Shown here in pieces: positions 1-64,000 of a stretch of DNA of 64,000 nucleotides. The translations under genes and the position numbers were made by a program. The stretch covers positions 536-64,535 of the forward strand of contig CAZIAH010000002.1 in assembly GCA_964537715.1 (NCBI GenBank), written 5' to 3'. The notes under the pieces are model-generated. The model ran no database searches. It saw nothing but the letters and a program-made list of their open reading frames with translations, and was not told the origin of the DNA. Positions within the stretch are counted from its first letter, which is position 1. Each line of letters starts with the position of its first letter. The stretch is from an uncultured bacterium (GTDB lineage Bacteria > Zhuqueibacterota > QNDG01 > DSAB01).

Positions 1-2333
1 ACTTCCAGAGTTTCCCGGTTGTACCGCTTCCCCTTGCAGATTTCGCAGGGGATGTAGACGTCCGGTAAAAAGTGCATCTCGATTTTGATGATGCCGTCTC
101 CTTCACAGGCTTCACAGCGGCCACCTCTGACATTGAAGCTGAACCGACCCGGACGATACCCGCGGAGTTTGGCCTCGGGCAGCTGGGCAAACAGATTTCG
201 GATATACGTGAACACTCCTGTATACGTGGCTGGATTGGATCGCGGCGTTCTTCCGATGGGAGACTGGTCGATGTCGATGACCTTGTCGATATGTTCGGTT
301 CCTTCTATGCTTTTATAGGCGAGCGGGACGGCTTTGCTCTGATAAAAGCGCCGCTGAAGAATCGGGTATAGGGTTTCATTGATCAGCGTGGATTTCCCCG
401 AGCCGGAAACGCCCGTGACGCACACTGAAATTCCGAGAGGAATTTCGATCTCGATGGATTTCAAATTGTTTCCACAGGCGCCACTCAGCTTGAGAAACCG
501 GTTGTCCGGTTTTCTCCGTCTAACAGGAACGGGAATCAACTGCTTCCCGGAAAGGTACTGTCCCGTGATGGAATGTTTCGATTCAAGGATCTTATCCGGT
601 GGCCCGGTAACCACGACTTCTCCACCGTGCTCGCCTGCGCCCGGTCCGAGATCGACCACGAAATCGGCGGACAAAATCATGCCCCGGTCGTGTTCGACCA
701 CAAGAACGCTGTTGCCCAGATCCCGGAGTGCCGTCAGAGTATCGATGAGCCGCTTATTGTCCCTCTGGTGAAGACCGATGGAGGGTTCGTCCAAGATATA
801 GAGCACGCCGACCAGTCTGGAGCCGATCTGTGTGGCCAACCGGATACGCTGCGCTTCTCCTCCGGAGAGCGTTCCCGCAGCCCGGTCCAAGGTCAGATAA
901 TCCAGCCCCACATTGACCAGGAATTGAAACCGCTGCTGAATTTCTTTCAATATCTGACGGGCGATGGTGTTTTCGCGTTCGGTCAGATTCAGTGTCTCGA
1001 AAAAAACTTTCGCCTCTTTGATCGAATAACCGGTCACCTCGTGTATGGATTTGTCCGCCACTTTGATCGACAGACTCTCTTTTTTGAGCCGCGCGCCCCC
1101 GCACTCCGGGCAGGAAAGTACGCTCATGTAACTCTCGATCCAGGTACGGATCGACTGGGAATGGGTCTGCTTGTACCGTCGTTCGAGATTGTGAACAATA
1201 CCCTCGTACCGATGTATGAAAAATCCTTCGGCCTTTCTGTTGGCCGATTGGTAGTTGAACCGGAGTTCCTTGCTGCCCGAACCATAGAGAACGATGTCCT
1301 GCTGATCCTGGGTCAATTCCTCGAAAGGAGTGTCCAGAGAAAATCCGTATTCGTCGGCCACGGTTTTGAGCTGTGTGAAATACCATCCGTCTCTGGATTC
1401 GCCCCAGGGTTTGATGGCACCTTCGTTCAAACTTTTTTCCGGATCGGGAACGACATGTTTGGGATCGACCTTCATGATCGATCCCAGACCGTTACAGGTG
1501 GGACAGGCGCCGTAGGGCGAGTTGAAAGAAAAGAGCCTCGGAGAAGGTTCTTCGTAACTGATCCCGCAGTGCACGCAGGCGAAGTTGGCCGAAAAAAGCC
1601 GTTCTTTCTTTTTGACAATGTCAATAATGACCACGCCGGAAGAAAGTTTCAAGGCGGTTTCCAGGGAATCGGCCAATCGAGATGCGATTTCCGGTCCGAC
1701 GATGAGGCGGTCCACAACGACTTCGATACTGTGCTTCTTGTTCTTGTCCAGTTTGATGGGACGGTCCACTTCGCGGACCGATCCGTCCACGCGGACCCGG
1801 ACATACCCGTCCCGACGGATCTGCTCGAAGACTTCCCTGTATTCGCCTTTTCGTCCGCGGATCAGGGGAGCAAGGACCTGAATTCGCGTTCCCTTTTTCA
1901 GTTCGAGGATGGAATCCACCATCTGCTCGATGGTCTGTTTTTCGATGCGGCGTCCGCAGTTGTAGCAATAAGGAATGCCGATGCGGGCGTAGAGGAGACG
2001 GAGATAATCGTAAATTTCCGTCACGGTTCCCACAGTAGAGCGGGGATTTTTCGATGTAGTGCGCTGCTCGATGGAGATGGCCGGCGACAGTCCTTCGATG
2101 GTATCAACATCCGGCTTTTCCATGAGGCCAAGAAACTGTCTCGCATAGGCGGAGAGCGACTCGACATAGCGGCGCTGTCCTTCCGCATAGATGGTATCGA
2201 AGGCAAGAGAGGATTTCCCCGAACCCGACAGGCCGGTGATCACGACCAACTGATTTCTGGGGATATCCAAATCGATGTTTTTCAGATTGTGTTCCCTGGC
2301 GCCCCGAATAGAAAGAAGGTCTTTGTTATTCAT
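1..2333 (-). CDS. uvrA: Excinuclease ABC subunit A (runs off the left edge; 3' end missing)
   Basis: Not in the ORF track; translated by hand from ATG at 2333: [69 protein letters not shown]. The same frame reads KRYNRETLE at the window edge. The 573..2345 + ORF is its antisense shadow. Confidence 0.97.
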
Positions 2334-2421
2334 AAGCAGTTATAAAAAGTACTTGTATTTTAACAAAAATATCTTTAAATAGAGCTTTATAATCTAATAT
2401 AATTAAAGGAGGAAATCAACG

Positions 2422-3204
2422 ATGAAAAGGACTTTGTCCGTTTTTTTATTGCTTTTCCTTGTTCAGATTTGTCTTTGTCCTCTTTTTGCCCAGGAGGTAA
2501 CCGAAGATTCTGTCGCAAAGTACCTGGCACTTGGGAATTCCCTGTCCGATCAATGGCAACATAAAGAGGCCATCGCTGCTTATCAAAAAGCGCTTAAATT
2601 TGATCCCGACAGTTATGAAGCCAACTGGAAAACCGGGGATCAGTACACGGAGTATGCCGATCGTCTCCCGGATGATCAGAAAATCCAAAAAGAAACCTAT
2701 TTTGAAAAGGCTCGTCAATTTTGTGAGAAAGCAATCAAAGTGAATCCGCAAGGCTACGAAGGCCATTTCCGTCTGGCTGTGGCATTGGGGCGTCTGGCTC
2801 TGTTTCGCGGCGGGAAAGAGAAGATCAAGCTTTCGAAGATGATCAAGGCCGAAGGCGATACGGCCCTATCTCTCAATCCCCAGGCCGATCTGGTCTGCCA
2901 TCTCTTGGGACGCTGGCATCAGGAACTGGCCAACTTAAGCGGTGTGCTCAAATTTTTTGCCGGTGTTTTTTTCGGCGGCTTGCCACCCGCTTCCAATGAA
3001 GAGGCCGTTGCATTTTTCAAAAGAGCCATCGAGATCAATCCCAACCACATCGAGCACTATCTCGAATTGGCCCGAACCTATAAGTATATGGGTGAAAAGG
3101 AATTGATGCGCGAACCTCTTGAAAAACTGCTGACCCTTCCCAATGTAGAGGAGGACGATCAGAAATATAAAGATGAAGCCGAAGAGATGTTGAAAAAATT
3201 GTAA
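2422..3204 (+). CDS. Secreted TPR-repeat protein (RMD1/FAM82-like helical repeats)
   Basis: RBS AAAGGAGG; hydrophobic signal peptide ending LFA-Q; TPR-like units (AIAAYQKALKFDPDSYEANW, AVAFFKRAIEINPNHIEHYLELA). Confidence 0.8.
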   Translation: MKRTLSVFLLLFLVQICLCPLFAQEVTEDSVAKYLALGNSLSDQWQHKEAIAAYQKALKFDPDSYEANWKTGDQYTEYADRLPDDQKIQKETYFEKARQFCEKAIKVNPQGYEGHFRLAVALGRLALFRGGKEKIKLSKMIKAEGDTALSLNPQADLVCHLLGRWHQELANLSGVLKFFAGVFFGGLPPASNEEAVAFFKRAIEINPNHIEHYLELARTYKYMGEKELMREPLEKLLTLPNVEEDDQKYKDEAEEMLKKL

Positions 3205-3231
3205 TGTGAATATCCAACACGTTTTCGGATG

Positions 3232-3261
3232 AAGCCCCGGATGTTTTTCCGGGGTTTTTTT
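3232..3261 (+). terminator. Intrinsic terminator after the TPR gene
   Basis: CCCCGGA-tgtttt-TCCGGGG followed by a T7 run. Confidence 0.85.
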
Positions 3262-3278
3262 ATTGATTGGAAAGATGG

Positions 3279-3397
3279 GGAACGGGGAAAGTGGAACGGG
3301 GAACGCATAATGGAGACGGGAGAACGGAAATCGGAGAAAGGGAAAAAGATAAAGGAGAAAGGGAAAAGACAAAGGATAAAGAATAAAGAATAAAATA
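3279..3397. repeat. Degenerate purine-rich heptamer array between convergent genes
   Basis: About 16 consecutive 7-mers: GGAACGG GGAAAGT GGAACGG GGAACGC ATAATGG AGACGGG AGAACGG AAATCGG AGAAAGG GAAAAAG ATAAAGG AGAAAGG GAAAAGA CAAAGGA TAAAGAA TAAAGAA. Confidence 0.7.
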
Positions 3398-3479
3398 ATT
3401 GATGTTTGATGATGGTTGTTGGTTTGGGAGTTAACCCGTCAGGGTTTTATTGAATGAAAGGCTGAAACTTGAATCCCCG

Positions 3480-4583
3480 TCAGGAAAGCTGGAGTGCGAT
3501 TTCGTCGGCCAGTAAAAATCCTCTGGTGCTCAGCGAGAAACGGCCGTTTTGTTCGGTGGCGAATCCGCTCTGAACCAATTCCCGAATAACGTGTTGCTTT
3601 TTGGATAGTTTCGACAGAGGGACACCTTCGCGTGTCCGGAGCGCGAGCGCGAGCTGTTCAAGTGTCTGCTGCTCGGGATCGAGCGTTTCTTCTCCGGCAA
3701 GGGGGGGACGATTTTCCGAAAGTGCCTGAATGTATTCGTGCACATCCGTAACATTCCAGTATCTTTTATCGCCCAAAAATGAATGGGCCGAGGGACCCAG
3801 GCCGAAATAGGGGACGCCTGTCCAGTATGCTTCATTGTGTCTGCATCGACATCCCGGTCTGGCATAATTGGAGATTTCATAATGTTCAAAGCCGTGTTCG
3901 GTAAGGAATTTCGATGTGGCAAGATACATGTCCGTGGTGACATCCTCATCGGGATACGGCAGGATGCCGGATCGGATCTGCTGGCCGAGCTGGGTTTCGT
4001 TGTCCCATGTCAGCGTGTATGCCGAAATATGATCCGGGGAAAGCGAAATTATTTTTCCCAATGTGTCCTGCCACTTGGCCAGGGTCTGTCCGGGCAGACC
4101 GTAGATGAGATCCATATTGATGTTTTTAAAACCGGCTTCTCCGGCTAAGCGAATAGCATCGATACCTTCCGTGCTGTTGTGCACTCTTCCCAATAATTCA
4201 AGTTCGTCTTCATGAATCGACTGCACGCCGATGCTGATCCGGTTGATTCCGATTTCCCGATAGAATGTCAGTTTGTTCAACGTGAGTGTGCCGGGATTGG
4301 CCTCGATGGTGATTTCCGGGTTTGGATTGACCGGAAATGAAAGCGCGACTGCATCCAATACGGCGGCCATTTCTTCTTCAGGCAGAAGTGAAGGCGTGCC
4401 GCCGCCCAGATAGATTGTTTCGATGGGACTATCTTCCGATCTCGTTTCGGAATATAATTCGATTTCTTTTTGAAGGGCGTCGATGAATTGCGGAACGAGT
4501 TCCTGCTGTTTTTCAATGGAATAGAAATCGCAGTAATTGCATTTTTTCAGACAGAATGGAAAGTGTATGTATAGTCCGGCCAT
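3480..4583 (-). CDS. hemW: Radical SAM heme chaperone HemW (HemN-like)
   Basis: LYIHFPFCLKKCNYCDFYS, TIYLGGGTPSLL, EITIEANPGT, HYEISNYARPG...HNEAYW; located downstream of lepA-lepB. Confidence 0.92.
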   Translation of the reverse strand: MAGLYIHFPFCLKKCNYCDFYSIEKQQELVPQFIDALQKEIELYSETRSEDSPIETIYLGGGTPSLLPEEEMAAVLDAVALSFPVNPNPEITIEANPGTLTLNKLTFYREIGINRISIGVQSIHEDELELLGRVHNSTEGIDAIRLAGEAGFKNINMDLIYGLPGQTLAKWQDTLGKIISLSPDHISAYTLTWDNETQLGQQIRSGILPYPDEDVTTDMYLATSKFLTEHGFEHYEISNYARPGCRCRHNEAYWTGVPYFGLGPSAHSFLGDKRYWNVTDVHEYIQALSENRPPLAGEETLDPEQQTLEQLALALRTREGVPLSKLSKKQHVIRELVQSGFATEQNGRFSLSTRGFLLADEIALQLS

Positions 4584-4586
4584 GGA

Positions 4587-5540
4587 TCAATGGATGAGAT
4601 TGAGTATTCGTCCAAACCGGATTTTCTGAAATATCCGGTACAGGGGAACGTCTTTTGCCCAGGACCAGTAAATGATCAGTGCTTCGCCCACGACGAGCCG
4701 TTCAGGCACACACCCCCAGTAGCGGCTGTCCAGACTGTTGTCCCGGTTGTCGCCTAACATAAAGTAGTGGTGATGCTTGATTACGTAAAAATAATCGTTC
4801 AACGGATGTCCGTTAATCGAAAAACTGTCTGCCGGATACGATTGAAAGGCCCGCTGCCACTGGTGCTGATTTTTTGCCGTGAGTCGTGTGCTTTCTCCCC
4901 CGTAACTCAGTATGATTTTGTTGCCTTCGTATAAAACGATCTGAAGCTGTTCGAACCAGTCTTTCGTATTGGACGGGTTGAAAAAGAGCGTGTCTCCTGG
5001 AGCAGGTATACGAATGGGACCGTAGTTGTCCCGGTTTCCGGCGCCTGGTGGGAAAATGCCGTATTCCTTGTAATCTTTCGGATAGATACGGCTGTCGATA
5101 TGTTTTCCCTTGGGGGCATCCTGGAATCGTTTCCCGTTCACATAAACGATTTTGTTTTTTATCTCGACAGAGTCACCACTCACGGCCAGACAGCGTTTGA
5201 TGTAATTCTGGGACTGGTCTCTCGGCTGTTTGAAGATGACCACATCTCCCTGTTTCGGTTTTCGGAATCCAGGGGTCTGAACGAACGGTACTGTGATGCC
5301 GATCTTGGTATACGGAATGCCGATCCAATCGGGTGTACGAAGTCCGAAAACGAATTTGTTGGCAAGAAGAAAATCCCCAACGAGCAGAGTGTTTTCCATC
5401 GAACCGGTGGGAATTCGAAAAGGATAAATCACGAATGCCCGGATGACGAGGGCAATCAGCAGTGCCGTAACAAAGGGTTCGAGATATTCTTTGGTCAGGT
5501 TTTTTGAATTCTTTTTTTGGGTTTCTTTTTGTTCAGCCAT
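4587..5540 (-). CDS. lepB: Signal peptidase I
   Basis: N-terminal TM; IPTGSMENTLLVGDFLLANK (Ser), YIKRC (Lys), GDNRDNSLDSRYWG. Confidence 0.96.
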   Translation of the reverse strand: MAEQKETQKKNSKNLTKEYLEPFVTALLIALVIRAFVIYPFRIPTGSMENTLLVGDFLLANKFVFGLRTPDWIGIPYTKIGITVPFVQTPGFRKPKQGDVVIFKQPRDQSQNYIKRCLAVSGDSVEIKNKIVYVNGKRFQDAPKGKHIDSRIYPKDYKEYGIFPPGAGNRDNYGPIRIPAPGDTLFFNPSNTKDWFEQLQIVLYEGNKIILSYGGESTRLTAKNQHQWQRAFQSYPADSFSINGHPLNDYFYVIKHHHYFMLGDNRDNSLDSRYWGCVPERLVVGEALIIYWSWAKDVPLYRIFQKIRFGRILNLIH

Positions 5541-5557
5541 TCACATACCTCAATCAT

Positions 5558-7354
5558 TTATTTGATCTGCAGCACTGCGAGAAAAGCTTCCTGCGGGATC
5601 TGTACCCTTCCCACTTGTTTCATACGTTTTTTCCCTTCCCGCTGTTTCTCGAGCAGCTTTCTTTTTCTTGTGATATCTCCCCCGTAGCATTTTGCTGTTA
5701 CATTTTTGCGGAGGGGTTTGACTGTTTCCCGTGCGATAATTTTCGAACCGATCGCAGCCTGAATCGCGACTTCGAACATCTGTCTGGGGATGAGTTCTCG
5801 CAGTTTCTGAGTCAGTTTTTTACCCCATTCGTAAGCTTTATCTCTATGAACGATCATGGAGAGCGCGTCCACGGGATCTCCGTTGATCAGGATATCGAGT
5901 TTCACGAGGTGGGATTCTCTGAATTCAAGGAAATCATAATCGAAGGAAGCATACCCTTTGGAGATGGTTTTTAATTTGTCATAAAAATCGAACACGATTT
6001 CTGAAAGAGGAAATTCATATTCCAGATCGACCCGTGTCTGATCCAGATAGGTTGTATTTTTGTAAATCCCGCGTCTTTCCTGAGCCAGTTTCATCAGATT
6101 GCCCATAAATTCGGAAGGGACGATGATCTGGGCGGAAATAAAAGGCTCCTCAAATTTTTGAATGTTTTGCACCGGCGGCAATTCGGCCGGGTTGTCAATA
6201 TTTTTGATTTGACCCTCCGAATTAGTAATTCTGAATTCCACATTGGGAATGGTCGTGATTAAATTCTGTTCGTATTCTCTCTCAAGGCGCTCCTGAACGA
6301 TTTCCATGTGAAGCAATCCGAGAAAACCCACTCTGAAGCCGAAACCGAGAGCAATGGAACTTTCCGGCTGAAAAATCAGCGACGAATCGTTAAGCTGTAA
6401 ACGCTCCAGGGCATTTCTCAGTTCCTCGGTTTCATCTGTAGATGCGGGATACATCCCCGAAAAAACCATGGGTTTGGGTTCGCGAAATCCCGGAAGCGGA
6501 GAGGATGCCGGATTGTTTTCGAGAGTAATCGTGTCGCCAACTTTCGCATTTTTAAGATTTTTCACTCCCGCAATGAGATAGCCCACTTCTCCGCTTTTCA
6601 AACAATCTGTCGCATGCCGGTGCAGTTTGAGAATTCCCAGTTCTTCTACTTCGTAGGTTTTTTTATTGGACATAAACTGGATGATATCGTTTTTATGGAT
6701 TTCGCCATCGACCACACGGATATAGACGATGGCTCCGCGGTAATAGTCGAATACCGAATCAAAAATCAGTGCTCTTAACGGTAAATTGGAATCTCCTTTT
6801 GGCGGAGGAATCCTATCGATGACCGCTTTGAGTACGGCCTCCGTGCCAGTTCCCTCCTTGGCACTGATCTGAAGAATTTCGGATTCATCGGTGCCGATCA
6901 GTTCCTGGATCTGTTTTTTAGTTGTGTCGATTTGGGCGCTCGGAAGATCAATCTTGTTGATCACCGGTATGATGGTCAGATCGTTTTCGAGAGCGAGATA
7001 GATGTTACTTACAGTCTGGGCCTCGACACCCTGTGTGGCATCCACGATCAAAAGGGCGCCTTCACAGGCCGCAAGGCTTCTTGAAACTTCATATGAAAAA
7101 TCGACATGGCCCGGAGTGTCGATCAGATTCAGATGATAGATTTTTCCGTCCTGAGCGTGATAATGCATCGTGATCGCATGGGCCTTAATTGTGATTCCGC
7201 GTTCTCTTTCGAGATCCATGTTGTCGAGAATCTGGTTGATCATCGATTCGGGAGAGATCGTTTTCGTGGCTTCCAGAAGACGATCCGCCAGCGTCGATTT
7301 GCCATGGTCGATATGAGCAATGATGCAAAAATTTCGAATATTTTTTTTCTGCAT
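5558..7354 (-). CDS. lepA: Elongation factor 4 (LepA)
   Basis: [31 protein letters not shown]-terminal [25 protein letters not shown]. Confidence 0.99.
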
Positions 7355-7653
7355 GACCGGTCAATATAACATTTTTAAGTATTATAGTCAATGACGAAAA
7401 ATCGGGCATTATTAACCGATCCATTAGAAACCAGTCCGATCTCATCCCGATTTGAAGAAATGGACGTTTGTTGTTTCGTTGCATTTTCCCATACCGCAGG
7501 AAAATATTGCCTGCTTTCTTAAAGTCAGATACATCCGGACAGTCAGACAAAACAAGGTTATTTAATGTCAAGCATGTTTTATGCTTATAATTATTTAGAA
7601 TTTAGAACAATTACAATATTTAACTGAATAAAAATTCCACCTGAGATTCATGT

Positions 7654-7668
7654 TGGTATGTTTTATGC
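7654..7668 (+). promoter_or_regulatory. Putative sigma-54 (-24/-12) promoter for the HEAT gene
   Basis: TGGTATGTTTTATGC: GG and GC separated by 10 nt, ~100 bp upstream of the start codon. Confidence 0.45.
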
Positions 7669-7765
7669 CTTGTTTTAACACATTGTATATCCAACCACGG
7701 GGAGGTGGTCCTATCGATTAGATCTTTTGTGCCCTGAATATCAATATATATAAAGGAGGATTATT

Positions 7766-8812
7766 ATGGAATTATCGGTACTCAATTTTTTGCCTGAAAG
7801 TATGGTGCCGATAAACAGGGGAATTTTATTTGTTCTTGTTTTAATTTTATTGATCGCGATGTCGGGCTTTCTTTTTTCCGTCTATTTTCATGAAAAAAGG
7901 AAGCAATACATCGCAAAAATGGCTTTGATCTGGAAGGAAATGATTGATTCCATATTCGAGCAAAATTCTGTTCTTGCCGAAATGAATATTTCCGACAAGG
8001 ATAGAAAGTATTTCAGGGATTTTCTTGTCTATGAATATTTTGAGCGGTCTGTAATCGATCAGTATAAAATACGGCATTTGTATAAACATCTTGGTTTTTT
8101 GGATGAAGATTTGTTCCAATTGAGAAATCGTGGCGTGTGGAAAAAGGTAGAAGCGCTGAAGCGGCTGACAGAGTTACATTTTGAGGATGCAGAAGCGGTC
8201 GTTGTGGATCTGCTTGAGGATAGAAAAAGTGAGGTCCGAATGGCCGCTTTGAAAATGTTGTCCACGATTAACAGCAAGCTGTTGTTTGACATGCTTCCCG
8301 CTCTTTTTGAGAACCATTCCCAATGGAATTGTCAAAAATTGGTAAATATCCTTTTTGCCGCGGAAATACCAGCGGGTTGTTTAAGGTCGCTGGCCTCTTC
8401 TTTGAATGGAGAACTGAGAAAAGCTGCTGCCCTGCTTCTTGGAGCAGATGGGAAAGAAGAAGCGATACCCATGTTGTGTGTTCTGGCCAAAGATCCGCTC
8501 AACGAGGTGCGTCGGGAAGCTGTGGCTGCTCTGGGCCGCATCAATTCTGACGAGACGATCGTACTGGTATCGAGGAAGTCTTTCGATCGTCATCCTCCTG
8601 TGCGTGAAACCGTGGCGAAAGCGCTGAGGAATGCGCAGGGAGATCAAAAACTTTTTGTGCTGAATCGTTTGGCCGATGACCCGGAATATAATGTGCGTTA
8701 TCATGCTTTCTTTTCTTTGAATTTGATGGGGCCGAACGGGAAGGACGTTATTCGTACTTACTCAAATAAGTATCCGGATCTTGTCAGAGAATTTGTTCCA
8801 GCCACTTGTTGA
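7766..8812 (+). CDS. Membrane-anchored HEAT-repeat protein
   Basis: RBS AAAGGAGG; one N-terminal TM; HEAT/PBS-lyase repeats (LLEDRKSEVRMAALKML, LAKDPLNEVRREAVAALGRI, LADDPEYNVRYHA). Confidence 0.85.
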   Translation: MELSVLNFLPESMVPINRGILFVLVLILLIAMSGFLFSVYFHEKRKQYIAKMALIWKEMIDSIFEQNSVLAEMNISDKDRKYFRDFLVYEYFERSVIDQYKIRHLYKHLGFLDEDLFQLRNRGVWKKVEALKRLTELHFEDAEAVVVDLLEDRKSEVRMAALKMLSTINSKLLFDMLPALFENHSQWNCQKLVNILFAAEIPAGCLRSLASSLNGELRKAAALLLGADGKEEAIPMLCVLAKDPLNEVRREAVAALGRINSDETIVLVSRKSFDRHPPVRETVAKALRNAQGDQKLFVLNRLADDPEYNVRYHAFFSLNLMGPNGKDVIRTYSNKYPDLVREFVPATC

Positions 8813-8925
8813 ATGTCCGGTTAAAATTTTTTTTATGATTATTCCCACAATGGTGTTGATTGATTCCATTGCAGGGAAGGGAAATATATTATTGCATGCT
8901 CATATCACTCATCCACATGTAAATC

Positions 8926-8967
8926 TTGAAAAAAGAACTTGACATTCAATAATCATTATTATATTTT
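8926..8967 (+). promoter_or_regulatory. Sigma-70-type promoter of tRNA-Asn
   Basis: TTGACA at 8939-8944 with an A-tract upstream and an AT-rich -10 region, ~20 bp before the tRNA. Confidence 0.6.
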
Positions 8968-8983
8968 TATCTGGTATTCAAAA

Positions 8984-9055
8984 TCCGGAGTAGCTCAATG
9001 GTAGAGCGGGTGGCTGTTAACCACTAGGTTGGGGGTTCGAGACCCTCCTCCGGAG
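8984..9055 (+). tRNA. tRNA-Asn: tRNA-Asn (GTT), CCA not encoded
   Basis: Acceptor stem TCCGGAG/CTCCGGA; D-arm TAGCTCAATGGTAGAGC; anticodon arm GGTGG-CT GTT AA-CCACT; T-loop GGTTCGA; discriminator G followed by CAA. Confidence 0.97.
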
Positions 9056-9064
9056 CAAAAATAG

Positions 9065-9091
9065 AGGTCCAAAATAGGTTGGGCCTTTTTT
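9065..9091 (+). terminator. Intrinsic terminator after tRNA-Asn
   Basis: AGGTCCAA-aatagg-TTGGGCCT then a T run. Confidence 0.7.
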
Positions 9092-9552
9092 GTTTATATC
9101 GGAATCTAAACCTAGGACGCTTCCAACTCTGAAGATTGCATTATCGGGGTGGTAAAAAAGATCAACAACGATTTTCCTCTCGCTTTTCGGCTTGGTAGCC
9201 TTCGACTACCTGTGCGTGAATTTCAAACTAAAATTCCCCATTTTTTTTACTTTAAAATTCCACAATTATGGGAATCTATCCCTTTGGGAAAAGAAAAAAA
9301 TTATTTCATATTATTTGCTACTACACTTAAAAAAGACTTTTTTCTATCTTTTAAGCGATAGCCCAAATTTGGTCCGATTTTAAAAACACTTCAATGATTT
9401 TCCAATTGAAAAGATTTGATCCAAAAATGTACCCAAATTATAATTTTTTTATTTTTCTTATTTACTATAAGTCCTTTCAATAGGTTTTATGTTTTATATT
9501 CAATAATTATTACTGAAAAAATCAGGAAAACTGACCATTAAATAAAAAAACC

Positions 9553-9581
9553 TTGCATTTTAATTAAATATATTGTATAAT
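9553..9581 (+). promoter_or_regulatory. Sigma-70-type promoter for the precursor peptide
   Basis: TTGCAT (9553-9558) - 17 nt - TATAAT (9576-9581). Confidence 0.7.
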
Positions 9582-9750
9582 ATAAAGAGATAGTACATTT
9601 CATGGACGAACAGTAAAAAAAGGACTTCTTAAACCTCATTAATTCGGCGTCTTTTGTTATAATTTCAATTGCTTCCGATGGGATTGGCTACATTGATTGT
9701 AAATGGTTGATTGGAAAGTTTTTCTAATAATTTTTAAAAGGAGAGAAATT

Positions 9751-10038
9751 ATGGAAGAAAGAAAATCACCAAAATCAAAAGTGGAATCCACATTTGATTT
9801 TAAAAGTTCAATCGAAAAAGACGATGCTTTGGTCTTGGAACTATTAGATAGTCCAATTAAGACTCTGAAAAATCGTGACATCAGATGTGATCAAGAGATG
9901 ATCAACAATCTAAACAAGGTTCGAAATAATGTTCTTGATCGCGCCAGGGCTGCATTTATTGAATCCGGTATCGCTAAAACTAGCCTTATGGGTTGTATGG
10001 GCTGTATGGGCTGTATGGGATGTTCTGATATAATGTAG
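9751..10038 (+). CDS. Putative RiPP precursor, 95 aa, C-terminal (MGC)4-SDIM core
   Basis: RBS AAAAGGAG before ATG 9751 (the ORF track starts at 9703); charged, helical-looking leader, then MGCMGCMGCMGCSDIM*; directly upstream of an rSAM/SPASM gene. Confidence 0.8.
   Translation: MEERKSPKSKVESTFDFKSSIEKDDALVLELLDSPIKTLKNRDIRCDQEMINNLNKVRNNVLDRARAAFIESGIAKTSLMGCMGCMGCMGCSDIM
9988..10023 (+). repeat. 4 x 9-bp coding repeat (ATG GGN TGT)
   Basis: atgggttgt atgggctgt atgggctgt atgggatgt; variation occurs only at the Gly wobble base. Confidence 0.95.
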
Positions 10039-10099
10039 AAAGAAATCATCCAATTTAGCCAGCAAATATCTTCACATCCAAACAATTGGAAGTTTTACA

Positions 10100-10153
10100 T
10101 ACTTAGAATTATCACAGCAAGAGGTTTATTAACTCTTGCAGTAGTTCTAAGTA
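10100..10153 (+). other. Intergenic stem-loop between precursor and rSAM genes
   Basis: TACTTAGAATT...GCAAGAG / CTCTTGC...AGTTCTAAGTA; no downstream U-tract. Confidence 0.6.
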
Positions 10154-10197
10154 ACTAGATATTATTGTATTTAGAGAATGAAAATAAAGCATAAAAA

Positions 10198-11283
10198 TTG
10201 AAAAATATCATTACTCCCATCCTCGCCCAATGGGATGTCACAAAAGGATGTAATTTTTCCTGCCCTTTTTGTTTGTCAAGTAGCGGGAAACGATCTCAAA
10301 ATGAACTAAGTTTTAAACAGGCACGTGCTATAATAGATAAATTGCACTCAAGCGGAGTTTTATTTCTTAGATTCCTTGGGGGAGAACCATTTTTTCGAAA
10401 AGATATGCTAGAAGTGATGCGATATGTTGCCGACAAGGGGATGCTTATGGTTTTTAGTACAAACGGTTCTCTGGTTACCGAGGAAACTGCTAAAACACTG
10501 AAAGAAATTCATGAAAATATCAGCTATTTCCAAATTAGTCTTTATGGGACCAATCAACATTATTATCAGGAATTTACTACTAATTCAAAGAGTTTTGATT
10601 TAGTTGAAAAAGGTATCAGCTTTTTGAAAAAATTCGATTTAAATCCTTATATATTTTGGGTATTAACAGAAAAAAATATTAACCAACTTGAAGCAGCATA
10701 CCAACTCACAAGAAAATGGGAATTACCTGTACTTAGAATTTCATTGAAACTCCATCTTGGCAGAGGAAAAATTAATTACAATAATAATTCTGAGAGAAAA
10801 CCAAACTTATGGGCTCAGGCGATTGAAACACTTCTATCTCTAAAAAGCCTCGTAGACAAGCATAAAACACCAAGAGTGGAATTACATGCCAGACCTCTTT
10901 TAGGTAAATATTTATATAAACATGTCGGACTACCTTTCTTTTATATCCCTTGCAAAGCGGCAAAAACCATGTTGTATGTAGATTCAGAGGGTAAATGTAG
11001 CCCATGTCCATTTGGATATTTCATGCCAGAATCATATTGTTCATACTTGAATTTAAAAGGAACTGCCTTGAGTTTATTAGATTATGAAGTAAAAGATATT
11101 TGGCAATCAGAATTGTTCGAAACCTATAGAAATCTTCACGATCCAAAATTACATCCAAAGAAAATAAATAAGAATTGTCCACATTACAAGGCTGGGATTT
11201 GTGCGCCATGTATTTTTACACCATGTCTCTGTAATTCAACAATAAAAATGATAAACGAAACAAGAATGGAAAAAATTCAATAA
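10198..11283 (+). CDS. Radical SAM protein with SPASM-like C-terminal domain (putative peptide maturase)
   Basis: WDVTKGCNFSCPFC (CxxxCxxC), FLGGEPFFR, STNGSL, QISLYG; C-terminal IPC...VDSEGKCSPC and CPHYKAGICAPC...CLC. TTG start. Confidence 0.9.
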   Translation: MKNIITPILAQWDVTKGCNFSCPFCLSSSGKRSQNELSFKQARAIIDKLHSSGVLFLRFLGGEPFFRKDMLEVMRYVADKGMLMVFSTNGSLVTEETAKTLKEIHENISYFQISLYGTNQHYYQEFTTNSKSFDLVEKGISFLKKFDLNPYIFWVLTEKNINQLEAAYQLTRKWELPVLRISLKLHLGRGKINYNNNSERKPNLWAQAIETLLSLKSLVDKHKTPRVELHARPLLGKYLYKHVGLPFFYIPCKAAKTMLYVDSEGKCSPCPFGYFMPESYCSYLNLKGTALSLLDYEVKDIWQSELFETYRNLHDPKLHPKKINKNCPHYKAGICAPCIFTPCLCNSTIKMINETRMEKIQ

Positions 11284-11703
11284 GTGCCGAATTTATGAAT
11301 TAAATAACAATTGAGGATACAGGATCACTCTCATAATATAATTTGATCAAAAGTGGTTATATTAAGCAAATTTTGAAAGGTGGAGTATCAATATATTTAT
11401 ATACTAAAATTAAACTGTACTAATCGAAATAGTCATTAATTGAATTGATAGGTGATTCATTACACCAATATTAATCGATCATCCATTTTCTAAGTAGTGG
11501 TAACGGTACCCTCCGTCTGTAGAATAGAGAGGATCACATGGAATTTTAGCATCATCTAAAATTCATACCAAAGCTTTTCTTACCAATCGTCTTTTCCTAG
11601 AAAGAATAAAAATAGCAATTTAAAAAATCTTATTAAGAATAATTTCTAGATTTATCTTTAAACTTCTATTAGATTTCTATAAAATAGTACTAAGGAGCAT
11701 TTT

Positions 11704-13572
11704 ATGACGGAACTGATCCCAAGAAAATTATTGTTTGGTAATCCTGAGAAAATCGGAATCAAAATATCACCTGATGGAAAATGGATATCCTATCTGGCAC
11801 CATCAAAAAAAAATGTTTTAAATATATGGGTGCAAAAGATAGGAGAAAATAAAGCGGAAATGGTTACGCAGGATGAGTATCGGGGTATCCGTATGTATGC
11901 GTGGTCTTATAAAAAAGATACAATTCTCTATCAACAGGATCAGCACGGAAACGAAGACTGGCACCTTTATATTACTAATATTCAAACCAAAGAAACAATG
12001 AATGCCACTCCGTTTAAAGGAGTCCGTGTACAGAATATAATAATACACAAAGATTTTCCGGATTTTATATATATAGGATTGAACAAACTTAATCCTGAAC
12101 TTTTTGATATCTATAAACTGGATCTTCAATCACTTGATATTTCTCTAAATATAAAAAATTGGGGAAATGTTCTAGCCTGGGGGAAAGACCATAATTTTGT
12201 TGTTCGTACAGCTTCTGGTATAGATCCAGCTACTGGTGAACATATTATTTACGTCCGGGAGAATGAAGCAGAATCATTCAGAGAGTTACTACGTGTACCA
12301 TTTTATGAAGAAATTTATGTTTTGGAATTTACAGAAGACAATAAAAACCTCTATTTTCTTTCTTCCCTTGATGCGAATACTATCGGCATAGTGGAAACGG
12401 ATTTTTACTCAGGTAAAACAATCCGTGAAATAGTCAGACATCCAAAAGCGGATATAAGTAATACGATTGTGCATCCGGTTACTCATGTTATACAGGCTGT
12501 AGCCAGTAATTACTTAAAAAGGGAATGGCAATTTTTTGATAAAGAAGTGGAAAAAAATTTTAAAATATTTAATAGTATAGGAGACGGTAATGTACATCTT
12601 GTTTCAAGAGATAATAATGATATAATATGGATCATCGCTTATGAATCAGATACAACTCCTGTGAAATACTATTCATTTGATAAACAGACTGGTAAACTCA
12701 CATTTCTTTTTGACAGTCAGCCCAAACTCAATCCATACAATTACGTTAAGATAAAGCCTATTATTATTAAAGCATCGGATGGCATGGAATTAGTTTCTTA
12801 TCTTACTGTCCCTGATAGAGAAGGTCCTAATCCGCTGGTATTATTAGTCCATGGTGGTCCATGGTCCAGGGATTTATGGGGATGGGTTGCTTCTGTTCAA
12901 TGGCTAGCTAACAGAGGATATGCTGTGTTGCAGGTAAATTACCGTGGTTCCTCCGGTTTTGGTAAAGAATTCCTTAATGCAGGGAATAAAGAATGGGGAA
13001 CCGGTAAAATGCAACAGGACTTAACAGGTGCCGTAAACTGGGCCATTAATGAGAATATTGCCCTTCCAGATAAAATAGCAATATTTGGCTACAGCTACGG
13101 AGGGTATGCTGTATTGGCAGGATTGGCATTTACACCGGATCTCTACTGCTGCGGTGTGGATGTAGTCGGTCCGTCCAATCTTAAAACTCTTATTAAGAGT
13201 ATACCTCCTTACTGGAAGCCGGCTAAAAAAAATATATTATTGCGTATTGGTGATGTGGAAAAAGATTCAGAGTATAATAAAAAAATATCTCCTTTGTATC
13301 ATGCAGAAAAAATAAAAAAACCGCTTATTATTGCCCAGGGAGCGATTGATCCACGTGTGAAAAAAGATGAATCGGATCAAATAGTTAAGGCTATGCGAGC
13401 AAAAAGTATACCTGTAACCTATATAATTTTCCCAGATGAAGGCCATGGATTTGCCAGACCAGAAAACAGAATGGAATTTTATGCCCGGATAGAATCATTC
13501 TTGTTTAAACACCTGGGAGGAAGAACAGAACAATATACTCCTGTAAAAGGCTCAACAGCTGAGGACTTTTAG
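11704..13572 (+). CDS. S9 family peptidase (acylaminoacyl/dipeptidyl aminopeptidase-like), no signal peptide
   Basis: RBS AAGGAG; N-terminal propeller; LLVHGGPWSRD, GYSYGGY (Ser), AQGAIDPRV (Asp), DEGHGF (His). Confidence 0.93.
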   Translation: MTELIPRKLLFGNPEKIGIKISPDGKWISYLAPSKKNVLNIWVQKIGENKAEMVTQDEYRGIRMYAWSYKKDTILYQQDQHGNEDWHLYITNIQTKETMNATPFKGVRVQNIIIHKDFPDFIYIGLNKLNPELFDIYKLDLQSLDISLNIKNWGNVLAWGKDHNFVVRTASGIDPATGEHIIYVRENEAESFRELLRVPFYEEIYVLEFTEDNKNLYFLSSLDANTIGIVETDFYSGKTIREIVRHPKADISNTIVHPVTHVIQAVASNYLKREWQFFDKEVEKNFKIFNSIGDGNVHLVSRDNNDIIWIIAYESDTTPVKYYSFDKQTGKLTFLFDSQPKLNPYNYVKIKPIIIKASDGMELVSYLTVPDREGPNPLVLLVHGGPWSRDLWGWVASVQWLANRGYAVLQVNYRGSSGFGKEFLNAGNKEWGTGKMQQDLTGAVNWAINENIALPDKIAIFGYSYGGYAVLAGLAFTPDLYCCGVDVVGPSNLKTLIKSIPPYWKPAKKNILLRIGDVEKDSEYNKKISPLYHAEKIKKPLIIAQGAIDPRVKKDESDQIVKAMRAKSIPVTYIIFPDEGHGFARPENRMEFYARIESFLFKHLGGRTEQYTPVKGSTAEDF

Positions 13573-13653
13573 GGTAATTTATTATTAACTTGTCTATATC
13601 ATTATAGTAAAGGGAAATATGAATTTGTAGGGATTAATCTTTGATTCAGTTCT

Positions 13654-13800
13654 CTATCTATTCCTCATTAATGATAATCCATTTGCTTTGAGTTGTTTTA
13701 TCACTCCTATTATCTCTTGCTCTTTTTCGTTTTTAATTAATTTTCCATTTATAAAATTAAAGCCATATGGGATTTGACCTTTGTAACTTTTGGATTTTGA
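13654..13800 (-). pseudogene. Truncated serine recombinase (Recombinase-domain fragment)
   Basis: KGQIPYGFNFINGKLIKNEKEQEIIGVIKQLKANGLSL resembles the G..PYG(Y/F)...L..NE.E...I..I..L...G.SL signature. It stops immediately afterwards and has no catalytic N-terminal domain. Confidence 0.6.
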
Positions 13801-13897
13801 TTTTTTAATTTTTTGAGAATTCTTTAAATTCACATCATTGGTAAACAGAAGAGGAATAGTTCGAAAATTTAAGACATTGGGGAGCAAATATGACATT

Positions 13898-13927
13898 AAA
13901 CCGACCCAAAAGTAAGGTCGGTTTTTT
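13898..13927 (+). terminator. Terminator-like hairpin at the island's right edge
   Basis: AAACCGACC-caaaagtaa-GGTCGGTTT followed by TTT. Confidence 0.6.
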
Positions 13928-14221
13928 ATTGAAAAATGAAAAAGGGTACCGTTCAATTTAAAATTGTTTGTTATAGTCATATAAAAACGGTATTATCCAC
14001 GGAAGATTATCCAAAATATTTTACTTGCTATTTTATTCGAACCGCTTTAGATTAAATTAAATCCAGAGATTGATTTTCAAAAGCACTGCTTCACAGAATC
14101 CCGATTCTTATGGATAATCATACAGGGTGAATTGGGATATATCGGTTGCATCCACTGCATCCTGATTGTAATTATTATCTTGCATGTGATTGTAAAAATG
14201 GTTTTTATTAAGGAGTCTGAA

Positions 14222-15757
14222 ATGCATACGAAACGAACAATTTTTATAATCATTACCATAGTATTCATTCCACTCCTCTTTTTTCGATGTACCAAAAAGG
14301 AGAAGGAAGAAGTCACTGTCATACAGCCCGAGGCTGTCGAAATAGAGGTGGATGTTCCGCAGGTACATTGGGAGAAATCTATCGGTGTACTTCCGGTAAA
14401 GAGTGAATCCATGTCGCTTGTCAAAAATTCCTTGGCCGATCTGGTGTCGAGCCGTTTGTATTCCGATCTGTCCAAAATACAGGGTCTGAAGGTGTATTCG
14501 CCTGTCACTTCCGAACTTGTCGATCAGAGTATCTTGCAGGCGGATTATCTTCTCAAAACAGACATTACCGAAGAAGAAGAGGAACAGATGTCGATTCAGG
14601 TTCAACTGATCGATGCAAAAAAAGAGGTCAATAGACCTGCCAAAATTTATGGGGAAACATTTCATTCGCTTTTTGCTGTTGAAGAGGGAGCCGCTAAAAC
14701 TGTTGCAGAAAAATTAGGTTATACGATGGGTACGGGAGAAAGTATTTCTTTGGAAACGACTTCTCCAGAGGTCCGAAAACTTTATCTGGAAGCCCAGGGA
14801 TTTCAAGTTCAGGGAAAGAGAGAATCGGTGAATCAGGCTGTGGAAAAATATAAAGAAGCGCTTCGCATCGATTCGACATTTACACAGGCATGGATCGGAC
14901 TGGCAGAAAGCTATCTTCAGATTGTTTATAGCGGCTGGGATCGAAATGTGGTATGGCCGAAATTGGCGCATGAAGCCAGTCTCAAAGCAGTTCATTATGA
15001 CAGTACTCAGGCAGAGGCTTATTTGATGCTCGGACAGGTCTATCTTGCTTGGGGAGATTTCAAACAGGCGGAGCAAACATACAAAAAGGCATTGAAGATC
15101 AATAACAATCTGGATCAGGCCTGGATCGGTCTGGGGCAAATTTATTCCCAATTCGGATTGTACGAAGCCAGTCTGAAGGTTTTTGATAAAGCGCTGTCGC
15201 TCAAACCGGATGACGCCGGCGTTTCTCTCAATTATGCTATGATTTTGGTCGGTCTTCGACAGTATAAAGAGAGTGAGAAAGTTTTCCGGAGAATTTTGAC
15301 CATCCATCCCGAAGAACAGTATTTTCATTCGTTCTTGGCTTTGACTCAATTTTATCAGGATAATATTTCCAATGCGGCGAGCGAAATTCAGCTGGGTCTG
15401 AAATCGGAAGTATATAGGCCGTTCTCTCATGCCGTTCTCGGAATGATTTACACCAAACAGGGGAAACTGGATGAAGCTTTAAGTGAAGTCGAACTCGAAG
15501 TGAAACCCTATGTCGGGAACAACGGTTCTCTTGCCTCTGCGGTGGCGGCGATCTATGCTTTGTTGAAACGGGATGGTCAAGCTGTACAATGGCTCGAGAA
15601 AGCTATTCAATTCGGATATCGTGAATATCCGTGGGTGATGAATGACCCAAATTTCAAGGATCTTCACAATGATGGACGATTTATACAACTGATGGAAAAG
15701 GTGAAAGAAAACTGGAAGAAGAATATGGAATTGTACAATAGGGAGGGATCTGCTTGA
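14222..15757 (+). CDS. Lipoprotein with TolB-N/FlgO-like domain and TPR repeats
   Basis: RBS AAGGAG before ATG 14222 (track start 14132); signal ending FFRC; SIGVLPV...LADLVSSRLYSDLSKIQGLKV...QVQLIDA; multiple TPRs; WLEKAIQFGY...NDPNFKDL tail. Confidence 0.8.
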   Translation: MHTKRTIFIIITIVFIPLLFFRCTKKEKEEVTVIQPEAVEIEVDVPQVHWEKSIGVLPVKSESMSLVKNSLADLVSSRLYSDLSKIQGLKVYSPVTSELVDQSILQADYLLKTDITEEEEEQMSIQVQLIDAKKEVNRPAKIYGETFHSLFAVEEGAAKTVAEKLGYTMGTGESISLETTSPEVRKLYLEAQGFQVQGKRESVNQAVEKYKEALRIDSTFTQAWIGLAESYLQIVYSGWDRNVVWPKLAHEASLKAVHYDSTQAEAYLMLGQVYLAWGDFKQAEQTYKKALKINNNLDQAWIGLGQIYSQFGLYEASLKVFDKALSLKPDDAGVSLNYAMILVGLRQYKESEKVFRRILTIHPEEQYFHSFLALTQFYQDNISNAASEIQLGLKSEVYRPFSHAVLGMIYTKQGKLDEALSEVELEVKPYVGNNGSLASAVAAIYALLKRDGQAVQWLEKAIQFGYREYPWVMNDPNFKDLHNDGRFIQLMEKVKENWKKNMELYNREGSA

Positions 15758-15802
15758 TAGCAGAATAGCAATCATTTGTTGCGGTTTCAAAGGGGGAGCA
15801 CG

Positions 15803-17362
15803 ATGAAGATTTTGTTTTATTTCATTTTATCTAGTTTTCTGATTTTCTTTTCCGTTTCTAAAGCCACCATTATTGATGATGTGCTTCTGATCCCCATGAC
15901 CGAGACCGTGCCGGCCATCGACGGTCAGCTCGATCCGGTGTGGCACAATGTGACCAATACGCATATGGGAAAATTTGCGGACGATATGTCTCCGGACAAC
16001 TGGCTGGATTATTCTACCTCATTTCGGCTCATGTGGGATGAAGGTTATTTATATCTCTTCATGCATTTTATGGATGATACAACTCAAACCGATTCCCCGG
16101 ATTCTTGGAAAAATGACGGCTGTGAATTATATAACGTCGCGGATGAATACCGAGGATGGTGGTGAGATGTTTCATGGCGGTATGTTTATGGTAGAACAGA
16201 ATACTATCCGGGTACATTTGATGATGGCATTGGTGCCTGGTGTGATACGGAATATGGTTATAATTTTGAACTGGCCATTCCTGAAGATTCACTTACATTT
16301 GAATGTATTAAAGATAGGCTGATTGCACTTGAGATTCAGGGAAATGACAGGGATCATACAAGTAAGGAATCAATCAGCAAGTGGTGGAGCAGCAGCCATG
16401 ATACGTGGTTCAATCCGATGATATGGGGCGCGGCTCAATTGGTGAATGATCATAGGGTCAACAATGAAGTTCTTTACGTTTATCAAACCGACACGCCTCC
16501 GATTATTGATGGCTTCATCGAGGGAGAATCCTGGGAAGATATGCCCGAGATTTCATTCAACAAATATTTGGAAGGGACGGACTTGGAAACCATGGACGGT
16601 TGGTCGGACATAAAAATGAGTTTCAGAACCATGTGGGATACCAGTTATTTTTACCTCTATGTCAATGTGATTGATGATACGATCAATACAGCATCAGCGA
16701 GTCCTTATGAAAATGATGGCATTGAATTAATTATTGATCCATGGGATGGCAAACATACTGGTATAAATCTAAGTCAACTCATTGATTGGGTTTGGGAGTA
16801 TGGTGGAAATTTATATGGCGGTTTTAGTTATGCTGTTTTTAGTTGGGCAAAAAACAACACGGGATACAGTTTTGAAGCGGCTATTCCTTTTGAAGATATG
16901 CAATTGACACTAAAAGATACCACTGTGTTTGGATTTGAAATTCAGGTGAACGACAATGATCAAGGTCAGAGAGATAATGTTTTAAAATGGTGGTCTGAGA
17001 GTTACGATTCATGGTTCAATCCTTTTGTTTTAGGGACAGTACAACTTGTTGGTGAAACACCGTTTCATACTTCTGTGGAGACTCAGTCTCATATAGTTCG
17101 GGATTTTATTTTAAATCAGAATTATCCCAATCCCTTCAATCCAACCACCGAGATTTCATACTCACACGATCGATCCACCAATGTGAAGCTAGTTGTTTTT
17201 GATTTGATGGGAAGGGAGATTCAAACTCTCGTTGATCAAGTTCAATTCCCCGGCGTTCACAAAGTCATCTTTGATGGATCTGGCCTGAGTAACGGTGTTT
17301 ATTTTTATAAACTCGAGACGGATCGAAATGTGATGGTAAAAAAGATGATATTGGTGAAATGA
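15803..17362 (+). pseudogene. Tandem CBM9-like secreted protein with CTD, interrupted by an in-frame TGA (16163-16165)
   Basis: Track ORFs 15776..16165 and 16418..17362 share one frame. Reading through the TGA gives DVSWRYVYGRTEYYPGTFDDGIGAW...FNPMIWGAA, co-linear with the next gene, with no other stop. Confidence 0.8.
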
Positions 17363-17378
17363 TCAATTTTAGGGAGGG

Positions 17379-18977
17379 GTGGCTATGAAAACTTTAACAA
17401 GAATTGTCTTTTTAAGCCATTTGTTACTCTCATTTGTATTGCATGCGACCATTGTTGATGATGTACTTATGATTCCCATGACCGAGACAGTGCCTGTGAT
17501 TGACGGTCAGCTCGATCCGGTCTGGTACAATGTGACCAATACACAGATGGAAAAGTATGTTGGTGCTGGGTATAGCTATAACTATAGTGAACCTGATAAT
17601 TGGCTGGATTACCATACCTCTTTCCGGATGATGTGGGACGAGGATAATTTATATCTGTTCATGCATTTCATGGATGATACGGCACAAACCGATTCTCCGA
17701 ATACATACGAAAACGATGCATGTGAGTTGTACCTTCTAACAGAGGAATTGAGAGTGCCAATAGTTCCCTTATCGGACCTTAATTGGCGGTATACTTACGG
17801 AGAAACAGAATATATGCCAGGTGTATTTGATGATGGCATTGGTGCCTGGTTCGATACAGAATATGGCTATAATTTTGAACTGGCCATTCCTGAAGATTCA
17901 CTTACATTTGAATGTATTAAAGATAGGCTGATTGCACTTGAAGTTCAGGGAAATGACAGGGATAATGTAAGCAAGGAGTCGGTCAGCAAGTGGTGGAGCA
18001 ACAGCCATGACTCATGGTTTAATCCGATGATATGGGGCGCGGCGCGATTGACGGGTCGAAGGATAACAGATATATTAGATATATCCAAAATGCGGGTTAG
18101 GCCTGAGATTGATGGCATAATGGATGATGCCTACAATTATTCCTCTGAAATTTCTATGAATACGTATGTTGAGGATACGGATTTGACCACATTCTCAGGC
18201 GGGAAAGATCTGCAATTTACCTACCGTGTTGTTTGGGATTATTTAGGATTTTATTTTTTTATTAACGTTATCGATGATGAAATTGCCACGGACTCTCCCA
18301 ATCCGTATGAAAATGATAGTGTGGAACTCTATTTTGATGTTACGAATTTGAAGAATGAGGGTGCCTATGTAAAAGGTAACGATTTTCAATGGCGGTATGT
18401 CTATGGCGAAACCGAATATCAACCCGGCGTATTCGATCCCGGTACGGGTGCATGGCTGGAGAAAGATGACGGATATACATTCGAATTATTTATCCCCGCT
18501 GATTCGATCCCATTGGATTTGGAAAGTGATCAGATATTTGGATGGGAAGTTCAGGTCAATGACAGGGACAATGGAGCGCGTGAAGTCATCGGCAAATGGT
18601 GGTCTCTAAGCAATGATACCTGGTTTAATCCCAGTCTATTTGGGACAGCCTGTTTAAAAGGCTTTTGTTGTGGTCCTGATACAACTTATACTGATTCATA
18701 TGTTTTTTCTGCAATACAATTTAAGTTAAATCAAAACTATCCCAATCCCTTCAATCCAACCACCGAGATTTCATATTCACTCGATCGATCCACCAATGTG
18801 AAGCTAGTTGTTTTTGATTTGATGGGAAGGGAGGTTATGACTCTCGTTGATCAAGTTCAATCCCCCGGTGACCACAAAGTTATCTTTGATGGATCTGGTC
18901 TGAGTAATGGTGTTTATTTTTATAAACTCGAGACGGATCGAAATGTGATGGTAAAAAAGATGATATTGGTGAAATAG
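17379..18977 (+). CDS. Secreted protein: two CBM9-like (DOMON-type) domains plus T9SS-like CTD
   Basis: RBS GGAGG; signal peptide; two PxIDG...WD...LY.F....DD...YEND..ELY...EVQ.NDRD...KWWS units; QNYPNPFNPTTEISY...YFYKLET...KKMILVK. Confidence 0.85.
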   Translation: MAMKTLTRIVFLSHLLLSFVLHATIVDDVLMIPMTETVPVIDGQLDPVWYNVTNTQMEKYVGAGYSYNYSEPDNWLDYHTSFRMMWDEDNLYLFMHFMDDTAQTDSPNTYENDACELYLLTEELRVPIVPLSDLNWRYTYGETEYMPGVFDDGIGAWFDTEYGYNFELAIPEDSLTFECIKDRLIALEVQGNDRDNVSKESVSKWWSNSHDSWFNPMIWGAARLTGRRITDILDISKMRVRPEIDGIMDDAYNYSSEISMNTYVEDTDLTTFSGGKDLQFTYRVVWDYLGFYFFINVIDDEIATDSPNPYENDSVELYFDVTNLKNEGAYVKGNDFQWRYVYGETEYQPGVFDPGTGAWLEKDDGYTFELFIPADSIPLDLESDQIFGWEVQVNDRDNGAREVIGKWWSLSNDTWFNPSLFGTACLKGFCCGPDTTYTDSYVFSAIQFKLNQNYPNPFNPTTEISYSLDRSTNVKLVVFDLMGREVMTLVDQVQSPGDHKVIFDGSGLSNGVYFYKLETDRNVMVKKMILVK

Positions 18978-19204
18978 TCTCAAATGATATGTGGCGTATT
19001 CTGATTCTGAGAGAGGAAAAAGGAGGCTCTGGGATATTTTTTAGTTGAAACAGGAACAAACGATAGAGTCATCCGTGGAGAGTTTCGTGATGGCTGTTTT
19101 AAAGGCGGAATCGATATTTTTGTCCTCGTATCAAATTCGACCTTTATTCTTTTTCCCATCTATGGATTGTGTATAAATAGTGTAAAATGTACTGAGGTTG
19201 TGTT

Positions 19205-20785
19205 ATGATTAAATTGATTATTTCTGAAGAGCTGCTTTATCCCAAAGCCGTTATCATGGCCATTCTGTTTTTAGCTCTCTGCGCCTTTATCGGATGGTGT
19301 TGGAAGCGTTTTTTCGGATCCAAGTTATCCAGAACAGCCGGTTTTATCGCAGTCACCGCTCTTGTTGTGGTCTTTATCCTTTTCATGATTATTGGTATGA
19401 AACCAGACCATGATGAAGTGGAACACGCGCATGCTGCCTGGCAAATGTCTCAGGGATTGCTTCCCTATACAGATTTTTTCCAGCATCACAGTCCTGCTTT
19501 TTGGATATTGCTTACTCCTATATTCAAAATTCCGGCTTTATCAAGTTATATTCTGGAAACGATTCGTATTATATCCACTTTCCTCAGTCTGGCTACCCTC
19601 GTCATTGTGATTTTCATGACGAAATATATATGGAAAGATAATCTGTCTATCCCGATTGTTATCCTGCTTGTTTTCAGTCATTCAATAGCCGTTGAGCTCT
19701 ATAATTTGAGGCCTGATTTACTTGCGAATGTATTCATTATGGCTGTTTTCTTTTTGATGATACGTTTTAGTAAAACCTGGTCATACTGCATTTCAGGGTT
19801 CCTGCTCGGTCTGGTTTTGTCATTGTCGCCGAAATACTTGCCTTTTATTTTTATATTGCCTTTCATTATGGTTCTGAATTACAAACGTATCTTATTTTAT
19901 TTACGATATTTACCGGTGCACCTGACTGGGATGGTTGTCGGTCTTATTCCCTTGGTTGCATGGTTGTATTACCACCATCTTTTGGATTCGTTTTATCGCT
20001 GGGTATTTTTGTTTAATGTCAACAGGATAGCGATGGGAGGTGACAGGGTTTTTGGGGGAGAGTTTCAGTTCATACTCACCCTCTTCGCTTTTATCGGTTG
20101 TTACCGACTAATTCAATCAAAAAATAAACATCAAAATTTTGTAGGAAAATATTTGACTATTTTTCTTCTTTTATCGGCATGTGTTTATTTGAAAATCTCA
20201 AGAATTCATCATGAATATTATGAACAAATTTTTGTTTTATGTGCTTCTGTTGCTGCTGCGGGTCCTTTTCTGTTACTGATGAAAAGATGGATTGCTGAAC
20301 GTCGTACCATTCTTTTATGTTTATTCATCGGCATTCTTGTCTGGCCTTGTCTACATAAAGTGCAAGGGGAGATTCGCGAGAAGGCTTTTTTAAATGGCAG
20401 AAAGTATATCCAAACCTTGCAAAAATTGGCAAAAAACGAAACGGTGATTTGCATTCCTCCATATCATCCTATATATTGTCGAGATGCGCTTGACATCAAC
20501 AACGCCTGGCAGTATTATTATTATCTTTCGCTTCCTGAATTCCGGGACAGAATGTTGAATACTGTGGACAAAATCATTCAAAAAAAACCTGCCATTATTT
20601 TGAATCACCATAGAGACGGGTTCATACAGCACCTGCTAAGATCAGGCATTATTACGCAAGAAGGGGCGGATTCATTAACGATCTATCTTGATACACATTA
20701 CTGTTTAGCGTATATTCAGAATATGGAGTTTTGGATTCGAAAAGATCGATATGAATGGTATCAAAAATTTCAAAATGAATTTTAG
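19205..20785 (+). CDS. Polytopic membrane glycosyltransferase (GT-C; ArnT/PMT-like)
   Basis: Many TMs; loop DHDEVEHAHAAWQMSQGLLPYTDFFQHHSP; LRPDLLA; SPKY. Confidence 0.7.
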   Translation: MIKLIISEELLYPKAVIMAILFLALCAFIGWCWKRFFGSKLSRTAGFIAVTALVVVFILFMIIGMKPDHDEVEHAHAAWQMSQGLLPYTDFFQHHSPAFWILLTPIFKIPALSSYILETIRIISTFLSLATLVIVIFMTKYIWKDNLSIPIVILLVFSHSIAVELYNLRPDLLANVFIMAVFFLMIRFSKTWSYCISGFLLGLVLSLSPKYLPFIFILPFIMVLNYKRILFYLRYLPVHLTGMVVGLIPLVAWLYYHHLLDSFYRWVFLFNVNRIAMGGDRVFGGEFQFILTLFAFIGCYRLIQSKNKHQNFVGKYLTIFLLLSACVYLKISRIHHEYYEQIFVLCASVAAAGPFLLLMKRWIAERRTILLCLFIGILVWPCLHKVQGEIREKAFLNGRKYIQTLQKLAKNETVICIPPYHPIYCRDALDINNAWQYYYYLSLPEFRDRMLNTVDKIIQKKPAIILNHHRDGFIQHLLRSGIITQEGADSLTIYLDTHYCLAYIQNMEFWIRKDRYEWYQKFQNEF

Positions 20786-21007
20786 CCCGATCTGTTCATA
20801 AATAATATGCGCTTCGCGTAGGGGTTCGGGATAACCATGAAAAATTCATCTGAACATCCGCTTGGAGTAGAAATAACATTTTCAATGGGTCAAGATTCCT
20901 CGAGGTTAGGTTTTATGAATTTTTCACGGTTAGAAATCGTTGCTTCTCAGAACCGAGATTCTAAGAGATGTTTTATCATGTTATAGAAAGTTTTTAAAGT
21001 AACTGCC

Positions 21008-22339
21008 ATGTTCGAATTCAGATTTTCGGATTTTTTTTCTCCTCGTCGTCTTCTCTACTGGCGAAGGCTGTTATGGAAAAGCCAGTATTTTCCGATTGAG
21101 AGACAAAGAGCCCTGCAATGGGAATTGTTGTCAGGTTTATTGAATCATTGTTTTTCGAATGTGCCTTACTATAAAACACTTCTTTCAAGTTTGGGTTTGA
21201 AACGATCTGATTTTAATTGTCTTGAAGATATATCAAAACTACCGATTTTAAACAAAAATAAAGTGTTGGATCAAAATGAATCATTTAAGGCAAAATTATT
21301 TGAGAAATACCGTCCCAGCAAGAGGAATACCACTGGAACCACAGGCACTCCGCTACAGGTGTACTGGGACCTTGATACCAATGTGATGGAACTCCTCTGT
21401 CATTGGAGACATTATTCCTGGTTCGGTTACAAACTCGGTATGCCATTTCTGGATATTCGCAGTTATAGTCAGCATTTATCCGGGCATTTTAGATGGAACT
21501 GGAAATGTCAAAGTCTTGAGATTTCGAGTAGTCATTTGAATGAGTCGAATATCAAAGCCTATGCAAAACTGTTTAAAAGATATCGTATCCGGTTTTGGCG
21601 CGGTCATCCCCACGCAATAGACCAGTTGTGTCGTTATTTGGATAACGCAAAAATTTATGATGTGAAACCCAAATACATCGTTACGGTGGGTGAGGCGTTA
21701 TTGGAATATCAGCGGCATTTCATCGAATCCTGGACAGGCGTTTTCATAGGAGACAATTATGGACTGACAGAACATAACGCACTTATCTGTCAATGTCCCG
21801 AAGGCGGTTATCATATTGCTACAGAGTACGGTCTTGTTGAAATCATCAAAGAGGATGGAACACCGGCCAATTTTGGTGAGGAGGGCAGGATTATCGCCAC
21901 AGGTCTGCATAACAAGGCATTTCCTTTGATTCGTTATGATACGGGCGATTATGCAATATTGTCCAATCAAACATGTTCATGCGGAAGAACATTGCCTTTG
22001 ATCGAAGCGTTAACCGGCAGAATTGACGATCATGTTATGGATGTTAATGGACGATGGGTTTCCAGTCTTTACCGGTCATTTAAATTTGTCAAAGGTATTC
22101 GCTGTTCTCAGATCGTTCAAAAAGAATTCGGCGCCATTGATGTTTATATCGTTCCCGCAAAAGATTATAATGAACATATAAAAACATTGTTACTTGCTGG
22201 ATTGCACAAAGAATTGGGTGAAAGAATGAATATTCAGATTTACACTGTTAGGGAACTTCCATTTCAATCCCTTAAAAAATTTAAATTTGTCATTAATCGG
22301 TTACAACAGGAAACTTCTGTCAGTGGGGAAAATGCCTGA
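21008..22339 (+). CDS. PaaK/CapK-like adenylate-forming ligase
   Basis: NVPYY...DISKLPILNK, TTGTTGTP, DNYGLTE, AFPLIRYDTGD, CSCGRTLP...GRIDD. Confidence 0.85.
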   Translation: MFEFRFSDFFSPRRLLYWRRLLWKSQYFPIERQRALQWELLSGLLNHCFSNVPYYKTLLSSLGLKRSDFNCLEDISKLPILNKNKVLDQNESFKAKLFEKYRPSKRNTTGTTGTPLQVYWDLDTNVMELLCHWRHYSWFGYKLGMPFLDIRSYSQHLSGHFRWNWKCQSLEISSSHLNESNIKAYAKLFKRYRIRFWRGHPHAIDQLCRYLDNAKIYDVKPKYIVTVGEALLEYQRHFIESWTGVFIGDNYGLTEHNALICQCPEGGYHIATEYGLVEIIKEDGTPANFGEEGRIIATGLHNKAFPLIRYDTGDYAILSNQTCSCGRTLPLIEALTGRIDDHVMDVNGRWVSSLYRSFKFVKGIRCSQIVQKEFGAIDVYIVPAKDYNEHIKTLLLAGLHKELGERMNIQIYTVRELPFQSLKKFKFVINRLQQETSVSGENA

Positions 22340-22416
22340 AATGTAAAGTCTCTAAGGCTGTGATATGATATTCTTTTATGCCATATCCAGAACTATAAAT
22401 TGGAATACCATTTTGT

Positions 22417-23784
22417 TTGAAATGGCATTCTTTAAACAATGGTATTTATTCAATGCATAATCCTATTTATATTTCAATTCTTGGCGGAGGTCCTGCTGGT
22501 CTTGCCGCGGGATATTATGCTGCAAAGGGGGAATTTAAATTTACAATATACGAAGCCAGTAACAGGATTGGCGGAAACTGTGCGACTTTGACTTGGAACA
22601 ATTTCCGTTTTGATTTGGGTGCACATCGTTTCCATGACAAAGATGAGAAGGTTACCCAAGATATAAGCCATTTACTGAAAAACGATCTGCATAAAATAAA
22701 TATCCCCAGTCAAATTTATTATAACGACCGTTTAATCAATTTCCCTCTTGCCCCGTTGAATCTCATAAGAAATATGCGTCCAATGGCTGTATGTGATGCA
22801 GGAATGACCTGGTTGATGTCCAGACTTATCAATAACAAGGCATCGTTTAGGAGTTTTGAAAGCCTTGCAATACATACTTACGGAAAAACAATTGCAGAAC
22901 GGTTTTTATTGAATTATTCTGAGAAATTGTGGGGTTTGCCGTGCAACAGGCTCTCACCAGACATATCGGGAAAACGACTTAAAGGTTTAAACCTGACTAC
23001 TTTTCTCATGGAAGCATTTACATCTAAGATGGCCAAGGCCGAACATTTGGATGGTTCCTTTTATTATCCTGAAAAAGGGTTTGGTGAAATCGTGGAAAGG
23101 ATGGGTAATTTCATCGGTTCAAAAAACATTCTCACCAATTCACGTGTAACCAGGATCTATCATAAAAATAATAAAATTGATGGGATCGAAATAAATAATC
23201 GTCACATTATAAGAACAAATCATGTCATCAGTACACTGCCTTTGCCAATGTTTGTACATATGATGGAGCCTGCCCCCCCGGAACAGATTCTAACGTTATC
23301 CAATTCGCTTTCTTTTCGCAGCCTGCTTCTGATCGTACTTTTTCTGAATGTGGAGTCGGTTACGCAATCTGGCACCGTATACTTCCCGGGTTTTCAGTTT
23401 CCTTTTACCCGTGTATCCGAACCAAAGAACAGAGGTCCATTTATGTCCCCGCCAGGAAAGACCTCGCTCATTGTTGAAATACCATGCAGTCAGGATGAAA
23501 AGACAGGTGCCGCTGAAAATCATCAGTGGACGAAAATGGTTTGTTCGAAACTCAACCAGATCGGATGGATTGAGGAAAAATATATCATCCATTCGCTGGT
23601 GCACCGTGTGGATTATGCCTATCCTGTATTGGAAATCGGTCATGAAAAAAAATTGGAGAGGATCTTGGATTTTCTGAATCGATTTACAAACCTGAAACTT
23701 ATCGGGCGGAACAGCTTGTTCAAATATACGCATTTCCATGATATGATGCGATTCGGTTCCAGCGTTATTGATGAGTATGTATAG
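22417..23784 (+). CDS. FAD-dependent oxidoreductase (HemY/Glf-like)
   Basis: ILGGGPAGLAAG, EASNRIGG, FDLGAHRF, YYPEKGFG, IGRNSLFKY; likely start is ATG ~22453. Confidence 0.8.
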   Translation: MKWHSLNNGIYSMHNPIYISILGGGPAGLAAGYYAAKGEFKFTIYEASNRIGGNCATLTWNNFRFDLGAHRFHDKDEKVTQDISHLLKNDLHKINIPSQIYYNDRLINFPLAPLNLIRNMRPMAVCDAGMTWLMSRLINNKASFRSFESLAIHTYGKTIAERFLLNYSEKLWGLPCNRLSPDISGKRLKGLNLTTFLMEAFTSKMAKAEHLDGSFYYPEKGFGEIVERMGNFIGSKNILTNSRVTRIYHKNNKIDGIEINNRHIIRTNHVISTLPLPMFVHMMEPAPPEQILTLSNSLSFRSLLLIVLFLNVESVTQSGTVYFPGFQFPFTRVSEPKNRGPFMSPPGKTSLIVEIPCSQDEKTGAAENHQWTKMVCSKLNQIGWIEEKYIIHSLVHRVDYAYPVLEIGHEKKLERILDFLNRFTNLKLIGRNSLFKYTHFHDMMRFGSSVIDEYV

Positions 23785-23875
23785 AAGACGATTTCCTGGC
23801 AGGTCGTCGTATATCGAACAAGTGATTGAGTGAATGAAGACAGCTTTTGTTGTAAAGTGGAATTCACTTTTTTAA

Positions 23876-24108
23876 AATTATCCCAATCCATTCAATCCGG
23901 CCACGGAAATTTCGTATTCTCTCGATAAGCCTGTTGATATCAAACTGGTTGTTTTTGATGTGATGAGACGGGAGATTGCGACTCTGATCAATCAGATACA
24001 GTCTTCTGGAAATTACAAAGTCGAGTCCGATCTGAGCAACGATGGTTATTTTTACAAGGGTGAAACGGCTCGGCATATCATGTTAAAAAGATGACACTGA
24101 TCAAAATA
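23876..24108 (+). pseudogene. Decayed orphan CTD fragment
   Basis: Hand translation from 23876: NYPNPFNPATEISYSLDKPVDIKLVVFDVMRREIATLINQIQSSGNYKV...DGYFYKGET. An in-frame TAA lies directly upstream, and the MTLIK-like end is degenerate. Confidence 0.75.
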
Positions 24109-24141
24109 GAACCCACAAAATATCCTTTTATATAAAAAGAA

Positions 24142-24156
24142 TGGTACAATTTGTGC
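24142..24156 (+). promoter_or_regulatory. Putative sigma-54 promoter upstream of the giant adhesin
   Basis: TGGTACAATTTGTGC with correct GG-N10-GC spacing. Confidence 0.4.
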
Positions 24157-24485
24157 GTTTGGAGTTTGCAAATCAATTGTTGCCGACTCTGAATTGAAGA
24201 TTAGTCCATTCAGTCCTTAAAAGAGTTGGTCTTTTAATTCTTTAATACAGTATTTCCCAAAGAGAAAACGGATCATTGTTTGATAACATAAAAATATCTT
24301 TTCCCGTAATTGTTAATTAAATAGTTATGTAATCTATATGTAATCGTTATTTTCTAAGATGAATACGATGTGTAATAAGTAAATGCATAAATAAGGTTCA
24401 TTTCTTTTTTACTCCTGAGGTGCTTAATTATGAGAATATCGAGGTAACGACAATCATTTCGAATTGCAAAATGGAGGAATACAGA

Positions 24486-27400
24486 ATGAAATTCGGGAGA
24501 TGTTTTAAGGAGAATTTTTTTATCGGAGTATGGATCGTTGTTTTTTTGTTATGTTTACACATTTCACCAGTTTTATCTCAGGTGGTTAACATTCCCGATG
24601 CAGTTGGGGATGTTGGGATTCCAGTTGATGCGACTATTCCTACACCGCCGGCCGGGACAATCAGCGGTTGGGACATGCAGCTTGTGAGATTGACTTACAA
24701 TTCTTCGACGGATGTGATGTCCGTGTTTATGGATTTTGACGGCATCGGAGGCGACGCGGATGATGACGGAGATCCCGGCGGAACAAGTGCCTGGCTCGCT
24801 GTCCGCGGCGGGACCGACCATGCCAATCTGAGCGGACCGGAAGCATTGTGTATTGGCTTTGATTCGGACAATGATTTCCAGGCCGAATTTGTGGTGGGTG
24901 TGAGCAACAGTACAAGCATGGATTTTAGTAATTTTGCAATTCATAATTGTAACGGAGCGGCGCTTTATTCGCCTCAGACCAGTGTTTTGTGGGGGACCAA
25001 AATTGCCGATATCACGGATGCAGCCTGGAGCTCGGGCGATCTTTCATTTACGATACCCAATTTTTCAACCATGCCGGGATTTTCTTTTACACCCGGCGAG
25101 AGTTTTACGGTACGGCTCATGGCTTTTGCCGGTTCCGATGATGATGACGGCATTGGTGAGGACAAAGTGCCCAATTCTCCGGGCGAGGTGGATTTTTTTG
25201 CGGATTATGGGGATGCGCCGGCACCCTATCCTACTCTGAAAGCAGACAACGGCGCCTATCATGTAATCAATTACAGTCTCACACTGGGTGCGAGTATCGA
25301 CGGTGAAGCCGACGGCCAGCCGAATGCTGGCGCCACCGGAGATGATATAGATGGCAATGACGATGAAGACGGTGTCACATTCCTGACCAATCTGGTGCGG
25401 AGTCAGCAGGCCACGGTCCGGGTGAATGCTTCGGCATCCGGAAAGTTGGATGCGTGGATCGATTTCAATGACGACGGGGACTGGGCAGATTCCGGGGAAA
25501 AAGTTTTCGACAATGTATCGGTCAGTTCTGGCAACAATGATCTGACGTTTACAGTGCCAGCAACAGCAACCATAACGACTCAAACGTTTTCCCGATTTCG
25601 TCTCAGCTCCGCAGGGGGATTGTCTTACACGGGAAAGGGCGATGACGGTGAAGTGGAAGATTACGCAGTAGAGATCCGGGACTATCTGGATTTCGGAGAT
25701 GCACCGGAAACCAATTATCCGACGACTCTGACGAACAACGGTCCGAGACATCAGATTCAATCCGGCGTCAGACTGGGAAGCAGCATTGACAATGAATTCG
25801 ACGGCCAGCCCAATTCTGGTGCGACCGGAGACGATATTGCCGGGATTGATGATGAAGACGGTGTGGCTTTTCCTTCGGGACTGGTTCAGGGAGCCAATTC
25901 CAGCGTCAATGTCACTGCTTCGGTCGCGGGATACCTTCACGCCTGGGTTGACTGGAACGATGATGGGGATTGGGATGATGCTGGCGAAAAAGTTTTCAAC
26001 AATCAGATACTTTCTCCGGGAGTGAACAATCTCTCAATCAGTGTTCCCTGGGATGCCCAGCTCGGGCAAACCTATTCCCGTTTTCGTTTTGTGACCGGTT
26101 CCACGCCGGGAATGGCTTATACCGGTTTGGCTTCCACGGGTGAGGTTGAAGATTATGTGGTGACCATTTCCGAGCAGATTGATTTTGGAGATGCACCCGA
26201 TCCGACCTATCCCACTTATCTGGCAAACGATGGCGCCCGGCACCGTATGGACGGATCGCACTTTCTGGGTTCTTCTGTGGATTCGGAAAGCGATGGCCAA
26301 CCTACATCTGGAGCAGATGGGGATGATACGGATGGAAATGATGATGAGGATGGTGTGACATTTACCTCCCAACTGGTTCCTGCACTGACAACCACTCTCA
26401 ATGTCAGTGCCAATGCGGCCGGTTTGCTCTCCGGCTGGGTCGATTTTAATCGGGACGGCGACTGGAACGATACGGGTGAACAGGTTTTCAATAACGAATC
26501 CCTCTCTGCAGGTGTCAATTCACTCAGTTTTGCTGTGCCATACGGTGCACAGTCCGGCGACACGTACGCCCGATTCCGTTTCAGCACAAACAGCGGCCTT
26601 TCGACGACCGGATACATAGACAATGGTGAAGTGGAAGATTATCTGGTCACGATTCAGCCGGGACGGGATTACGGAGACGCCCCAGATCCGGCCTATCCGA
26701 CGCTTTTGGCGAGTTCCGGTGCCTATCATACGATTTCGAGCGGATTCTATCTGGGCGGTTCCATTGATGCTGAAGCAGACGGACAACCGACGGTTGGGGC
26801 CGATGGCGATGATATAAATGGGATTGATGATGAGGATGGGGTGGTTTTCAACAGTACACTCAGGCCTTATCAATCGGCCTCCATTACGGTAACAGCTTCA
26901 CAGGCTGGTCAATTGGACGCTTGGATTGATTTCAATGACGATGGCGACTGGAATGATGCAAGCGAAAAGGTTTTCGATGATTATGCTTTGTCTGCAGGGT
27001 CCAATCCGCTCAGTTTTACGGTTCCTGGAACCGCTGTACCTACCAGTCAAACCTATGCCCGTTTCCGATTTAGCAGCGCGGGCGGATTGGGTGTGACTGG
27101 CGGTGCTTCCGACGGCGAAGTTGAGGATTATACACACGGCATCGGCGCAGCGCAGGATTTTGGAGATGCACCGGCAACTTATCCTGTGCTTTTGGCCGAT
27201 AACGGAGCACGGCACGATTTGGGTTCCGGATTGCGGTTCGGAGCCAGTGTCGATGGTGACCCGGATGGTCAGCCCACAACGGGGGCTACCGGCGATGATA
27301 CGGACGGGAATGACGATGAGGATGGTGTAAGTTTTGACACACCACTGGTCCAGTATCAGCAAGCACAAATTACGGTTAATGCTTCAGGTGCCGCAAGGCT

Positions 27401-30400
27401 CGATGCGTGGATCGATTACAACGATGACGGTGACTGGAACGATTCCGGTGAGAGAATTTTTAATAACCGTAGTTTGTCCGCTGGTAATAATGTGTTGAAT
27501 TTCACGGTTCCAGGGACGGCTACTGTGACGTCACAGACATACGCCCGTTTCCGCATTAGCAGCTCGGGCGGATTGTTTCCGAGCGGACAGGCCAGTGACG
27601 GAGAGGTGGAAGACTACGAAATCGAAATCGAAGTCGCCCAGGATTTTGGAGATGTGCCTGATCCGACTTATCCGGTTCTTCTTGCCAGTAACGGCGCGAG
27701 GCACACCATTGTCTCCGGATTCCGGCTTGGTGGGAGCATCGACGGTGAAGCCGATGGCCAGCCGAGTGCAGGAGCGACCGGGGATGATACAAACGGTACA
27801 GATGATGAAGATGGCGTCACATTACCCTCATCGATCGTTCCGGGCACCACAGCCTATGTCACCGTAAATGCTTCATCTGCGGGCAAACTGGATGCGTGGA
27901 TCGATTTTAATGATGACGGCGACTGGGGAGATACCAACGAAAAAATCTTCAACAATCTCGATGTCTCTGCCGGGGATAACAATCTTTCATTTTCGGTGCC
28001 TCTGTCTGCTTCGGCACCCTCTGCCACTTTTGCGCGGTTCCGTTTCAGTTCCACGGGAGGATTGGGTGTCACCGATCTGGCCAGCGACGGGGAAGTCGAA
28101 GATTATACAGTTAATATCGAAACGGCTTCGCCTTCGATTCATATTGAGAAAGCCACGGAAGGTCAGGACGCAGATTTGCCCACCGGACCCTTTATTCCTG
28201 TTGCCAACACTGTCCACTGGACGTATACGGTTACAAACACCGGAAATGTGCCTCTGGCAAGCGTGGCTGTAACGGATGACAACGGCACACCGGGTGTGCC
28301 GGGAGATGATTTTAATCCGACTTTTTTGGGTGGGGATACCAATGGCAACAGTTTGTTGGACACCTATGAAACCTGGAATTATCAGGCTCAGGGTGTGGCT
28401 GTTTCGGGTCAATATGGAAATGATGCTGATGTGCTTGGACGTTTTAACAGTATTCCGTATACCGATCATGATCCGAGTCATTATTTTGGTTATTATGCGG
28501 GAATACATATCGAAAAATCCACCAATGGACAGGATGCGGATGATCCCACCGGACCCCAGGTTCCTGTGAACAGTACGGTGACATGGGATTATACGGTGAC
28601 GAATCTGGGGAATGTCGGGTTGACCAATGTTTCCATAATGGATGACGCGGGTTCACCGGGAAATCCGGGAGATAATTTTAATCCGACTTTCATCGGAGGG
28701 AACATCGACGGGGATGACAGTTTGGATGTGAGCGAGACCTGGCTCTACCGGGCAACTGGATCAGCCGGTTCCGGCCAGTACGAGAATGTGGCTCTGGTTA
28801 CCGGCAGAGACCCGGGGAGTCACACTGTCTCGGATGACGATACCAGCCACTATTTTGGTTATTCAATGGGAATTCACATCGAAAAAGCCACGAATGGTGA
28901 GGATGCGGATGATCCGACCGGTCCGGCCATTCCTTTTGGCGATTCTGTGACCTGGACCTATGTAGTAACCAATACGGGAGCTGTTCCTCTGGGGAATGTT
29001 CAGGTAACAGACGATCAAGGAGTGTCAGTCTCTTTCCTCAATGGGGATAGCAATGCAAACGATAGCCTCGATGTGATCGAAACCTGGAATTATGAAGGTT
29101 CGGGTTCGGCCACGTGGGGTCAATATGCCAACCTCGGTAGTGTTCAGGGAACAGACTGGCAGGGCTATATGGCCAATGATGATGATTCGAGTCATTACAT
29201 CGGATATTATACGGGTTCTATCGGAGATTATGTCTGGATTGATAAAGATGAAGACAGTGTACAGGATGCGGACGAGTCGGGTATCCCAGATGTGGAATTA
29301 TGGCTCATTCAGGGAACGGATACACTTCGGAAGGATACCACGAATGCTGCGGGTATTTACGATTTCACCAATCTTCCGGTAGGGAATTACATTGTTGATG
29401 TGAACGAAGCGAGTCTGCCTGCTGATTTTTATCTGACGACCCACAATGAGCCGGATACGGTGGATCTGGCCATGGGAGAAGATTACAATGATGCCGATTT
29501 TGGTTATAGACCAAAAGGCGGCAGTATCGGTGATTACGTCTGGCACGATGCGGATGGTGAAGGAGATCAGGATCCCGGTGAGAAAGGGATTCCGAATGTG
29601 AAGGTGATACTGCGGAATGAAGCATGGGTTGTGATTAGAATGCTTTACACTAATAATACTGGTTATTACCGTTTCAGCAATCTGTATCCTGGGACCTATC
29701 GGGTCGAAGTCGATGAAACGACCCTGCCGGAAAGTTATGTCCGTACTTCTGCTGTCGATCGTTACACCATTGATCTTCAAGCGGGGGAAATTGTGTATTA
29801 TGCAGATTTTGGATATAAAGGTTCTCTCGGCAGTATTGGCGATTATGTCTGGTACGATGAAGACGGTGAGGGAGATCAGGATGAATCCAATGCCGGTATA
29901 CCGGATGTCGTTCTGAAACTCATTTTCGATAATACTGTGATAAAGACCGATACGACAGACGCGAACGGGGCATATGATTTCACCGGACTTGAGGCGGGTC
30001 TTTATGTTGTCGATGTAGAAGACAGCACGGTACCGGACTGGTATACTCTGACCACCCATAATGAGCCGGATACGATATTGCTGTCGATTGCCGAAGATTA
30101 TAACGATGCGGATTTCGGTTACCGGTTGAAACCGACCGGTTCCATTGGAGATTATGTCTGGGAGGACAAAAATCGTGACGGTAATCAGGACGGAGATGAG
30201 ACCGGATTGCCGGAAATTACGGTCGGTCTATTTGACACGCTGGGGACACTCTTGATGCTGGATTCCACGGATACCGGTGGCATGTATCTGTTTGAGGAGC
30301 TTCAGCCGGGTTTCTATGTGGTCGATGTTTATGCGGCTGACGAAGATATGCCCTCGAATTATGTCTGTACCACAAACAACGATCCTATGCGCGTGGAATT

Positions 30401-32534
30401 GAGTCAGGGCGAGGATTTTCTGGATGCCGATTTCGGTTTCATGGCTGCCGATTCTGGCGTCATCGGGAATTATACCTGGCACGATGAGAATTGGGATGCA
30501 AATCAGGACCCGTTCGAAACGCCTCTTTCTACGGTCAGAGTTTTTCTCTATCTGGATGATGTACTGATCGACAGTTTGCAGACCGACGGATTCGGACTCT
30601 ATTATTTTACCCATCTTCCACCGGGAGAGTATACCGTCAAGGCGAATCGGTATGTGCAGCTTCCGTCGGGCGGGTATCAAATTACGACTGTGGATTCCAT
30701 GCATGTCGCTCTGGCTGCCGGTGAGGTTTTTCTCGATGCCGATTTCGGATTTGCCTACCCCGAAGAGGACTGGGGTAGAGGACGGCGCTATCTGTTGGCC
30801 CGGTATCAGCCGTGGTACGGGGATGCGGAGAGCGATTCCACGCTTCGTCACTGGCTTCCCGATTATTATGGCGGCTATGCCGATACTTCCTTGTTTGACC
30901 GGTATGATTCCTACGATCCGTACATCTGGGAGTACCATATTCTCGCCGCCTGGGCCTGCGGTATCGACGGATTTGCCGTAGACTGGTATGGGAAGGATGT
31001 TTACGAAAATCCGGGGATAAACGGATTGCTCGATGAAGCGGATATTTTGTATCAAAAATACAATATCTTTGGCTTCAATTTTGAGATCGCGGCTTCCTAT
31101 AACGAAAAGGCATTCGGAGAGATGGAATTCAATTTCGAATATATCGGAGATTCCTTGATGACACATCCGGCATACTGGGGAACAAGACGGCAGGTGCGCC
31201 GACCGCTTTTTCTGTATAATACGGATGTTCCCATTTATACTCCGGCGGACTACAGTGTCTGTGCCGATACGACGCTGCCTTCGGATGTTTTTCTCCTTTG
31301 GAACGGAACCGAACCGGAATGTTTCGATCCAATCGATGTGTGTTATCCCTGGGTACAGCCTTTGAACGGTCAGTGGGATACCGAGGGTATGGAATGGGGC
31401 GAATCCTATATTGATACTACTTACTGGCGGGAGAATGAATTGCCCGATCCGGGTGATCTGCTCTTTGCGCTTGGGGGTGTCTGGCCCGGTTTTGACGACA
31501 GGGAATGGTCGTTGGGCGAGAACCATTGGATGAGCCGCCAGGACACTCTGGTCTACAATCTGACCTGGGAAAAAGTTTATAATTACGATTATCCGCTTCA
31601 AATGCCGTGGTGTCTCATCGAAACCTGGAACGATTTGAATCAGGCCACGGAAATCGAACCGAGTGTGGATTGGGATTACAAGTTCAATGTACTGACGAGA
31701 GATCATGCGAGACGGTTCAAAGGGTCCCTGCCTCCGGATTCCGTGGGCGTCAGTAATCTCGGGTTGCTTGTTCCCCAGCATATCCATCAGGCGAGAAGGG
31801 CTGGTGATTTGAGACCGGATGAACTCACGAATATCAATACATTGATCGATCAGGCACTTGGTCATTTCTTCAACAGAGATCATTTGAAAGCATTGTCGGT
31901 GGCCGATCAGGCAGCAGGGATTGCACCCAAACCGATTACCATCGTGTCGGTCGGGAATACTTCCGTTGAAATCTCCTGGGAAGCGGCAACGCATGCGAAC
32001 TGCTATCATGTCTATTATTCCGATGAACCATCCCATTTTGAACCATGCAGTTTTACCAAACCCAGGGTGGTTTCTGCTGGCGATGTGACCACTTATGTTT
32101 TGACCGGCCTGGTGCCGGAGACAGAGTATTGGGTGGCTGTGACTGCTGCAGATACTCTGCTTGGTCCTTATGCGAATGACAGCTGGTATGAGAATACTGT
32201 TACCGGTGCCGGAATCAAAACGTTTAAAACGACAGGAACAAGCAGTGTCGAAAACGGCTCCGGCATACCCAAGAAGTTCGCATTGTATCATAATTATCCG
32301 AATCCTTTCAATCCGGTTACGACCATTCGGTACGATCTGCCCAAGAATCAACATGTGAATCTGGTGCTGTTCGATATTCGGGGCAGGGAAGTCAAAAGAC
32401 TGGTCGATGAAGTTCAGAAAGCGGGTGTCTATACGATTCAACTGGATGGTGGTACGCTGCCGAGCGGCATTTATTTCTATCGTTTGACAACGGAAAAGTT
32501 TACCAAGGTCAGGAAAATGATGCTCCTTAAATAA
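24486..32534 (+). CDS. Giant secreted adhesin-like protein: 6 GEVED repeats, 3 DUF11/7507-like repeats, 5 SdrD-B repeats, GH99/GH71-like domain, FN3, CTD
   Basis: RBS GGAGG before ATG 24486 (track start 24420); signal peptide; DFGDAP...GEVEDY x6; IHIEK.T.GQDAD.PTGP...WTY.VTN.G x3; GSIGDYVW.D x5; LARYQPWYG...GIDGFAVDWY...VWPGFDD...ETWND; HNYPNPFNP CTD. Confidence 0.9.
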   Translation: MKFGRCFKENFFIGVWIVVFLLCLHISPVLSQVVNIPDAVGDVGIPVDATIPTPPAGTISGWDMQLVRLTYNSSTDVMSVFMDFDGIGGDADDDGDPGGTSAWLAVRGGTDHANLSGPEALCIGFDSDNDFQAEFVVGVSNSTSMDFSNFAIHNCNGAALYSPQTSVLWGTKIADITDAAWSSGDLSFTIPNFSTMPGFSFTPGESFTVRLMAFAGSDDDDGIGEDKVPNSPGEVDFFADYGDAPAPYPTLKADNGAYHVINYSLTLGASIDGEADGQPNAGATGDDIDGNDDEDGVTFLTNLVRSQQATVRVNASASGKLDAWIDFNDDGDWADSGEKVFDNVSVSSGNNDLTFTVPATATITTQTFSRFRLSSAGGLSYTGKGDDGEVEDYAVEIRDYLDFGDAPETNYPTTLTNNGPRHQIQSGVRLGSSIDNEFDGQPNSGATGDDIAGIDDEDGVAFPSGLVQGANSSVNVTASVAGYLHAWVDWNDDGDWDDAGEKVFNNQILSPGVNNLSISVPWDAQLGQTYSRFRFVTGSTPGMAYTGLASTGEVEDYVVTISEQIDFGDAPDPTYPTYLANDGARHRMDGSHFLGSSVDSESDGQPTSGADGDDTDGNDDEDGVTFTSQLVPALTTTLNVSANAAGLLSGWVDFNRDGDWNDTGEQVFNNESLSAGVNSLSFAVPYGAQSGDTYARFRFSTNSGLSTTGYIDNGEVEDYLVTIQPGRDYGDAPDPAYPTLLASSGAYHTISSGFYLGGSIDAEADGQPTVGADGDDINGIDDEDGVVFNSTLRPYQSASITVTASQAGQLDAWIDFNDDGDWNDASEKVFDDYALSAGSNPLSFTVPGTAVPTSQTYARFRFSSAGGLGVTGGASDGEVEDYTHGIGAAQDFGDAPATYPVLLADNGARHDLGSGLRFGASVDGDPDGQPTTGATGDDTDGNDDEDGVSFDTPLVQYQQAQITVNASGAARLDAWIDYNDDGDWNDSGERIFNNRSLSAGNNVLNFTVPGTATVTSQTYARFRISSSGGLFPSGQASDGEVEDYEIEIEVAQDFGDVPDPTYPVLLASNGARHTIVSGFRLGGSIDGEADGQPSAGATGDDTNGTDDEDGVTLPSSIVPGTTAYVTVNASSAGKLDAWIDFNDDGDWGDTNEKIFNNLDVSAGDNNLSFSVPLSASAPSATFARFRFSSTGGLGVTDLASDGEVEDYTVNIETASPSIHIEKATEGQDADLPTGPFIPVANTVHWTYTVTNTGNVPLASVAVTDDNGTPGVPGDDFNPTFLGGDTNGNSLLDTYETWNYQAQGVAVSGQYGNDADVLGRFNSIPYTDHDPSHYFGYYAGIHIEKSTNGQDADDPTGPQVPVNSTVTWDYTVTNLGNVGLTNVSIMDDAGSPGNPGDNFNPTFIGGNIDGDDSLDVSETWLYRATGSAGSGQYENVALVTGRDPGSHTVSDDDTSHYFGYSMGIHIEKATNGEDADDPTGPAIPFGDSVTWTYVVTNTGAVPLGNVQVTDDQGVSVSFLNGDSNANDSLDVIETWNYEGSGSATWGQYANLGSVQGTDWQGYMANDDDSSHYIGYYTGSIGDYVWIDKDEDSVQDADESGIPDVELWLIQGTDTLRKDTTNAAGIYDFTNLPVGNYIVDVNEASLPADFYLTTHNEPDTVDLAMGEDYNDADFGYRPKGGSIGDYVWHDADGEGDQDPGEKGIPNVKVILRNEAWVVIRMLYTNNTGYYRFSNLYPGTYRVEVDETTLPESYVRTSAVDRYTIDLQAGEIVYYADFGYKGSLGSIGDYVWYDEDGEGDQDESNAGIPDVVLKLIFDNTVIKTDTTDANGAYDFTGLEAGLYVVDVEDSTVPDWYTLTTHNEPDTILLSIAEDYNDADFGYRLKPTGSIGDYVWEDKNRDGNQDGDETGLPEITVGLFDTLGTLLMLDSTDTGGMYLFEELQPGFYVVDVYAADEDMPSNYVCTTNNDPMRVELSQGEDFLDADFGFMAADSGVIGNYTWHDENWDANQDPFETPLSTVRVFLYLDDVLIDSLQTDGFGLYYFTHLPPGEYTVKANRYVQLPSGGYQITTVDSMHVALAAGEVFLDADFGFAYPEEDWGRGRRYLLARYQPWYGDAESDSTLRHWLPDYYGGYADTSLFDRYDSYDPYIWEYHILAAWACGIDGFAVDWYGKDVYENPGINGLLDEADILYQKYNIFGFNFEIAASYNEKAFGEMEFNFEYIGDSLMTHPAYWGTRRQVRRPLFLYNTDVPIYTPADYSVCADTTLPSDVFLLWNGTEPECFDPIDVCYPWVQPLNGQWDTEGMEWGESYIDTTYWRENELPDPGDLLFALGGVWPGFDDREWSLGENHWMSRQDTLVYNLTWEKVYNYDYPLQMPWCLIETWNDLNQATEIEPSVDWDYKFNVLTRDHARRFKGSLPPDSVGVSNLGLLVPQHIHQARRAGDLRPDELTNINTLIDQALGHFFNRDHLKALSVADQAAGIAPKPITIVSVGNTSVEISWEAATHANCYHVYYSDEPSHFEPCSFTKPRVVSAGDVTTYVLTGLVPETEYWVAVTAADTLLGPYANDSWYENTVTGAGIKTFKTTGTSSVENGSGIPKKFALYHNYPNPFNPVTTIRYDLPKNQHVNLVLFDIRGREVKRLVDEVQKAGVYTIQLDGGTLPSGIYFYRLTTEKFTKVRKMMLLK

Positions 32535-32545
32535 AATAGAAAATC

Positions 32546-32589
32546 GAACTGAAGCGTGTGGTTATAGTACTGCGCGCTTCAGTTCTTTT
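32546..32589 (+). terminator. Intrinsic terminator after the giant gene
   Basis: 17-bp stem GAACTGAAGCGTGTGGT / ACTGCGCGCTTCAGTTC (with G-U pairs), then TTTT. Confidence 0.8.
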
Positions 32590-32887
32590 CACAGGAATGT
32601 ACACTGTTTTACAGGTATAATTGTTGCACAATTTCCAAACAAGTGTATTGTGTTATATGTCATGAAAAAAAGGGATCCGGAATAACATGGTATCCCTCTG
32701 TTGTTATAGAATGCAAAATAATTTATCGAGAAAGACAGACGTGAGCATGGGTAATTTAGGATCAAGATTTGGATTCCTCGAACGAATAATTTCCCAGGGT
32801 GTTTTATTGCCTTTGTAGGCATTCTTTCTTGCGATATTGAACCAGATATTGTAAAGAGAAGCCTTTCTGAGGAAATCTTGTCTATCA

Positions 32888-33239
32888 GAGAATGATGGTA
32901 TTGAATTGTATTTTGATGCACAGAATCAAAAAAATAGTGGATACTACGAAAATAAATATAAAAACTTTTACTCCAGATCAATTTGTTCTTCTTCAAAACT
33001 ATCCCAATCCGTTTAATCCAACCACAGAAATCTCATATTCTCTTGATAAAACTGCTAATGTCAAATTGATTGTTTTTGATGTAACCGGAAGGGAGATTCA
33101 AGCTCTCATTGATCAAGTTCAATTCCCCGGCGATCACAAGATCATCTTTGATGGATCTGGCCTGAGTAATGGTGTTTATTTTTATAAACTTGAGACGGAT
33201 CAAAATGTGATGGTGAAAAAGATGGTTTTGGTGAAGTAG
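32888..33239 (+). pseudogene. Remnant of a third CBM9-CTD paralogue
   Basis: The frame at 32888 reads ENDGIELYFDAQNQKNSGYY (CBM9 motif). It is out of frame with an intact CTD (track ORF 32892..33239) that closely resembles those at 17.1-17.4 and 18.7-19.0 kb. No signal peptide. Confidence 0.75.
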
Positions 33240-33426
33240 TCTCAAATGGATGAGGTGTATTTTGATTCTCTGTGATATGCAAGGACTTGAATTCAAAAGA
33301 CGGGTGGAAACATATCAAATGTAGGGATTTTATACAATTGGTCTGAATCTAAACTTAGAGAAGAATTGAGAGGTTAGGGAAATGGCAATAATTTGAAAGA
33401 TCAAATCATTAAAAAATAAATAACTT

Positions 33427-33462
33427 AAATATGCAATACATGAATTGATGTATTGCATATTT
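33427..33462. promoter_or_regulatory. Perfect 15-bp inverted repeat upstream of the EPS operon (operator or AT-rich terminator)
   Basis: AAATATGCAATACAT-gaattg-ATGTATTGCATATTT, followed by further Ts. Confidence 0.5.
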
Positions 33463-33570
33463 TTTTTATTTTTCTTATGGAAGATACATATTATAGCTTG
33501 TAAATTACCATAGTTTTATGGTATAATATTTGTAATAAAAAGTGTAATATTCATTTTAAAAGGATCATAA

Positions 33571-36500
33571 ATGAAAAATAAGTGCTATTCTATCTATACA
33601 TATGTCTTTCTTTATATATTAATCTTTTTTTATTTCCCGATTAATTTATTGTCATATTCAAAGAATCGGCCGGTAGTAAAGGCCATGCCAAACCATTCGA
33701 TGGCAGTACGTTTCGATCCGTCCTATTATTATGATCGTGGTCAGGAAGTGAGTGAACTTTGTGAAACACTGGCTCAAAAATGGTCAGAGGCCGGTATCAA
33801 TCTTCTCTATATCAAAGTTTACGATCCTGTTTATGGAGCTGTTTATCATACTAATTATTCTTTGAATATTCAAACGGATTACGGCCGTCTGGATTTATTA
33901 AGTGCCATGATAAAATCATGTCATGAAAGGCATATTGCTGTATTTGCCTGGATACCAGCATTTCTGCACAAACAGGTCTGGGAGGCCCATCCTGAGTGGC
34001 GGATCAAAGACAAACAAGGGAATGACTATCAGACAGAAATGGAGCCTTATTTACTTTGCACGCGTCATCAAGGATTTCGTCAATGGTGGCTTGGATTCAT
34101 TGATGAACTGGCTGAAAATTATCCTGGACTTGATGGATTTGATATTGCAGAGCCGATTGTAACGTGGAAATATGATGAAGGCTGTTTTTGTGATCTATGT
34201 CAGAAGGCGTATGAAAATTATCTGGCAAACGGAGGTAGCAAATCGACTTTATATCAGGTCCGATCTAAATCCCTCCTTGAGATATTGGAAGAAACAATTC
34301 ATCGGATTCACAAGCATAGGAGAAAGGCCTCCATTACGACGGTCGTTTCAGCGTACAAGAATGGATTGATTTATTCTTCCGAGGAGCAGCGAATGTTGTC
34401 CGGTTTCGATCTGGACGGCATTTTGAATTCTACTCAAAAACCCGATATGATCAATACAGAATTGATCTGGCAGCAGTGGGCGGATGTTTTTCACGATAAA
34501 AAAATATTTACTCCCCGGTGGACCCGGGAAGCCGTGCGTCAGGTTCTTTCTCAAGTGAACGGGCGGGCCGATTTAATTGTTCATGTGGAAATCACGAATT
34601 TTGGAGGGGTGATCGTCAACCAGGATCAGGTTCTCGAGAGTATCACATCCGCATTTCAAGGAGGCGCAAAAGGCATCGACATTTATGATTCGCATCAGGC
34701 AGATGAACAGAATTTGTGGCCTGAATTGACTCGTGTTTTTAAAGCGGTTCCTAAAAAACAAGTGGTTGTCTATTATGATCCAGTGGGTGAAAATGATGCC
34801 AGACAGCTTAAAGTTCTTCTCAATCATTTTAATACAGAGAGCAAACTCATTCCTTTGGAAAAGTCCTTTTCTCCTTATCATGATGCAGAGATGGATGTGA
34901 TTTTTTATGTGGGTGTAGCCAATCGTTCTTCTCTGCCATCAAGGTTTCTTCGTTATATATCCAGAACTCATCATACAGTCTGCTGGATCAACTATAATCT
35001 GTTCTATCTGGGGCAAAAATATTTATCGAAACTGGGGTTTCAATATCAGGGTCAGGATGAAAGATCCCAATATGAAGTACAGTACAAAGGGGCTTGTTTT
35101 ACCAAACTGGATTCATCGATAAACATCATTCGGGTTGATAATCCGGATCAATGCCATGTCCTGGCACAGGTCAGAAAAGATAGCATCGAAGTTCCTTATA
35201 TCATTCAGAGCGGTCATTTTTGGTATGTGGCAGATCTTCCTCTGTCTTATGTGACAGAAGGAGGGCGGCATATTGTCTTTGCGGATTTGCTTCATGATAT
35301 CCTGAATGAAAATCATCAGGAACGGCATCTGGCCCTGGTCAGAATTGAGGATGTCAATCCCCAATCTTCCCCGGAGAGCCTTCGGGGGATTGCAGATTTC
35401 CTCAGTTCAAAAAATATACCTTTCTCAGTAGGACTCACACCCTTTTATCTGGATCCGTCGACCAACACAGCTGTTTCGCTTTCTGATCGGCCTGAATTGA
35501 CCGAGGCGTTGAGATACATGGTTTCTAAAGGCGGAACAATCGTATTGCATGGATGCACACACCAGTACCGTGGTCAGTCTTGTATTGATTATGAATTTTG
35601 GGATGGTATTGAAGATCGGCCTCTTTTTGAAGACTCAGAAGAATATGTCCGAAATCGTTTGGATAAAGCTCTGGATGAATGTCTTCATAACGGTATCTAT
35701 CCCTTGATATGGGAAACGCCCCATTATGCAGCTTCATTGTTTGATTATCGAATCATTAGTCAGTATTTCAGCACTTCATATGAGAGAAGGCAGACCTCGG
35801 ATGTTCTTGGAAGCGATCAGCTTCTTCCCTTTATTACCCGTTCTCTGTTTACCAATACATTGATCATTCCGGAAAATCTTGGATATATTCCTGTCGAGAA
35901 TCCTTCTCCGGAAAATGTGATCACAGCTGCCGAGAAAAATTTGGCTGTGAGAGATGGGTTTGCCAGCTTTTTCTTTCATCCATTTCTGGACCTAGAGATA
36001 CTCAAGGAGGCAGTAAAGAGAATCGAGAAATTGGGATATACTTTTGCCAATGTTCGTTCATTTAACAGTTGTGTTGCCGGTTCTTCCTGTTTTATTGCCA
36101 GCGGACAAAATGAAATGAAACTAGATTTAAATAGTCAATACTTTGAAGAATTTTACTTAACACATAACGGTAAGATCGAAAACCGTTATACCAGTGAAGC
36201 GAAATTGACCGAGCCAATTCATAAAATAGTAACCTGTCCTGCTGGCTGGATGTATATCGGACAGGCTTTAAAGACCAAAGAGGCAACATTTGTTCCCAGT
36301 GAGTGGAATTCTTTTTTAAAAGCACCCTTCAAAATAGGGAATCTTTGGCGAGCCGATCCGCTGGTCGGTATCAAAACGCCTGTCGTTCCTTTATTTATTA
36401 TTGATCTGGATGCACAGGGTGATGAGGCTGTCAGTCAGGAAAGTCTTTTAAAGACTTTTGAATCGGTGGGAATTGACTTTCAAACCACATCAGTTAAGAA

Positions 36501-38598
36501 TTTTATCGAGATTCCTGAGTCCGTTAATCTCATTGTAATCCCCTATGCGGCGGGCAAGCATCTGACTGAACAGCAGAATCTCTTTATTATCCGTGAGCTG
36601 GCAAATGGGAACAACCTGATTTTGGAAAAAGAAACCGACCTGAGTACACGCATTGGTATCGTATCTGTGGGAGGTTATAAAAATGCGAGCACCGTACAGG
36701 ATGAATATTATCCGCAAGTAGATATTCACTGGAAAGAAAATGACCGTTATCGAAATTTCGATGTTCCGATCGAGTATGTAACCTATTATTCCGAAAGAAC
36801 AAATCGAGATCCACTGGTTATCGGGGGTGAATATGGAGAAGGCAAGTATCTCTATATTGCCACATTTTTTGATCCAACGACATCCAGAGGGTATGGCCGA
36901 TATCCATACTTTTGTGATCTCATACAGAGAGAATTTGATCTTTGGCCAGTGATGAAAAAGGAGTGTGCTGAAGTCTATTTTGAGCCGGGCGACCGGGAAG
37001 ATATCAGTATTGAAGATCTGGTCAAAATGTGGAAAGAGAGTGGATTCAGAATTATTTATGTGGCTGGCTGGCATGTCTATCAGCAATGGACCTACGATTA
37101 TGAAAGGCTTATCAAGTTGGCGCATGAGAATGCTATGCTGGTGTATCTCTGGCTGGAACTTCCTCATGTGAATCAAAAATTTTGGGACGAACACCCTCAA
37201 TGGCGAGAAATAACCGCCACCGGAGAAGAGGCTTTTGTTGATTGGCGTCGACTGATGGCATTAACGATTGATTCGTGTCGTGAAGCAGTGTATCAAGAAT
37301 TGTCCGGTCTGATCGATCGATATGATTGGGATGGCATCAATCTAGCGGAACTCTATTTTGAATCAGCCTATGATTGGCAGACATACAGTCCAGTAGGGCC
37401 TGAACGTCCTGAAAATTTTACACCCATGCATCCTTCCGTACGCGCAGATTTTCGGAAACGGTATCATTTTGATCCGGTGGATCTCTTCAATCAAAAGTCT
37501 GTGCACTATTGGCGCCAAAATATGAAAGACTGGAATGTTTTTGAGAAGTATCGAGAGCAATTGGTCGTAAAACTTCATCGGGAATTCCTGCAATTTCTGC
37601 ACAGGGAAAGTGATCAAAAAGATTTGGATATGGAAATATTGGTCACTGTGTTGGATGATATTCTTGGGAAGAATATCGGCAGGGGTACGGGAACAGATAC
37701 GAAAGGGATCATTGCACTTCAGAATCAATTCCCCTTTACTTTGCAGATAGAGGACCCAGCACAGTTATGGAATTTGAAGCCCGACCGATATAAGTTGCTT
37801 TCAGATACTTATGATCCCATGATGAATGACGGATCTTTGATTTTGGATATTAATATTGTACCCTTCCGTAACCTGAAGCGAAGCTTGTCGCCTACCCAAC
37901 AACAAACAGGTGTTGAACTCAATCAGTTAATGCGATATGCTTTTCAGGATAGCAACCGGGTTGCTTTGTACTCAGAATCCACTATCTATACGGTTGATCT
38001 CCCCTGGATTTCTTACGTTTTAGGGAGAAATGCAAAAGAAAATATTTCAGAGTTTGAGTGGCAAGTACAGACCAAGCAGACGGTTGTTGCCGATTTGGAT
38101 CCTGACAGCCACAAAAATATCTATTTGGACGATCATTTTTGGCCTGCATATTATAAAGGACACATCATTATTCCGACGGGTAATCATAGAATTCGTTCGT
38201 TGAATAAAGTCGATAATCTAAAAAGCACATTTGTTCCTTCAACTCGACTGATTGATATGAGCGGAGAGTTGCGCCGATGCAATTTGTTCTCACAGGGATT
38301 GGATATCTTATATGAATCCAAAATCAGGAATTATATCGTTATCAATGAAGAACCGATAAAAATTCTTTTGGACGGAAAACTGTTTCATCCTAAAATATTC
38401 AACGGGCTTGTAGGATTTACGCTGCAATTGCCGGCCGGATCGCATATGGCCAAAATTTATACAAAAAGCAAGGGTTCGTATTCATTAAGAAACATCAGTA
38501 TCATTACTTCTATGTCTATTGTTGCTATCAGTTTTATGGCCGGTTCTGTTCTTCTTGTGCTTTATGTGGCCAGGTTTAAAAGGAGAAAGAATACCTAA
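33571..38598 (+). CDS. Multidomain periplasmic polysaccharide-processing protein: GH-like barrel, DUF2334/YdaL-like deacetylase, second GH-like barrel, C-terminal TM
   Basis: Signal sequence; DLLSAMIKSCHERHIAVFAW...LDGFDIAEP; ALVRIEDVNP, IVLHGCTHQY, WETPHY, FFHPF; YERLIKLAHENAMLVYLW...WDGINLAE; hydrophobic helix plus RFKRRK tail. Confidence 0.75.
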   Translation: MKNKCYSIYTYVFLYILIFFYFPINLLSYSKNRPVVKAMPNHSMAVRFDPSYYYDRGQEVSELCETLAQKWSEAGINLLYIKVYDPVYGAVYHTNYSLNIQTDYGRLDLLSAMIKSCHERHIAVFAWIPAFLHKQVWEAHPEWRIKDKQGNDYQTEMEPYLLCTRHQGFRQWWLGFIDELAENYPGLDGFDIAEPIVTWKYDEGCFCDLCQKAYENYLANGGSKSTLYQVRSKSLLEILEETIHRIHKHRRKASITTVVSAYKNGLIYSSEEQRMLSGFDLDGILNSTQKPDMINTELIWQQWADVFHDKKIFTPRWTREAVRQVLSQVNGRADLIVHVEITNFGGVIVNQDQVLESITSAFQGGAKGIDIYDSHQADEQNLWPELTRVFKAVPKKQVVVYYDPVGENDARQLKVLLNHFNTESKLIPLEKSFSPYHDAEMDVIFYVGVANRSSLPSRFLRYISRTHHTVCWINYNLFYLGQKYLSKLGFQYQGQDERSQYEVQYKGACFTKLDSSINIIRVDNPDQCHVLAQVRKDSIEVPYIIQSGHFWYVADLPLSYVTEGGRHIVFADLLHDILNENHQERHLALVRIEDVNPQSSPESLRGIADFLSSKNIPFSVGLTPFYLDPSTNTAVSLSDRPELTEALRYMVSKGGTIVLHGCTHQYRGQSCIDYEFWDGIEDRPLFEDSEEYVRNRLDKALDECLHNGIYPLIWETPHYAASLFDYRIISQYFSTSYERRQTSDVLGSDQLLPFITRSLFTNTLIIPENLGYIPVENPSPENVITAAEKNLAVRDGFASFFFHPFLDLEILKEAVKRIEKLGYTFANVRSFNSCVAGSSCFIASGQNEMKLDLNSQYFEEFYLTHNGKIENRYTSEAKLTEPIHKIVTCPAGWMYIGQALKTKEATFVPSEWNSFLKAPFKIGNLWRADPLVGIKTPVVPLFIIDLDAQGDEAVSQESLLKTFESVGIDFQTTSVKNFIEIPESVNLIVIPYAAGKHLTEQQNLFIIRELANGNNLILEKETDLSTRIGIVSVGGYKNASTVQDEYYPQVDIHWKENDRYRNFDVPIEYVTYYSERTNRDPLVIGGEYGEGKYLYIATFFDPTTSRGYGRYPYFCDLIQREFDLWPVMKKECAEVYFEPGDREDISIEDLVKMWKESGFRIIYVAGWHVYQQWTYDYERLIKLAHENAMLVYLWLELPHVNQKFWDEHPQWREITATGEEAFVDWRRLMALTIDSCREAVYQELSGLIDRYDWDGINLAELYFESAYDWQTYSPVGPERPENFTPMHPSVRADFRKRYHFDPVDLFNQKSVHYWRQNMKDWNVFEKYREQLVVKLHREFLQFLHRESDQKDLDMEILVTVLDDILGKNIGRGTGTDTKGIIALQNQFPFTLQIEDPAQLWNLKPDRYKLLSDTYDPMMNDGSLILDINIVPFRNLKRSLSPTQQQTGVELNQLMRYAFQDSNRVALYSESTIYTVDLPWISYVLGRNAKENISEFEWQVQTKQTVVADLDPDSHKNIYLDDHFWPAYYKGHIIIPTGNHRIRSLNKVDNLKSTFVPSTRLIDMSGELRRCNLFSQGLDILYESKIRNYIVINEEPIKILLDGKLFHPKIFNGLVGFTLQLPAGSHMAKIYTKSKGSYSLRNISIITSMSIVAISFMAGSVLLVLYVARFKRRKNT

Positions 38599-38625
38599 AA
38601 CAAATGTAAATTGTGAGGAAAATAA

Positions 38626-39891
38626 TTGGGAGCTTTTCATTCTGTAATACTGGATGCGCTGTTTCTTTTTGCCGTTTCGGTGATTTGGATGATGATTCTT
38701 TATCAGCTCGTGATGAGTTTTTGGGGTTATCGGTACTATCGTTCGACAAGGATAAAGGAACCCGATAAACCGCATTCCCGGGAGGCACTGCCGAGCGTCA
38801 GTATTTTAATTCCGGCCAGAAATGAGGAAGTCGTTATTAAAACGACATTAAATCATATTTTATCGATGGATTATCCTGAGGATAAGATGGAAGTGATTCT
38901 TATTAATGATGGATCCACGGATAAGACGGCTATGGAAGTGGAATCGGTTTCAGCCCGATATCCACAGGTAAGGATGGTGCATCTGTCTGGTGTAAATGCC
39001 GGAAAGGGGAAAGCCCATGCTCTGAATTTTGGTCTTAAAAGTGCCCGAAACGACCTTATCGCAGTTTATGATGCCGATAATTGTCCGGAGCCATCCTCAC
39101 TAAGGATTTTGGTTATGGATTTGATTTCAAATGATCATATCGGAGCCGTTATCGGGAAGTTCCGTACACTGAATAAAAAGAAAAATTTACTGACCCGTTT
39201 TATCAATATTGAAACATTGAGTTTTCAGTGGATACTGCAGGCCGGTAGGTATCTCGGCTTTGGTATTACCATTCTTCCCGGCACCAATTTTGTGATCCGA
39301 AGAGAGGTTTTGGATGCGTGTAAAGGGTGGGATGAGGATGCGATCACGGAAGATTCGGAATTAAGCGTACGCGTTTACCAGAAAGGCTGGAAAATGAAAT
39401 TTGTTCCCGCAGCAGTAACATGGGAACAGGAGCCGGAAAAATGGTCGGTCTGGGTCAGACAACGTACACGATGGGTTCGGGGAAACAATTATGTGATAAA
39501 GAAATTTCTTAAACAAGCATTAAGGCTGAAGAACCGGTTTTTAATGCTGGAATTTCTCCATCTTTTTATACTGTACTATCTTTTTTTAGGGGCTATTATT
39601 GTATCCCATCTTTTTTTCTTGCTTTGCGGTCTGGGCATTCTTTCAGTTACTGTACCCGGTCCGTATACGGCGGTCTGGATTTCTGCATTTCTGCTCTACC
39701 TTTTGGAAATCATTTTGGTGTTATCTTTTGAGAATGAAGATTCTCTGATCAATATTTTCTGTATTGCCTTGATGTATTTTACCTACTGTCAGATGTGGAT
39801 ATACGTGGTTTTCAAAGCATTTTATATGGATTTTATGAAAAAACGGGTGGGAGTCTGGGATAAGACCGAAAGGGTACTCCATGTCAATTAG
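38626..39891 (+). CDS. Processive GT2 polysaccharide synthase, B. subtilis YdaM-like
   Basis: VSILIPARNEE, INDGSTD, GKGKAHALN, VYDADN, LLTRFINIETLSFQW, PGTNFVIRR, ITEDSEL, TWEQEPE, RQRTRW, W.KTER tail. Confidence 0.9.
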   Translation: MGAFHSVILDALFLFAVSVIWMMILYQLVMSFWGYRYYRSTRIKEPDKPHSREALPSVSILIPARNEEVVIKTTLNHILSMDYPEDKMEVILINDGSTDKTAMEVESVSARYPQVRMVHLSGVNAGKGKAHALNFGLKSARNDLIAVYDADNCPEPSSLRILVMDLISNDHIGAVIGKFRTLNKKKNLLTRFINIETLSFQWILQAGRYLGFGITILPGTNFVIRREVLDACKGWDEDAITEDSELSVRVYQKGWKMKFVPAAVTWEQEPEKWSVWVRQRTRWVRGNNYVIKKFLKQALRLKNRFLMLEFLHLFILYYLFLGAIIVSHLFFLLCGLGILSVTVPGPYTAVWISAFLLYLLEIILVLSFENEDSLINIFCIALMYFTYCQMWIYVVFKAFYMDFMKKRVGVWDKTERVLHVN

Positions 39892-39912
39892 TGTCAGTGG
39901 ATTGTTCAATAG

Positions 39913-40785
39913 ATGAGAAAAAGAACTGAAATCATTTGTGCAACAGTTATTTTGTGTTGTTTTGCCAGGACGCCAATTTTCACCCAGGAAACAGCGCCTC
40001 CAGATTCCTTGATGAAAGGAAAAAACCAGAAAAAAATGCATATCAAACTCTGGGGGGAATTGTACAACGAATCGATTTCATTTTACAAATTGAACAATAA
40101 TTTTATTTCATGTTCGCATATCAGGCAGGGAATAAAAATGTACCGGGAGTCCAAAATATGTCTTGAAACGTACTTTCTGTTTCGCTACGGGAAAGATCTT
40201 AATCATGATTTCTGGAATAATAAAATAGAGACCGGACTCGGATTTCGGTTAAGGTGGTTTCAGAGTATATTTTTAGCGGTTTATCTGGAATGGATAAAGG
40301 GATATTACCTGGATATGCTGGAGGAATATGCACTATATAGTTCTGAGAATTATCATGATTTTCGTACGGGTTTGATATTCTGGTACGGCTGGGACCGAAA
40401 AATCATAGAATATCCACCGGAGAATTTCCCTTTTAATTATTGGGGTGAACTGTACAGTGATGTAAGTTATTATCGGTCACAGCGAAACAATGTGATTGGA
40501 TATTTCAGTGCTAAGATCGGATTGAGGCCGTTGAAATTATGGCAGGCAACTCTCGATTGTTACGGAACTGCCTATCTGTATAAAGATGTGAATAAGGATT
40601 TCTGGAATAATAAAATAGAGTACGGACCTGGATTTTGGATCCGGCCGTATTATGATTTGAGTTTGAAACTGTATATCGAGTGGCTCTGGGGCAACTATTT
40701 CGGTGTAGAAGGTTTGGATCCGAATCCCTACGATCAGAATTACTGGGACAGAAGAATGGGAATTATATTATGGATCGGATGGTAA
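39913..40785 (+). CDS. Putative outer-membrane beta-barrel built from two homologous halves
   Basis: Signal peptide; aromatic amphipathic strands; repeated WGELY...DFWNNKIE.G.G...YLEW...G(L/I)..W.GW; terminal Trp. Confidence 0.65.
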   Translation: MRKRTEIICATVILCCFARTPIFTQETAPPDSLMKGKNQKKMHIKLWGELYNESISFYKLNNNFISCSHIRQGIKMYRESKICLETYFLFRYGKDLNHDFWNNKIETGLGFRLRWFQSIFLAVYLEWIKGYYLDMLEEYALYSSENYHDFRTGLIFWYGWDRKIIEYPPENFPFNYWGELYSDVSYYRSQRNNVIGYFSAKIGLRPLKLWQATLDCYGTAYLYKDVNKDFWNNKIEYGPGFWIRPYYDLSLKLYIEWLWGNYFGVEGLDPNPYDQNYWDRRMGIILWIGW

Positions 40786-40798
40786 CTAGGAGGAAAAT

Positions 40799-42361
40799 GT
40801 GAAATTACATTCATACATCTCTGCAATAGGTGTATTCACATTTGTATTTTCTATAAGCAGCATACTGATGGGGCAGAATGGAGGGGAATTAATATGGCAG
40901 TCTTCGACTGACTGGATTGTCAATTCGATTGCTCCGACCAACGATGCAAACGGGGATGGAATTTCGGATGTTTTTGTCGGTTCGGCAGATTATCGGGCTT
41001 ACTGTTTTTCGGGTGATGGAAGTGGTATTGTCTGGTCCTGGAATTTTGGGGCCGAAGTGAAAACAGTCGCCAGTATTCCAGATATCAATGGAGATGGTGT
41101 GGATGACTGTCTTGCAGGAGGACTGGCCAATACCGTTTATTGTATGTCCGGGAAACCGGATCACAAGGGATTGACAGAAATCCTTTGGTCTCAACCAGTG
41201 GATTGGCATGTTTGGTCACTGGCCACGATCGGGGATATTGATGGTGACGGAATTCGTGAATGTCTGTCAGGTGCCGGGGATAATATGGTTTGCTGTTTTG
41301 ATGGTGCCTATGGAGATTTGTTGTGGTCTTATATGGATACTGCAGACATATTGACTGTTCATGCTATTTCTGACGTCAACAAGGACGGGTACGAAGATTG
41401 TCTGGCCGGTGGACACGGGAACAGAGTGCTCTGTATTTCAGGTGCAAGTGAAGGGAACGGAGAACTCCTCTGGCATTATATGATTTTCCCGCCTGAAGGG
41501 ACTTCTGTGTTATCTGTTGCACCCATTGCAGATGTGAATGGGGATGGGGTTGCAGACTGTCTGGCGAGCGGATTGCACGAGCTCGTCTACTGTATTTCGG
41601 GGGCAAGCAGCGGACAGGCAGATCTCATCTGGAGTTATCCGACCGGAGCAAATGTGCTCTCTGTGGCGTCGATCTCGGATGTGAATGGGGATGGGTTTTC
41701 CGATTGCCTGGCCGGTGGAGAGAGTGACAAGGTGTTTTGTATCTCAGGCCATACAGGCACATTAATTTGGTCATTTCCCACTGCGGGAACCGTATACGAC
41801 GTGAATCACATTTCAGATGTCAATGGAGATGGTTTTGAAGATTGTATTGCCGGTGGAGCAGGCAATATGGTACATTGTATCAATGGGAAATCGGGGAGCC
41901 GATTGTGGGAATACGAAAACGAGGATGGAGGAACGGTTCGATGTGTGGCTGCTATCCCGGATCTCAATAGCAATGGTATTCACGATGTTGTCGCAGGAAC
42001 TGATGGCAGTTTGGTCTATGCCATAGAAGGAGGAACCAGTACAACTGAGGTACTGTCTGGTACTCCTGTATCTGATAAACCGGTTCAGTATCAACTTTTG
42101 CAGAATTATCCGAATCCTTTTAATCAAACGACCATGATTTCTGTTCTTTTACCTGAAAAAAGCGAGATCAGATTGGATGTTTTTAACTTGAATGGAGAAT
42201 TGGTATCCACACCGATTGTGGGTCCTTTTCCTGCGGGGAAACATCAAATTCGTTGGAACGGAGAGGGCCTGAACGGAGGGTCGTTATCGTCTGGATGTTA
42301 TCTGTATCGATTAAAGACCGATGCTTTTTCTTCTGTAAAGAGGATGACACTGATCAAATAG
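40799..42361 (+). CDS. Secreted FG-GAP/PQQ-like beta-propeller protein with CTD
   Basis: RBS AGGAGG, GTG start; 8 repeats D(V/I)NGDG..DCLAG...VYC.SG...W; QNYPNPFNQTT CTD. Confidence 0.85.
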   Translation: MKLHSYISAIGVFTFVFSISSILMGQNGGELIWQSSTDWIVNSIAPTNDANGDGISDVFVGSADYRAYCFSGDGSGIVWSWNFGAEVKTVASIPDINGDGVDDCLAGGLANTVYCMSGKPDHKGLTEILWSQPVDWHVWSLATIGDIDGDGIRECLSGAGDNMVCCFDGAYGDLLWSYMDTADILTVHAISDVNKDGYEDCLAGGHGNRVLCISGASEGNGELLWHYMIFPPEGTSVLSVAPIADVNGDGVADCLASGLHELVYCISGASSGQADLIWSYPTGANVLSVASISDVNGDGFSDCLAGGESDKVFCISGHTGTLIWSFPTAGTVYDVNHISDVNGDGFEDCIAGGAGNMVHCINGKSGSRLWEYENEDGGTVRCVAAIPDLNSNGIHDVVAGTDGSLVYAIEGGTSTTEVLSGTPVSDKPVQYQLLQNYPNPFNQTTMISVLLPEKSEIRLDVFNLNGELVSTPIVGPFPAGKHQIRWNGEGLNGGSLSSGCYLYRLKTDAFSSVKRMTLIK

Positions 42362-42378
42362 GTTTTTAAGGAAATGCA

Positions 42379-45234
42379 ATGATTGACCGGTTGAAATTGT
42401 TTGTGTTTTGGCTTCGACAAGTTCGATTTATCTCAATAGTATGCCTTTCCATTCTCCTTGTAGAATTGATTTATGCACAGGAGCCTGGGGATCTGATCTG
42501 GAAATCTACCACAGGCTGGAAAGTTCGTGATGTATCGTCAGCTGGCGATGTGAACAATGACGGCATTGCCGATGTTTTTGTCGCTTCTGGCAGTGATATG
42601 GTGATTTGTTTTTCAGGCGGCGGAATCAATAAAGGAGAGATTTTGTGGACCTGGCCAATTCCAAATGATGTTTGGTCGGTTACAAACATATCCGATGTCA
42701 ATCATGACGGTGTTGAAGATTGTCTTGCAGGTGGAGGCGATAACCATGTTTATTGTTTATCCGGGAAACCAGAAAACGGATCGACTCATGAAATTTGGAA
42801 ACAGCCGGTTTTTGGAGATGTTTGGATAGTAGCCCGGATTGGTGATCTCGATAACGATGGTATCAATGATTGCCTTGCGGGTTCTGGTGATGATCACGTA
42901 TACTGTTTCAGTGGATCCAGTGGTCTTCTGTTGTGGTCCTATACCGATGCTGCGGATATATTAACTGTTCATGCCATTCCAGATGTCAATGGCGATGGGA
43001 AAGAGGATTGTTTGGCCGGAGGGCATGGGAATCGGGTTTTATGTATATCAGGCGGAAGTTCTGTCACAGGAGAGTTGCTCTGGCACTATACCCTCTATGC
43101 GCCGGTCGGCGCTTCTGTTCTGTCTGTGTCTCCGATTGAAGATATGAACGGAGATGGCATTACAGATTGTCTGGCAGGCGGATTGAATGAGGCGGTTTAT
43201 TGTATCTCCGGCGGAAGCAGTGATCAGGCAAATTTGATATGGATTTATCCAACCGAAGCGAATGTGCTCTCCGTTGCCTCGATATCAGATGTGAATGGAG
43301 ACGGATTTTCGGACGGCCTGGCTGGTGGATTGGACGATAAAGTATTTTGTATTTCTGGGCATTCAGGTGAATTGGTCTGGTCATATCCCACAAATGAAAC
43401 CGTGTTTGATGTGGCCGTAATTCCGGATGTCAATTATGACGGTATCAACGATTGTATCGCGGGTGGTGGTGATAATCAAATACATTGTATTGACGGTAAA
43501 CTGGGGGATAAACTGTGGTCCTCCTCGACTGTGGGATCTGTTTTAAAGGTCACAGCCGTTGCTGATTTAAATGGGAATAGTATAAACGATGTCATCGGCG
43601 GATCGGATGACAGCTATGTTTATGTGTTTGAAGGCGGTGAATTCATTATTGAAACTGTGGATGTACCTACAGTACCAGCGGGGCCTGATGCCGGGAAAGT
43701 AGGCGCCAATTTGGCATTCACCACAGAGAATGCAACCAGCAATTTAGGGCATTCCCTTGAATACCATTTTGATTGGGGAGACGGTACTTTCTCTGATTGG
43801 GGAGACGTTTCTCAGAGCCATTTATATAATAATGTTGGCAGTTATTCCATTAAAGTTCAGGCCCGCTGTCAGATCCATAAAAGTGTTATTTCAAACTGGT
43901 CTGCCGGCCACGATATTTCAATTTCCGGTCATCAATTAAATATTTCATTTGTGGGTTCCGGGAATGTGACCAAAAATCCAGATAAAGATGCATACAATCA
44001 CAATGAGAGTGTGGTTCTGAATCCTGTTCCATCCGCTGATTATCAATTTGACCATTGGGAAGGCGATTTAACAGGAAGTACTTTTCCTGAGACATTGGTC
44101 ATGAACGGAGACAAATCGGTCATTGTCCATTTTACACAGACTTCTGAAATCATATCTACGCCCAACGAACCCGAAGGAGTTTCACAAGGGAATGTCGGGG
44201 AAGTGTTGGCGTTTATCACGGGAGGGGCAAAAAGCAATCTGGATCATCCAGTGGCATATCGCTTTGATTGGGGAGATGGGTCTTATTCTGAGTGGGGAGA
44301 TTCGGTTCAAACAAACAGCTGGGCTCAAATCGGTTTGTACACCGTTAAGGCTCAGGCTCGCTGTAAAGACCATCCGAGTGTTATTTCAAATTGGTCTGCC
44401 GGCCACGATATTTCAATTTCTGGTCATCAATTAAATATTTCAATTGTGGGATACGGGAGCGTGACCAAGAATCCAGATAAGGATGCATACAATCACAATG
44501 AGAATGTGGCACTGAATCCTGTTCCATCCGCTGATTATCAATTTGACCATTGGGAAGGCGATTTGTCCGGAAATGGTTGTCCTGATACATTGATTATGAA
44601 TGGGAATAAATCGGTTACCGTTTATTTTTTACAAATTCCTGAAGTTGTTTCAGCACCCGATATTCTCCAGGGCACTTCCACAGGGAATGTTGGAGAAATG
44701 TTAACATTTATCACAGGAGGGGCGAAAAGCAGCCTCAATCATTCTGTTGACTATCGGTTTGATTGGGGAGATGGGTCGTTTTCTGATTGGGGGGACTCAG
44801 TTCAAGCGAACAGCTGGGATCAAATCGGTACATACATCGTTAAAGCACAGGCGCACTGTTCGGATCATACTTCTGTGGAGAGTGACTGGTCTTTTGGTAT
44901 GACAGTCCAGGTCAGTACAACAGGGGTTGAATCTATCGGGACCGATCAGATCCCGACAAGATTTTATCTTTCTCAGAACTATCCGAATCCGTTCAATAAT
45001 GCGACATCCGTTGAATTTCATATACCCCGTATTTGTCGTCTGCAAATTCAACTGTTTAATATCTATGGAGAAGAAATTAGGGTATTGGTTGAAGGGTATT
45101 ATTCACCAGGAATTTATCGGGTTATCTGGGATGGTAAAAATACGTCTGGGGTGACTGTCTCTTCAGGAATATATACGTATCGTTTAATCACCGATCAATT
45201 GATTACTTCTAGAACATTGCTTCTTCTCAGGTAA
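42379..45234 (+). CDS. Paralogous propeller protein with 3 PKD-like and 2 InlB-B-repeat-like domains and CTD
   Basis: 8 propeller repeats; Y.FDWGDG.FS.W x3; G.G.VTKNPDKDAYNHNE.V.L...P.ADYQFDHWEGDL x2, near-identical at DNA level (~43880-44075 vs ~44378-44570); QNYPNPFNNAT. Confidence 0.85.
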   Translation: MIDRLKLFVFWLRQVRFISIVCLSILLVELIYAQEPGDLIWKSTTGWKVRDVSSAGDVNNDGIADVFVASGSDMVICFSGGGINKGEILWTWPIPNDVWSVTNISDVNHDGVEDCLAGGGDNHVYCLSGKPENGSTHEIWKQPVFGDVWIVARIGDLDNDGINDCLAGSGDDHVYCFSGSSGLLLWSYTDAADILTVHAIPDVNGDGKEDCLAGGHGNRVLCISGGSSVTGELLWHYTLYAPVGASVLSVSPIEDMNGDGITDCLAGGLNEAVYCISGGSSDQANLIWIYPTEANVLSVASISDVNGDGFSDGLAGGLDDKVFCISGHSGELVWSYPTNETVFDVAVIPDVNYDGINDCIAGGGDNQIHCIDGKLGDKLWSSSTVGSVLKVTAVADLNGNSINDVIGGSDDSYVYVFEGGEFIIETVDVPTVPAGPDAGKVGANLAFTTENATSNLGHSLEYHFDWGDGTFSDWGDVSQSHLYNNVGSYSIKVQARCQIHKSVISNWSAGHDISISGHQLNISFVGSGNVTKNPDKDAYNHNESVVLNPVPSADYQFDHWEGDLTGSTFPETLVMNGDKSVIVHFTQTSEIISTPNEPEGVSQGNVGEVLAFITGGAKSNLDHPVAYRFDWGDGSYSEWGDSVQTNSWAQIGLYTVKAQARCKDHPSVISNWSAGHDISISGHQLNISIVGYGSVTKNPDKDAYNHNENVALNPVPSADYQFDHWEGDLSGNGCPDTLIMNGNKSVTVYFLQIPEVVSAPDILQGTSTGNVGEMLTFITGGAKSSLNHSVDYRFDWGDGSFSDWGDSVQANSWDQIGTYIVKAQAHCSDHTSVESDWSFGMTVQVSTTGVESIGTDQIPTRFYLSQNYPNPFNNATSVEFHIPRICRLQIQLFNIYGEEIRVLVEGYYSPGIYRVIWDGKNTSGVTVSSGIYTYRLITDQLITSRTLLLLR

Positions 45235-45265
45235 ATGTTATAAACAAAATTTTCCTGACGGTGTA

Positions 45266-47182
45266 TTATTTTTTCAAGGTATCATGGACTTTTTGTAGTA
45301 AATCAGCCAGATTGAATGGTTTCTGCAGTAATTCAAAATTTTCTTTTTGAATATCGGACCATTTTGAGCTGTATTCCGGATAGCCACTGGTTAACAAAAT
45401 GCGAAGCCCCGGTTCGATGGCCAACAGCTTTTTTGCGAGCTCGACACCACTTCCGTCCGGCAGTACAACATCACTGAAAACCAGTTGAATGTTTCCTTTC
45501 TCTTTTTTGTATACATCCATTGCCTTTTTTAAACTGGACACAACAGATGTACGATAGCCACATCTTTCCAATGCTGTTTTCATATATTGCCGTACCTTGG
45601 TTTCGTCTTCAACCAGCAGAATGTGTTTTCCGTTGCCCTGTAACGATCTGACTGATAATTTTTTCTCTGGTTTAGTCTCTACTTTGTCTTCTATTGTTGG
45701 CAAATAGATTTTAATTGCTGTTCCGTGACCGGGTTCACTGATGGCTTCAATCCACCCAGTATGCTCTTTTACGATGCCATATACGACGGATAATCCGAGG
45801 CCTGTTCCTTTTCTGTCCTTTTTTGTTGTGAAGAAGGGATCAAAAATATGTTCAATTTTATTTGCATCCATGCCCGTCCCGTTATCGACTATGGAAAGAC
45901 AGACAAAACTGCCCGGGTATGATTCAGATTTACCCTTTGTTTGAGTTTCATGGAAATGGACTTCTTCTGTTTTAATGGTCAGGTTGCCGCCTTCGGGCAT
46001 GGCCTCTTTGGCATTAATCGCAAGATTTACAATAATCTGTTCCAGAGTTCCTTCATTGGCTTTAATATTTGAAATGTTATGTTTCAAGGATGTGTTGATT
46101 TGAATAGATTCTCCGATGATGCGATGCAGCATTGTCATTAAATTGTTAACGATACGATTGATATTAACAGGTTTAAAGGACATGGGCTGCATACGGCTGA
46201 ACAGAAGCAGTTTGCTGGTTAGTTCCGCTGCCCGCTGTGCTGATTCCTGAATTTCCGTAATATACTCATAGAGCGGATTGTCTTTTTTACAGCTTAAAAG
46301 AGCCAGATCAGTAGAACCCTGAATGGCCGTTAATAAATTATTAAAATCATGTGCTATGCCTCCGGCCAGCGTTCCTATCGCTTCCATTTTTTGTGCGTGC
46401 CGGAGTTGTTCTTCCAGATTCTTTTTTTCTCCGACGTCTCTGAATACCAGTACAACACCTTTCAGCTTTTTCTTTGAATCGAGAATTGGAGCTGCACTGT
46501 CCTCAATGGATACTCTTCTTCCATCTTTTGTGATCAGGATTGTATTATTCTGTAAATGTATGATGCTGTTATTTTTTAAAACTTGTGATACCGGATCTTC
46601 TAACTTGTTCTTATTTTTTTTATTAAAAATATTTAAGACTGTTTTAATGTCTTTACCCAGAACTTCTTTTTCCTGCCAGCCGGTTAAAGAGATTGCCTGT
46701 TGATTCATAAAGGTTACACGTCCCTTTGTATCGGTTGTTATGACTGCATCGCCGATACATTTCAGAGTTGTAGAAAACCATCGTTCACTCTCTTTTATTT
46801 TTTTTTCCATATCATTTTTGTAAAATGCTATCTCAAGAGTTGAACGGAGTTCCCTCTCCTCGATTGGTTTCAATATATAGCCGAACGGCTCGGTTAATTT
46901 TGCCCGCTGTATTGTATTATCATCTGAATAAGCAGAGAGATAGACGACCGGAATGTCAAATTGATTGTGAATGATCTTAGCAGCCTCAAATCCTTCCATG
47001 TTTTTACCTAGCATGATGTCCATCAGAACAAGATCGGGTGGCTCTTTTTTTACAGCGTCAATAGCCTGTTCTTTGGAGGAAACAGTATCTGTTACGGTAT
47101 AATTTAAAGACTCTAGTCTCACTTTAATCTCTGCTGCAATGATAAGTTCATCTTCAACAACAAGTATTTTTCGTTTTGCCAT
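45266..47182 (-). CDS. Hybrid histidine kinase REC-PAS-HisKA-HATPase-REC
   Basis: KILVVEDE...LVLMDIML; PAS IGDAVITTDTKGRVTFMN; AGGIAHDFNNLL; NLAINAKEAM, DNGTGM, FFTTK...GTGLGL; C-terminal ILLVEDE...FSDVVLP. Confidence 0.93.
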   Translation of the reverse strand: MAKRKILVVEDELIIAAEIKVRLESLNYTVTDTVSSKEQAIDAVKKEPPDLVLMDIMLGKNMEGFEAAKIIHNQFDIPVVYLSAYSDDNTIQRAKLTEPFGYILKPIEERELRSTLEIAFYKNDMEKKIKESERWFSTTLKCIGDAVITTDTKGRVTFMNQQAISLTGWQEKEVLGKDIKTVLNIFNKKNKNKLEDPVSQVLKNNSIIHLQNNTILITKDGRRVSIEDSAAPILDSKKKLKGVVLVFRDVGEKKNLEEQLRHAQKMEAIGTLAGGIAHDFNNLLTAIQGSTDLALLSCKKDNPLYEYITEIQESAQRAAELTSKLLLFSRMQPMSFKPVNINRIVNNLMTMLHRIIGESIQINTSLKHNISNIKANEGTLEQIIVNLAINAKEAMPEGGNLTIKTEEVHFHETQTKGKSESYPGSFVCLSIVDNGTGMDANKIEHIFDPFFTTKKDRKGTGLGLSVVYGIVKEHTGWIEAISEPGHGTAIKIYLPTIEDKVETKPEKKLSVRSLQGNGKHILLVEDETKVRQYMKTALERCGYRTSVVSSLKKAMDVYKKEKGNIQLVFSDVVLPDGSGVELAKKLLAIEPGLRILLTSGYPEYSSKWSDIQKENFELLQKPFNLADLLQKVHDTLKK

Positions 47183-47209
47183 TTGTCTTCTCTTATATTT
47201 AATTATAGA

Positions 47210-48631
47210 TTAAGTTTCAAATGTAATTTTATATTCTGTCCCCTCATCTCTGAGGAGATCTATGGTACCGTTCAATTGTTCGGTTAGCATGCCTACAAGT
47301 CTTAATCCCAATGTTTTTGCATTTTGTAATTTTACATTTTTGGGTAACCCTATACCATTATCTGCAACAGCAAGCCTCACTTTATTATGATTGATTGAAT
47401 CCATATTAATTTCTATATGACCTTTACGCTCATCTGAAAATGCGTATTTTAATGAGTTTGAAACAAGTTCGTTAATAATTAAACCGCACGGAATAGCTTT
47501 ATCAATACTGAGAGAAACATTTTCGACATGAACTCCGATATTGATTTTTTCGGCATTTATTTTATAAGATTCAGAAAGATAAGAAGTTAAATTTTTGATA
47601 TATTCTGAGAAGTCGATGTTCATAAAATCTTTTGAGCGATACAATTTCTCATGTATCAGTGCCATCGATTTAACGCGGTTCTGACTTTCATTAAACATTT
47701 CAAATGTTTCTTTGTCTCTGATTTTCCGGGACTGTAAATACAGAAGGCTGGAAATTACCTGCAGATTGTTTTTAACACGATGATGAATTTCTTTCAACAG
47801 AATGTCTTTTTCTTTAAGAGAGGCTTTGATCATTTTTCCCGCCCGTTTCCGTTCGGATAATTCTTTCTGAAGCTGCTGGGCCCGTTCTTCCAAATCAGTC
47901 TGTGCCTGTTTTAAGGCTATGTTCTGTTCATGGATTTGTCCCAGCATTTCGTTAAATCTTTCTGTGAGAAATCCCAGTTCATCCTCACTTGTTTTTTCCG
48001 CGCGTATCGTGTAATCTTTTTTTTGGGAAACCTTTTTTGCAACGTTTGCCAGGTGCAGAATGGGTTCGGATACAAAGCGCTGGAGTCTTGCAGTCAGAAT
48101 AAAACTGGCAAGAATAGAAATAAAAAGTACAAGCGTGATGATAAAAGCAAACCGTTTCAAGCGGGTGCGGATTTCACCCAGATTGGATTGAATGTAAACC
48201 TTGCCGATTCTTTCATTATCCAGGAAAATTTGCCGGAACAGAACAAGATGATTTTTCTTGAAATAACATCCATCTTCATTCGGTATCGGTGGCAGTGACT
48301 GTGTGTCCGAATCTGAGAGTTTATATTTTGCAAATAATTTGTCATCCTGATCGTAAATGGCGGCAAAGAGGATATTTTTTTCTGCTTTTAATAGGATGGC
48401 AAGTGTTTCCTGCGCATCATCCTCGTTGTCGAAAATCAGTGCGGCTGTGCTGTGATTGCCAATAATTTCTGCCAGTGTATTCAGCTTTTGCTTCATAACC
48501 TCTTTATAGGACACCTGGTCATAAAAAATAAATACTGTGCAGGCCAGCAACAATGCAGTACTGCTGATGATCATGGCAATAAATGTCAATTTTTGTTTGA
48601 TGAAAAGTTTATGAAACAAGCGTCTTCTCAT
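47210..48631 (-). CDS. Membrane sensor kinase: YfiN-type periplasmic domain, HAMP, HisKA_2/HATPase
   Basis: TM - [25 protein letters not shown]...AAIYD - TM - HAMP ([14 protein letters not shown]) - [17 protein letters not shown]...[12 protein letters not shown]...DNGIG. Confidence 0.9.
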
Positions 48632-48646
48632 TTGGCATCACCATTG

Positions 48647-49225
48647 TCAGGAATCTATAATATCGGCCATCTTCAGGAGTTTTGTACTAATTTTTAATCC
48701 AGATTCTCTGGCTACTTTGGTGTTGATTTCAAACCGGATCTGCTCCTTTTTCTTGATAAAATTGATAATACCGCCATCCTGCGCAAAATTTGCCCTGTTG
48801 CCCACAGTGAGGATGCTTAATCCTCGGATTTTGTTCAGTATTCGAGTTTGATATTCTCTGTCGGTTAATCCAATAAACAGTATGTGACAATATTCGAGAT
48901 CCCTGATCGAGTTAAATCTTTTTACTGAAAAACTCCTATTTTTAATGTTTTTCCCTTCTACTGTTTTTTCAATTTCAATGCCGAAAGGATCCTGGCCAAT
49001 AATCCCGATAATATATGGAGAGGCCGAACCTTTAAAAACTTCCTGTGGCCAGTTTACATATCTGGTAAAGTTGTACAGATATTTTGCTTTTATCTGATAT
49101 TCCGTAGGGTAGACTGTAAATCCCATCTGACCATGTCCAGATTCAGCCAACAGGATGAAAAACATAAGATAAAACCATTTGAGTAATCGTTGCAATGTCC
49201 CTCTTTGATGCAAAATTCTGTTCAT
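48647..49225 (-). CDS. yfiR: YfiR family periplasmic protein (DUF4154)
   Basis: EYQIKAKYLYNFTRYVNWP, IGIIGQDPFG, CHILFI, ILTVG...GGIINF...FEIN...SGLKISTKLLKMA. Confidence 0.9.
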   Translation of the reverse strand: MNRILHQRGTLQRLLKWFYLMFFILLAESGHGQMGFTVYPTEYQIKAKYLYNFTRYVNWPQEVFKGSASPYIIGIIGQDPFGIEIEKTVEGKNIKNRSFSVKRFNSIRDLEYCHILFIGLTDREYQTRILNKIRGLSILTVGNRANFAQDGGIINFIKKKEQIRFEINTKVARESGLKISTKLLKMADIIDS

Positions 49226-49672
49226 ATTGTCTTTTTAAAAGAAATAAGAATAATTTGCAATAAATTGAGCATTTAAGATAATACTTTCATTATGTAATCC
49301 CTTGTGAAACGAGCTAATAAATGTTTGGCGTGTTATATTTGATCTACGCTCTGAGAAGGTTGAGAGTCAAACAGGTTATAATCTGATTAAAGGAGAGAGT
49401 CCATCTTTACATCTATCGTTTTTTCTCGGATAAATGTTTGTCCAGTGTCACAAGTGACCTATTGTAAGTATCATATAATGAATGTCTTATAATGACTGTA
49501 TATAACCTCCAGTGTTTTTTTAAATTTTATTTGCCTGTGTTTATTGTGTCAGTCATGTTTGAACCAGTATCTTTCAAAAGCGCTTTTTTAGCAACTGATT
49601 ATATTTAATTAAAATGGCTATAACGGCAAAAATTTCCTGCCTATTAAGTATATGATGTATTTATATAAAATG

Positions 49673-49687
49673 GCAAATTATATGCCA
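49673..49687 (-). promoter_or_regulatory. Putative sigma-54 promoter facing the yfiR operon
   Basis: Minus strand TGGCATATAATTTGC, close to consensus. The site is quasi-palindromic and also fits on the + strand (49671-49685). Confidence 0.5.
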
Positions 49688-49815
49688 ATTTTAAATAGAG
49701 TTTTCTTAAGGATAAAATGGTGATTGCACGTTTCCAATCCCGGGTAGGGTGGATTTTTTGTTGTTGGATTTCTGAATGGATTAAAATTTTTAACCGAGAA
49801 ACAATGAGATGTTTT

Positions 49816-49830
49816 TGGCATAATTTCTGC
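49816..49830 (+). promoter_or_regulatory. Putative sigma-54 promoter upstream of porV
   Basis: TGGCATAATTTCTGC with GG-N10-GC spacing. Confidence 0.45.
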
Positions 49831-49863
49831 CAGTTATTTTCTCCGGTGGTTCAAAACAATCAA

Positions 49864-49905
49864 TTGAAAAAAGAACTTGACATTTCAGTAATGATTTAAT
49901 ACATT
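49864..49905 (+). promoter_or_regulatory. Sigma-70-type promoter upstream of the porV leader
   Basis: TTGAAAAAAGAACTTGACATT, identical to the tRNA-Asn upstream sequence, followed by an AT-rich -10 region. Confidence 0.55.
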
Positions 49906-50035
49906 TATAACTCGTACAGAAAGTTTTTAAGGAGAGTGCCTATAGAAGTTCGTTAAAGGTCTGGTGGATTTTAGTTATACTGTTTCTGCAGAAAAAAAAG
50001 TTGTATTCCGCTTGCCTTTACGGACTTATATCCAG

Positions 50036-50090
50036 ACCGAATGTTCATGGTCCGTGTGTTTTTCTGCAGGACATGAGAATTCGGTTTTTT
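50036..50090 (+). terminator. Terminator-like hairpin within the porV 5' leader
   Basis: CCGAATGTTCATGGTCC (50037-50053) pairs with GGACATGAGAATTCGG (50069-50084); T6 follows, 21 nt before the start codon. Confidence 0.6.
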
Positions 50091-50111
50091 ATTTATATTT
50101 TGGAGGATAAA

Positions 50112-51170
50112 ATGAAGAAATTATTCATGATTCTGATGATCACAGCCCTTGGATTGATGTTTTCGTCCTCGGCATTTGCTGTGAGTGAATCGGCGGTACT
50201 CTTTCTGCTGATTTCTCCCGGAGCCAGAGCCGCGGGAATGGGTGAGGCTTTCGTGGCAGTGGCGGATGATGCCACGGCGATACACTGGAATCCTGCAGGG
50301 CTTGCATTCCAGAGAGGCGGAGAGGTCACTCTTATGCACTGTAAATGGCTGCCCGGACTGGTCGACGATATGTACTATGAATTCGGATCGTTTCGTCAGT
50401 ATTTCGAAAGTCTTGGAGGAACCGTCGGTGCCAACGTCACCTACCTCAATATGGGCGAACAGGTCTGGATGAGTGAAAATAACGAAGAGCAGGGACGTTT
50501 TGTCAGTTACGATTTCGCTGTGACTCTGGGATATGCTACCCAGCTAAATGATAATCTGGGTCTTGGTGTGAATATGCGGTTTATCCAGAGTCTGCTGGCT
50601 CCAGACTGGGTTCAGGTGGGTGAGGAAAAGGGGGGTGGAAAAGGAAATGCCTTTGCCGTGGATGTAGGGATGCTGTACAAATTTTCTTTTCCCAAAGGAC
50701 TCTCATTCGGTGCCGCCATTTCCAATATGGGGCCGAAAATTACCTATGTGGATCAGGCGCAGGCAGATCCCATTCCGACTAATCTGAAAGTCGGATTTGC
50801 GTACCGGTTGCTGGACACAGAATACAATCGCTTTTTATTAGCTGTGGATACGAACAAACTGTTGGTGGTACGGCATAAAGACGGCACGTCAGATCCTTTT
50901 TACAAGGCACTTTTTACTTCCTGGACGGATGGATCTTTGAGTGACCAGGCGAAGCGGCTGATCAGTTCTGTGGGTTGTGAATATGTTTATAATAATATGA
51001 TTTTTCTGCGGGCCGGTTATTATTATGATGAAGAAGGAAAAGTGAAATTTCCCGCTTTCGGCGCAGGGCTGCAGTATTCAAAGTATCGTTTCGATTTTGC
51101 CTATGTGGCGGCAGAACAGGGACATCCGCTTGCAGATACCATGCGGTTTTCTTTGACTATCGGTTTTTAA
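50112..51170 (+). CDS. porV: PorV family outer-membrane protein (T9SS shuttle)
   Basis: RBS GGAGG before ATG 50112 (track start 50001); AVSESAVLFLLISPGARAAGMGEAFVAVADDATAIHWNPAGL; C-terminal RFSLTIGF. Confidence 0.88.
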   Translation: MKKLFMILMITALGLMFSSSAFAVSESAVLFLLISPGARAAGMGEAFVAVADDATAIHWNPAGLAFQRGGEVTLMHCKWLPGLVDDMYYEFGSFRQYFESLGGTVGANVTYLNMGEQVWMSENNEEQGRFVSYDFAVTLGYATQLNDNLGLGVNMRFIQSLLAPDWVQVGEEKGGGKGNAFAVDVGMLYKFSFPKGLSFGAAISNMGPKITYVDQAQADPIPTNLKVGFAYRLLDTEYNRFLLAVDTNKLLVVRHKDGTSDPFYKALFTSWTDGSLSDQAKRLISSVGCEYVYNNMIFLRAGYYYDEEGKVKFPAFGAGLQYSKYRFDFAYVAAEQGHPLADTMRFSLTIGF

Positions 51171-51213
51171 ATGTGGCGGATTTTGTAGACTGATGTTGTA
51201 ACTTGTTTTGAAG

Positions 51214-51248
51214 AATACCCCACTCGGTTCTGTGGGGTATTTTATTTA
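51214..51248 (+). terminator. Stem-loop with T-tract after porV
   Basis: AATACCCCAC-tcggttct-GTGGGGTATT then TTATTT. Confidence 0.75.
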
Positions 51249-51262
51249 TCTGTGGAGTCTTC

Positions 51263-54200
51263 ATGAAAAAAGTTTTATTTTGTGTTTTGCTTTTTCTGGT
51301 TCATCTGATTTTTTCATTTGCTTCCATGGCCAAACCTTTTCAGATTCGGCAGGGGAAATCGGTTGTTTCAAGACGCAATCTTCTTGAACATTCCAGGATC
51401 ACTTTTCAGAACGGAATAGGGTTTTTCAAACCGGAGACTGCGGCACCATCCATTCCGGATACAGTCCGTGTTCTGGCATTGATGGCAGAATTCCAATCGG
51501 ATGAAAATAATAAAACCACGGGAGACGGCACATTTGATCTATCCTCTTCGGACGATCCCGTAATCGATCCACCCCCGCACGATGCCTCCTATTTTCAGAA
51601 TCAACTGGCAGCTTTATCCAGTTACTATCTGTCTGCAAGCCGGGGCAAATTGATCGTGGAAGGCCAGGTTTTTCCGACGACGTTAACGCTTTTGGATGAA
51701 ATGGGAAGATACAATCCCAATACATCGGAAGAAGCTACGGATCAGGGATTGGCCGAACTGTTTCGAGACGTCATTCATCTGGCCGATGCTGCCGGCGTTT
51801 CGTTCTCTGCGTACGATTGTTTTATCGTTTTTCATGCGGGTGTCGGGAAAGATATCGATCTGGGTTTCGATTTTACGCCCCAGGACATTCCGTCGGCATT
51901 CCTGAATCTGGATTATCTGAGAACCCATTTGGCCGAAGGCGATCCGGATTATCCGGGTATTCCGGTCGAGGGCGGGAATGATTTTGTTCAGGAAGGGATT
52001 GTTCTGCCCGAAACCGAAAATCAGGATGGATATGAATTCGGAATGTTAGGGATCATTGTTCAGAAATTCGCGTTTCAGATTGGTTTGCCTGCGTTGTGGA
52101 ATACCGAGAGCGGACGTTCAGGCATCGGCCGATGGGGATTGATGGATCAGGGATCGGGCAATTTCAGCGGATTGATCCCCGCCGAGCCGTGCGCGTTCAG
52201 CAAGTTCCTGATGAGTTGGGAAGTGCCTGTGGATGTGCTGTCCGGGGACAGTTTGCAGGTGGCCTGTTCGAAAGCCGTTGGAAATCGGATTTACCGGATT
52301 CCGATCAACGATCATGAATATTTTCTCCTAGAGAACCGCATGCACGATGCGAATGGAGACAGTGTGGCAGTGGGTTGGGACAGCGGAGGCGATTCGGTGA
52401 TTTTTCGCTCGGATGGTACAATCGAAATGTCGAAACCCGCTGTCATCATCGGAGTGGATGAATATGACTACGGGCTGCCTGGTTCCGGGATTCTCATCTG
52501 GCATGTGGACGAGAATGTGGTTCTCGAAAATATTTTGACGAATCGGATCAACAACGATCCTTCACACCGTGGCGTCGATCTCGAAGAAGCGGACGGGGCC
52601 CAGGATATCGGGGAATCGTACAGTTATCTGAGTGGGGGGTATGGTTCGGAATTGGGTGTGCTGCACGACGCCTGGTTCAAAGACAACGAATACAATCTCT
52701 TAGCAAACAATGCAAAAGAGGTAACTTTTGCCCCAAACACCTATCCGGACAGCCGGGCCTATTCCGGGGCAAATTCCCATCTCGTCATTTCGGACTTCAC
52801 GGAAATCGATACTGTCATGGCTTTTTCCGTCAAGAATGATTTATTGCGAAAAGGATTTCCCGTAGATTTTGGGCAGGGACAAACACCTTTCGCGCCCCTT
52901 TTCGGCGACCTGAATGGAGATCAGAAAACGGAAGTGGTGATTATCACAGAGGAAGGGAAAATATTTGTTTGGCAACAGGATGGAAGTCCTTTGATTGAGA
53001 CGGATGCAACAGGATACCGTCTTCAGGTCACGAGTGATACAACATGGTTTCCCGTTGCTCTGCTGGCCGATCTCGGGAAAAAAGTGGTCTGCCCTCCGGT
53101 TTTGTGCGATCTGGATCAGGACGGAAGGGACGAAATTTTTGCTGCCATTTCCGGCGGAGATGTTGAGGTATGTGAAATCGAAGCGAATGAAGTGGTCGTG
53201 ACACCGATTTTTATCGACACGGATAATGAGGTGGTGACCCTAACTTGTATTCACGGACATTTGTTTGCCGGCACCCGAACGGGAGAAATTGCTACCGCAA
53301 CTTTTCTGAGATCGTTTTGGCCCGTTTATCCATTGAATAATGGAACCATCACAGGGCTCTGCCAGTTCGGTTCAGATGAAGCAGGATTGGTGGTTGCCAC
53401 CACTGAAAACGGACAAATCGCTTTACTCGAACTAAATGGCCAGGTTGTCTGGCAGAAAACCTTGCCCGAAGCAAAAATTTCTACAGTGACGAGTGCGTGG
53501 CTCGATTCGAATTCGCCTTCGATTATGGTGACTTCGGAAACGGGTGAAGGATGGGTATTGGACGGTCAGGGAAACCAGATCGCGCGGTTCGGAGAGAATC
53601 AAAACGATCCAGAAGAAAAACATTCGGCCATCGGCGATGTCGATGGGGACGGGTTTATGGAAATCGTTAGGATGGCGAACGGTCAGGTTGGTTGTTTCAA
53701 TCACAACGGCAGTCCGGCCAACTATTTCCCGATTCCGAATTATTCACAGAAGATTTCTCTGTCCTCTCCGATTCTGGGAGATGTGGACGGTGACGGAAGT
53801 GTGGATATTTTGACGGCTTCGTCGGAAGGAGAAGTTCTGGTGTACAGCGCAAAGGGGCGGGTTCCGGAAGGATTCCCGGTCAGCCATGGGGGATCGAAAG
53901 TCTTGTCTCCCGTTTTGTTCGATCTGGACGGCGACGGGCATACGGAACTGGCCGCTGTTTCCGAAAAGGGCTATCTTTATGTATGGGATCTGACCAGTTC
54001 TTACGATCCGGTAACTGTTCCCTGGCCTGCCGAATGTCACGACCCGGCCCGAACGGGAATGAATCCGCAGCAATTGAACTGTCCACAGCCTCATGGGGAG
54101 TGGATGCCTGACCGTCTGGTTTACAACTATCCCAATCCAAACGAGGGCAACGAAACGACGATCCGTTATTATCTTGAATATCCGGCGAAAGTTCATATTA

Positions 54201-54382
54201 AAATTTTTAATTTAGCCGGAGAATTTATCGATGAATTCGATGGTCCTGGAACCGGGCAAACCGACAACGAAATCCTCTGGGATTTGACCGATGTGGACAG
54301 CGGGGTCTATTTCTGTCAGGTTAAGGCCGAGGGAAATCTGGGAGAAAAGACCGTCACGATCAAGATTGCGGTGGTGAAATAG
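51263..54382 (+). CDS. M6/InhA-like metalloprotease homologue lacking zinc ligands, with FG-GAP repeats and CTD
   Basis: VRVLALMAEF...YDCFIVFHAGVG...GIGRWGLMDQG...EYFLLENR...GILIWHVDE...LEEADG; zinc-site position reads QKFAFQIGLPAL; GDLNGD/GDVDGDG repeats; VYNYPNP CTD. Confidence 0.8.
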   Translation: MKKVLFCVLLFLVHLIFSFASMAKPFQIRQGKSVVSRRNLLEHSRITFQNGIGFFKPETAAPSIPDTVRVLALMAEFQSDENNKTTGDGTFDLSSSDDPVIDPPPHDASYFQNQLAALSSYYLSASRGKLIVEGQVFPTTLTLLDEMGRYNPNTSEEATDQGLAELFRDVIHLADAAGVSFSAYDCFIVFHAGVGKDIDLGFDFTPQDIPSAFLNLDYLRTHLAEGDPDYPGIPVEGGNDFVQEGIVLPETENQDGYEFGMLGIIVQKFAFQIGLPALWNTESGRSGIGRWGLMDQGSGNFSGLIPAEPCAFSKFLMSWEVPVDVLSGDSLQVACSKAVGNRIYRIPINDHEYFLLENRMHDANGDSVAVGWDSGGDSVIFRSDGTIEMSKPAVIIGVDEYDYGLPGSGILIWHVDENVVLENILTNRINNDPSHRGVDLEEADGAQDIGESYSYLSGGYGSELGVLHDAWFKDNEYNLLANNAKEVTFAPNTYPDSRAYSGANSHLVISDFTEIDTVMAFSVKNDLLRKGFPVDFGQGQTPFAPLFGDLNGDQKTEVVIITEEGKIFVWQQDGSPLIETDATGYRLQVTSDTTWFPVALLADLGKKVVCPPVLCDLDQDGRDEIFAAISGGDVEVCEIEANEVVVTPIFIDTDNEVVTLTCIHGHLFAGTRTGEIATATFLRSFWPVYPLNNGTITGLCQFGSDEAGLVVATTENGQIALLELNGQVVWQKTLPEAKISTVTSAWLDSNSPSIMVTSETGEGWVLDGQGNQIARFGENQNDPEEKHSAIGDVDGDGFMEIVRMANGQVGCFNHNGSPANYFPIPNYSQKISLSSPILGDVDGDGSVDILTASSEGEVLVYSAKGRVPEGFPVSHGGSKVLSPVLFDLDGDGHTELAAVSEKGYLYVWDLTSSYDPVTVPWPAECHDPARTGMNPQQLNCPQPHGEWMPDRLVYNYPNPNEGNETTIRYYLEYPAKVHIKIFNLAGEFIDEFDGPGTGQTDNEILWDLTDVDSGVYFCQVKAEGNLGEKTVTIKIAVVK

Positions 54383-54399
54383 GAATCAGTTATAAGATG

Positions 54400-54434
54400 G
54401 TCATTCATGGTTCGACTGTCTTACCGTGAATGAC
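54400..54434 (+). other. Intergenic 12-bp stem-loop
   Basis: GTCATTCATGGT / ACCGTGAATGAC; no U-tract. Confidence 0.5.
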
Positions 54435-54467
54435 TTCAAGAGAATTCTGTAGAAAGGAAATATCTGT

Positions 54468-57428
54468 TTGAAAATAAGGCTGGTTTTACTTTTTCTATTA
54501 ATCATTTGGATCGGTACGGTTTCCGGGCAGCTCCAGGAGTACAATCATCCCGAATTGAAATGGCAAACCATCGAGACGGAACATTTTTACGTTCACTTTC
54601 ATCAGGGCACCGAACAGACAGCGGCGATTGTGGCCAAGATCGCCGAAGATATCTATCAGCCGATTGTTGATCTCTATAATTATACCCCTGACGGCAAAAT
54701 CCATTTTATCATTCGAGATCACGACGACGAATCCAACGGTGCGGCATTTTATTATGACAACAAGGTGGAGGTGTGGGCTCCGCCGATGAATTTTTTGCTC
54801 AGAGGAACGCACAATTGGTTGCGCAATGTGGTGACGCATGAGTTCACGCACATGATTTCTCTGGGCGCTATCCGCAAAATCCCCCGCCAGATCCCGGCCA
54901 TTTATTTTCAATGGATCGGTTATGAGGAGGAGAGACGGTCCGATGTTATCCACGGTTATCCCAATACGCTCGTTTCGGTCCCCTTCCCGGGCACGATTGT
55001 TCCTCTCTGGATAGCCGAGGGGATGGCCCAGTTTCAGCGTGAGGGACTGCACTATGATATCTGGGACACCCATCGCGACATGATTCTCCGTACGGCCGTA
55101 CTTGGCAACACACTCGCTTCGATATCCGAAATGGGCATTGGAGGAAAGGACCATCTGGGTTACGAGCGGGACATTTACAATCAGGGGTATGCACTGGTGC
55201 AGTATATGGCAGACCGTTACGGCGAAGGGGTTCTCACCAAGTTGACCCACAGTATGAAATCCCTTCTGCGAATTCAATTTTCCGACGCCTGTAAAAATGT
55301 CCTCGGTAAAAGTGACCGTGATCTTTACAATGAATGGAAAACGTGGCTCGTTCAATCGTACCGCCGGAGCACGGAGGAAATCGAACGCCATTTATACCAG
55401 GGGAATTTGATCGAGAAAGAGGGGTTGGCCAATTTCTTTCCGGTCTGGTCGCCGGACGGGGAAAGCATTGCCTATGTTTCAAACCGGGGGAAAGATTATA
55501 TTTCGCAGAGCCAGGTCTGGCTGATCAATTTAAAAACGGGTCAAAAACGCCACATCACAAGCGGTGTCACTTCCTCGATCTCCTGGTCGCCCGACGGAAA
55601 CCGGCTGGTCTACGCGAAGAGAAAAGCGCGAACCCGGCAGGGGTCACATTACTATGATCTGTATACGTACGATCTTGAAAAGAAAAAGGAAAAACGGCTC
55701 ACACGGTTTTTGCGAGCACGGCAGCCCGACTGGTCCGAAGACGGCAAACTTGTCTGTGTGATCGAATCGGACGGGACGTCGAATCTGGTGGTTCTGAATG
55801 AAGACGGGAAACAGATCAAACAGATTACTTCCTTTCAACAGAGCGAGCAGATCTTTACGCCGCACTGGATGAAAGACGGACGAATCGTGTTCGATATGGC
55901 TCAAGAAAAACACGGTCGAGACATCGCTGTGATCGATTCGACCGGCTCCCACTTTCAGATTCTTATCCAAACCCGTCATGATACGAGAGATCCGTATCCC
56001 GATCCAAAAGAGAAAGCGCTTTACTTCAGTTCCGATACCACCGGCATATTCAATGTGTATCGATACGATTTTGTTACCGAAGAAACAACCCAGCTCACCA
56101 ATGTCGTCGGCGGCGCTTTCATGCCTGCCGTTAATTCCGATGGCAAACTGGTCTATTCCGATTTTCAATCGGACGGTTACAAAATCGCCCTGCTCGATTC
56201 GTTCCGTGTGATCGAGCCATCCGGAACAATCTATCACTCTCCCTATGAAAAAATGAGAAACACAAACCGGCATTGGAATATTGCTCAATTCGACGATAAA
56301 AATCCTCCCCGATACGATTCGCATCCGTACAAACCGATTTATTCGAAACTTTCCTTTTTCCCCCGCATCATGGTCGATTATCCGAAGAAGCTCAAGGTGG
56401 GCACCTATTTTTACGGAAGCGATTTTTTGGATAAAATTTTTCTCTTCGGTGGGTTTGCACTAAATGGTGAATTCGATACCGATGCATTCGGTATTTTTGA
56501 ATACAGGCGATTCTATCCTACCTTTTTTATCGAACTTTACCATATCATGCGCAATAAATCATTTGTGGATCCGGATGCAGATTATAAGGTGCGGTACAAT
56601 CTCATGGAAGCCGATTTGGGCGCCGACTGGAAAATCGACGATACCAACACACTGCGCACCGCGTTTGTATACAGTCAATACGGGTATATGGGAAAAGGCA
56701 CCTACATGGGTGTGTTCAACAAGTTTTCTTCCACCTATCACAGGGGTAGCGTGGCTCAGTTGAAATGGACTCACCAGGCAGTCGGACGGTCCCAGTTTTC
56801 TCAAATTGCGCCGCCGGGAGGCAGGAAAATCGATTTCAAGATAGAACGGGCTTGGCAGAATTATGCCGTGGATTTTGATGTCAATATGGAATACGGCACA
56901 CTTGTGGATGTTTATAAAAAATATAGTTACGATCAATTTGAGTTAGACTGGCGGGAATATGTGTCCTTACCCTGGCTCGATCATACGCTCGCCCTTCGTT
57001 TAAAAGCGGGTCTCATCGATCAGCCTGTCGAGAGTTTTTATTATCTTTTCGGCGGTGGTCTTGATGGTCTGAAGGGGTATCCGTATTACAGCATCGAAGG
57101 TCGGAAACTGGCGCAATTGACGCTTGCCTACCGGTTTCCGATTTGGAGAAAGATGGGACTGCGTTTTCTGTTCTTCAATTTTGATAATCTCTATTTATCG
57201 GTCTACGGAGAAACAGGAAACGGATGGAACCGGGATAAACTCGATTTTTCCAACTGGAAAAACGATGTCGGCGTGCAGGTCAGATTGAGCCTTTTTAATT
57301 TTTATGCTTATCCGATGTGTCTTTTTTTCGATGCATCCTACGGACTTGATCAATTTACGCATGAGAATCAGGTTTACGGAAAATCGTGGCGTACTTATTT
57401 TGGCGTTCTTTTTGATTTTTTGGATTAA
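54468..57428 (+). CDS. Peptidase MA-like (HExxH) domain, TolB-like propeller and Omp85-type barrel fusion
   Basis: TTG start, signal peptide; VVTHEFTHMI, WIAEGMAQF; WSPDG repeats; C-terminal strands with GGLDGLKGY, DVGVQVRL, YFGVLFDFLD. Confidence 0.8.
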   Translation: MKIRLVLLFLLIIWIGTVSGQLQEYNHPELKWQTIETEHFYVHFHQGTEQTAAIVAKIAEDIYQPIVDLYNYTPDGKIHFIIRDHDDESNGAAFYYDNKVEVWAPPMNFLLRGTHNWLRNVVTHEFTHMISLGAIRKIPRQIPAIYFQWIGYEEERRSDVIHGYPNTLVSVPFPGTIVPLWIAEGMAQFQREGLHYDIWDTHRDMILRTAVLGNTLASISEMGIGGKDHLGYERDIYNQGYALVQYMADRYGEGVLTKLTHSMKSLLRIQFSDACKNVLGKSDRDLYNEWKTWLVQSYRRSTEEIERHLYQGNLIEKEGLANFFPVWSPDGESIAYVSNRGKDYISQSQVWLINLKTGQKRHITSGVTSSISWSPDGNRLVYAKRKARTRQGSHYYDLYTYDLEKKKEKRLTRFLRARQPDWSEDGKLVCVIESDGTSNLVVLNEDGKQIKQITSFQQSEQIFTPHWMKDGRIVFDMAQEKHGRDIAVIDSTGSHFQILIQTRHDTRDPYPDPKEKALYFSSDTTGIFNVYRYDFVTEETTQLTNVVGGAFMPAVNSDGKLVYSDFQSDGYKIALLDSFRVIEPSGTIYHSPYEKMRNTNRHWNIAQFDDKNPPRYDSHPYKPIYSKLSFFPRIMVDYPKKLKVGTYFYGSDFLDKIFLFGGFALNGEFDTDAFGIFEYRRFYPTFFIELYHIMRNKSFVDPDADYKVRYNLMEADLGADWKIDDTNTLRTAFVYSQYGYMGKGTYMGVFNKFSSTYHRGSVAQLKWTHQAVGRSQFSQIAPPGGRKIDFKIERAWQNYAVDFDVNMEYGTLVDVYKKYSYDQFELDWREYVSLPWLDHTLALRLKAGLIDQPVESFYYLFGGGLDGLKGYPYYSIEGRKLAQLTLAYRFPIWRKMGLRFLFFNFDNLYLSVYGETGNGWNRDKLDFSNWKNDVGVQVRLSLFNFYAYPMCLFFDASYGLDQFTHENQVYGKSWRTYFGVLFDFLD

Positions 57429-57470
57429 ACGGTCTTACAATAATTGTCAACCATCATAACGGAGGTTTCC

Positions 57471-58229
57471 ATGAGAACGACGGTCTGTTGTACAGTCTTG
57501 CTGCTGATTTTTTCTTTCACTGTCTTCGGACAGGTTCCGATCGATACGGAAAGCTGGGATCGCTCCGTGGAACTGCGGTCGTATTTTTGCATGAATCAGG
57601 AGGAGAATTCAAACGTGCCGGAATCGGCCGCGTCTGTTCACGGAAGAAAAAATCCTGCCGTGGGGATTCTGCTTTCGGCGGTCGTTCCGGGAGCCGGGGA
57701 AATCTATTCAGGTTCATGGATCAAGGGCGCCATTTTCCTCGGCATCGAAACCGGACTGTGGATTTATTACGTTCAATTTGAGAATAAAGGTAAAGACTGG
57801 GAAGATATTTTTCACGCGTACGCGGATGAACATTGGAACGAGGAGACATGGATATCTTGGAAAACACAATTGGGTGAAGATCCATATGAAGGAACACACA
57901 CGCTCCCTTCGACGAAGACGCAGCAATATTATGAAATGATCGGGAAGTACGACCAATTCATGGAGGGATGGGACGATTGGGTACAGGGAGGACCAAGTCT
58001 CACGCCGCATCGGGATCATTACGAGACGCTGCGGGACAACAGCAACAAAGAATTGATCAAAGCATCCTACTGTGCGATGATTGCTCTGGCCAACCACGTC
58101 ATTTCCGCATTCGATGCGTCCTGGTCTGTCAGACGACATAATCGGAAAATCGAGAGTAAAACCAGAATTGGGCTGCAGAAAGTGCACGATGAGTATGTGC
58201 CGATGCTTAGCATGGATTTAAGTTGGTAG
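57471..58229 (+). CDS. Exported hypothetical protein (DUF5683-like), paralogue 1
   Basis: RBS GGAGG before ATG 57471; signal peptide; KNPAVGILLSAVVPGAGEIYSG; ANHVISAFDA. Confidence 0.7.
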   Translation: MRTTVCCTVLLLIFSFTVFGQVPIDTESWDRSVELRSYFCMNQEENSNVPESAASVHGRKNPAVGILLSAVVPGAGEIYSGSWIKGAIFLGIETGLWIYYVQFENKGKDWEDIFHAYADEHWNEETWISWKTQLGEDPYEGTHTLPSTKTQQYYEMIGKYDQFMEGWDDWVQGGPSLTPHRDHYETLRDNSNKELIKASYCAMIALANHVISAFDASWSVRRHNRKIESKTRIGLQKVHDEYVPMLSMDLSW

Positions 58230-58324
58230 TTATCAATATTGATCAATGGAATTTATCCTTCAGGATTTTAGACAATGAAAGGCTGAAGCCTGAATTCCAT
58301 TTAAAATGTCTATTCGGAGTGTTA

Positions 58325-59089
58325 ATGTTTATGAAAAATCAATTTCGAATGATTCGAACATTTTTAGTCGTTTTGCTTTTCGTCCAGGGAGGGATTCTTT
58401 TCGGACTCGACGGTTCGGAACGATCCGAAAATGAAAACCGAACAACAAAACCTGCTTCCCTCTGTTTTAGGACGGCTCTGATACCCTCCGCTAATGAATC
58501 TACGGTTTCGGAACAGCCTGCTACTCCATCAAAAGCCAAAGCGTTTTTTCTTTCTTTCCTATTGCCGGGAGCCGGTGAATACTATGCGGGTTCGAAAAAA
58601 ATGGCCAAGATTTTCCTGGGAACCGAAACCCTGCTGTGGTCGACCTATTTTTCGTTTCGGATATACGGGAACTGGAAAAAGAGCGATTACGAACTGTATG
58701 CCGTTTCACATGCTGGAATTCAGCCGGCAGGAAAAGATCATAAATACTATGTTGCTATGGAGAACTACAACAGCCTCCGCGAATACAACGAAGCGAAGCT
58801 TCGTCAGCGCAATCTTGCCGATCTTTATCCTGAAGATGAACAACATAACTGGCAGTGGGACAACAAGGATTCACGTCGGAAATTCGGCACGCTTCGTGTT
58901 GCGAGCGACCGGGCTTACAATCGCTCTCTTTTTGTCATCGGCGGTGTGCTCATTAACCATCTCATCAGCGGGATTGATGCACTTCGGCTGGCGAAAAAAG
59001 AAGAAAGCAGGCACAATCAGGATATACAAGTGGGAGTTGCGGGATTGCCGGAAGGTGGAATGGTTTTGAGTGTATGGAAAGTTTTCTGA
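58325..59089 (+). CDS. Exported hypothetical protein (DUF5683-like), paralogue 2
   Basis: GGAG before ATG 58325 (track start 58223); KAKAFFLSFLLPGAGEYYAG; INHLISGIDA; terminal Phe. Confidence 0.7.
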   Translation: MFMKNQFRMIRTFLVVLLFVQGGILFGLDGSERSENENRTTKPASLCFRTALIPSANESTVSEQPATPSKAKAFFLSFLLPGAGEYYAGSKKMAKIFLGTETLLWSTYFSFRIYGNWKKSDYELYAVSHAGIQPAGKDHKYYVAMENYNSLREYNEAKLRQRNLADLYPEDEQHNWQWDNKDSRRKFGTLRVASDRAYNRSLFVIGGVLINHLISGIDALRLAKKEESRHNQDIQVGVAGLPEGGMVLSVWKVF

Positions 59090-59129
59090 AATAGTTTATT
59101 TTGTGTATTTGATCTTTTTTTCTTTTTTC

Positions 59130-59158
59130 TTGACATTGGTTATATTTTCTTATATAAT
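59130..59158 (+). promoter_or_regulatory. Consensus sigma-70 promoter
   Basis: TTGACA (59130-59135) - 17 nt - TATAAT (59153-59158). Confidence 0.8.
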
Positions 59159-59292
59159 ATAGGACTTTTTTATATAACAGAATTTGTCGGAGAACATTGA
59201 TTAAAGTATAGCGAATCAGGAGTTGTTTTCAAATTCAAGTGTAGGAATTGGAGATTTCAAGAAAACACTTAATTTTTCGCACCCGTGTTTGA

Positions 59293-60519
59293 ATGGAGCA
59301 TGAAAATTCGATGACAAAGGTGACAGAACAATCACATGATGGATTTACGCTTTTTATCACCACGAACGGTGAGCATGAGTATTTTATTACTTCCCGAATT
59401 GAAAACGAACAGTATAAACCCACTGAGATCACTCAAACGGTATATCAAAGAATAACAGAAATTCTCAATCAATCCAATTTGCGAATCGTTCACGAACGCA
59501 TCTTTGGCAGCAATTCGCTCTATGATGAAATTATGCTGAAGCGAAAGGAAATCCTTCAAAAAAACGGTATTACAGAAGAGCTGCCTGTCACCTATATTCA
59601 GGGGCAGCCGATTTGGGGAGAGGGATTGGCAGGCGTTCAAATACGGGCTGTCCGATTAGACAATGCCAGTGATAAAGTGTGGACGATCTATGATCAGGAT
59701 GTTCCCTGCGGCCGCGGATGGAATCGGAACGGCGCAACATTCCTGATGCTCCATAATATTCATGGGTTGAATCGGGACAGGAAGAATGATAATGCTCGGG
59801 AAGATCAGGCATCCAGGATGTTCGACTGGGCCAATCGATTGCTTAAAAAACAGGGGGCCGGTTTTCAAAATGTGGTGCGTACCTGGATCTATCTTTCCGA
59901 TATATTAGATTGGTATAAAGAGTTCAACATCGCAAGAAATAAACAGTTTCACACTTTTCGTCTACTGGACGATTCAAGAGAAAATTTGGAAGCCGAGAAG
60001 ATATATCTCCCGGCAAGCACAGGGATCGAGGGAGATAATCCTCTTGGTGCAGCCGGCGTGATGGATGTTTTGGCCGTGCTTCCTAAAAAAATGGGTTCGC
60101 TGAAGATTCAGCCCCAGAGCGGAGCCAAACAAAAATCGCCATATCGATACGGCTCGGCGTTTTCACGATCTATTTCTATCCAGGAAAAGGAGTTGACGTA
60201 CATCATGCTCTCGGGGACAGCGGCTATCGACAATCACGGTAAGAGTCTCTATCCTGGGGATGCCCGCGCCCAGATTAAAAAAACGATTGATGTGGTCGAA
60301 GCGTTGGTTGCCAAAGAGGGCGGGAAATTGCGTGACATCTGTGAAGCCACCACTTTTTTGAAGCGGGCCGAGGATATATCGATTTACAACGAGGTGATCT
60401 CCGAATATGGTTTGGAACACATGCCGGCCATTTGTGTAGTTGCAGATGTATGCCGCGACGAATTGCTGTTTGAACTGGATGCGATGGTTTCCTTCTTCAA
60501 TTCTTCTTCGAATGAGTAA
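59293..60519 (+). CDS. Tandem-domain Rid (YjgF/UK114)-like protein, chorismatase FkbO/Hyg5-like
   Basis: VVRTWIYLSDI...FNIARN...LPASTGIEG; FSR...LSGTAAID...GDARAQIKKT...ADVCRDELLFELDA. Confidence 0.7.
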   Translation: MEHENSMTKVTEQSHDGFTLFITTNGEHEYFITSRIENEQYKPTEITQTVYQRITEILNQSNLRIVHERIFGSNSLYDEIMLKRKEILQKNGITEELPVTYIQGQPIWGEGLAGVQIRAVRLDNASDKVWTIYDQDVPCGRGWNRNGATFLMLHNIHGLNRDRKNDNAREDQASRMFDWANRLLKKQGAGFQNVVRTWIYLSDILDWYKEFNIARNKQFHTFRLLDDSRENLEAEKIYLPASTGIEGDNPLGAAGVMDVLAVLPKKMGSLKIQPQSGAKQKSPYRYGSAFSRSISIQEKELTYIMLSGTAAIDNHGKSLYPGDARAQIKKTIDVVEALVAKEGGKLRDICEATTFLKRAEDISIYNEVISEYGLEHMPAICVVADVCRDELLFELDAMVSFFNSSSNE

Positions 60520-60659
60520 AGATCCTCTTTGTCAATGATCTGTTCAATATCAAATTGAAATCAATAGAACATCGCAAGCCATCTCCGAATCAATTCATCC
60601 GTTTCCGTCGATATAAATAATATCTGTTATTTCTTCGATCCATGAAAAAAGGATTTTAG

Positions 60660-63600
60660 GTGAAAGTGGGTTTACGCTTTTTGCCAACTTTATTGTCGGC
60701 CATTCTTATTTTTTGTGTGCTTGTTGTGTCCGGCGTGCTCGCCGTGGCGACTTTTATCGAGAATGATTTTGGGGCGGAAGCTGCCCGGGCTGAAGTTTAT
60801 GATGCTGTCTGGTTTCAGGGACTGGCTCTTTTTACTCTATTCGTTTTTACATTGCTTATTCTATTAAAAAAAATCTGGCAGAGAGGCAAGCGAACCGTTT
60901 TTTTATTTTATGCGGGGATTTTACTTGTATTTGCCGGTTATGGCATAACTCAATATATCGGTTATCACGGTTTTCTCCATCTCAGAGAGGGGGAAACTTC
61001 CGATCAGATCGAATCCTCAAATTCTTTTCTTCAAGTTCATATTAAAAAAAATCACAAGAAAAACGTCTTTCAAAAAGCGCTCTTATGTTCTCCGATCACA
61101 CGAAACGGGTTTCATCAGAAAATTCACTTCAAAAACGAAACATTTCACGTCCGGTGTTTAAATTATTTCCAAAATGGAACAGGCGAAATTGTGGAAGATC
61201 CCCGGGGCTGTCCGGTTATATTGCTGCAGGTGGCCAACCGTGATGAGATCCGAAACGTGCCGATGCAGGTAAAAGAAACGCGGAAGATCGGCCATGCGGT
61301 GATCGGATTTCAGACGGAAATTCCGGATTCTCTTCCGTGGATTCGAATTGAGGTGAAGGGAAATCAGCCGGTTCTTTCCGCTTCGCAGTCCATGACGATC
61401 CGATCGATGATCGATTTTCGACGTCGAACTGTTTCTCCGAAGACTCAAATTGATTTTCTCCCCTTTCAACTCTATGAAGTCGGATCACTGAAATTCGGGC
61501 TGGAGCATTGCTATCCCAAAGGCCGGATCGAAGCCGTCGATCTTTCCAATGTTCCCGGATTCGAACCGCTGTCTTCGGATCGTCAAAGCGTTCTGATTGT
61601 TGAAATTCAAACCGGAGAGGAGAAGAAGCAGGCCGTTCTGTTCAGAGAGTCCGACCGAAAGGGAATCGTTCGTCATATCACGCTGAAAGGTTACGAGATC
61701 GATTTGTCCTATGGTTCAAAAAAGATCATGCTGCCTTTTGCGGTTCGGCTCGAGGACTTTCAAGTCGAGCGCTATCCCGGTTCACAGAAGCCTTCGGGTT
61801 TTGCCAGCAATGTGGTGGTTGAAGATGCCGACAGGGGAATCCGAATGAATTACCGTATTTATATGAATCACACTCTGAAATATCGCGGATACCGGTTCTT
61901 TCAATCTTCTTTCGATGAAGATGAAGCCGGGTCTGTGCTTTCGGTTTCCTACGATCCCGGAACACTGGTTTTCTATGCCGGTTATCTCCTGATCCTTTTG
62001 AGTTTTTTTATCAATCTGTTTCTTCCCAACGGGCGGTTTCGCAGGTTGAGTGAAAGAATCCGCCAATTGTCTTTGTCCCGATCCGTGGCAGTCGGGATGA
62101 TGATTCTGTCGCTGTCCGTTGTTTTTCCAGCCTCTATTTTTTCAGAATCCCAAACAGAAAATCCGTCACAGACTATCGCGCGATTCGATCTCTCTCACAG
62201 CAGAAAATTCGGGGAACTTTTGATTCAGGATCCGGGAGGCCGAATCAAACCGCTGAATAGTTTCGGTCAAGAACTTATGCACGATTTGTTCTATCCGAAC
62301 CGCGCGCTCGGTCTGCATTCCGATCAGATGGTTTTGAGCATGGTGATTCAGCCCACCTTGTGGTTCGACATCCCGGCCATAAAGATCGATGATCCGGAAA
62401 TCAATCTGCGAATCGGGACCAAGCCCGGCCAAAAATGGGCTTCCTACGACGATTGTTTTGATACGCAATCGAATCGGTTCAAATTGATCCGGGAATATCA
62501 GACAGCTCAATCCAAAACGGGACACCAGCGAACTCGGTTCGATAAAGCCGTTCTCCATATGCAAAAACGGATTGCCGTTCTGGAACAGGCATTGGATGCG
62601 AGCCGGTACCGTCTTTTCCCGGATTCGGGAAATCCTTCCGGTCCATGGCATTCCATTGCTCGGGAGCCATTGTGGCTTGATTATGAAAAATCTGTCCGGG
62701 ATGCTTTGCAGACGGGAAATTGGAATCAAGCTGAGAATGCTCTTTCTGAAATTCGTCAATATCAAACAGAAAACGGATCGGATGGTCTTCCCGGTCAAAG
62801 TCGGATTCGAGCGGAAATTGCTTATAATGAATTCCAGCTTCCGAAGCGACTGATTTTTTGGATTTTGGTGCTGGGCGTTTTGTTGATGATCGTATCGGTC
62901 CTTCGTATTTTCATCGATTTGCCGCTGCTTCATAGAATTTCAAAAATAGTTGTGATTTTGTTGTTTGTCGCGTTTCTTTTTCAAACGTTCGGTTTGGATC
63001 TCCGATGGATTGCATCCGGTCATGCCCCCTGGAGCAATCAATACGAGTCGATGATTTTTACTGCCTGGGTGGTTCTATTTTCCGGATGGGTCCTCTCGAG
63101 AAGAAATACCATCCCTTTGGCGACTGCGTCTCTCCTCTCTGGAGCGGTTCTCAAGGCAGCCCATTTGCCCTGGGTCGATCCGAAGATCACAAATCTACCG
63201 CCGGTACTGAAGTCTCACTGGATGCTTACCCACGTTTCCATCATTATATCGAGTTATGGTTTTTTCGGATTGAGTGCATTTTTGGGACTGATCGTACTTC
63301 TCCTCTTTATTTTTAAAAGACAAAAATCTGCGCTTCGTGTCGAATCGGCCATTCAATTCCTGACCTATATCAGTGAGCAATCAATCCATCTCGGTTATCT
63401 GCTCGTTTTATCGGGAACCTTTTTAGGAGCTGTCTGGGCCAATGAATCCTGGGGAGGATATTGGGGCTGGGATTCGAAAGAAACGTGGACGCTCATTGTG
63501 ATCCTTGTTTATACGATCATTGTTCACCTGTATCGTTTTCCGCAACTGTATTCCAGCTTTATTTTCAATCTCAGTGGTGTTCTTGCTTTTTTTACGATTT

Positions 63601-63764
63601 TAATGACCTACATCGGAGTGAATTTCTATTTGTCGGGTCTTCATTCCTATGCATCCGGAGATCCGATGCCCATTCCGGTTTTTTTCTATATCATTCTTAT
63701 CTTCATCATGATAATCACAGTTCTGGCTTTTCGAAAGAGAAAATTAACGTTTTTTAAAGATTGA
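60660..63764 (+). CDS. ccsA: Fused System II cytochrome c synthase CcsBA (ResB-CcsA)
   Basis: ATFIENDFG..AA...VY...WF; ResB motifs LPFAVRLEDF, IYMNHTLKYRGYRFFQSSFD; SGHAPWSNQYES, THVS, GAVWANESWGGYWGWDSKETW, SGLHSY. Confidence 0.93.
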   Translation: MKVGLRFLPTLLSAILIFCVLVVSGVLAVATFIENDFGAEAARAEVYDAVWFQGLALFTLFVFTLLILLKKIWQRGKRTVFLFYAGILLVFAGYGITQYIGYHGFLHLREGETSDQIESSNSFLQVHIKKNHKKNVFQKALLCSPITRNGFHQKIHFKNETFHVRCLNYFQNGTGEIVEDPRGCPVILLQVANRDEIRNVPMQVKETRKIGHAVIGFQTEIPDSLPWIRIEVKGNQPVLSASQSMTIRSMIDFRRRTVSPKTQIDFLPFQLYEVGSLKFGLEHCYPKGRIEAVDLSNVPGFEPLSSDRQSVLIVEIQTGEEKKQAVLFRESDRKGIVRHITLKGYEIDLSYGSKKIMLPFAVRLEDFQVERYPGSQKPSGFASNVVVEDADRGIRMNYRIYMNHTLKYRGYRFFQSSFDEDEAGSVLSVSYDPGTLVFYAGYLLILLSFFINLFLPNGRFRRLSERIRQLSLSRSVAVGMMILSLSVVFPASIFSESQTENPSQTIARFDLSHSRKFGELLIQDPGGRIKPLNSFGQELMHDLFYPNRALGLHSDQMVLSMVIQPTLWFDIPAIKIDDPEINLRIGTKPGQKWASYDDCFDTQSNRFKLIREYQTAQSKTGHQRTRFDKAVLHMQKRIAVLEQALDASRYRLFPDSGNPSGPWHSIAREPLWLDYEKSVRDALQTGNWNQAENALSEIRQYQTENGSDGLPGQSRIRAEIAYNEFQLPKRLIFWILVLGVLLMIVSVLRIFIDLPLLHRISKIVVILLFVAFLFQTFGLDLRWIASGHAPWSNQYESMIFTAWVVLFSGWVLSRRNTIPLATASLLSGAVLKAAHLPWVDPKITNLPPVLKSHWMLTHVSIIISSYGFFGLSAFLGLIVLLLFIFKRQKSALRVESAIQFLTYISEQSIHLGYLLVLSGTFLGAVWANESWGGYWGWDSKETWTLIVILVYTIIVHLYRFPQLYSSFIFNLSGVLAFFTILMTYIGVNFYLSGLHSYASGDPMPIPVFFYIILIFIMIITVLAFRKRKLTFFKD

Positions 63765-63778
63765 CAAAGAATTCTTTC

Positions 63779-64000
63779 ATGAAAAAACTTTTAGTGACTG
63801 GCGGAAGCGGCTTGATCGGTGGGCATATTGCTTCCAAAGCGAATACGGCATGGGAAGTCTATGCCACCTGTCGGTCCAATCCTGTGGATCTGTCATCCGT
63901 TCAATCGATCCTGTTGCGGCTTGAAGATAAAGATTCGATTCCGAAGGTCATCCAACAGATTCGGCCCGATGTGGTGATTCACTGCGCGGCTTGGAGCGAC
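63779..64000 (+). CDS. NAD(P)-dependent SDR, dTDP-4-dehydrorhamnose reductase-like (runs off the right edge)
   Basis: Hand translation MKKLLVTGGSGLIGGHIA...IRPDVVIHCAAWSD. Confidence 0.8.
   Translation, partial: MKKLLVTGGSGLIGGHIASKANTAWEVYATCRSNPVDLSSVQSILLRLEDKDSIPKVIQQIRPDVVIHCAAWSD

Follow-up and report, generated by a model that had tools for sequence, protein, structure and literature searches.

Much of the new chemistry found in peptides has come from radical SAM/SPASM maturases. NxxcB joins Cys to the β-carbon of an upstream Asn, with Ala, Gln, and Asp also tolerated, and QmpB forms 9-membered sactionine rings (PMC9389541). PapB installs six thioethers, one per repeated CX3D motif with Asp as the acceptor, and shares with CteB and Tte1186 a scheme of 3+4 Cys ligands that places the substrate Cys on auxiliary cluster I (PMC10177961). 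A thioether onto the α-carbon of Met has a precedent in SkfB (PMC6231123). StsB sits within the MftC similarity group, and similarity to MftC therefore does not predict function (PMC10288494).

The stretch of DNA analysed here, called the window below, is 64,000 nucleotides long, and the features given with coordinates are on its plus strand. A gene for a peptide of 95 residues, plus the stop codon, occupies positions 9751-10038, with a Shine-Dalgarno-like GGAG (9740-9743) 7 nt upstream of the ATG. Its product reads MEERK...IAKTSL-MGCMGCMGCMGC-SDIM and could be aligned over its full length with the ORFs found 5′ of the homologous radical SAM gene at 26 other loci. Because of the GGAG and these full-length homologues, we take the listed ORF to be a genuine reading frame, and metatranscriptome contigs also cover it (see below). 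The C-terminal tail Ser-Asp-Ile-Met is encoded at 10024-10035, the stop codon completing bases 10024-10038. Tails vary within the peptide family (none, S, N, AQ, SSNIM, SAEIATM, and others).

The core (9988-10023) is made of four copies of ATGGGNTGT, each read as Met-Gly-Cys, in the order ATGGGTTGT ATGGGCTGT ATGGGCTGT ATGGGATGT. The wobble base of the Gly codon is the sole variation, exactly as the initial annotation had described for its four 9-bp units. Tandem Repeats Finder gave a period of 9, 4.1 copies, 92% matches, and a score of 60, and a pattern of three ATGGGNTGT units was matched in the window at the core only and never in 100 shuffles. The repeat exceeds chance expectation. The AlphaFold2 model leaves the core disordered (pLDDT <50). 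Between the window and the relative MAG82, the core and tail codons differ by four synonymous and no non-synonymous changes. The four units of MAG82 share one DNA sequence; in all other lineages the units differ among themselves by synonymous changes in Gly, Cys, and Gln codons. These synonymous-only differences point to selection on the encoded peptide, which the initial annotation had likewise proposed and which the retention of the repeat in homologues bears out. Slippage still plays a part, judging from the identical units of MAG82 and from the Nitrospirae peptides, where near-identical leaders precede either three or five units.

The leader (residues 1-79, 9751-9987) is predicted by AlphaFold2 as a helical domain with helices at residues 17-23, 25-33, 35-41, and 48-80, and with pLDDT values of 90-96 across roughly residues 21-70. 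It carries the conserved motif K.D..(F)LL.L(L/I)(D/S)(D/S)P(I/V)K(T/A)(L/F), then RA..(F), and shows a weak similarity to the NHLP clan, whose models include TIGR03793 (proteusins), NF038399 (Os1348 family), and PF14407 (Pfam Frankia_peptide). In several relatives, the motif D..FLL.LIDDP.KA...YG aligns with the NHLP models. Six of the 14 peptides scanned matched NF038399 (best E 8.6e-6) and four matched PF14407 (best E 4.9e-5), all below the cutoffs. The best scores of the relatives were 25.4 bits for NF038399 (cutoff 40), 19.8 bits for TIGR03793 (cutoff 50.9), and 14.3 bits for TIGR04509 (cutoff 34), and the NCBIfam NHLP-clan matches shown in detail fell within one N-terminal segment of the leader. 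The window's own peptide had no match in the Pfam or NCBIfam scans, no Pfam or NCBIfam model was reached by a peptide at or above its curated cutoff, and a Foldseek comparison of the leader model with the PDB gave no significant match.

The peptide homologues were reached via the enzyme loci and by an exhaustive phmmer search of 1.84 billion representatives, which returned 13 homologous peptide clusters. A word-indexed protein search with the 95-residue peptide as query gave no match, and on exact look-up in the protein collection the window, MAG82, Planctomycetota, and Prosthecochloris peptides were absent under the starts used. In public records, the peptide is named "hypothetical protein" and the enzyme "radical SAM protein". 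Literature searches by keyword and core string found no description of this peptide/enzyme family, the string matches being only DNA oligonucleotides or unrelated.

About 160 bp 3′ of the precursor gene begins the gene of the presumed maturase (10198-11283), a radical SAM/SPASM enzyme of 361 residues with a TTG start, recognised by its Pfam domains, its Cys motifs, and its AF2 model. Pfam matches were to Radical_SAM (72 bits), Fer4_12, and, at a borderline score, SPASM (22.7 bits against a cutoff of 21.5). The enzyme contains the radical SAM motif C18-x3-C22-x2-C25 and seven invariant Cys in its C-terminal (SPASM) part (C252, C270, C327, C335, C338, C343, and C345), which match the 3+4 scheme of CteB, PapB, and Tte1186; the C252-x17-C270 spacing is identical to C344-x17-C362 of CteB. 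A phmmer comparison of the SPASM part alone with PDB sequences gave nothing usable for assigning the Cys ligands against CteB or anSME. The AF2 model (pLDDT 87) matches the fold of SPASM/twitch enzymes, with SkfB, SuiB, anSME, PqqE, and CteB as best fold matches. SkfB was the best PDB match both by profile and by fold, CteB was matched too, and the folds of SuiB, anSME, PqqE, and BlsE matched about equally well. ChlB/ChlA, another fold match, was set aside as a triceptide system.

No NCBIfam equivalog was reached by the enzyme, and no family-specific Pfam or NCBIfam model matched it at cutoff. The top NCBIfam match was MftC, with 114 bits against a cutoff of 265, and the model of the StsB-family sactisynthases was among the best matches. 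All sacti- and ranthisynthase models listed stayed below cutoff (StsB family 90.7 vs 625, SkfB 49.3 vs 300, and AlbA 47.9 vs 850 bits). As the radical SAM motif starts at residue 18, the enzyme has no N-terminal RRE (PqqD-like) domain, and a separate conserved RRE protein was absent from the compared loci. The enzyme and its homologues form a separate group of about 30 proteins that score 183-843 bits within the family, the next proteins, which are MftC-like, reaching at most 111 bits.

Upstream DNA is available for 27 non-redundant loci, which carry six different phylum labels, and at each of them a homologous peptide gene lies directly 5′ of the enzyme gene, always co-oriented and always beside this one specific radical SAM/SPASM family. 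By all-against-all ORF clustering, the precursor and the enzyme are the only two genes common to 18 loci, and the whole window has only these two in common with the locus of its closest relative. The two-gene cassette was found in MAGs labelled Bacteroidetes/Bacteroidota, Planctomycetota, Chlorobi (Prosthecochloris), Nitrospirae, Bradyrhizobium, and Bathyarchaeota, in genomic neighbourhoods that are otherwise unrelated between hosts. These hosts are sediment and groundwater anaerobes, the Bathyarchaeota genome included. Neither a leader peptidase nor an exporter is conserved among the 18 compared loci, and the same comparison revealed no conserved metal transporter, chaperone, or regulator near the cassette. 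An S9 peptidase considered as leader protease was dropped as a family component, being present at no other locus. No direct repeats that could mark island boundaries were found flanking the low-GC stretch after tRNA-Asn, and the 108-residue ORF at the far end of this stretch had no Pfam match. We conclude that the peptide and the enzyme very probably are a RiPP precursor and its maturase. The predicted role of the peptide as a crosslink substrate, already suggested in the initial annotation, agrees with its constant association with a radical SAM/SPASM enzyme.

Comparison of the repeat number across homologues, as recommended with the initial annotation, revealed that the family peptides keep the layout of a helical leader followed by (X-X-Cys)n, with n = 2-5, of which the Met-Gly-Cys units are the local form. 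Cys recurs at every third residue in 40 cores comprising 160 units and is the only universally conserved core residue. Most relatives, the close ones among them, have Gln-Gly-Cys units; Met is therefore a lineage-specific replacement for Gln and loses the defining place that the initial annotation had given it. At the first position, the more distant relatives carry Asn, Asp, Gln, Arg, Lys, or Glu, and their second residue is small, either Ala or Gly. In every case the first residue is polar or unbranched; it almost always has an unbranched β-CH2 (Q, M, N, D, E, K, or R), and a β-branched Val, Ile, or Thr occupies it in 0 of the 160 units, a count made over units that are not phylogenetically independent. 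The earlier argument that the lack of Asp, Glu, and Thr forces an unusual chemistry at Met or Gly therefore holds for this lineage only, relatives having Gln, Asn, Asp, or Glu. The Cys number runs from two to five between close relatives, some members having only two, and some peptides terminate exactly at the last Cys. One locus (L022) has tandem precursor paralogues with differing cores beside one enzyme gene, and in some loci duplicated leaders stand ahead of a single core.

The 159-nt spacer between the two genes contains a long stem-loop (10100-10153), found by folding the RNA of 10036-10200 (MFE -35 kcal/mol, z -4.65). Strong hairpins occur at the same position in most other loci, with z ≤ -2.35 in 9 of the 13 spacers of foldable length, and the stem-loop is a candidate attenuator or transcript-stabilising element. 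In three marine-sediment metatranscriptomes, we found contigs of 190-201 nt with a precursor gene 93-95% identical to that of the window; they are of low depth, come from a relative of this genome, and could include DNA carry-over. They span the equivalent of 9745-9983, and none lies over the radical SAM gene or other neighbouring genes. A repeat missing from homologues or an unexpressed ORF would have spoken against the initial annotation; the repeat is kept, and a near-identical gene is present in three metatranscriptomes.

Our overall reading, to which we give just under an even chance, is that the Met-Gly-Cys core is post-translationally modified by the adjacent radical SAM/SPASM enzyme to form thioether rings. 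The thioether chemistry in itself, proposed by analogy with the systems above and from residue patterns, is a tentative assignment with rather less than an even chance. The likeliest product would have one small thioether ring per repeat unit, and the window peptide would therefore have four. The leader would dock on the RRE-less enzyme, and each Cys thiolate would bind the open iron site of auxiliary cluster I. The 5′-deoxyadenosyl radical would then take a hydrogen atom from the residue two upstream of the Cys (Met here, and Gln, Asn, Asp, Glu, Lys, or Arg elsewhere) or from the small neighbour residue, and the sulfur would capture the carbon radical, giving a small un-nested ring in each unit. 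A link from Cys to the α-carbon at i-2 would produce a 9-membered ring, as from QmpB. The first-position residues of the family overlap the acceptors reported for NxxcB (Asn, Ala, Gln, and Asp) and PapB (Asp). As no protease or exporter is conserved, the product may remain attached to its leader inside the cell.

Several observations speak against this reading. In the family scans, the enzyme came out at least as close to MftC, AhbD, or NirJ as to thioether synthases. Its seven Cys are equally compatible with a non-Cys fourth ligand, as in PqqE, and the RRE domain that typical sactisynthases carry is absent from it. The missing conserved peptidase and exporter are atypical for a secreted natural product, and the first-position pattern could come from solubility or from the geometry of a metal site.

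A precursor/maturase pair with another chemistry, in which most or all thiols stay free and the product is a CxxC-repeat peptide binding Cu(I), Zn, Cd, or an Fe-S cluster, is unlikely in our judgement, if well within the range to be considered. Candidate reactions are epimerisation at the first position, conversion of Cys to formylglycine or a thioaldehyde (as by anSME), C-terminal oxidative decarboxylation (as by MftC), and a C-C link. MftC is the best NCBIfam match, CteB is no better as a fold match than anSME, PqqE, and SuiB, only Cys is universally conserved in the core, and the peptides that end at their last Cys make a C-terminal reaction conceivable. The MftC score, however, is far under its cutoff and the peptide lacks a C-terminal Val-Tyr, while the remaining NCBIfam models listed are likewise below theirs. 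The CxxC loops of Atx1/CopZ/MerP-type proteins bind metal, and the C-x-(G/A)-C of the core is similar to them in having a small residue ahead of the second Cys. Metal binding would agree with the CxxC periodicity, and a role as metal or Fe-S ligand would depend on the periodic Cys, not on Met. Set against a metal binder are the strict absence of β-branched residues at the first position, which metal binding does not obviously need, and the lack of a conserved metal transporter, chaperone, or regulator nearby. No metal-binding Pfam or NCBIfam family was significant, the only match being PF12669 (FeoB-associated Cys-rich protein) in three peptides at E 0.096 or worse.

We consider it improbable that the small protein is an unmodified accessory of the enzyme, be it an Fe-S or electron carrier or a scaffold while the radical SAM enzyme acts elsewhere. 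Such a role would suit a CxxCxxCxxC able to ligate Fe-S clusters, a leader predicted as a folded helical domain instead of a short disordered one, and the absence of a conserved protease and exporter. Yet the Cys number, two to five between close relatives, is both too low and too changeable to suit a fixed [4Fe-4S] site, the tandem paralogues of L022 have different cores at one enzyme gene, a single core can be preceded by duplicated leaders, and the combination of a conserved NHLP-like leader with a core that varies is typical of RiPP substrates. We give almost no credence to recent replication slippage in a non-functional or non-coding stretch as the origin of the repeat, even though close relatives differ in unit number and the MAG82 units are DNA-identical. 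The ORF, the leader, and the Cys periodicity are conserved over bacterial phyla and an archaeon, the units vary at synonymous sites outside MAG82 with no non-synonymous core change relative to it, and RNA contigs of a near-identical gene exist. This conservation already contradicts a slippage-only reading.

The proposed precursor/maturase pair is a compact, phylogenetically widespread, and unnamed family, distinguished by a simple core (Cys at each third residue, 2-5 units), an NHLP-like leader, and an RRE-less enzyme. Its two-gene cassette is small enough for direct expression, and the residues that occur naturally at the first position (Gln/Met/Asn/Asp/Glu/Lys/Arg) offer a ready panel for substrate tolerance. 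The pair may turn out to make minimal thioether rings in a chain, to modify Cys in a new way, or to produce a metal binder rich in thiols. As the hosts are sediment and groundwater anaerobes and no exporter was found, a housekeeping or cofactor role is possible rather than an antibiotic one. More speculatively, and with considerable doubt, the product could be, rather than a secreted compound freed of its leader, an intracellular protein of about 10 kDa in strict anaerobes, with a folded, NHLP-like helical domain and a short Cys-repeat tail that is thiolate-rich or rigidified by the enzyme, acting as redox or metal cofactor or carrier. If so, it would be a new class of peptide-derived cofactor, comparable to mycofactocin or SCIFF, and its maker a new SPASM branch that recognises its substrate without an RRE.

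Among described systems, the type 2 sactipeptides and small-ring ranthipeptides of the streptococcal RaS-RiPP network, namely QmpA/QmpB, GggA/GggB (streptosactin), and NxxcA/NxxcB, also combine a radical SAM/SPASM enzyme with a short conserved Cys motif, and they have un-nested small rings of the kind proposed here. The N/Q/D-x-C units of the present family look like NxxC minus one residue. However, no model of a streptococcal RaS-RiPP family is among the 25 best NCBIfam matches of the enzyme, and RaS-RiPPs have a short leader and a shp/rgg quorum-sensing context, whereas here the leader is long, helical, and NHLP-like and shp/rgg is absent. The present family further differs in having up to five tandem units and Gram-negative and archaeal sediment anaerobes as hosts, and its thioether chemistry is predicted.

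CteB, PapB, and Tte1186 share with the present enzyme the scheme of seven SPASM-region Cys, CteB with the same C-x17-C spacing, and SCIFF is likewise a minimal cassette of peptide and radical SAM enzyme without a conserved exporter. In freyrasin (PapA/PapB) and SCIFF/thermocellin (Tte1186a/Tte1186 and CteA/CteB), the ring spans five residues, whereas here it would span two to three, with the acceptor N-terminal to the Cys. CteB and PapB have an N-terminal RRE domain, unlike the present enzyme, and SCIFF models are absent among the matches listed for the enzyme and the peptides.

The leader weakly resembles those of the NHLP/Nif11 leader RiPPs (proteusins), which are also long and helical, with about 70-80 residues. 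Neither a Gly-Gly cleavage motif in the leader nor a C39-peptidase ABC exporter nearby was found. The partner enzymes known in the NHLP clan work without an RRE; the known proteusin radical SAM enzymes are epimerases or B12 methyltransferases and are not known to belong to the present SPASM family. Mycofactocin (MftA/MftB/MftC) differs in that MftB (RRE), MftD, MftE, and MftF are not adjacent here and in that the window peptide ends in ...GCSDIM, without a C-terminal Val-Tyr, but it too pairs a peptide with a SPASM radical SAM enzyme and has a probable intracellular product.

Direct reading of window positions 9988-10023 gave ATGGGTTGT ATGGGCTGT ATGGGCTGT ATGGGATGT, four Met-Gly-Cys units in which, as the initial annotation had stated, the Gly wobble base alone varies. 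Tandem Repeats Finder reported a period of 9, 4.1 copies and a score of 60, and the three-unit pattern occurs once in the window and in 0/100 shuffles of it. The repeat is the C-terminal end of an ORF of 95 residues read from the ATG at 9751, which is preceded by GGAG at 9740-9743. The peptide ends in ...IAKTSL-MGCMGCMGCMGC-SDIM, and position 10038, where the repeat had been taken to end, belongs to the stop codon. No Pfam or NCBIfam model matched this peptide. A gene for a 361-aa radical SAM (rSAM)/SPASM enzyme (10198-11283) follows on the same strand after 160 bp, and the two genes are referred to here as the cassette.

The peptide is selected, conserved and probably transcribed, and it is invariably paired with one rSAM/SPASM family. 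Among loci gathered through exact-protein look-ups, a scan of GTDB species genomes and a metagenome scan, all 27 non-redundant loci with upstream DNA carry a homologue of the peptide gene ahead of the enzyme gene and in the same orientation. Judged by match scores, the enzyme family is small and sharply bounded, with about 30 proteins at 183-843 bits and the next matches, MftC-like, at 111 bits or less. According to record titles, the hosts comprise a Bacteroidetes MAG (cassette 82-83% identical), Planctomycetota and Pirellulales, Prosthecochloris, three Nitrospirae, a contig binned as Bradyrhizobium and a Bathyarchaeota chromosome. Sediment and cold-seep metagenomes also contain the window sequence. 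Where public names are given, they are "hypothetical protein" and "radical SAM protein".

All-against-all ORF clustering of 18 loci left the precursor and rSAM genes as the only common genes and revealed no conserved protease, exporter or RRE protein. The closest relative's locus shares the cassette alone with the whole 64-kb window. A gene for a 622-aa S9 prolyl-oligopeptidase-family protein (beta-propeller plus Peptidase_S9; 11704-13572) follows the rSAM gene by 420 bp on the same strand. It was rejected as a family component because only the cassette genes are common to the loci, that of the closest relative included, and it is absent from every other family locus; it could be an accessory confined to this lineage, for example a leader peptidase, or a passenger without relation to the cassette. 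Two distant loci have biosynthetic genes next to the cassette, encoded on the opposite strand and lacking conservation: ketoacyl synthase, FabA/ApeI-like and SDR genes in L061/L062 (8143-13849), and AMP-binding, TPP-enzyme, polyketide-cyclase and PP-binding genes in L064 (3380-9658).

The cassette, the S9 gene and a 108-aa orphan ORF on the minus strand (13654-13980; no Pfam match) lie in a stretch from about 9100 to 14100 whose GC content is mostly 27-36% (one sub-window at 0.41), against 44-47% in the flanks. It starts directly past a tRNA-Asn(GTT) gene upstream of the cassette (8984-9056) and a terminator-like hairpin (9063-9088), and it looks like an acquired island; no direct repeats flanking it were found. 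Elsewhere in the window we noted purine-rich tandem repeats of 7 and 20 nt (3277-3394), two very large plus-strand ORFs (24420-32534, 2704 aa; 33571-38598, 1675 aa) and a 495-bp tandem duplication (43882-44859; 2.0 copies, 81% matches) inside ORF 42379-45234.

Alignments showed a leader conserved across the family, K.D..(F)LL.L(L/I)(D/S)(D/S)P(I/V)K(T/A)(L/F) and then RA..(F). From an alignment of 14 sequences, AlphaFold2 predicted helices at residues 17-23, 25-33, 35-41 and 48-80 of the window peptide, with block-mean pLDDT of 90-96 across roughly residues 21-70 and a disordered Cys repeat. Matches to NHLP-clan models and to Pfam Frankia_peptide were obtained for several relatives; the NCBIfam matches given in detail all cover one N-terminal region of the leader. 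Since all of these matches fall under curated cutoffs, we call the leader NHLP-like and not a member. Foldseek of the leader model against the PDB returned no significant match. Leader residues Cys45-Asp46-Gln47 (window 9883-9891) are invariant in the close branch, that is, the Gln/Met-Gly-Cys peptides, and distant relatives carry Gly/Ala/Ser/Cys-Asp-Asp in this column; the extra Cys45 could play a part in binding a cluster or forming a disulfide.

The comparison of repeat number that the initial annotation had proposed found the repeat retained: the family core is (X1-X2-Cys)n, with n = 2-5, at or near the C-terminus, and the 13 true homologue clusters that an exhaustive phmmer search with the window peptide recovered from 1.84 billion representatives all share this architecture. 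Core statistics covered 40 distinct cores and 160 units from both branches. In the 15 close-branch peptides (15 cores, 70 units), X1 is Gln in 58 units, Met in 11 and Asn in 1, and X2 is Gly in 70/70. The distant branch (25 cores, 90 units) has Asn 27, Asp 14, Gln 13, Arg 11, Lys 11, Glu 10 and four others at X1, and Ala 36, Gly 24 and varied residues at X2. Val, Ile or Thr occurs at X1 in none of the 160 units, while X2 is sometimes Val or Ile. By the composition of X1, Met has thus replaced Gln in a lineage-specific manner, completely in the window and the related genome MAG82 and partially in planctomycete peptides (MGCQGC..., MGCMGCQGC...), and the emphasis that had been placed on Met was misplaced.

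In several peptides the last Cys is the final residue, and C-N-G-x-C is present only once in two very distant members. Eight of the 15 close-branch peptides end in Met (SDIM, SSNIM, SAEIATM, SAEITTM, SSEVSMM, GSKHVMM; tails at window 10024-10035 and in L008, L009-L011, L013 and L017), and others end one or two residues past the last Cys. The L022 locus (918-2072) has three tandem precursor paralogues before one rSAM gene, with cores NACDACNACRACKAC, NGCNACNGCRACKAC and NACNGC, and several precursors carry two tandem leader domains before one Cys-repeat core (L032 328-879; L063 6526-6930; L064 1379-1843; proteins P0096 and P0098). Both are RiPP-like traits.

Between the window and MAG82, core plus tail differ by four synonymous and no non-synonymous changes, and the units vary at synonymous sites in all lineages but MAG82, whose four units are identical. 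These differences, between units and between genomes, show that the peptide is under purifying selection, as had been proposed, and make a repeat that is nothing but slippage junk extremely improbable. Slippage, which the initial annotation had set against selection, operates too, as the unit number of Nitrospirae with near-identical leaders (3 or 5) and the DNA-identical units of MAG82 show.

A contig of 190-201 nt over 9745-9983, at about 93-95% identity, was present in each of three marine-sediment metatranscriptomes from one study; this near-identical gene, at low depth, comes from a close relative, with variant positions mostly as in MAG82. The rSAM and S9 genes had no substantive coverage there, even at 80% likeness. 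The precursor-rSAM spacer contains a long stem-loop (10100-10153; MFE -35 kcal/mol, z -4.65), and most other loci have a strong hairpin at the equal position past the precursor stop, with stems differing in sequence (z -2.35 to -5.55 in L003, L008, L009, L010, L016, L019, L064, L066 and the window). In RiPP operons, the precursor transcript is usually in large excess over that of the enzyme. The precursor-only RNA contigs and the spacer hairpins fit a precursor transcript far more abundant than the enzyme's, the contigs being of low depth, not reads, and open to DNA carry-over.

The enzyme has the radical SAM motif C18-x3-C22-x2-C25; because this starts at residue 18, there is no N-terminal RRE domain. 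It matches Pfam Radical_SAM and Fer4_12, with a borderline SPASM match, and reached no NCBIfam equivalog cutoff. MftC was best (114 bits, cutoff 265), and the further best models were AhbD, NirJ, the StsB family (90.7 against 625), WgkB, ScmE, PqqE, SkfB and AlbA. The AlphaFold2 model, which is confident (pLDDT 87, pTM 0.87), has its best PDB fold matches in SkfB, also the best profile match, SuiB, BlsE, anSME, PqqE, ChlB and CteB, at TM of about 0.6-0.66. The predicted fold places the enzyme among SPASM/twitch peptide maturases and does not fix its specific reaction. Seven Cys are invariant in its C-terminal part (C252-x17-C270, then C327-x7-C335-x2-C338-x4-C343-x-C345). In CteB, three Cys (C344, C362, C413) bind auxiliary cluster I and four bind cluster II, and PapB and Tte1186 follow this 3+4 scheme, with the substrate Cys (as Sec) on cluster I (PMC10177961). 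The equal Cys count and C-x17-C spacing are suggestive, not decisive, of a similar cluster scheme.

We infer that the peptide is very probably the substrate of the adjacent enzyme; an unmodified accessory protein is improbable. Thioether formation, one ring per unit, is the likeliest chemistry, a tentative choice by analogy. The open site of auxiliary cluster I would bind each Cys thiolate, the 5'-deoxyadenosyl radical would take an H atom from a nearby residue, and the sulfur would capture the carbon radical. Several peptides end at the last Cys; were every Cys cross-linked, each acceptor would therefore have to be a residue N-terminal to its Cys. The strongest candidate is X1 (i-2), since it is limited to unbranched beta-methylene residues; X2 (i-1), mostly Gly or Ala, is the other possible acceptor. 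The initial annotation considered a bridge to Met or Gly carbons unusual; for Met it would not be, given these precedents: SkfB links Cys to the C-alpha of Met12 (PMC6231123), NxxcB joins Cys through a beta-thioether to an Asn upstream and also accepts Ala, Gln and Asp, the sactionine rings made by QmpB are 9-membered (both PMC9389541), and PapB places a single thioether in each of its repeated CX3D motifs (PMC10177961).

The crosslink substrate is thus a plausible and the leading reading. A different rSAM reaction that leaves the thiols free, to give a CxxC-repeat metal or Fe-S binder, is a less likely alternative. With no conserved exporter or protease and a leader predicted to be a folded domain, the product may be a protein that stays in the cell with its leader attached, as with SCIFF or QhpC.

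We found no paper or curated model describing this family, which large rSAM-RiPP atlases may list anonymously. We regard it as an uncharacterised rSAM-RiPP family whose distinctive feature is a core with periodic Cys. By the criteria tested, the cassette falls outside each named family, with model scores under cutoffs and no RRE domain; neither the Gly-Gly motif and C39 exporter of NHLP-type systems nor the mycofactocin signature was found for it. In its inferred mode of working it resembles small-ring sacti- and ranthipeptide systems, and the QmpB ring size is that of the Cys to i-2 C-alpha link proposed here. It is likened in the same respect to PapB or SCIFF cassettes, here with an NHLP-like leader.

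Follow-up and report, generated by a model that had tools for sequence, protein, structure and literature searches.

A conserved gene cassette for a probable synthase-dependent exopolysaccharide pathway, encoded together with type IX-sorted propeller proteins, in an uncultured diderm bacterium

Synthase-dependent exopolysaccharide (EPS) systems, among them those for cellulose, PNAG, alginate, Pel and the Nfr glycan, are central to biofilm biology, and to our knowledge the well-studied diderm examples all come from Proteobacteria. The Pel synthase, PelF, belongs to family GT4, and PgaA of the PNAG system combines TPR repeats with a 16-strand barrel. In Escherichia coli PgaABCD, a GT2 synthase is accompanied by a bifunctional periplasmic deacetylase/hydrolase, the lipoprotein PgaB with its CE4 and GH153 domains, and by an outer-membrane beta-barrel porin. 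Pseudomonas PelA is a periplasmic modifier of a synthase-made HexNAc polymer and consists of a GH166 domain, a middle domain, a CE21 domain and a beta-rich region. The Nfr system of E. coli (NfrB-NfrA-YbcH together with WecB), the N4 glycan receptor system, is also diderm and synthase-dependent, with UDP-ManNAc proposed as the precursor of its NfrB-dependent glycan (PMC8669472, PMC8669469). The Pss/Yda systems, pssA-E of Listeria monocytogenes and ydaJKLMN of B. subtilis, are c-di-GMP-dependent EPS operons of monoderms with no outer-membrane component, in which a BcsB-like protein (PssD/YdaN) and a c-di-GMP receptor of the degenerate-GGDEF type (PssE/YdaK) are required. Listeria makes the ManNAc-beta-1,4 polymer Pss through the pss operon, of which pssC is a part (PMC13492145); the product is a beta-1,4-ManNAc chain with alpha-1,6-Gal (PMC13492145, PMC5422440), and B. 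subtilis spores carry a yda-dependent EPS to which an alpha-Gal/GalNAc lectin binds (PMC13274460). A DUF2334 protein, PssB, is encoded directly beside the synthase gene in Listeria, and no characterised member of the DUF2334/YdaL family was found in the literature.

The window analysed here, a 64-kb stretch of DNA from an uncultured bacterium, contains a cassette in which components of such machines occur in a different combination. Five genes on the same (+) strand, designated A to E, span positions 33571-45234 and are separated by intergenic gaps of only 27, 21, 13 and 17 nt. They encode a predicted periplasmic multi-domain polysaccharide-modifying protein (A, 33571..38598, 1675 aa), a PssC-type processive GT2 synthase of the inner membrane (B, 38626..39891, 421 aa), a predicted outer-membrane barrel (C, 39913..40785, 290 aa), a secreted FG-GAP beta-propeller with a type A C-terminal sorting domain of the type IX secretion system, T9SS (D, 40799..42361, 520 aa), and a paralogue of D that likewise ends in a sorting domain and has gained PKD and InlB-B-like repeats (E, 42379..45234, 951 aa). 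Upstream, a perfect 15-bp inverted repeat followed by a T run (33427..33462, + strand), terminator-like by consensus scan only, parts the cassette from the preceding genes. A promoter-like TTGTAA-18-TG-TATAAT element (33498..33527, + strand) lies 44 nt before the start of A; it is a consensus match only, and the regional count of such sites is not above the shuffled expectation. The initial annotation had described a three-gene unit. Its three open reading frames, of 1675, 421 and 290 aa, were found on the + strand exactly where it had placed them, and A, B and C are indeed kept together, but the conserved unit extends on into 40799-45234.

The conservation of this gene order was assessed in 19 genome loci that were found via C, with the order scored wherever the contig reaches. 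All 19 loci retain the order A-B-C, in agreement with the initial annotation, and all retain A-B-C-D as far as the contigs allow, while a T9SS-tailed FG-GAP propeller directly follows C in 21 of 21 checkable loci. The order is also kept in loci L020 and L021 although A is only 35% identical there, and hhalign identifies the third genes of these two loci as homologues of C (E 9e-12 and 7.5e-21). In a closed genome (L034), the gene after A encodes a homologue of B that is about 25 residues shorter at the C-terminus, and neither C nor D was found within 10 kb. The cassette is undescribed and tightly conserved, and its parts belong to separate machines in the known systems. We consider it probable, jointly with the full pathway proposed below, that A to E constitute one operon-like cassette for a synthase-dependent EPS pathway of a diderm, T9SS-bearing bacterium.

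As expected of a processive GT2 synthase, B carries the D, DxD, TED and QxxRW motifs (D95 in NDGSTD, DAD149-151, TED241-243 and QRTRW279-283), matches Pfam Glyco_tranf_2_3 with 126 bits (cut-off 27) and has transmembrane helices flanking the catalytic domain (hydropathy segments aa 1-34, 305-347, 346-370 and 374-396). Its similarity to Listeria PssC extends over the full length (43% identity over 417 aa, E 7e-122) with both transmembrane regions aligned, whereas PgaC shares 29% identity with B, and NfrB 24% across 303 aa. No MshEN domain was detected in B by Pfam, and its length is only 421 aa.

Protein A had been described as a membrane-anchored protein in which a DUF2334 domain lies between two GH-like barrels, and Pfam, hhalign and hydropathy agree on this architecture. 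A single hydrophobic segment at aa 6-30 forms an N-terminal signal or anchor, and a transmembrane helix at aa 1642-1669 is followed by a basic tail. Among the 69 homologues of A that were found, 67 are full-length (1615-1768 aa) and were aligned, and the C-terminal helix with its basic tail is present in every one of these 67. Some members of the family appear lipoprotein-like at the N-terminus. The first domain (D1, aa 36-400, 33676..34770, + strand) is a GHL6/GH42-like TIM barrel with a cysteine cluster (C163, C205, C207 and C210). It is supported by a Pfam GHL6 match at aa 66-190 (43.8 bits, cut-off 35) and by a profile match to the GH151 structure 6tvk (E 1.8e-4) that includes the CxCxxC site; weaker profile matches were to the C-terminal domain of PgaB (E 0.018) and to Cwp19 (E 0.026). 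Two glutamates of this barrel, E194 (in 'AEP') and E340 (in 'HxE'), are retained without exception, down to an overall identity of only 35% for A. The adjoining domain D2 (about aa 400-585, 34768..35325, + strand) is a class-I glutamine-amidotransferase-like alpha/beta domain with structural matches to GMP synthetase, HisH, PhzE and ThuA-like proteins; it is the equivalent of the PelA middle domain and also aligns with the N-terminal half of a standalone DUF2334 protein of Ralstonia.

Beyond the DUF2334 domain, the C-terminal half of D4 (aa 826-1122, 36046..36936, + strand) weakly resembles GATase1 or the GH42 trimerisation domain (E 0.0007-0.013, in a minority of members). The second GH-like TIM barrel, D5 (aa 1118-1475, 36922..37995, + strand), is a paralogue of D1 without the cysteine cluster (hhalign 97.9%, E 5e-13). 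It was not detected in the Pfam scan of the window protein; precomputed GHL10/DUF4015 matches occur in many homologues of A, and a direct GHL10 match was obtained in 3 of 12 family members. The residue equivalent to E194 of D1, the putative acid/base E1260, is lost in distant members, and D5 may not be catalytic. The last domain, D6 (aa 1470-1640, 37978..38490, + strand), is conserved, contains a repeated 'PxGxH' motif and directly precedes the membrane anchor.

The DUF2334 domain itself (D3, aa 588-817, 35332..36021, + strand; Pfam E 1.3e-52) has a CE4/CE18/CE21-like deacetylase fold. Its CE4-like motif residues (E593-D594, H660-x3-H664, H718, E768, D795 and H803) did not vary among 12 family members and varied little or not at all across 64 DUF2334 homologues, and they mirror the MT1, MT2 and MT5 residues of PelA (PMC12022489). 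A structural model of aa 377-830 (pLDDT 94.7) had PelA (9cgy) as its best PDB match (E 9e-11, TM 0.52 over 486 columns), with the NDST1 N-deacetylase, Agd3 and CE4 enzymes among the other top matches and the CE4 pseudoenzyme BA3943 also present; at the sequence level, A showed no similarity to PDB chains, PelA included. The model and the motifs together favour the earlier suggestion of fused hydrolase and deacetylase functions. Judged from the alignments, the invariance of the CE4-type residues of D3 and of the glutamate pair of D1 would be the pattern expected of active sites under selection.

The structural model of C (pLDDT 84.4) shows a signal peptide (helix 2-18) followed by 12 predicted beta strands in an internal 6+6 repeat, and the protein ends in a conserved ...WIGW. 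All 49 PDB matches of C at E <= 0.001 are outer-membrane barrels, with low TM-scores (0.3-0.4) to known barrels. The prediction, these matches and the homologous barrels in other loci are consistent with the barrel that had been proposed for the third protein. C is related to the C-terminal domains of TPR proteins of 750-1400 aa (BLASTP E 2.5e-22 to the TPR-barrel protein of L030), and these relatives adjoin homologues of NfrB and epimerases in all three cases examined, none of which has a D/E-like propeller. Comparisons with PgaA and with NfrA of E. coli and Ralstonia, the latter two by hhalign, gave no detectable similarity, and Pfam and NCBIfam, including PorP/SprF, gave no match at E <= 0.1. 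The barrels of PgaA, BcsC, PelB and AlgE have 16-18 strands, and C with 12 would be narrower.

The two propeller proteins are 57% identical over the propeller. D carries eight DxNxDGxxD motifs and a sorting domain that passes both models (PF18962, 29.3 bits, cut-off 27; TIGR04183, 29.9 bits, cut-off 23), whereas that of E falls just under the cut-off (TIGR04183, 21.7 bits against 23), its tail being 33% identical to that of D. A PorV homologue is also encoded in the window (50001-51170).

When compared with the known systems, the YdaL/YdaM-like system seen by the initial annotation fits two of the parts: here as in Listeria, the synthase gene has a gene for a DUF2334 protein as its immediate neighbour, and homologues of A carry the name 'YdaL' in their source annotation. 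The remaining parts are missing, as A is not similar to the BcsB-like PssD, tblastn found no such protein in the window or any related locus, no PssE was found in the window or related loci, and Pfam scans of the cassette and its neighbours revealed no GGDEF, PilZ or MshEN domain. Given the absence of the BcsB-like and c-di-GMP receptor parts, the cassette is a variant rather than a member of Pss/Yda. Unlike in Listeria and B. subtilis, the DUF2334 unit is here one domain of a 1675-aa protein that also contains two GH-like barrels. Listeria PssB resembles A only remotely, with 25% identity across 156 aa, and the ED and HxxxH residues are absent from the positions of PssB that align with them.

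A structural parallel to A is PelA, with which it shares the order of a TIM-barrel hydrolase, a GATase1/PhzE-like domain, a metal-dependent deacetylase and a beta-rich region, and the catalytic motif positions equivalent in the two proteins are conserved (PMC12022489). Like PelA, A would be a periplasmic modifier of a synthase-made HexNAc polymer. Unlike PelA, it has a second barrel, extra domains and a C-terminal membrane anchor, and its GHL6/GH42-like hydrolase barrel with the cysteine cluster is neither GH166 (PelA) nor GH153 (PgaB); unlike the Pel system, the partner synthase is a GT2 enzyme and the exporter has no TPR domain. The logic of a synthase, a bifunctional periplasmic enzyme and an outer-membrane porin is shared with PgaABCD, although there is no PgaD here. 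Links to the Nfr system were also observed: the NfrB homologues beside the C-related TPR-barrel proteins are 35-36% identical to E. coli NfrB, the nfrB-nfrA-epimerase cluster of Ralstonia holds the DUF2334 protein mentioned above, which aligns to A 377-827 (31% identity, E 4e-68), and a 977-aa D1-D3 relative of A (P0098) adjoins an NfrB-like synthase. On the other hand, B is without the MshEN c-di-GMP domain of NfrB, a TPR region is missing from C, and YbcH (DUF4434) does not resemble either barrel of A.

Taken together, the synteny, the predicted barrel and the domain and motif data support the Gram-negative synthase-dependent pathway with a fused enzyme that had been suggested from the sequence. 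In our judgment the cassette probably encodes a diderm pathway for a ManNAc-type polymer, in which a synthase works together with a giant PelA-like enzyme in the periplasm, a porin lacking TPR repeats and propellers at the cell surface. In the scheme that we infer for the activities, sugar, topology, pore and propellers, B would polymerise a UDP-activated N-acetylhexosamine at the inner membrane and thread the chain into the periplasm, the donor most likely being UDP-ManNAc and the backbone beta-1,4-ManNAc, as in the Listeria Pss polymer. Protein A, anchored in the inner membrane through its C-terminal helix so that about 1600 residues lie in the periplasm, would act on the nascent chain in the manner of PelA and PgaB. 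Its D3 domain would be a metal-dependent de-N-acetylase (base E593; metal ligands D594, H660 and H664; acid H803), the N-terminal GH42-like barrel (E194/E340) may cleave or trim the chain, and the second barrel, like the beta-rich regions, probably serves to bind the polymer or to guide it. C would be the outer-membrane porin and correspond, without a TPR part, to the barrel of the TPR-barrel proteins that accompany NfrB-type synthases. D and E, exported by the type IX system, may bind, tether or process the polymer on the cell surface.

The product had been left open initially. In 11 related loci, the next gene after those for the propellers encodes a UDP-GlcNAc 2-epimerase, and since most relatives carry this gene in the cassette, the question is no longer fully open and a ManNAc-type polymer is favoured as the likely product, probably partly deacetylated. 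The sugar assignment is indirect, because no such gene was found in the 64-kb window or downstream in L003, L013 and L015. This absence would suit a GlcNAc-based, PNAG-like or chitin-like polymer made by the same machinery, with B using UDP-GlcNAc directly and DUF2334 partly deacetylating the chain as in PgaBC. PgaC_IcaA is also the best NCBIfam model for B (E 2.9e-49), B has a weak Chitin_synth_2 match in Pfam, and the D1 profile weakly matches PgaB. Nevertheless, the PgaC_IcaA score of 168 bits is far under the 422-bit cut-off, B is much closer to PssC than to PgaC, and both DUF2334 proteins and C-like barrels occur also in NfrB/epimerase clusters; with the epimerase of the 11 relatives, these observations make a GlcNAc polymer rather unlikely. 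About as improbable, in our estimate, is that the DUF2334 domain, the GH-like barrels or both are non-catalytic and that A serves mainly as a periplasmic scaffold or carbohydrate-binding conduit replacing the TPR and BcsB-like parts, neither of which is encoded in the cassette. PssB without its metal-ligand residues, the pseudoenzyme among the fold matches and the loss of the D5 glutamate in distant members all suit such a role, but the full CE4-type set of D3 and both D1 glutamates persist at 35% overall identity of A.

Doubts can also be raised about C and about the direction of the pathway. The constant position of T9SS-tailed propeller genes directly after C, the small size of a 12-strand barrel for a polysaccharide channel and the lack of sequence similarity to PgaA or NfrA could indicate that C is a partner of D and E (a PorP/SprF-like anchor) or an unrelated porin, and that the polymer exits elsewhere or stays periplasmic. 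As C-related barrels make up the C-terminal part of TPR proteins that, in all three cases examined, adjoin NfrB homologues and epimerases where no propeller is present, and C has no PorP/SprF match, we regard this as quite unlikely. A catabolic cassette, in which A would be a surface or periplasmic depolymerase/deacetylase scavenging amino-sugar polymers and C an uptake porin, is very improbable: GH-like and CE-like domains could equally degrade polymers, and secreted T9SS proteins are encoded nearby, but A or its 977-aa relative adjoins a processive GT2 synthase gene in the surveyed loci, a donor-making epimerase is often linked, and the cassette includes no gene for a transporter, kinase or deaminase of amino-sugar catabolism. 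Going beyond the ManNAc-type pathway that we prefer, the cassette might represent a new (fifth or sixth) class of diderm EPS secretion, in which A spans the periplasm in place of the TPR scaffold, the polymer passes a minimal 12-strand pore and propellers delivered by the T9SS receive it at the cell surface; this is put forward only tentatively. If true, an EPS synthase pathway would for the first time be seen functionally coupled to the T9SS, and this coupling would be widespread in uncultured FCB-group phyla.

The preferred pathway would itself carry the synthase-dependent EPS class into uncultured FCB-group lineages (KSB1, Zixibacteria and similar MAGs) and reveal an unexpected tie of EPS export to type IX secretion. 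DUF2334/YdaL would gain a concrete role as a PelA-like de-N-acetylase, and the Gram-positive Pss/Yda polymers and the enterobacterial N4-receptor glycan would be joined as one ManNAc-polymer family with interchangeable parts. The cassette would also provide a compact set of four to five genes for heterologous production of ManNAc-type polymers.

Concerning the surroundings of the cassette, genes for CBM9 and other secreted T9SS proteins are located nearby. Convergent with the cassette is gene F (45266..47182, - strand), which encodes a hybrid receiver-PAS-histidine kinase-receiver protein. As F is convergent and is syntenic in the closer relatives (L007, L009, L012 and L018), it is a possible regulator. 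Gene G (47210..48631, - strand), encoding a CHASE8-HAMP-HisKA_2 sensor kinase, is syntenic together with F.

Five plus-strand ORFs follow one another closely in the window, with intergenic gaps of 27, 21, 13 and 17 nt: A (33571-38598, 1675 aa), a giant DUF2334/GH-like enzyme; B (38626-39891, 421 aa), a GT2 synthase; C (39913-40785, 290 aa), a predicted outer-membrane barrel; and D (40799-42361, 520 aa) and E (42379-45234, 951 aa), FG-GAP propellers with type IX secretion system (T9SS) tails. Downstream of this cassette lie two convergent sensor-kinase genes on the minus strand, F (45266-47182), which starts 31 nt beyond E, and G (47210-48631). Upstream of A, consensus matching alone picked out a perfect 15-bp hairpin and its T run (33427-33462) and, nearer to the gene, a promoter-like site (33498-33527); the promoter and terminator scans showed no enrichment over shuffled sequences, and these sites are only suggestive.

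A scan with a C profile, using one genome per species, recovered 19 loci. B and A were located upstream of C wherever the contig reached, and D/E-like propeller genes were located downstream of C in all 19. Thus, the three-gene unit described in the initial annotation is present and its order is kept, but it was drawn too narrowly, as the propeller genes are also constantly linked to it. Two further loci, reached through distant A homologues (35% identity), show the order A-GT2-X-propeller, and their X proteins (372 and 402 aa) are C homologues with a large insertion; in L020 (16230-17348) and L021 (16181-17389), this insertion comprises ~80-110 residues between the halves of the barrel repeat. 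A single contig carries the order A-506 aa-propeller-GT2. The sole locus with a broken cassette is L034 (15027-20660) of the closed genome CP070762.1, where A is followed by a B homologue ending ~25 residues short of the C-terminus of the window's B; a 1214-aa TcA_TcB_BD (Tc-toxin-like) protein and tail-collar proteins replace C and D, neither of which was found within 10 kb. In addition, a 977-aa version of A consisting of its first three regions (D1-D3) adjoins an NfrB-like synthase, with no barrel in the surroundings. A UDP-GlcNAc 2-epimerase gene directly follows the propellers in 11 loci (L002, L005, L007, L008, L009, L012, L017, L018, L019, L020 and L021), while none was found after D in L003, L013 and L015. 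The synteny extends to F and G in four closer relatives.

In Pfam, A matches DUF2334 at aa 588-817 (E 1.3e-52) and, above the cut-off, GHL6 at aa 66-190. Nearly all of its 69 homologues are 1615-1768 aa long; they are labelled 'DUF2334 domain-containing' or 'YdaL' in their sources, and those that are named derive from KSB1, Zixibacteria or unclassified MAGs. All 67 full-length members end in a transmembrane helix with a basic tail, and 13 of them have a lipobox-like N-terminus. By the positive-inside rule, the C-terminal helix and tail suggest that most of A should be periplasmic.

Six regions of A, D1 to D6, were delimited by conservation profiles and alignments. A GH42/GHL6-like TIM barrel with a Cys cluster (C163...C205xC207xxC210) makes up D1 (aa 36-400), the profile of which matched the GH151 fucosidase 6tvk (E 1.8e-4) across this cluster and, weakly, the C-terminal domain of PgaB (0.018) and Cwp19 (0.026). 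E194 ('AEP') and E340 ('HxE') are invariant, a pattern that fits the acid/base and nucleophile residues of clan GH-A. D1 has a paralogue in D5 (aa 1118-1475; hhalign 97.9%, E 5e-13), and the D5 of the window has no significant Pfam match of its own. As Gly replaces the Glu equivalent to E194 in the most distant members, catalysis by D5 is doubtful. D4 gave weak GATase1-like and GH42-trimerisation hints, and D6 repeats a PxGxH motif. Sequence-only searches of the PDB returned only weak matches for D1, D4 and D5 and no match for whole A, the DUF2334 profile or protein D. No similarity was detectable between the barrels of A and E. coli YbcH (DUF4434); ybcH, in the E. coli Nfr operon (L028, 3092-3982), encodes a full-length DUF4434 protein (E 1.5e-69).

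In Ralstonia, a standalone DUF2334 protein of 578 aa aligns end to end with the central part of A, D2 plus the DUF2334 domain D3 (aa 377-827; 31% identity, E 4e-68), and on this alignment that part is the 'YdaL-like' unit. The AlphaFold model of this unit (pLDDT 94.7, pTM 0.90) has PelA 9cgy as its top PDB match (E 9e-11, TM 0.52, 486 columns), followed by the N-deacetylase part of human NDST1, Agd3 and many CE4 deacetylases, while its N-terminal half resembles class-I glutamine amidotransferase folds, PhzE included. The same domain pair has been described in PelA, where MT1 supplies the catalytic base and the metal Asp, MT2 two His residues and MT5 the acid His (PMC12022489). The equivalent motifs in A are R591-I-E593-D594, H660-G-x-T-H664 and F-F-F-H803, and W-E-T-P-H718-Y, P-E768-N-L-G-Y and R-D795-G are also conserved. 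The D3 motifs are invariant across 12 family members with overall identity down to 35%, and invariant or nearly so across 64 DUF2334 homologues. The plan of PelA (hydrolase barrel, GATase-like domain, deacetylase and further domains) is repeated in the first ~900 residues of A, although the hydrolase family differs.

A DUF2334 profile search recovered only metagenomic and short proteins. On a Ralstonia solanacearum megaplasmid (L026, 2464-10796), we observed a cluster of nfrB, nfrA, a UDP-GlcNAc 2-epimerase gene, a hypothetical gene, a DUF2334 gene and another hypothetical gene. DUF2334 and GT2 matches occur on ~130 Ralstonia megaplasmid records; thus, the nfrB-DUF2334 locus appears to be widespread there. 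This cluster offers an accessible cultured model for DUF2334 function.

B carries the full signature set of a processive GT2 synthase, with transmembrane helices on either side. It scored below the cut-offs of the NCBIfam families PgaC_IcaA (168 bits, cut-off 422), CelA (110 bits, cut-off 699) and NodC (81 bits, cut-off 550). Its identity was 43% to Listeria PssC (full length, E 7e-122), which was compared in place of B. subtilis YdaM, 39% to a B. thuringiensis GT2 adjoining a GGDEF gene, 29% to E. coli PgaC and 24% to E. coli NfrB. The pssA-E genes of Listeria monocytogenes were reached via tblastn of a plasmid collection that includes misfiled chromosomes; a Bacillus chromosome in this collection contains a cdgA-type GT2 and not the yda operon. 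The polymer made by the Listeria Pss system is -4)-beta-ManNAc-(1-4)-[alpha-Gal-(1-6)]-beta-ManNAc-(1- (PMC13492145).

Pfam, NCBIfam and PDB sequence searches returned no match for C, which has only 29 close homologues. The alignment revealed an internal duplication, with RYGKDxxxDFWNN...DxRxGLxFWxGW occurring twice, and a conserved, aromatic C-terminus. In agreement with the proposal that the third protein is a barrel, the model of C (pLDDT 84.4) shows a signal helix and 12 strands, and its significant PDB matches are exclusively outer-membrane barrels, including 12-strand autotransporter domains, NanC, PcoB, OmpG and CymA, with TM-scores of only 0.3-0.4. Among 1.84 billion representative proteins, the C profile found 416 relatives; many measure 750-1400 aa, and in these the C-like region forms the very C-terminal end. 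Nine of the ten scanned are TPR-rich. All three TPR-barrel proteins looked up are flanked by a divergent UDP-GlcNAc 2-epimerase gene and a 612-615-aa GT2 with 35-36% identity to E. coli NfrB over ~600 residues, and one of them matched C in plain BLASTP (E 2.5e-22). This homology to barrel proteins beside NfrB-like GT2s suggests, at the level of sequence, that C is related to the outer-membrane partner of Nfr-like systems but has no TPR region; hhalign detected no similarity of C to E. coli NfrA, E. coli PgaA or Ralstonia NfrA. In P0225 (605 aa), a partial GT2 (aa 1-211) and a C-like barrel segment (aa 355-470) occur within one called protein, which is either a true fusion of synthase and barrel or an artefact of gene calling across B and C.

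D has a signal peptide, eight DxNxDGxxD FG-GAP repeats and a type A T9SS sorting domain scoring above both curated cut-offs, and E is its paralogue (57% identity) with additional PKD and InlB-B-like modules. In the propellers of the distant loci, the last ~90 residues resemble the sorting domain by eye, undetected by Pfam. That D and E are constantly linked to the cassette speaks for a part in the pathway; surface binding, tethering or cleavage of the polymer are only guesses at what this part might be.

In the pathway that we propose, B would polymerise and translocate a UDP-HexNAc, A would deacetylate and trim the chain in the periplasm, C would provide its passage across the outer membrane, and D and E would act at the surface. 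The substrate of B is most likely UDP-ManNAc, because PssC is the closest to B, the epimerase is part of the cassette in most relatives, and barrels of the C type and DUF2334 proteins, the latter also in Ralstonia, recur among NfrB/epimerase clusters. UDP-ManNAc has been proposed as the precursor of the E. coli NfrB-dependent glycan (PMC8669472), which also favours this substrate. If the genome had no epimerase, the polymer would instead be GlcNAc-based, in line with the lack of an epimerase gene in the whole window; for a ManNAc polymer, the epimerase of this genome would have to be encoded outside the window.

Compared to the Pss and Yda (B. subtilis ydaJKLMN) systems, the cassette shares two of five parts, the synthase and DUF2334, whereas their BcsB-like part and c-di-GMP receptor were not found in it; A showed no similarity to Listeria PssD (BcsB-like) or PssA. 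The barrel of C appears to belong to the lineage found in Nfr-like systems, and an epimerase gene follows the cassette in the 11 loci named above but not in the window; the synthase type and the lack of a TPR region set the cassette apart from these systems. Full-text literature searches turned up no account of a comparable system in a diderm, nor of a function for DUF2334. We rate the cassette as a variant of synthase-dependent EPS secretion in which every activity is predicted; it is of genuine interest for work on biofilms and on secretion.

The window, chromosomal DNA from a T9SS-bearing diderm, carries lepA and genes for a signal peptidase, a PorV homologue and cytochrome c assembly, along with numerous genes whose products have T9SS C-terminal domains. 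A short distance upstream of the cassette, a 2704-aa ORF (24420-32534, plus strand) with six GEVED and five SdrD_B domains, DUF7507, fn3, a T9SS sorting domain and a weak GH99-like stretch looks like a giant surface protein; its G + C content is higher than that of the cassette (~0.50 versus ~0.42). Between them, a 115-aa ORF (32892-33239, plus strand) comprises little beyond a T9SS sorting domain (PF18962, E 6.9e-11) and may be the remnant of a lost cargo gene. At 50001-54382 (plus strand), the PorV homologue (PF19572, E 1.2e-30) is followed by a further T9SS-tailed FG-GAP propeller protein (1039 aa), so that the cassette is not the only place in this genome where a propeller is joined to a sorting domain. 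Two neighbouring genes at 16418-18977 (plus strand) encode CBM9-domain proteins of 314 and 532 aa, each with a T9SS sorting domain, and the region 8000-14000, which contains radical-SAM and S9 peptidase genes, has a G + C content of 0.32-0.38 compared to 0.42-0.53 elsewhere.
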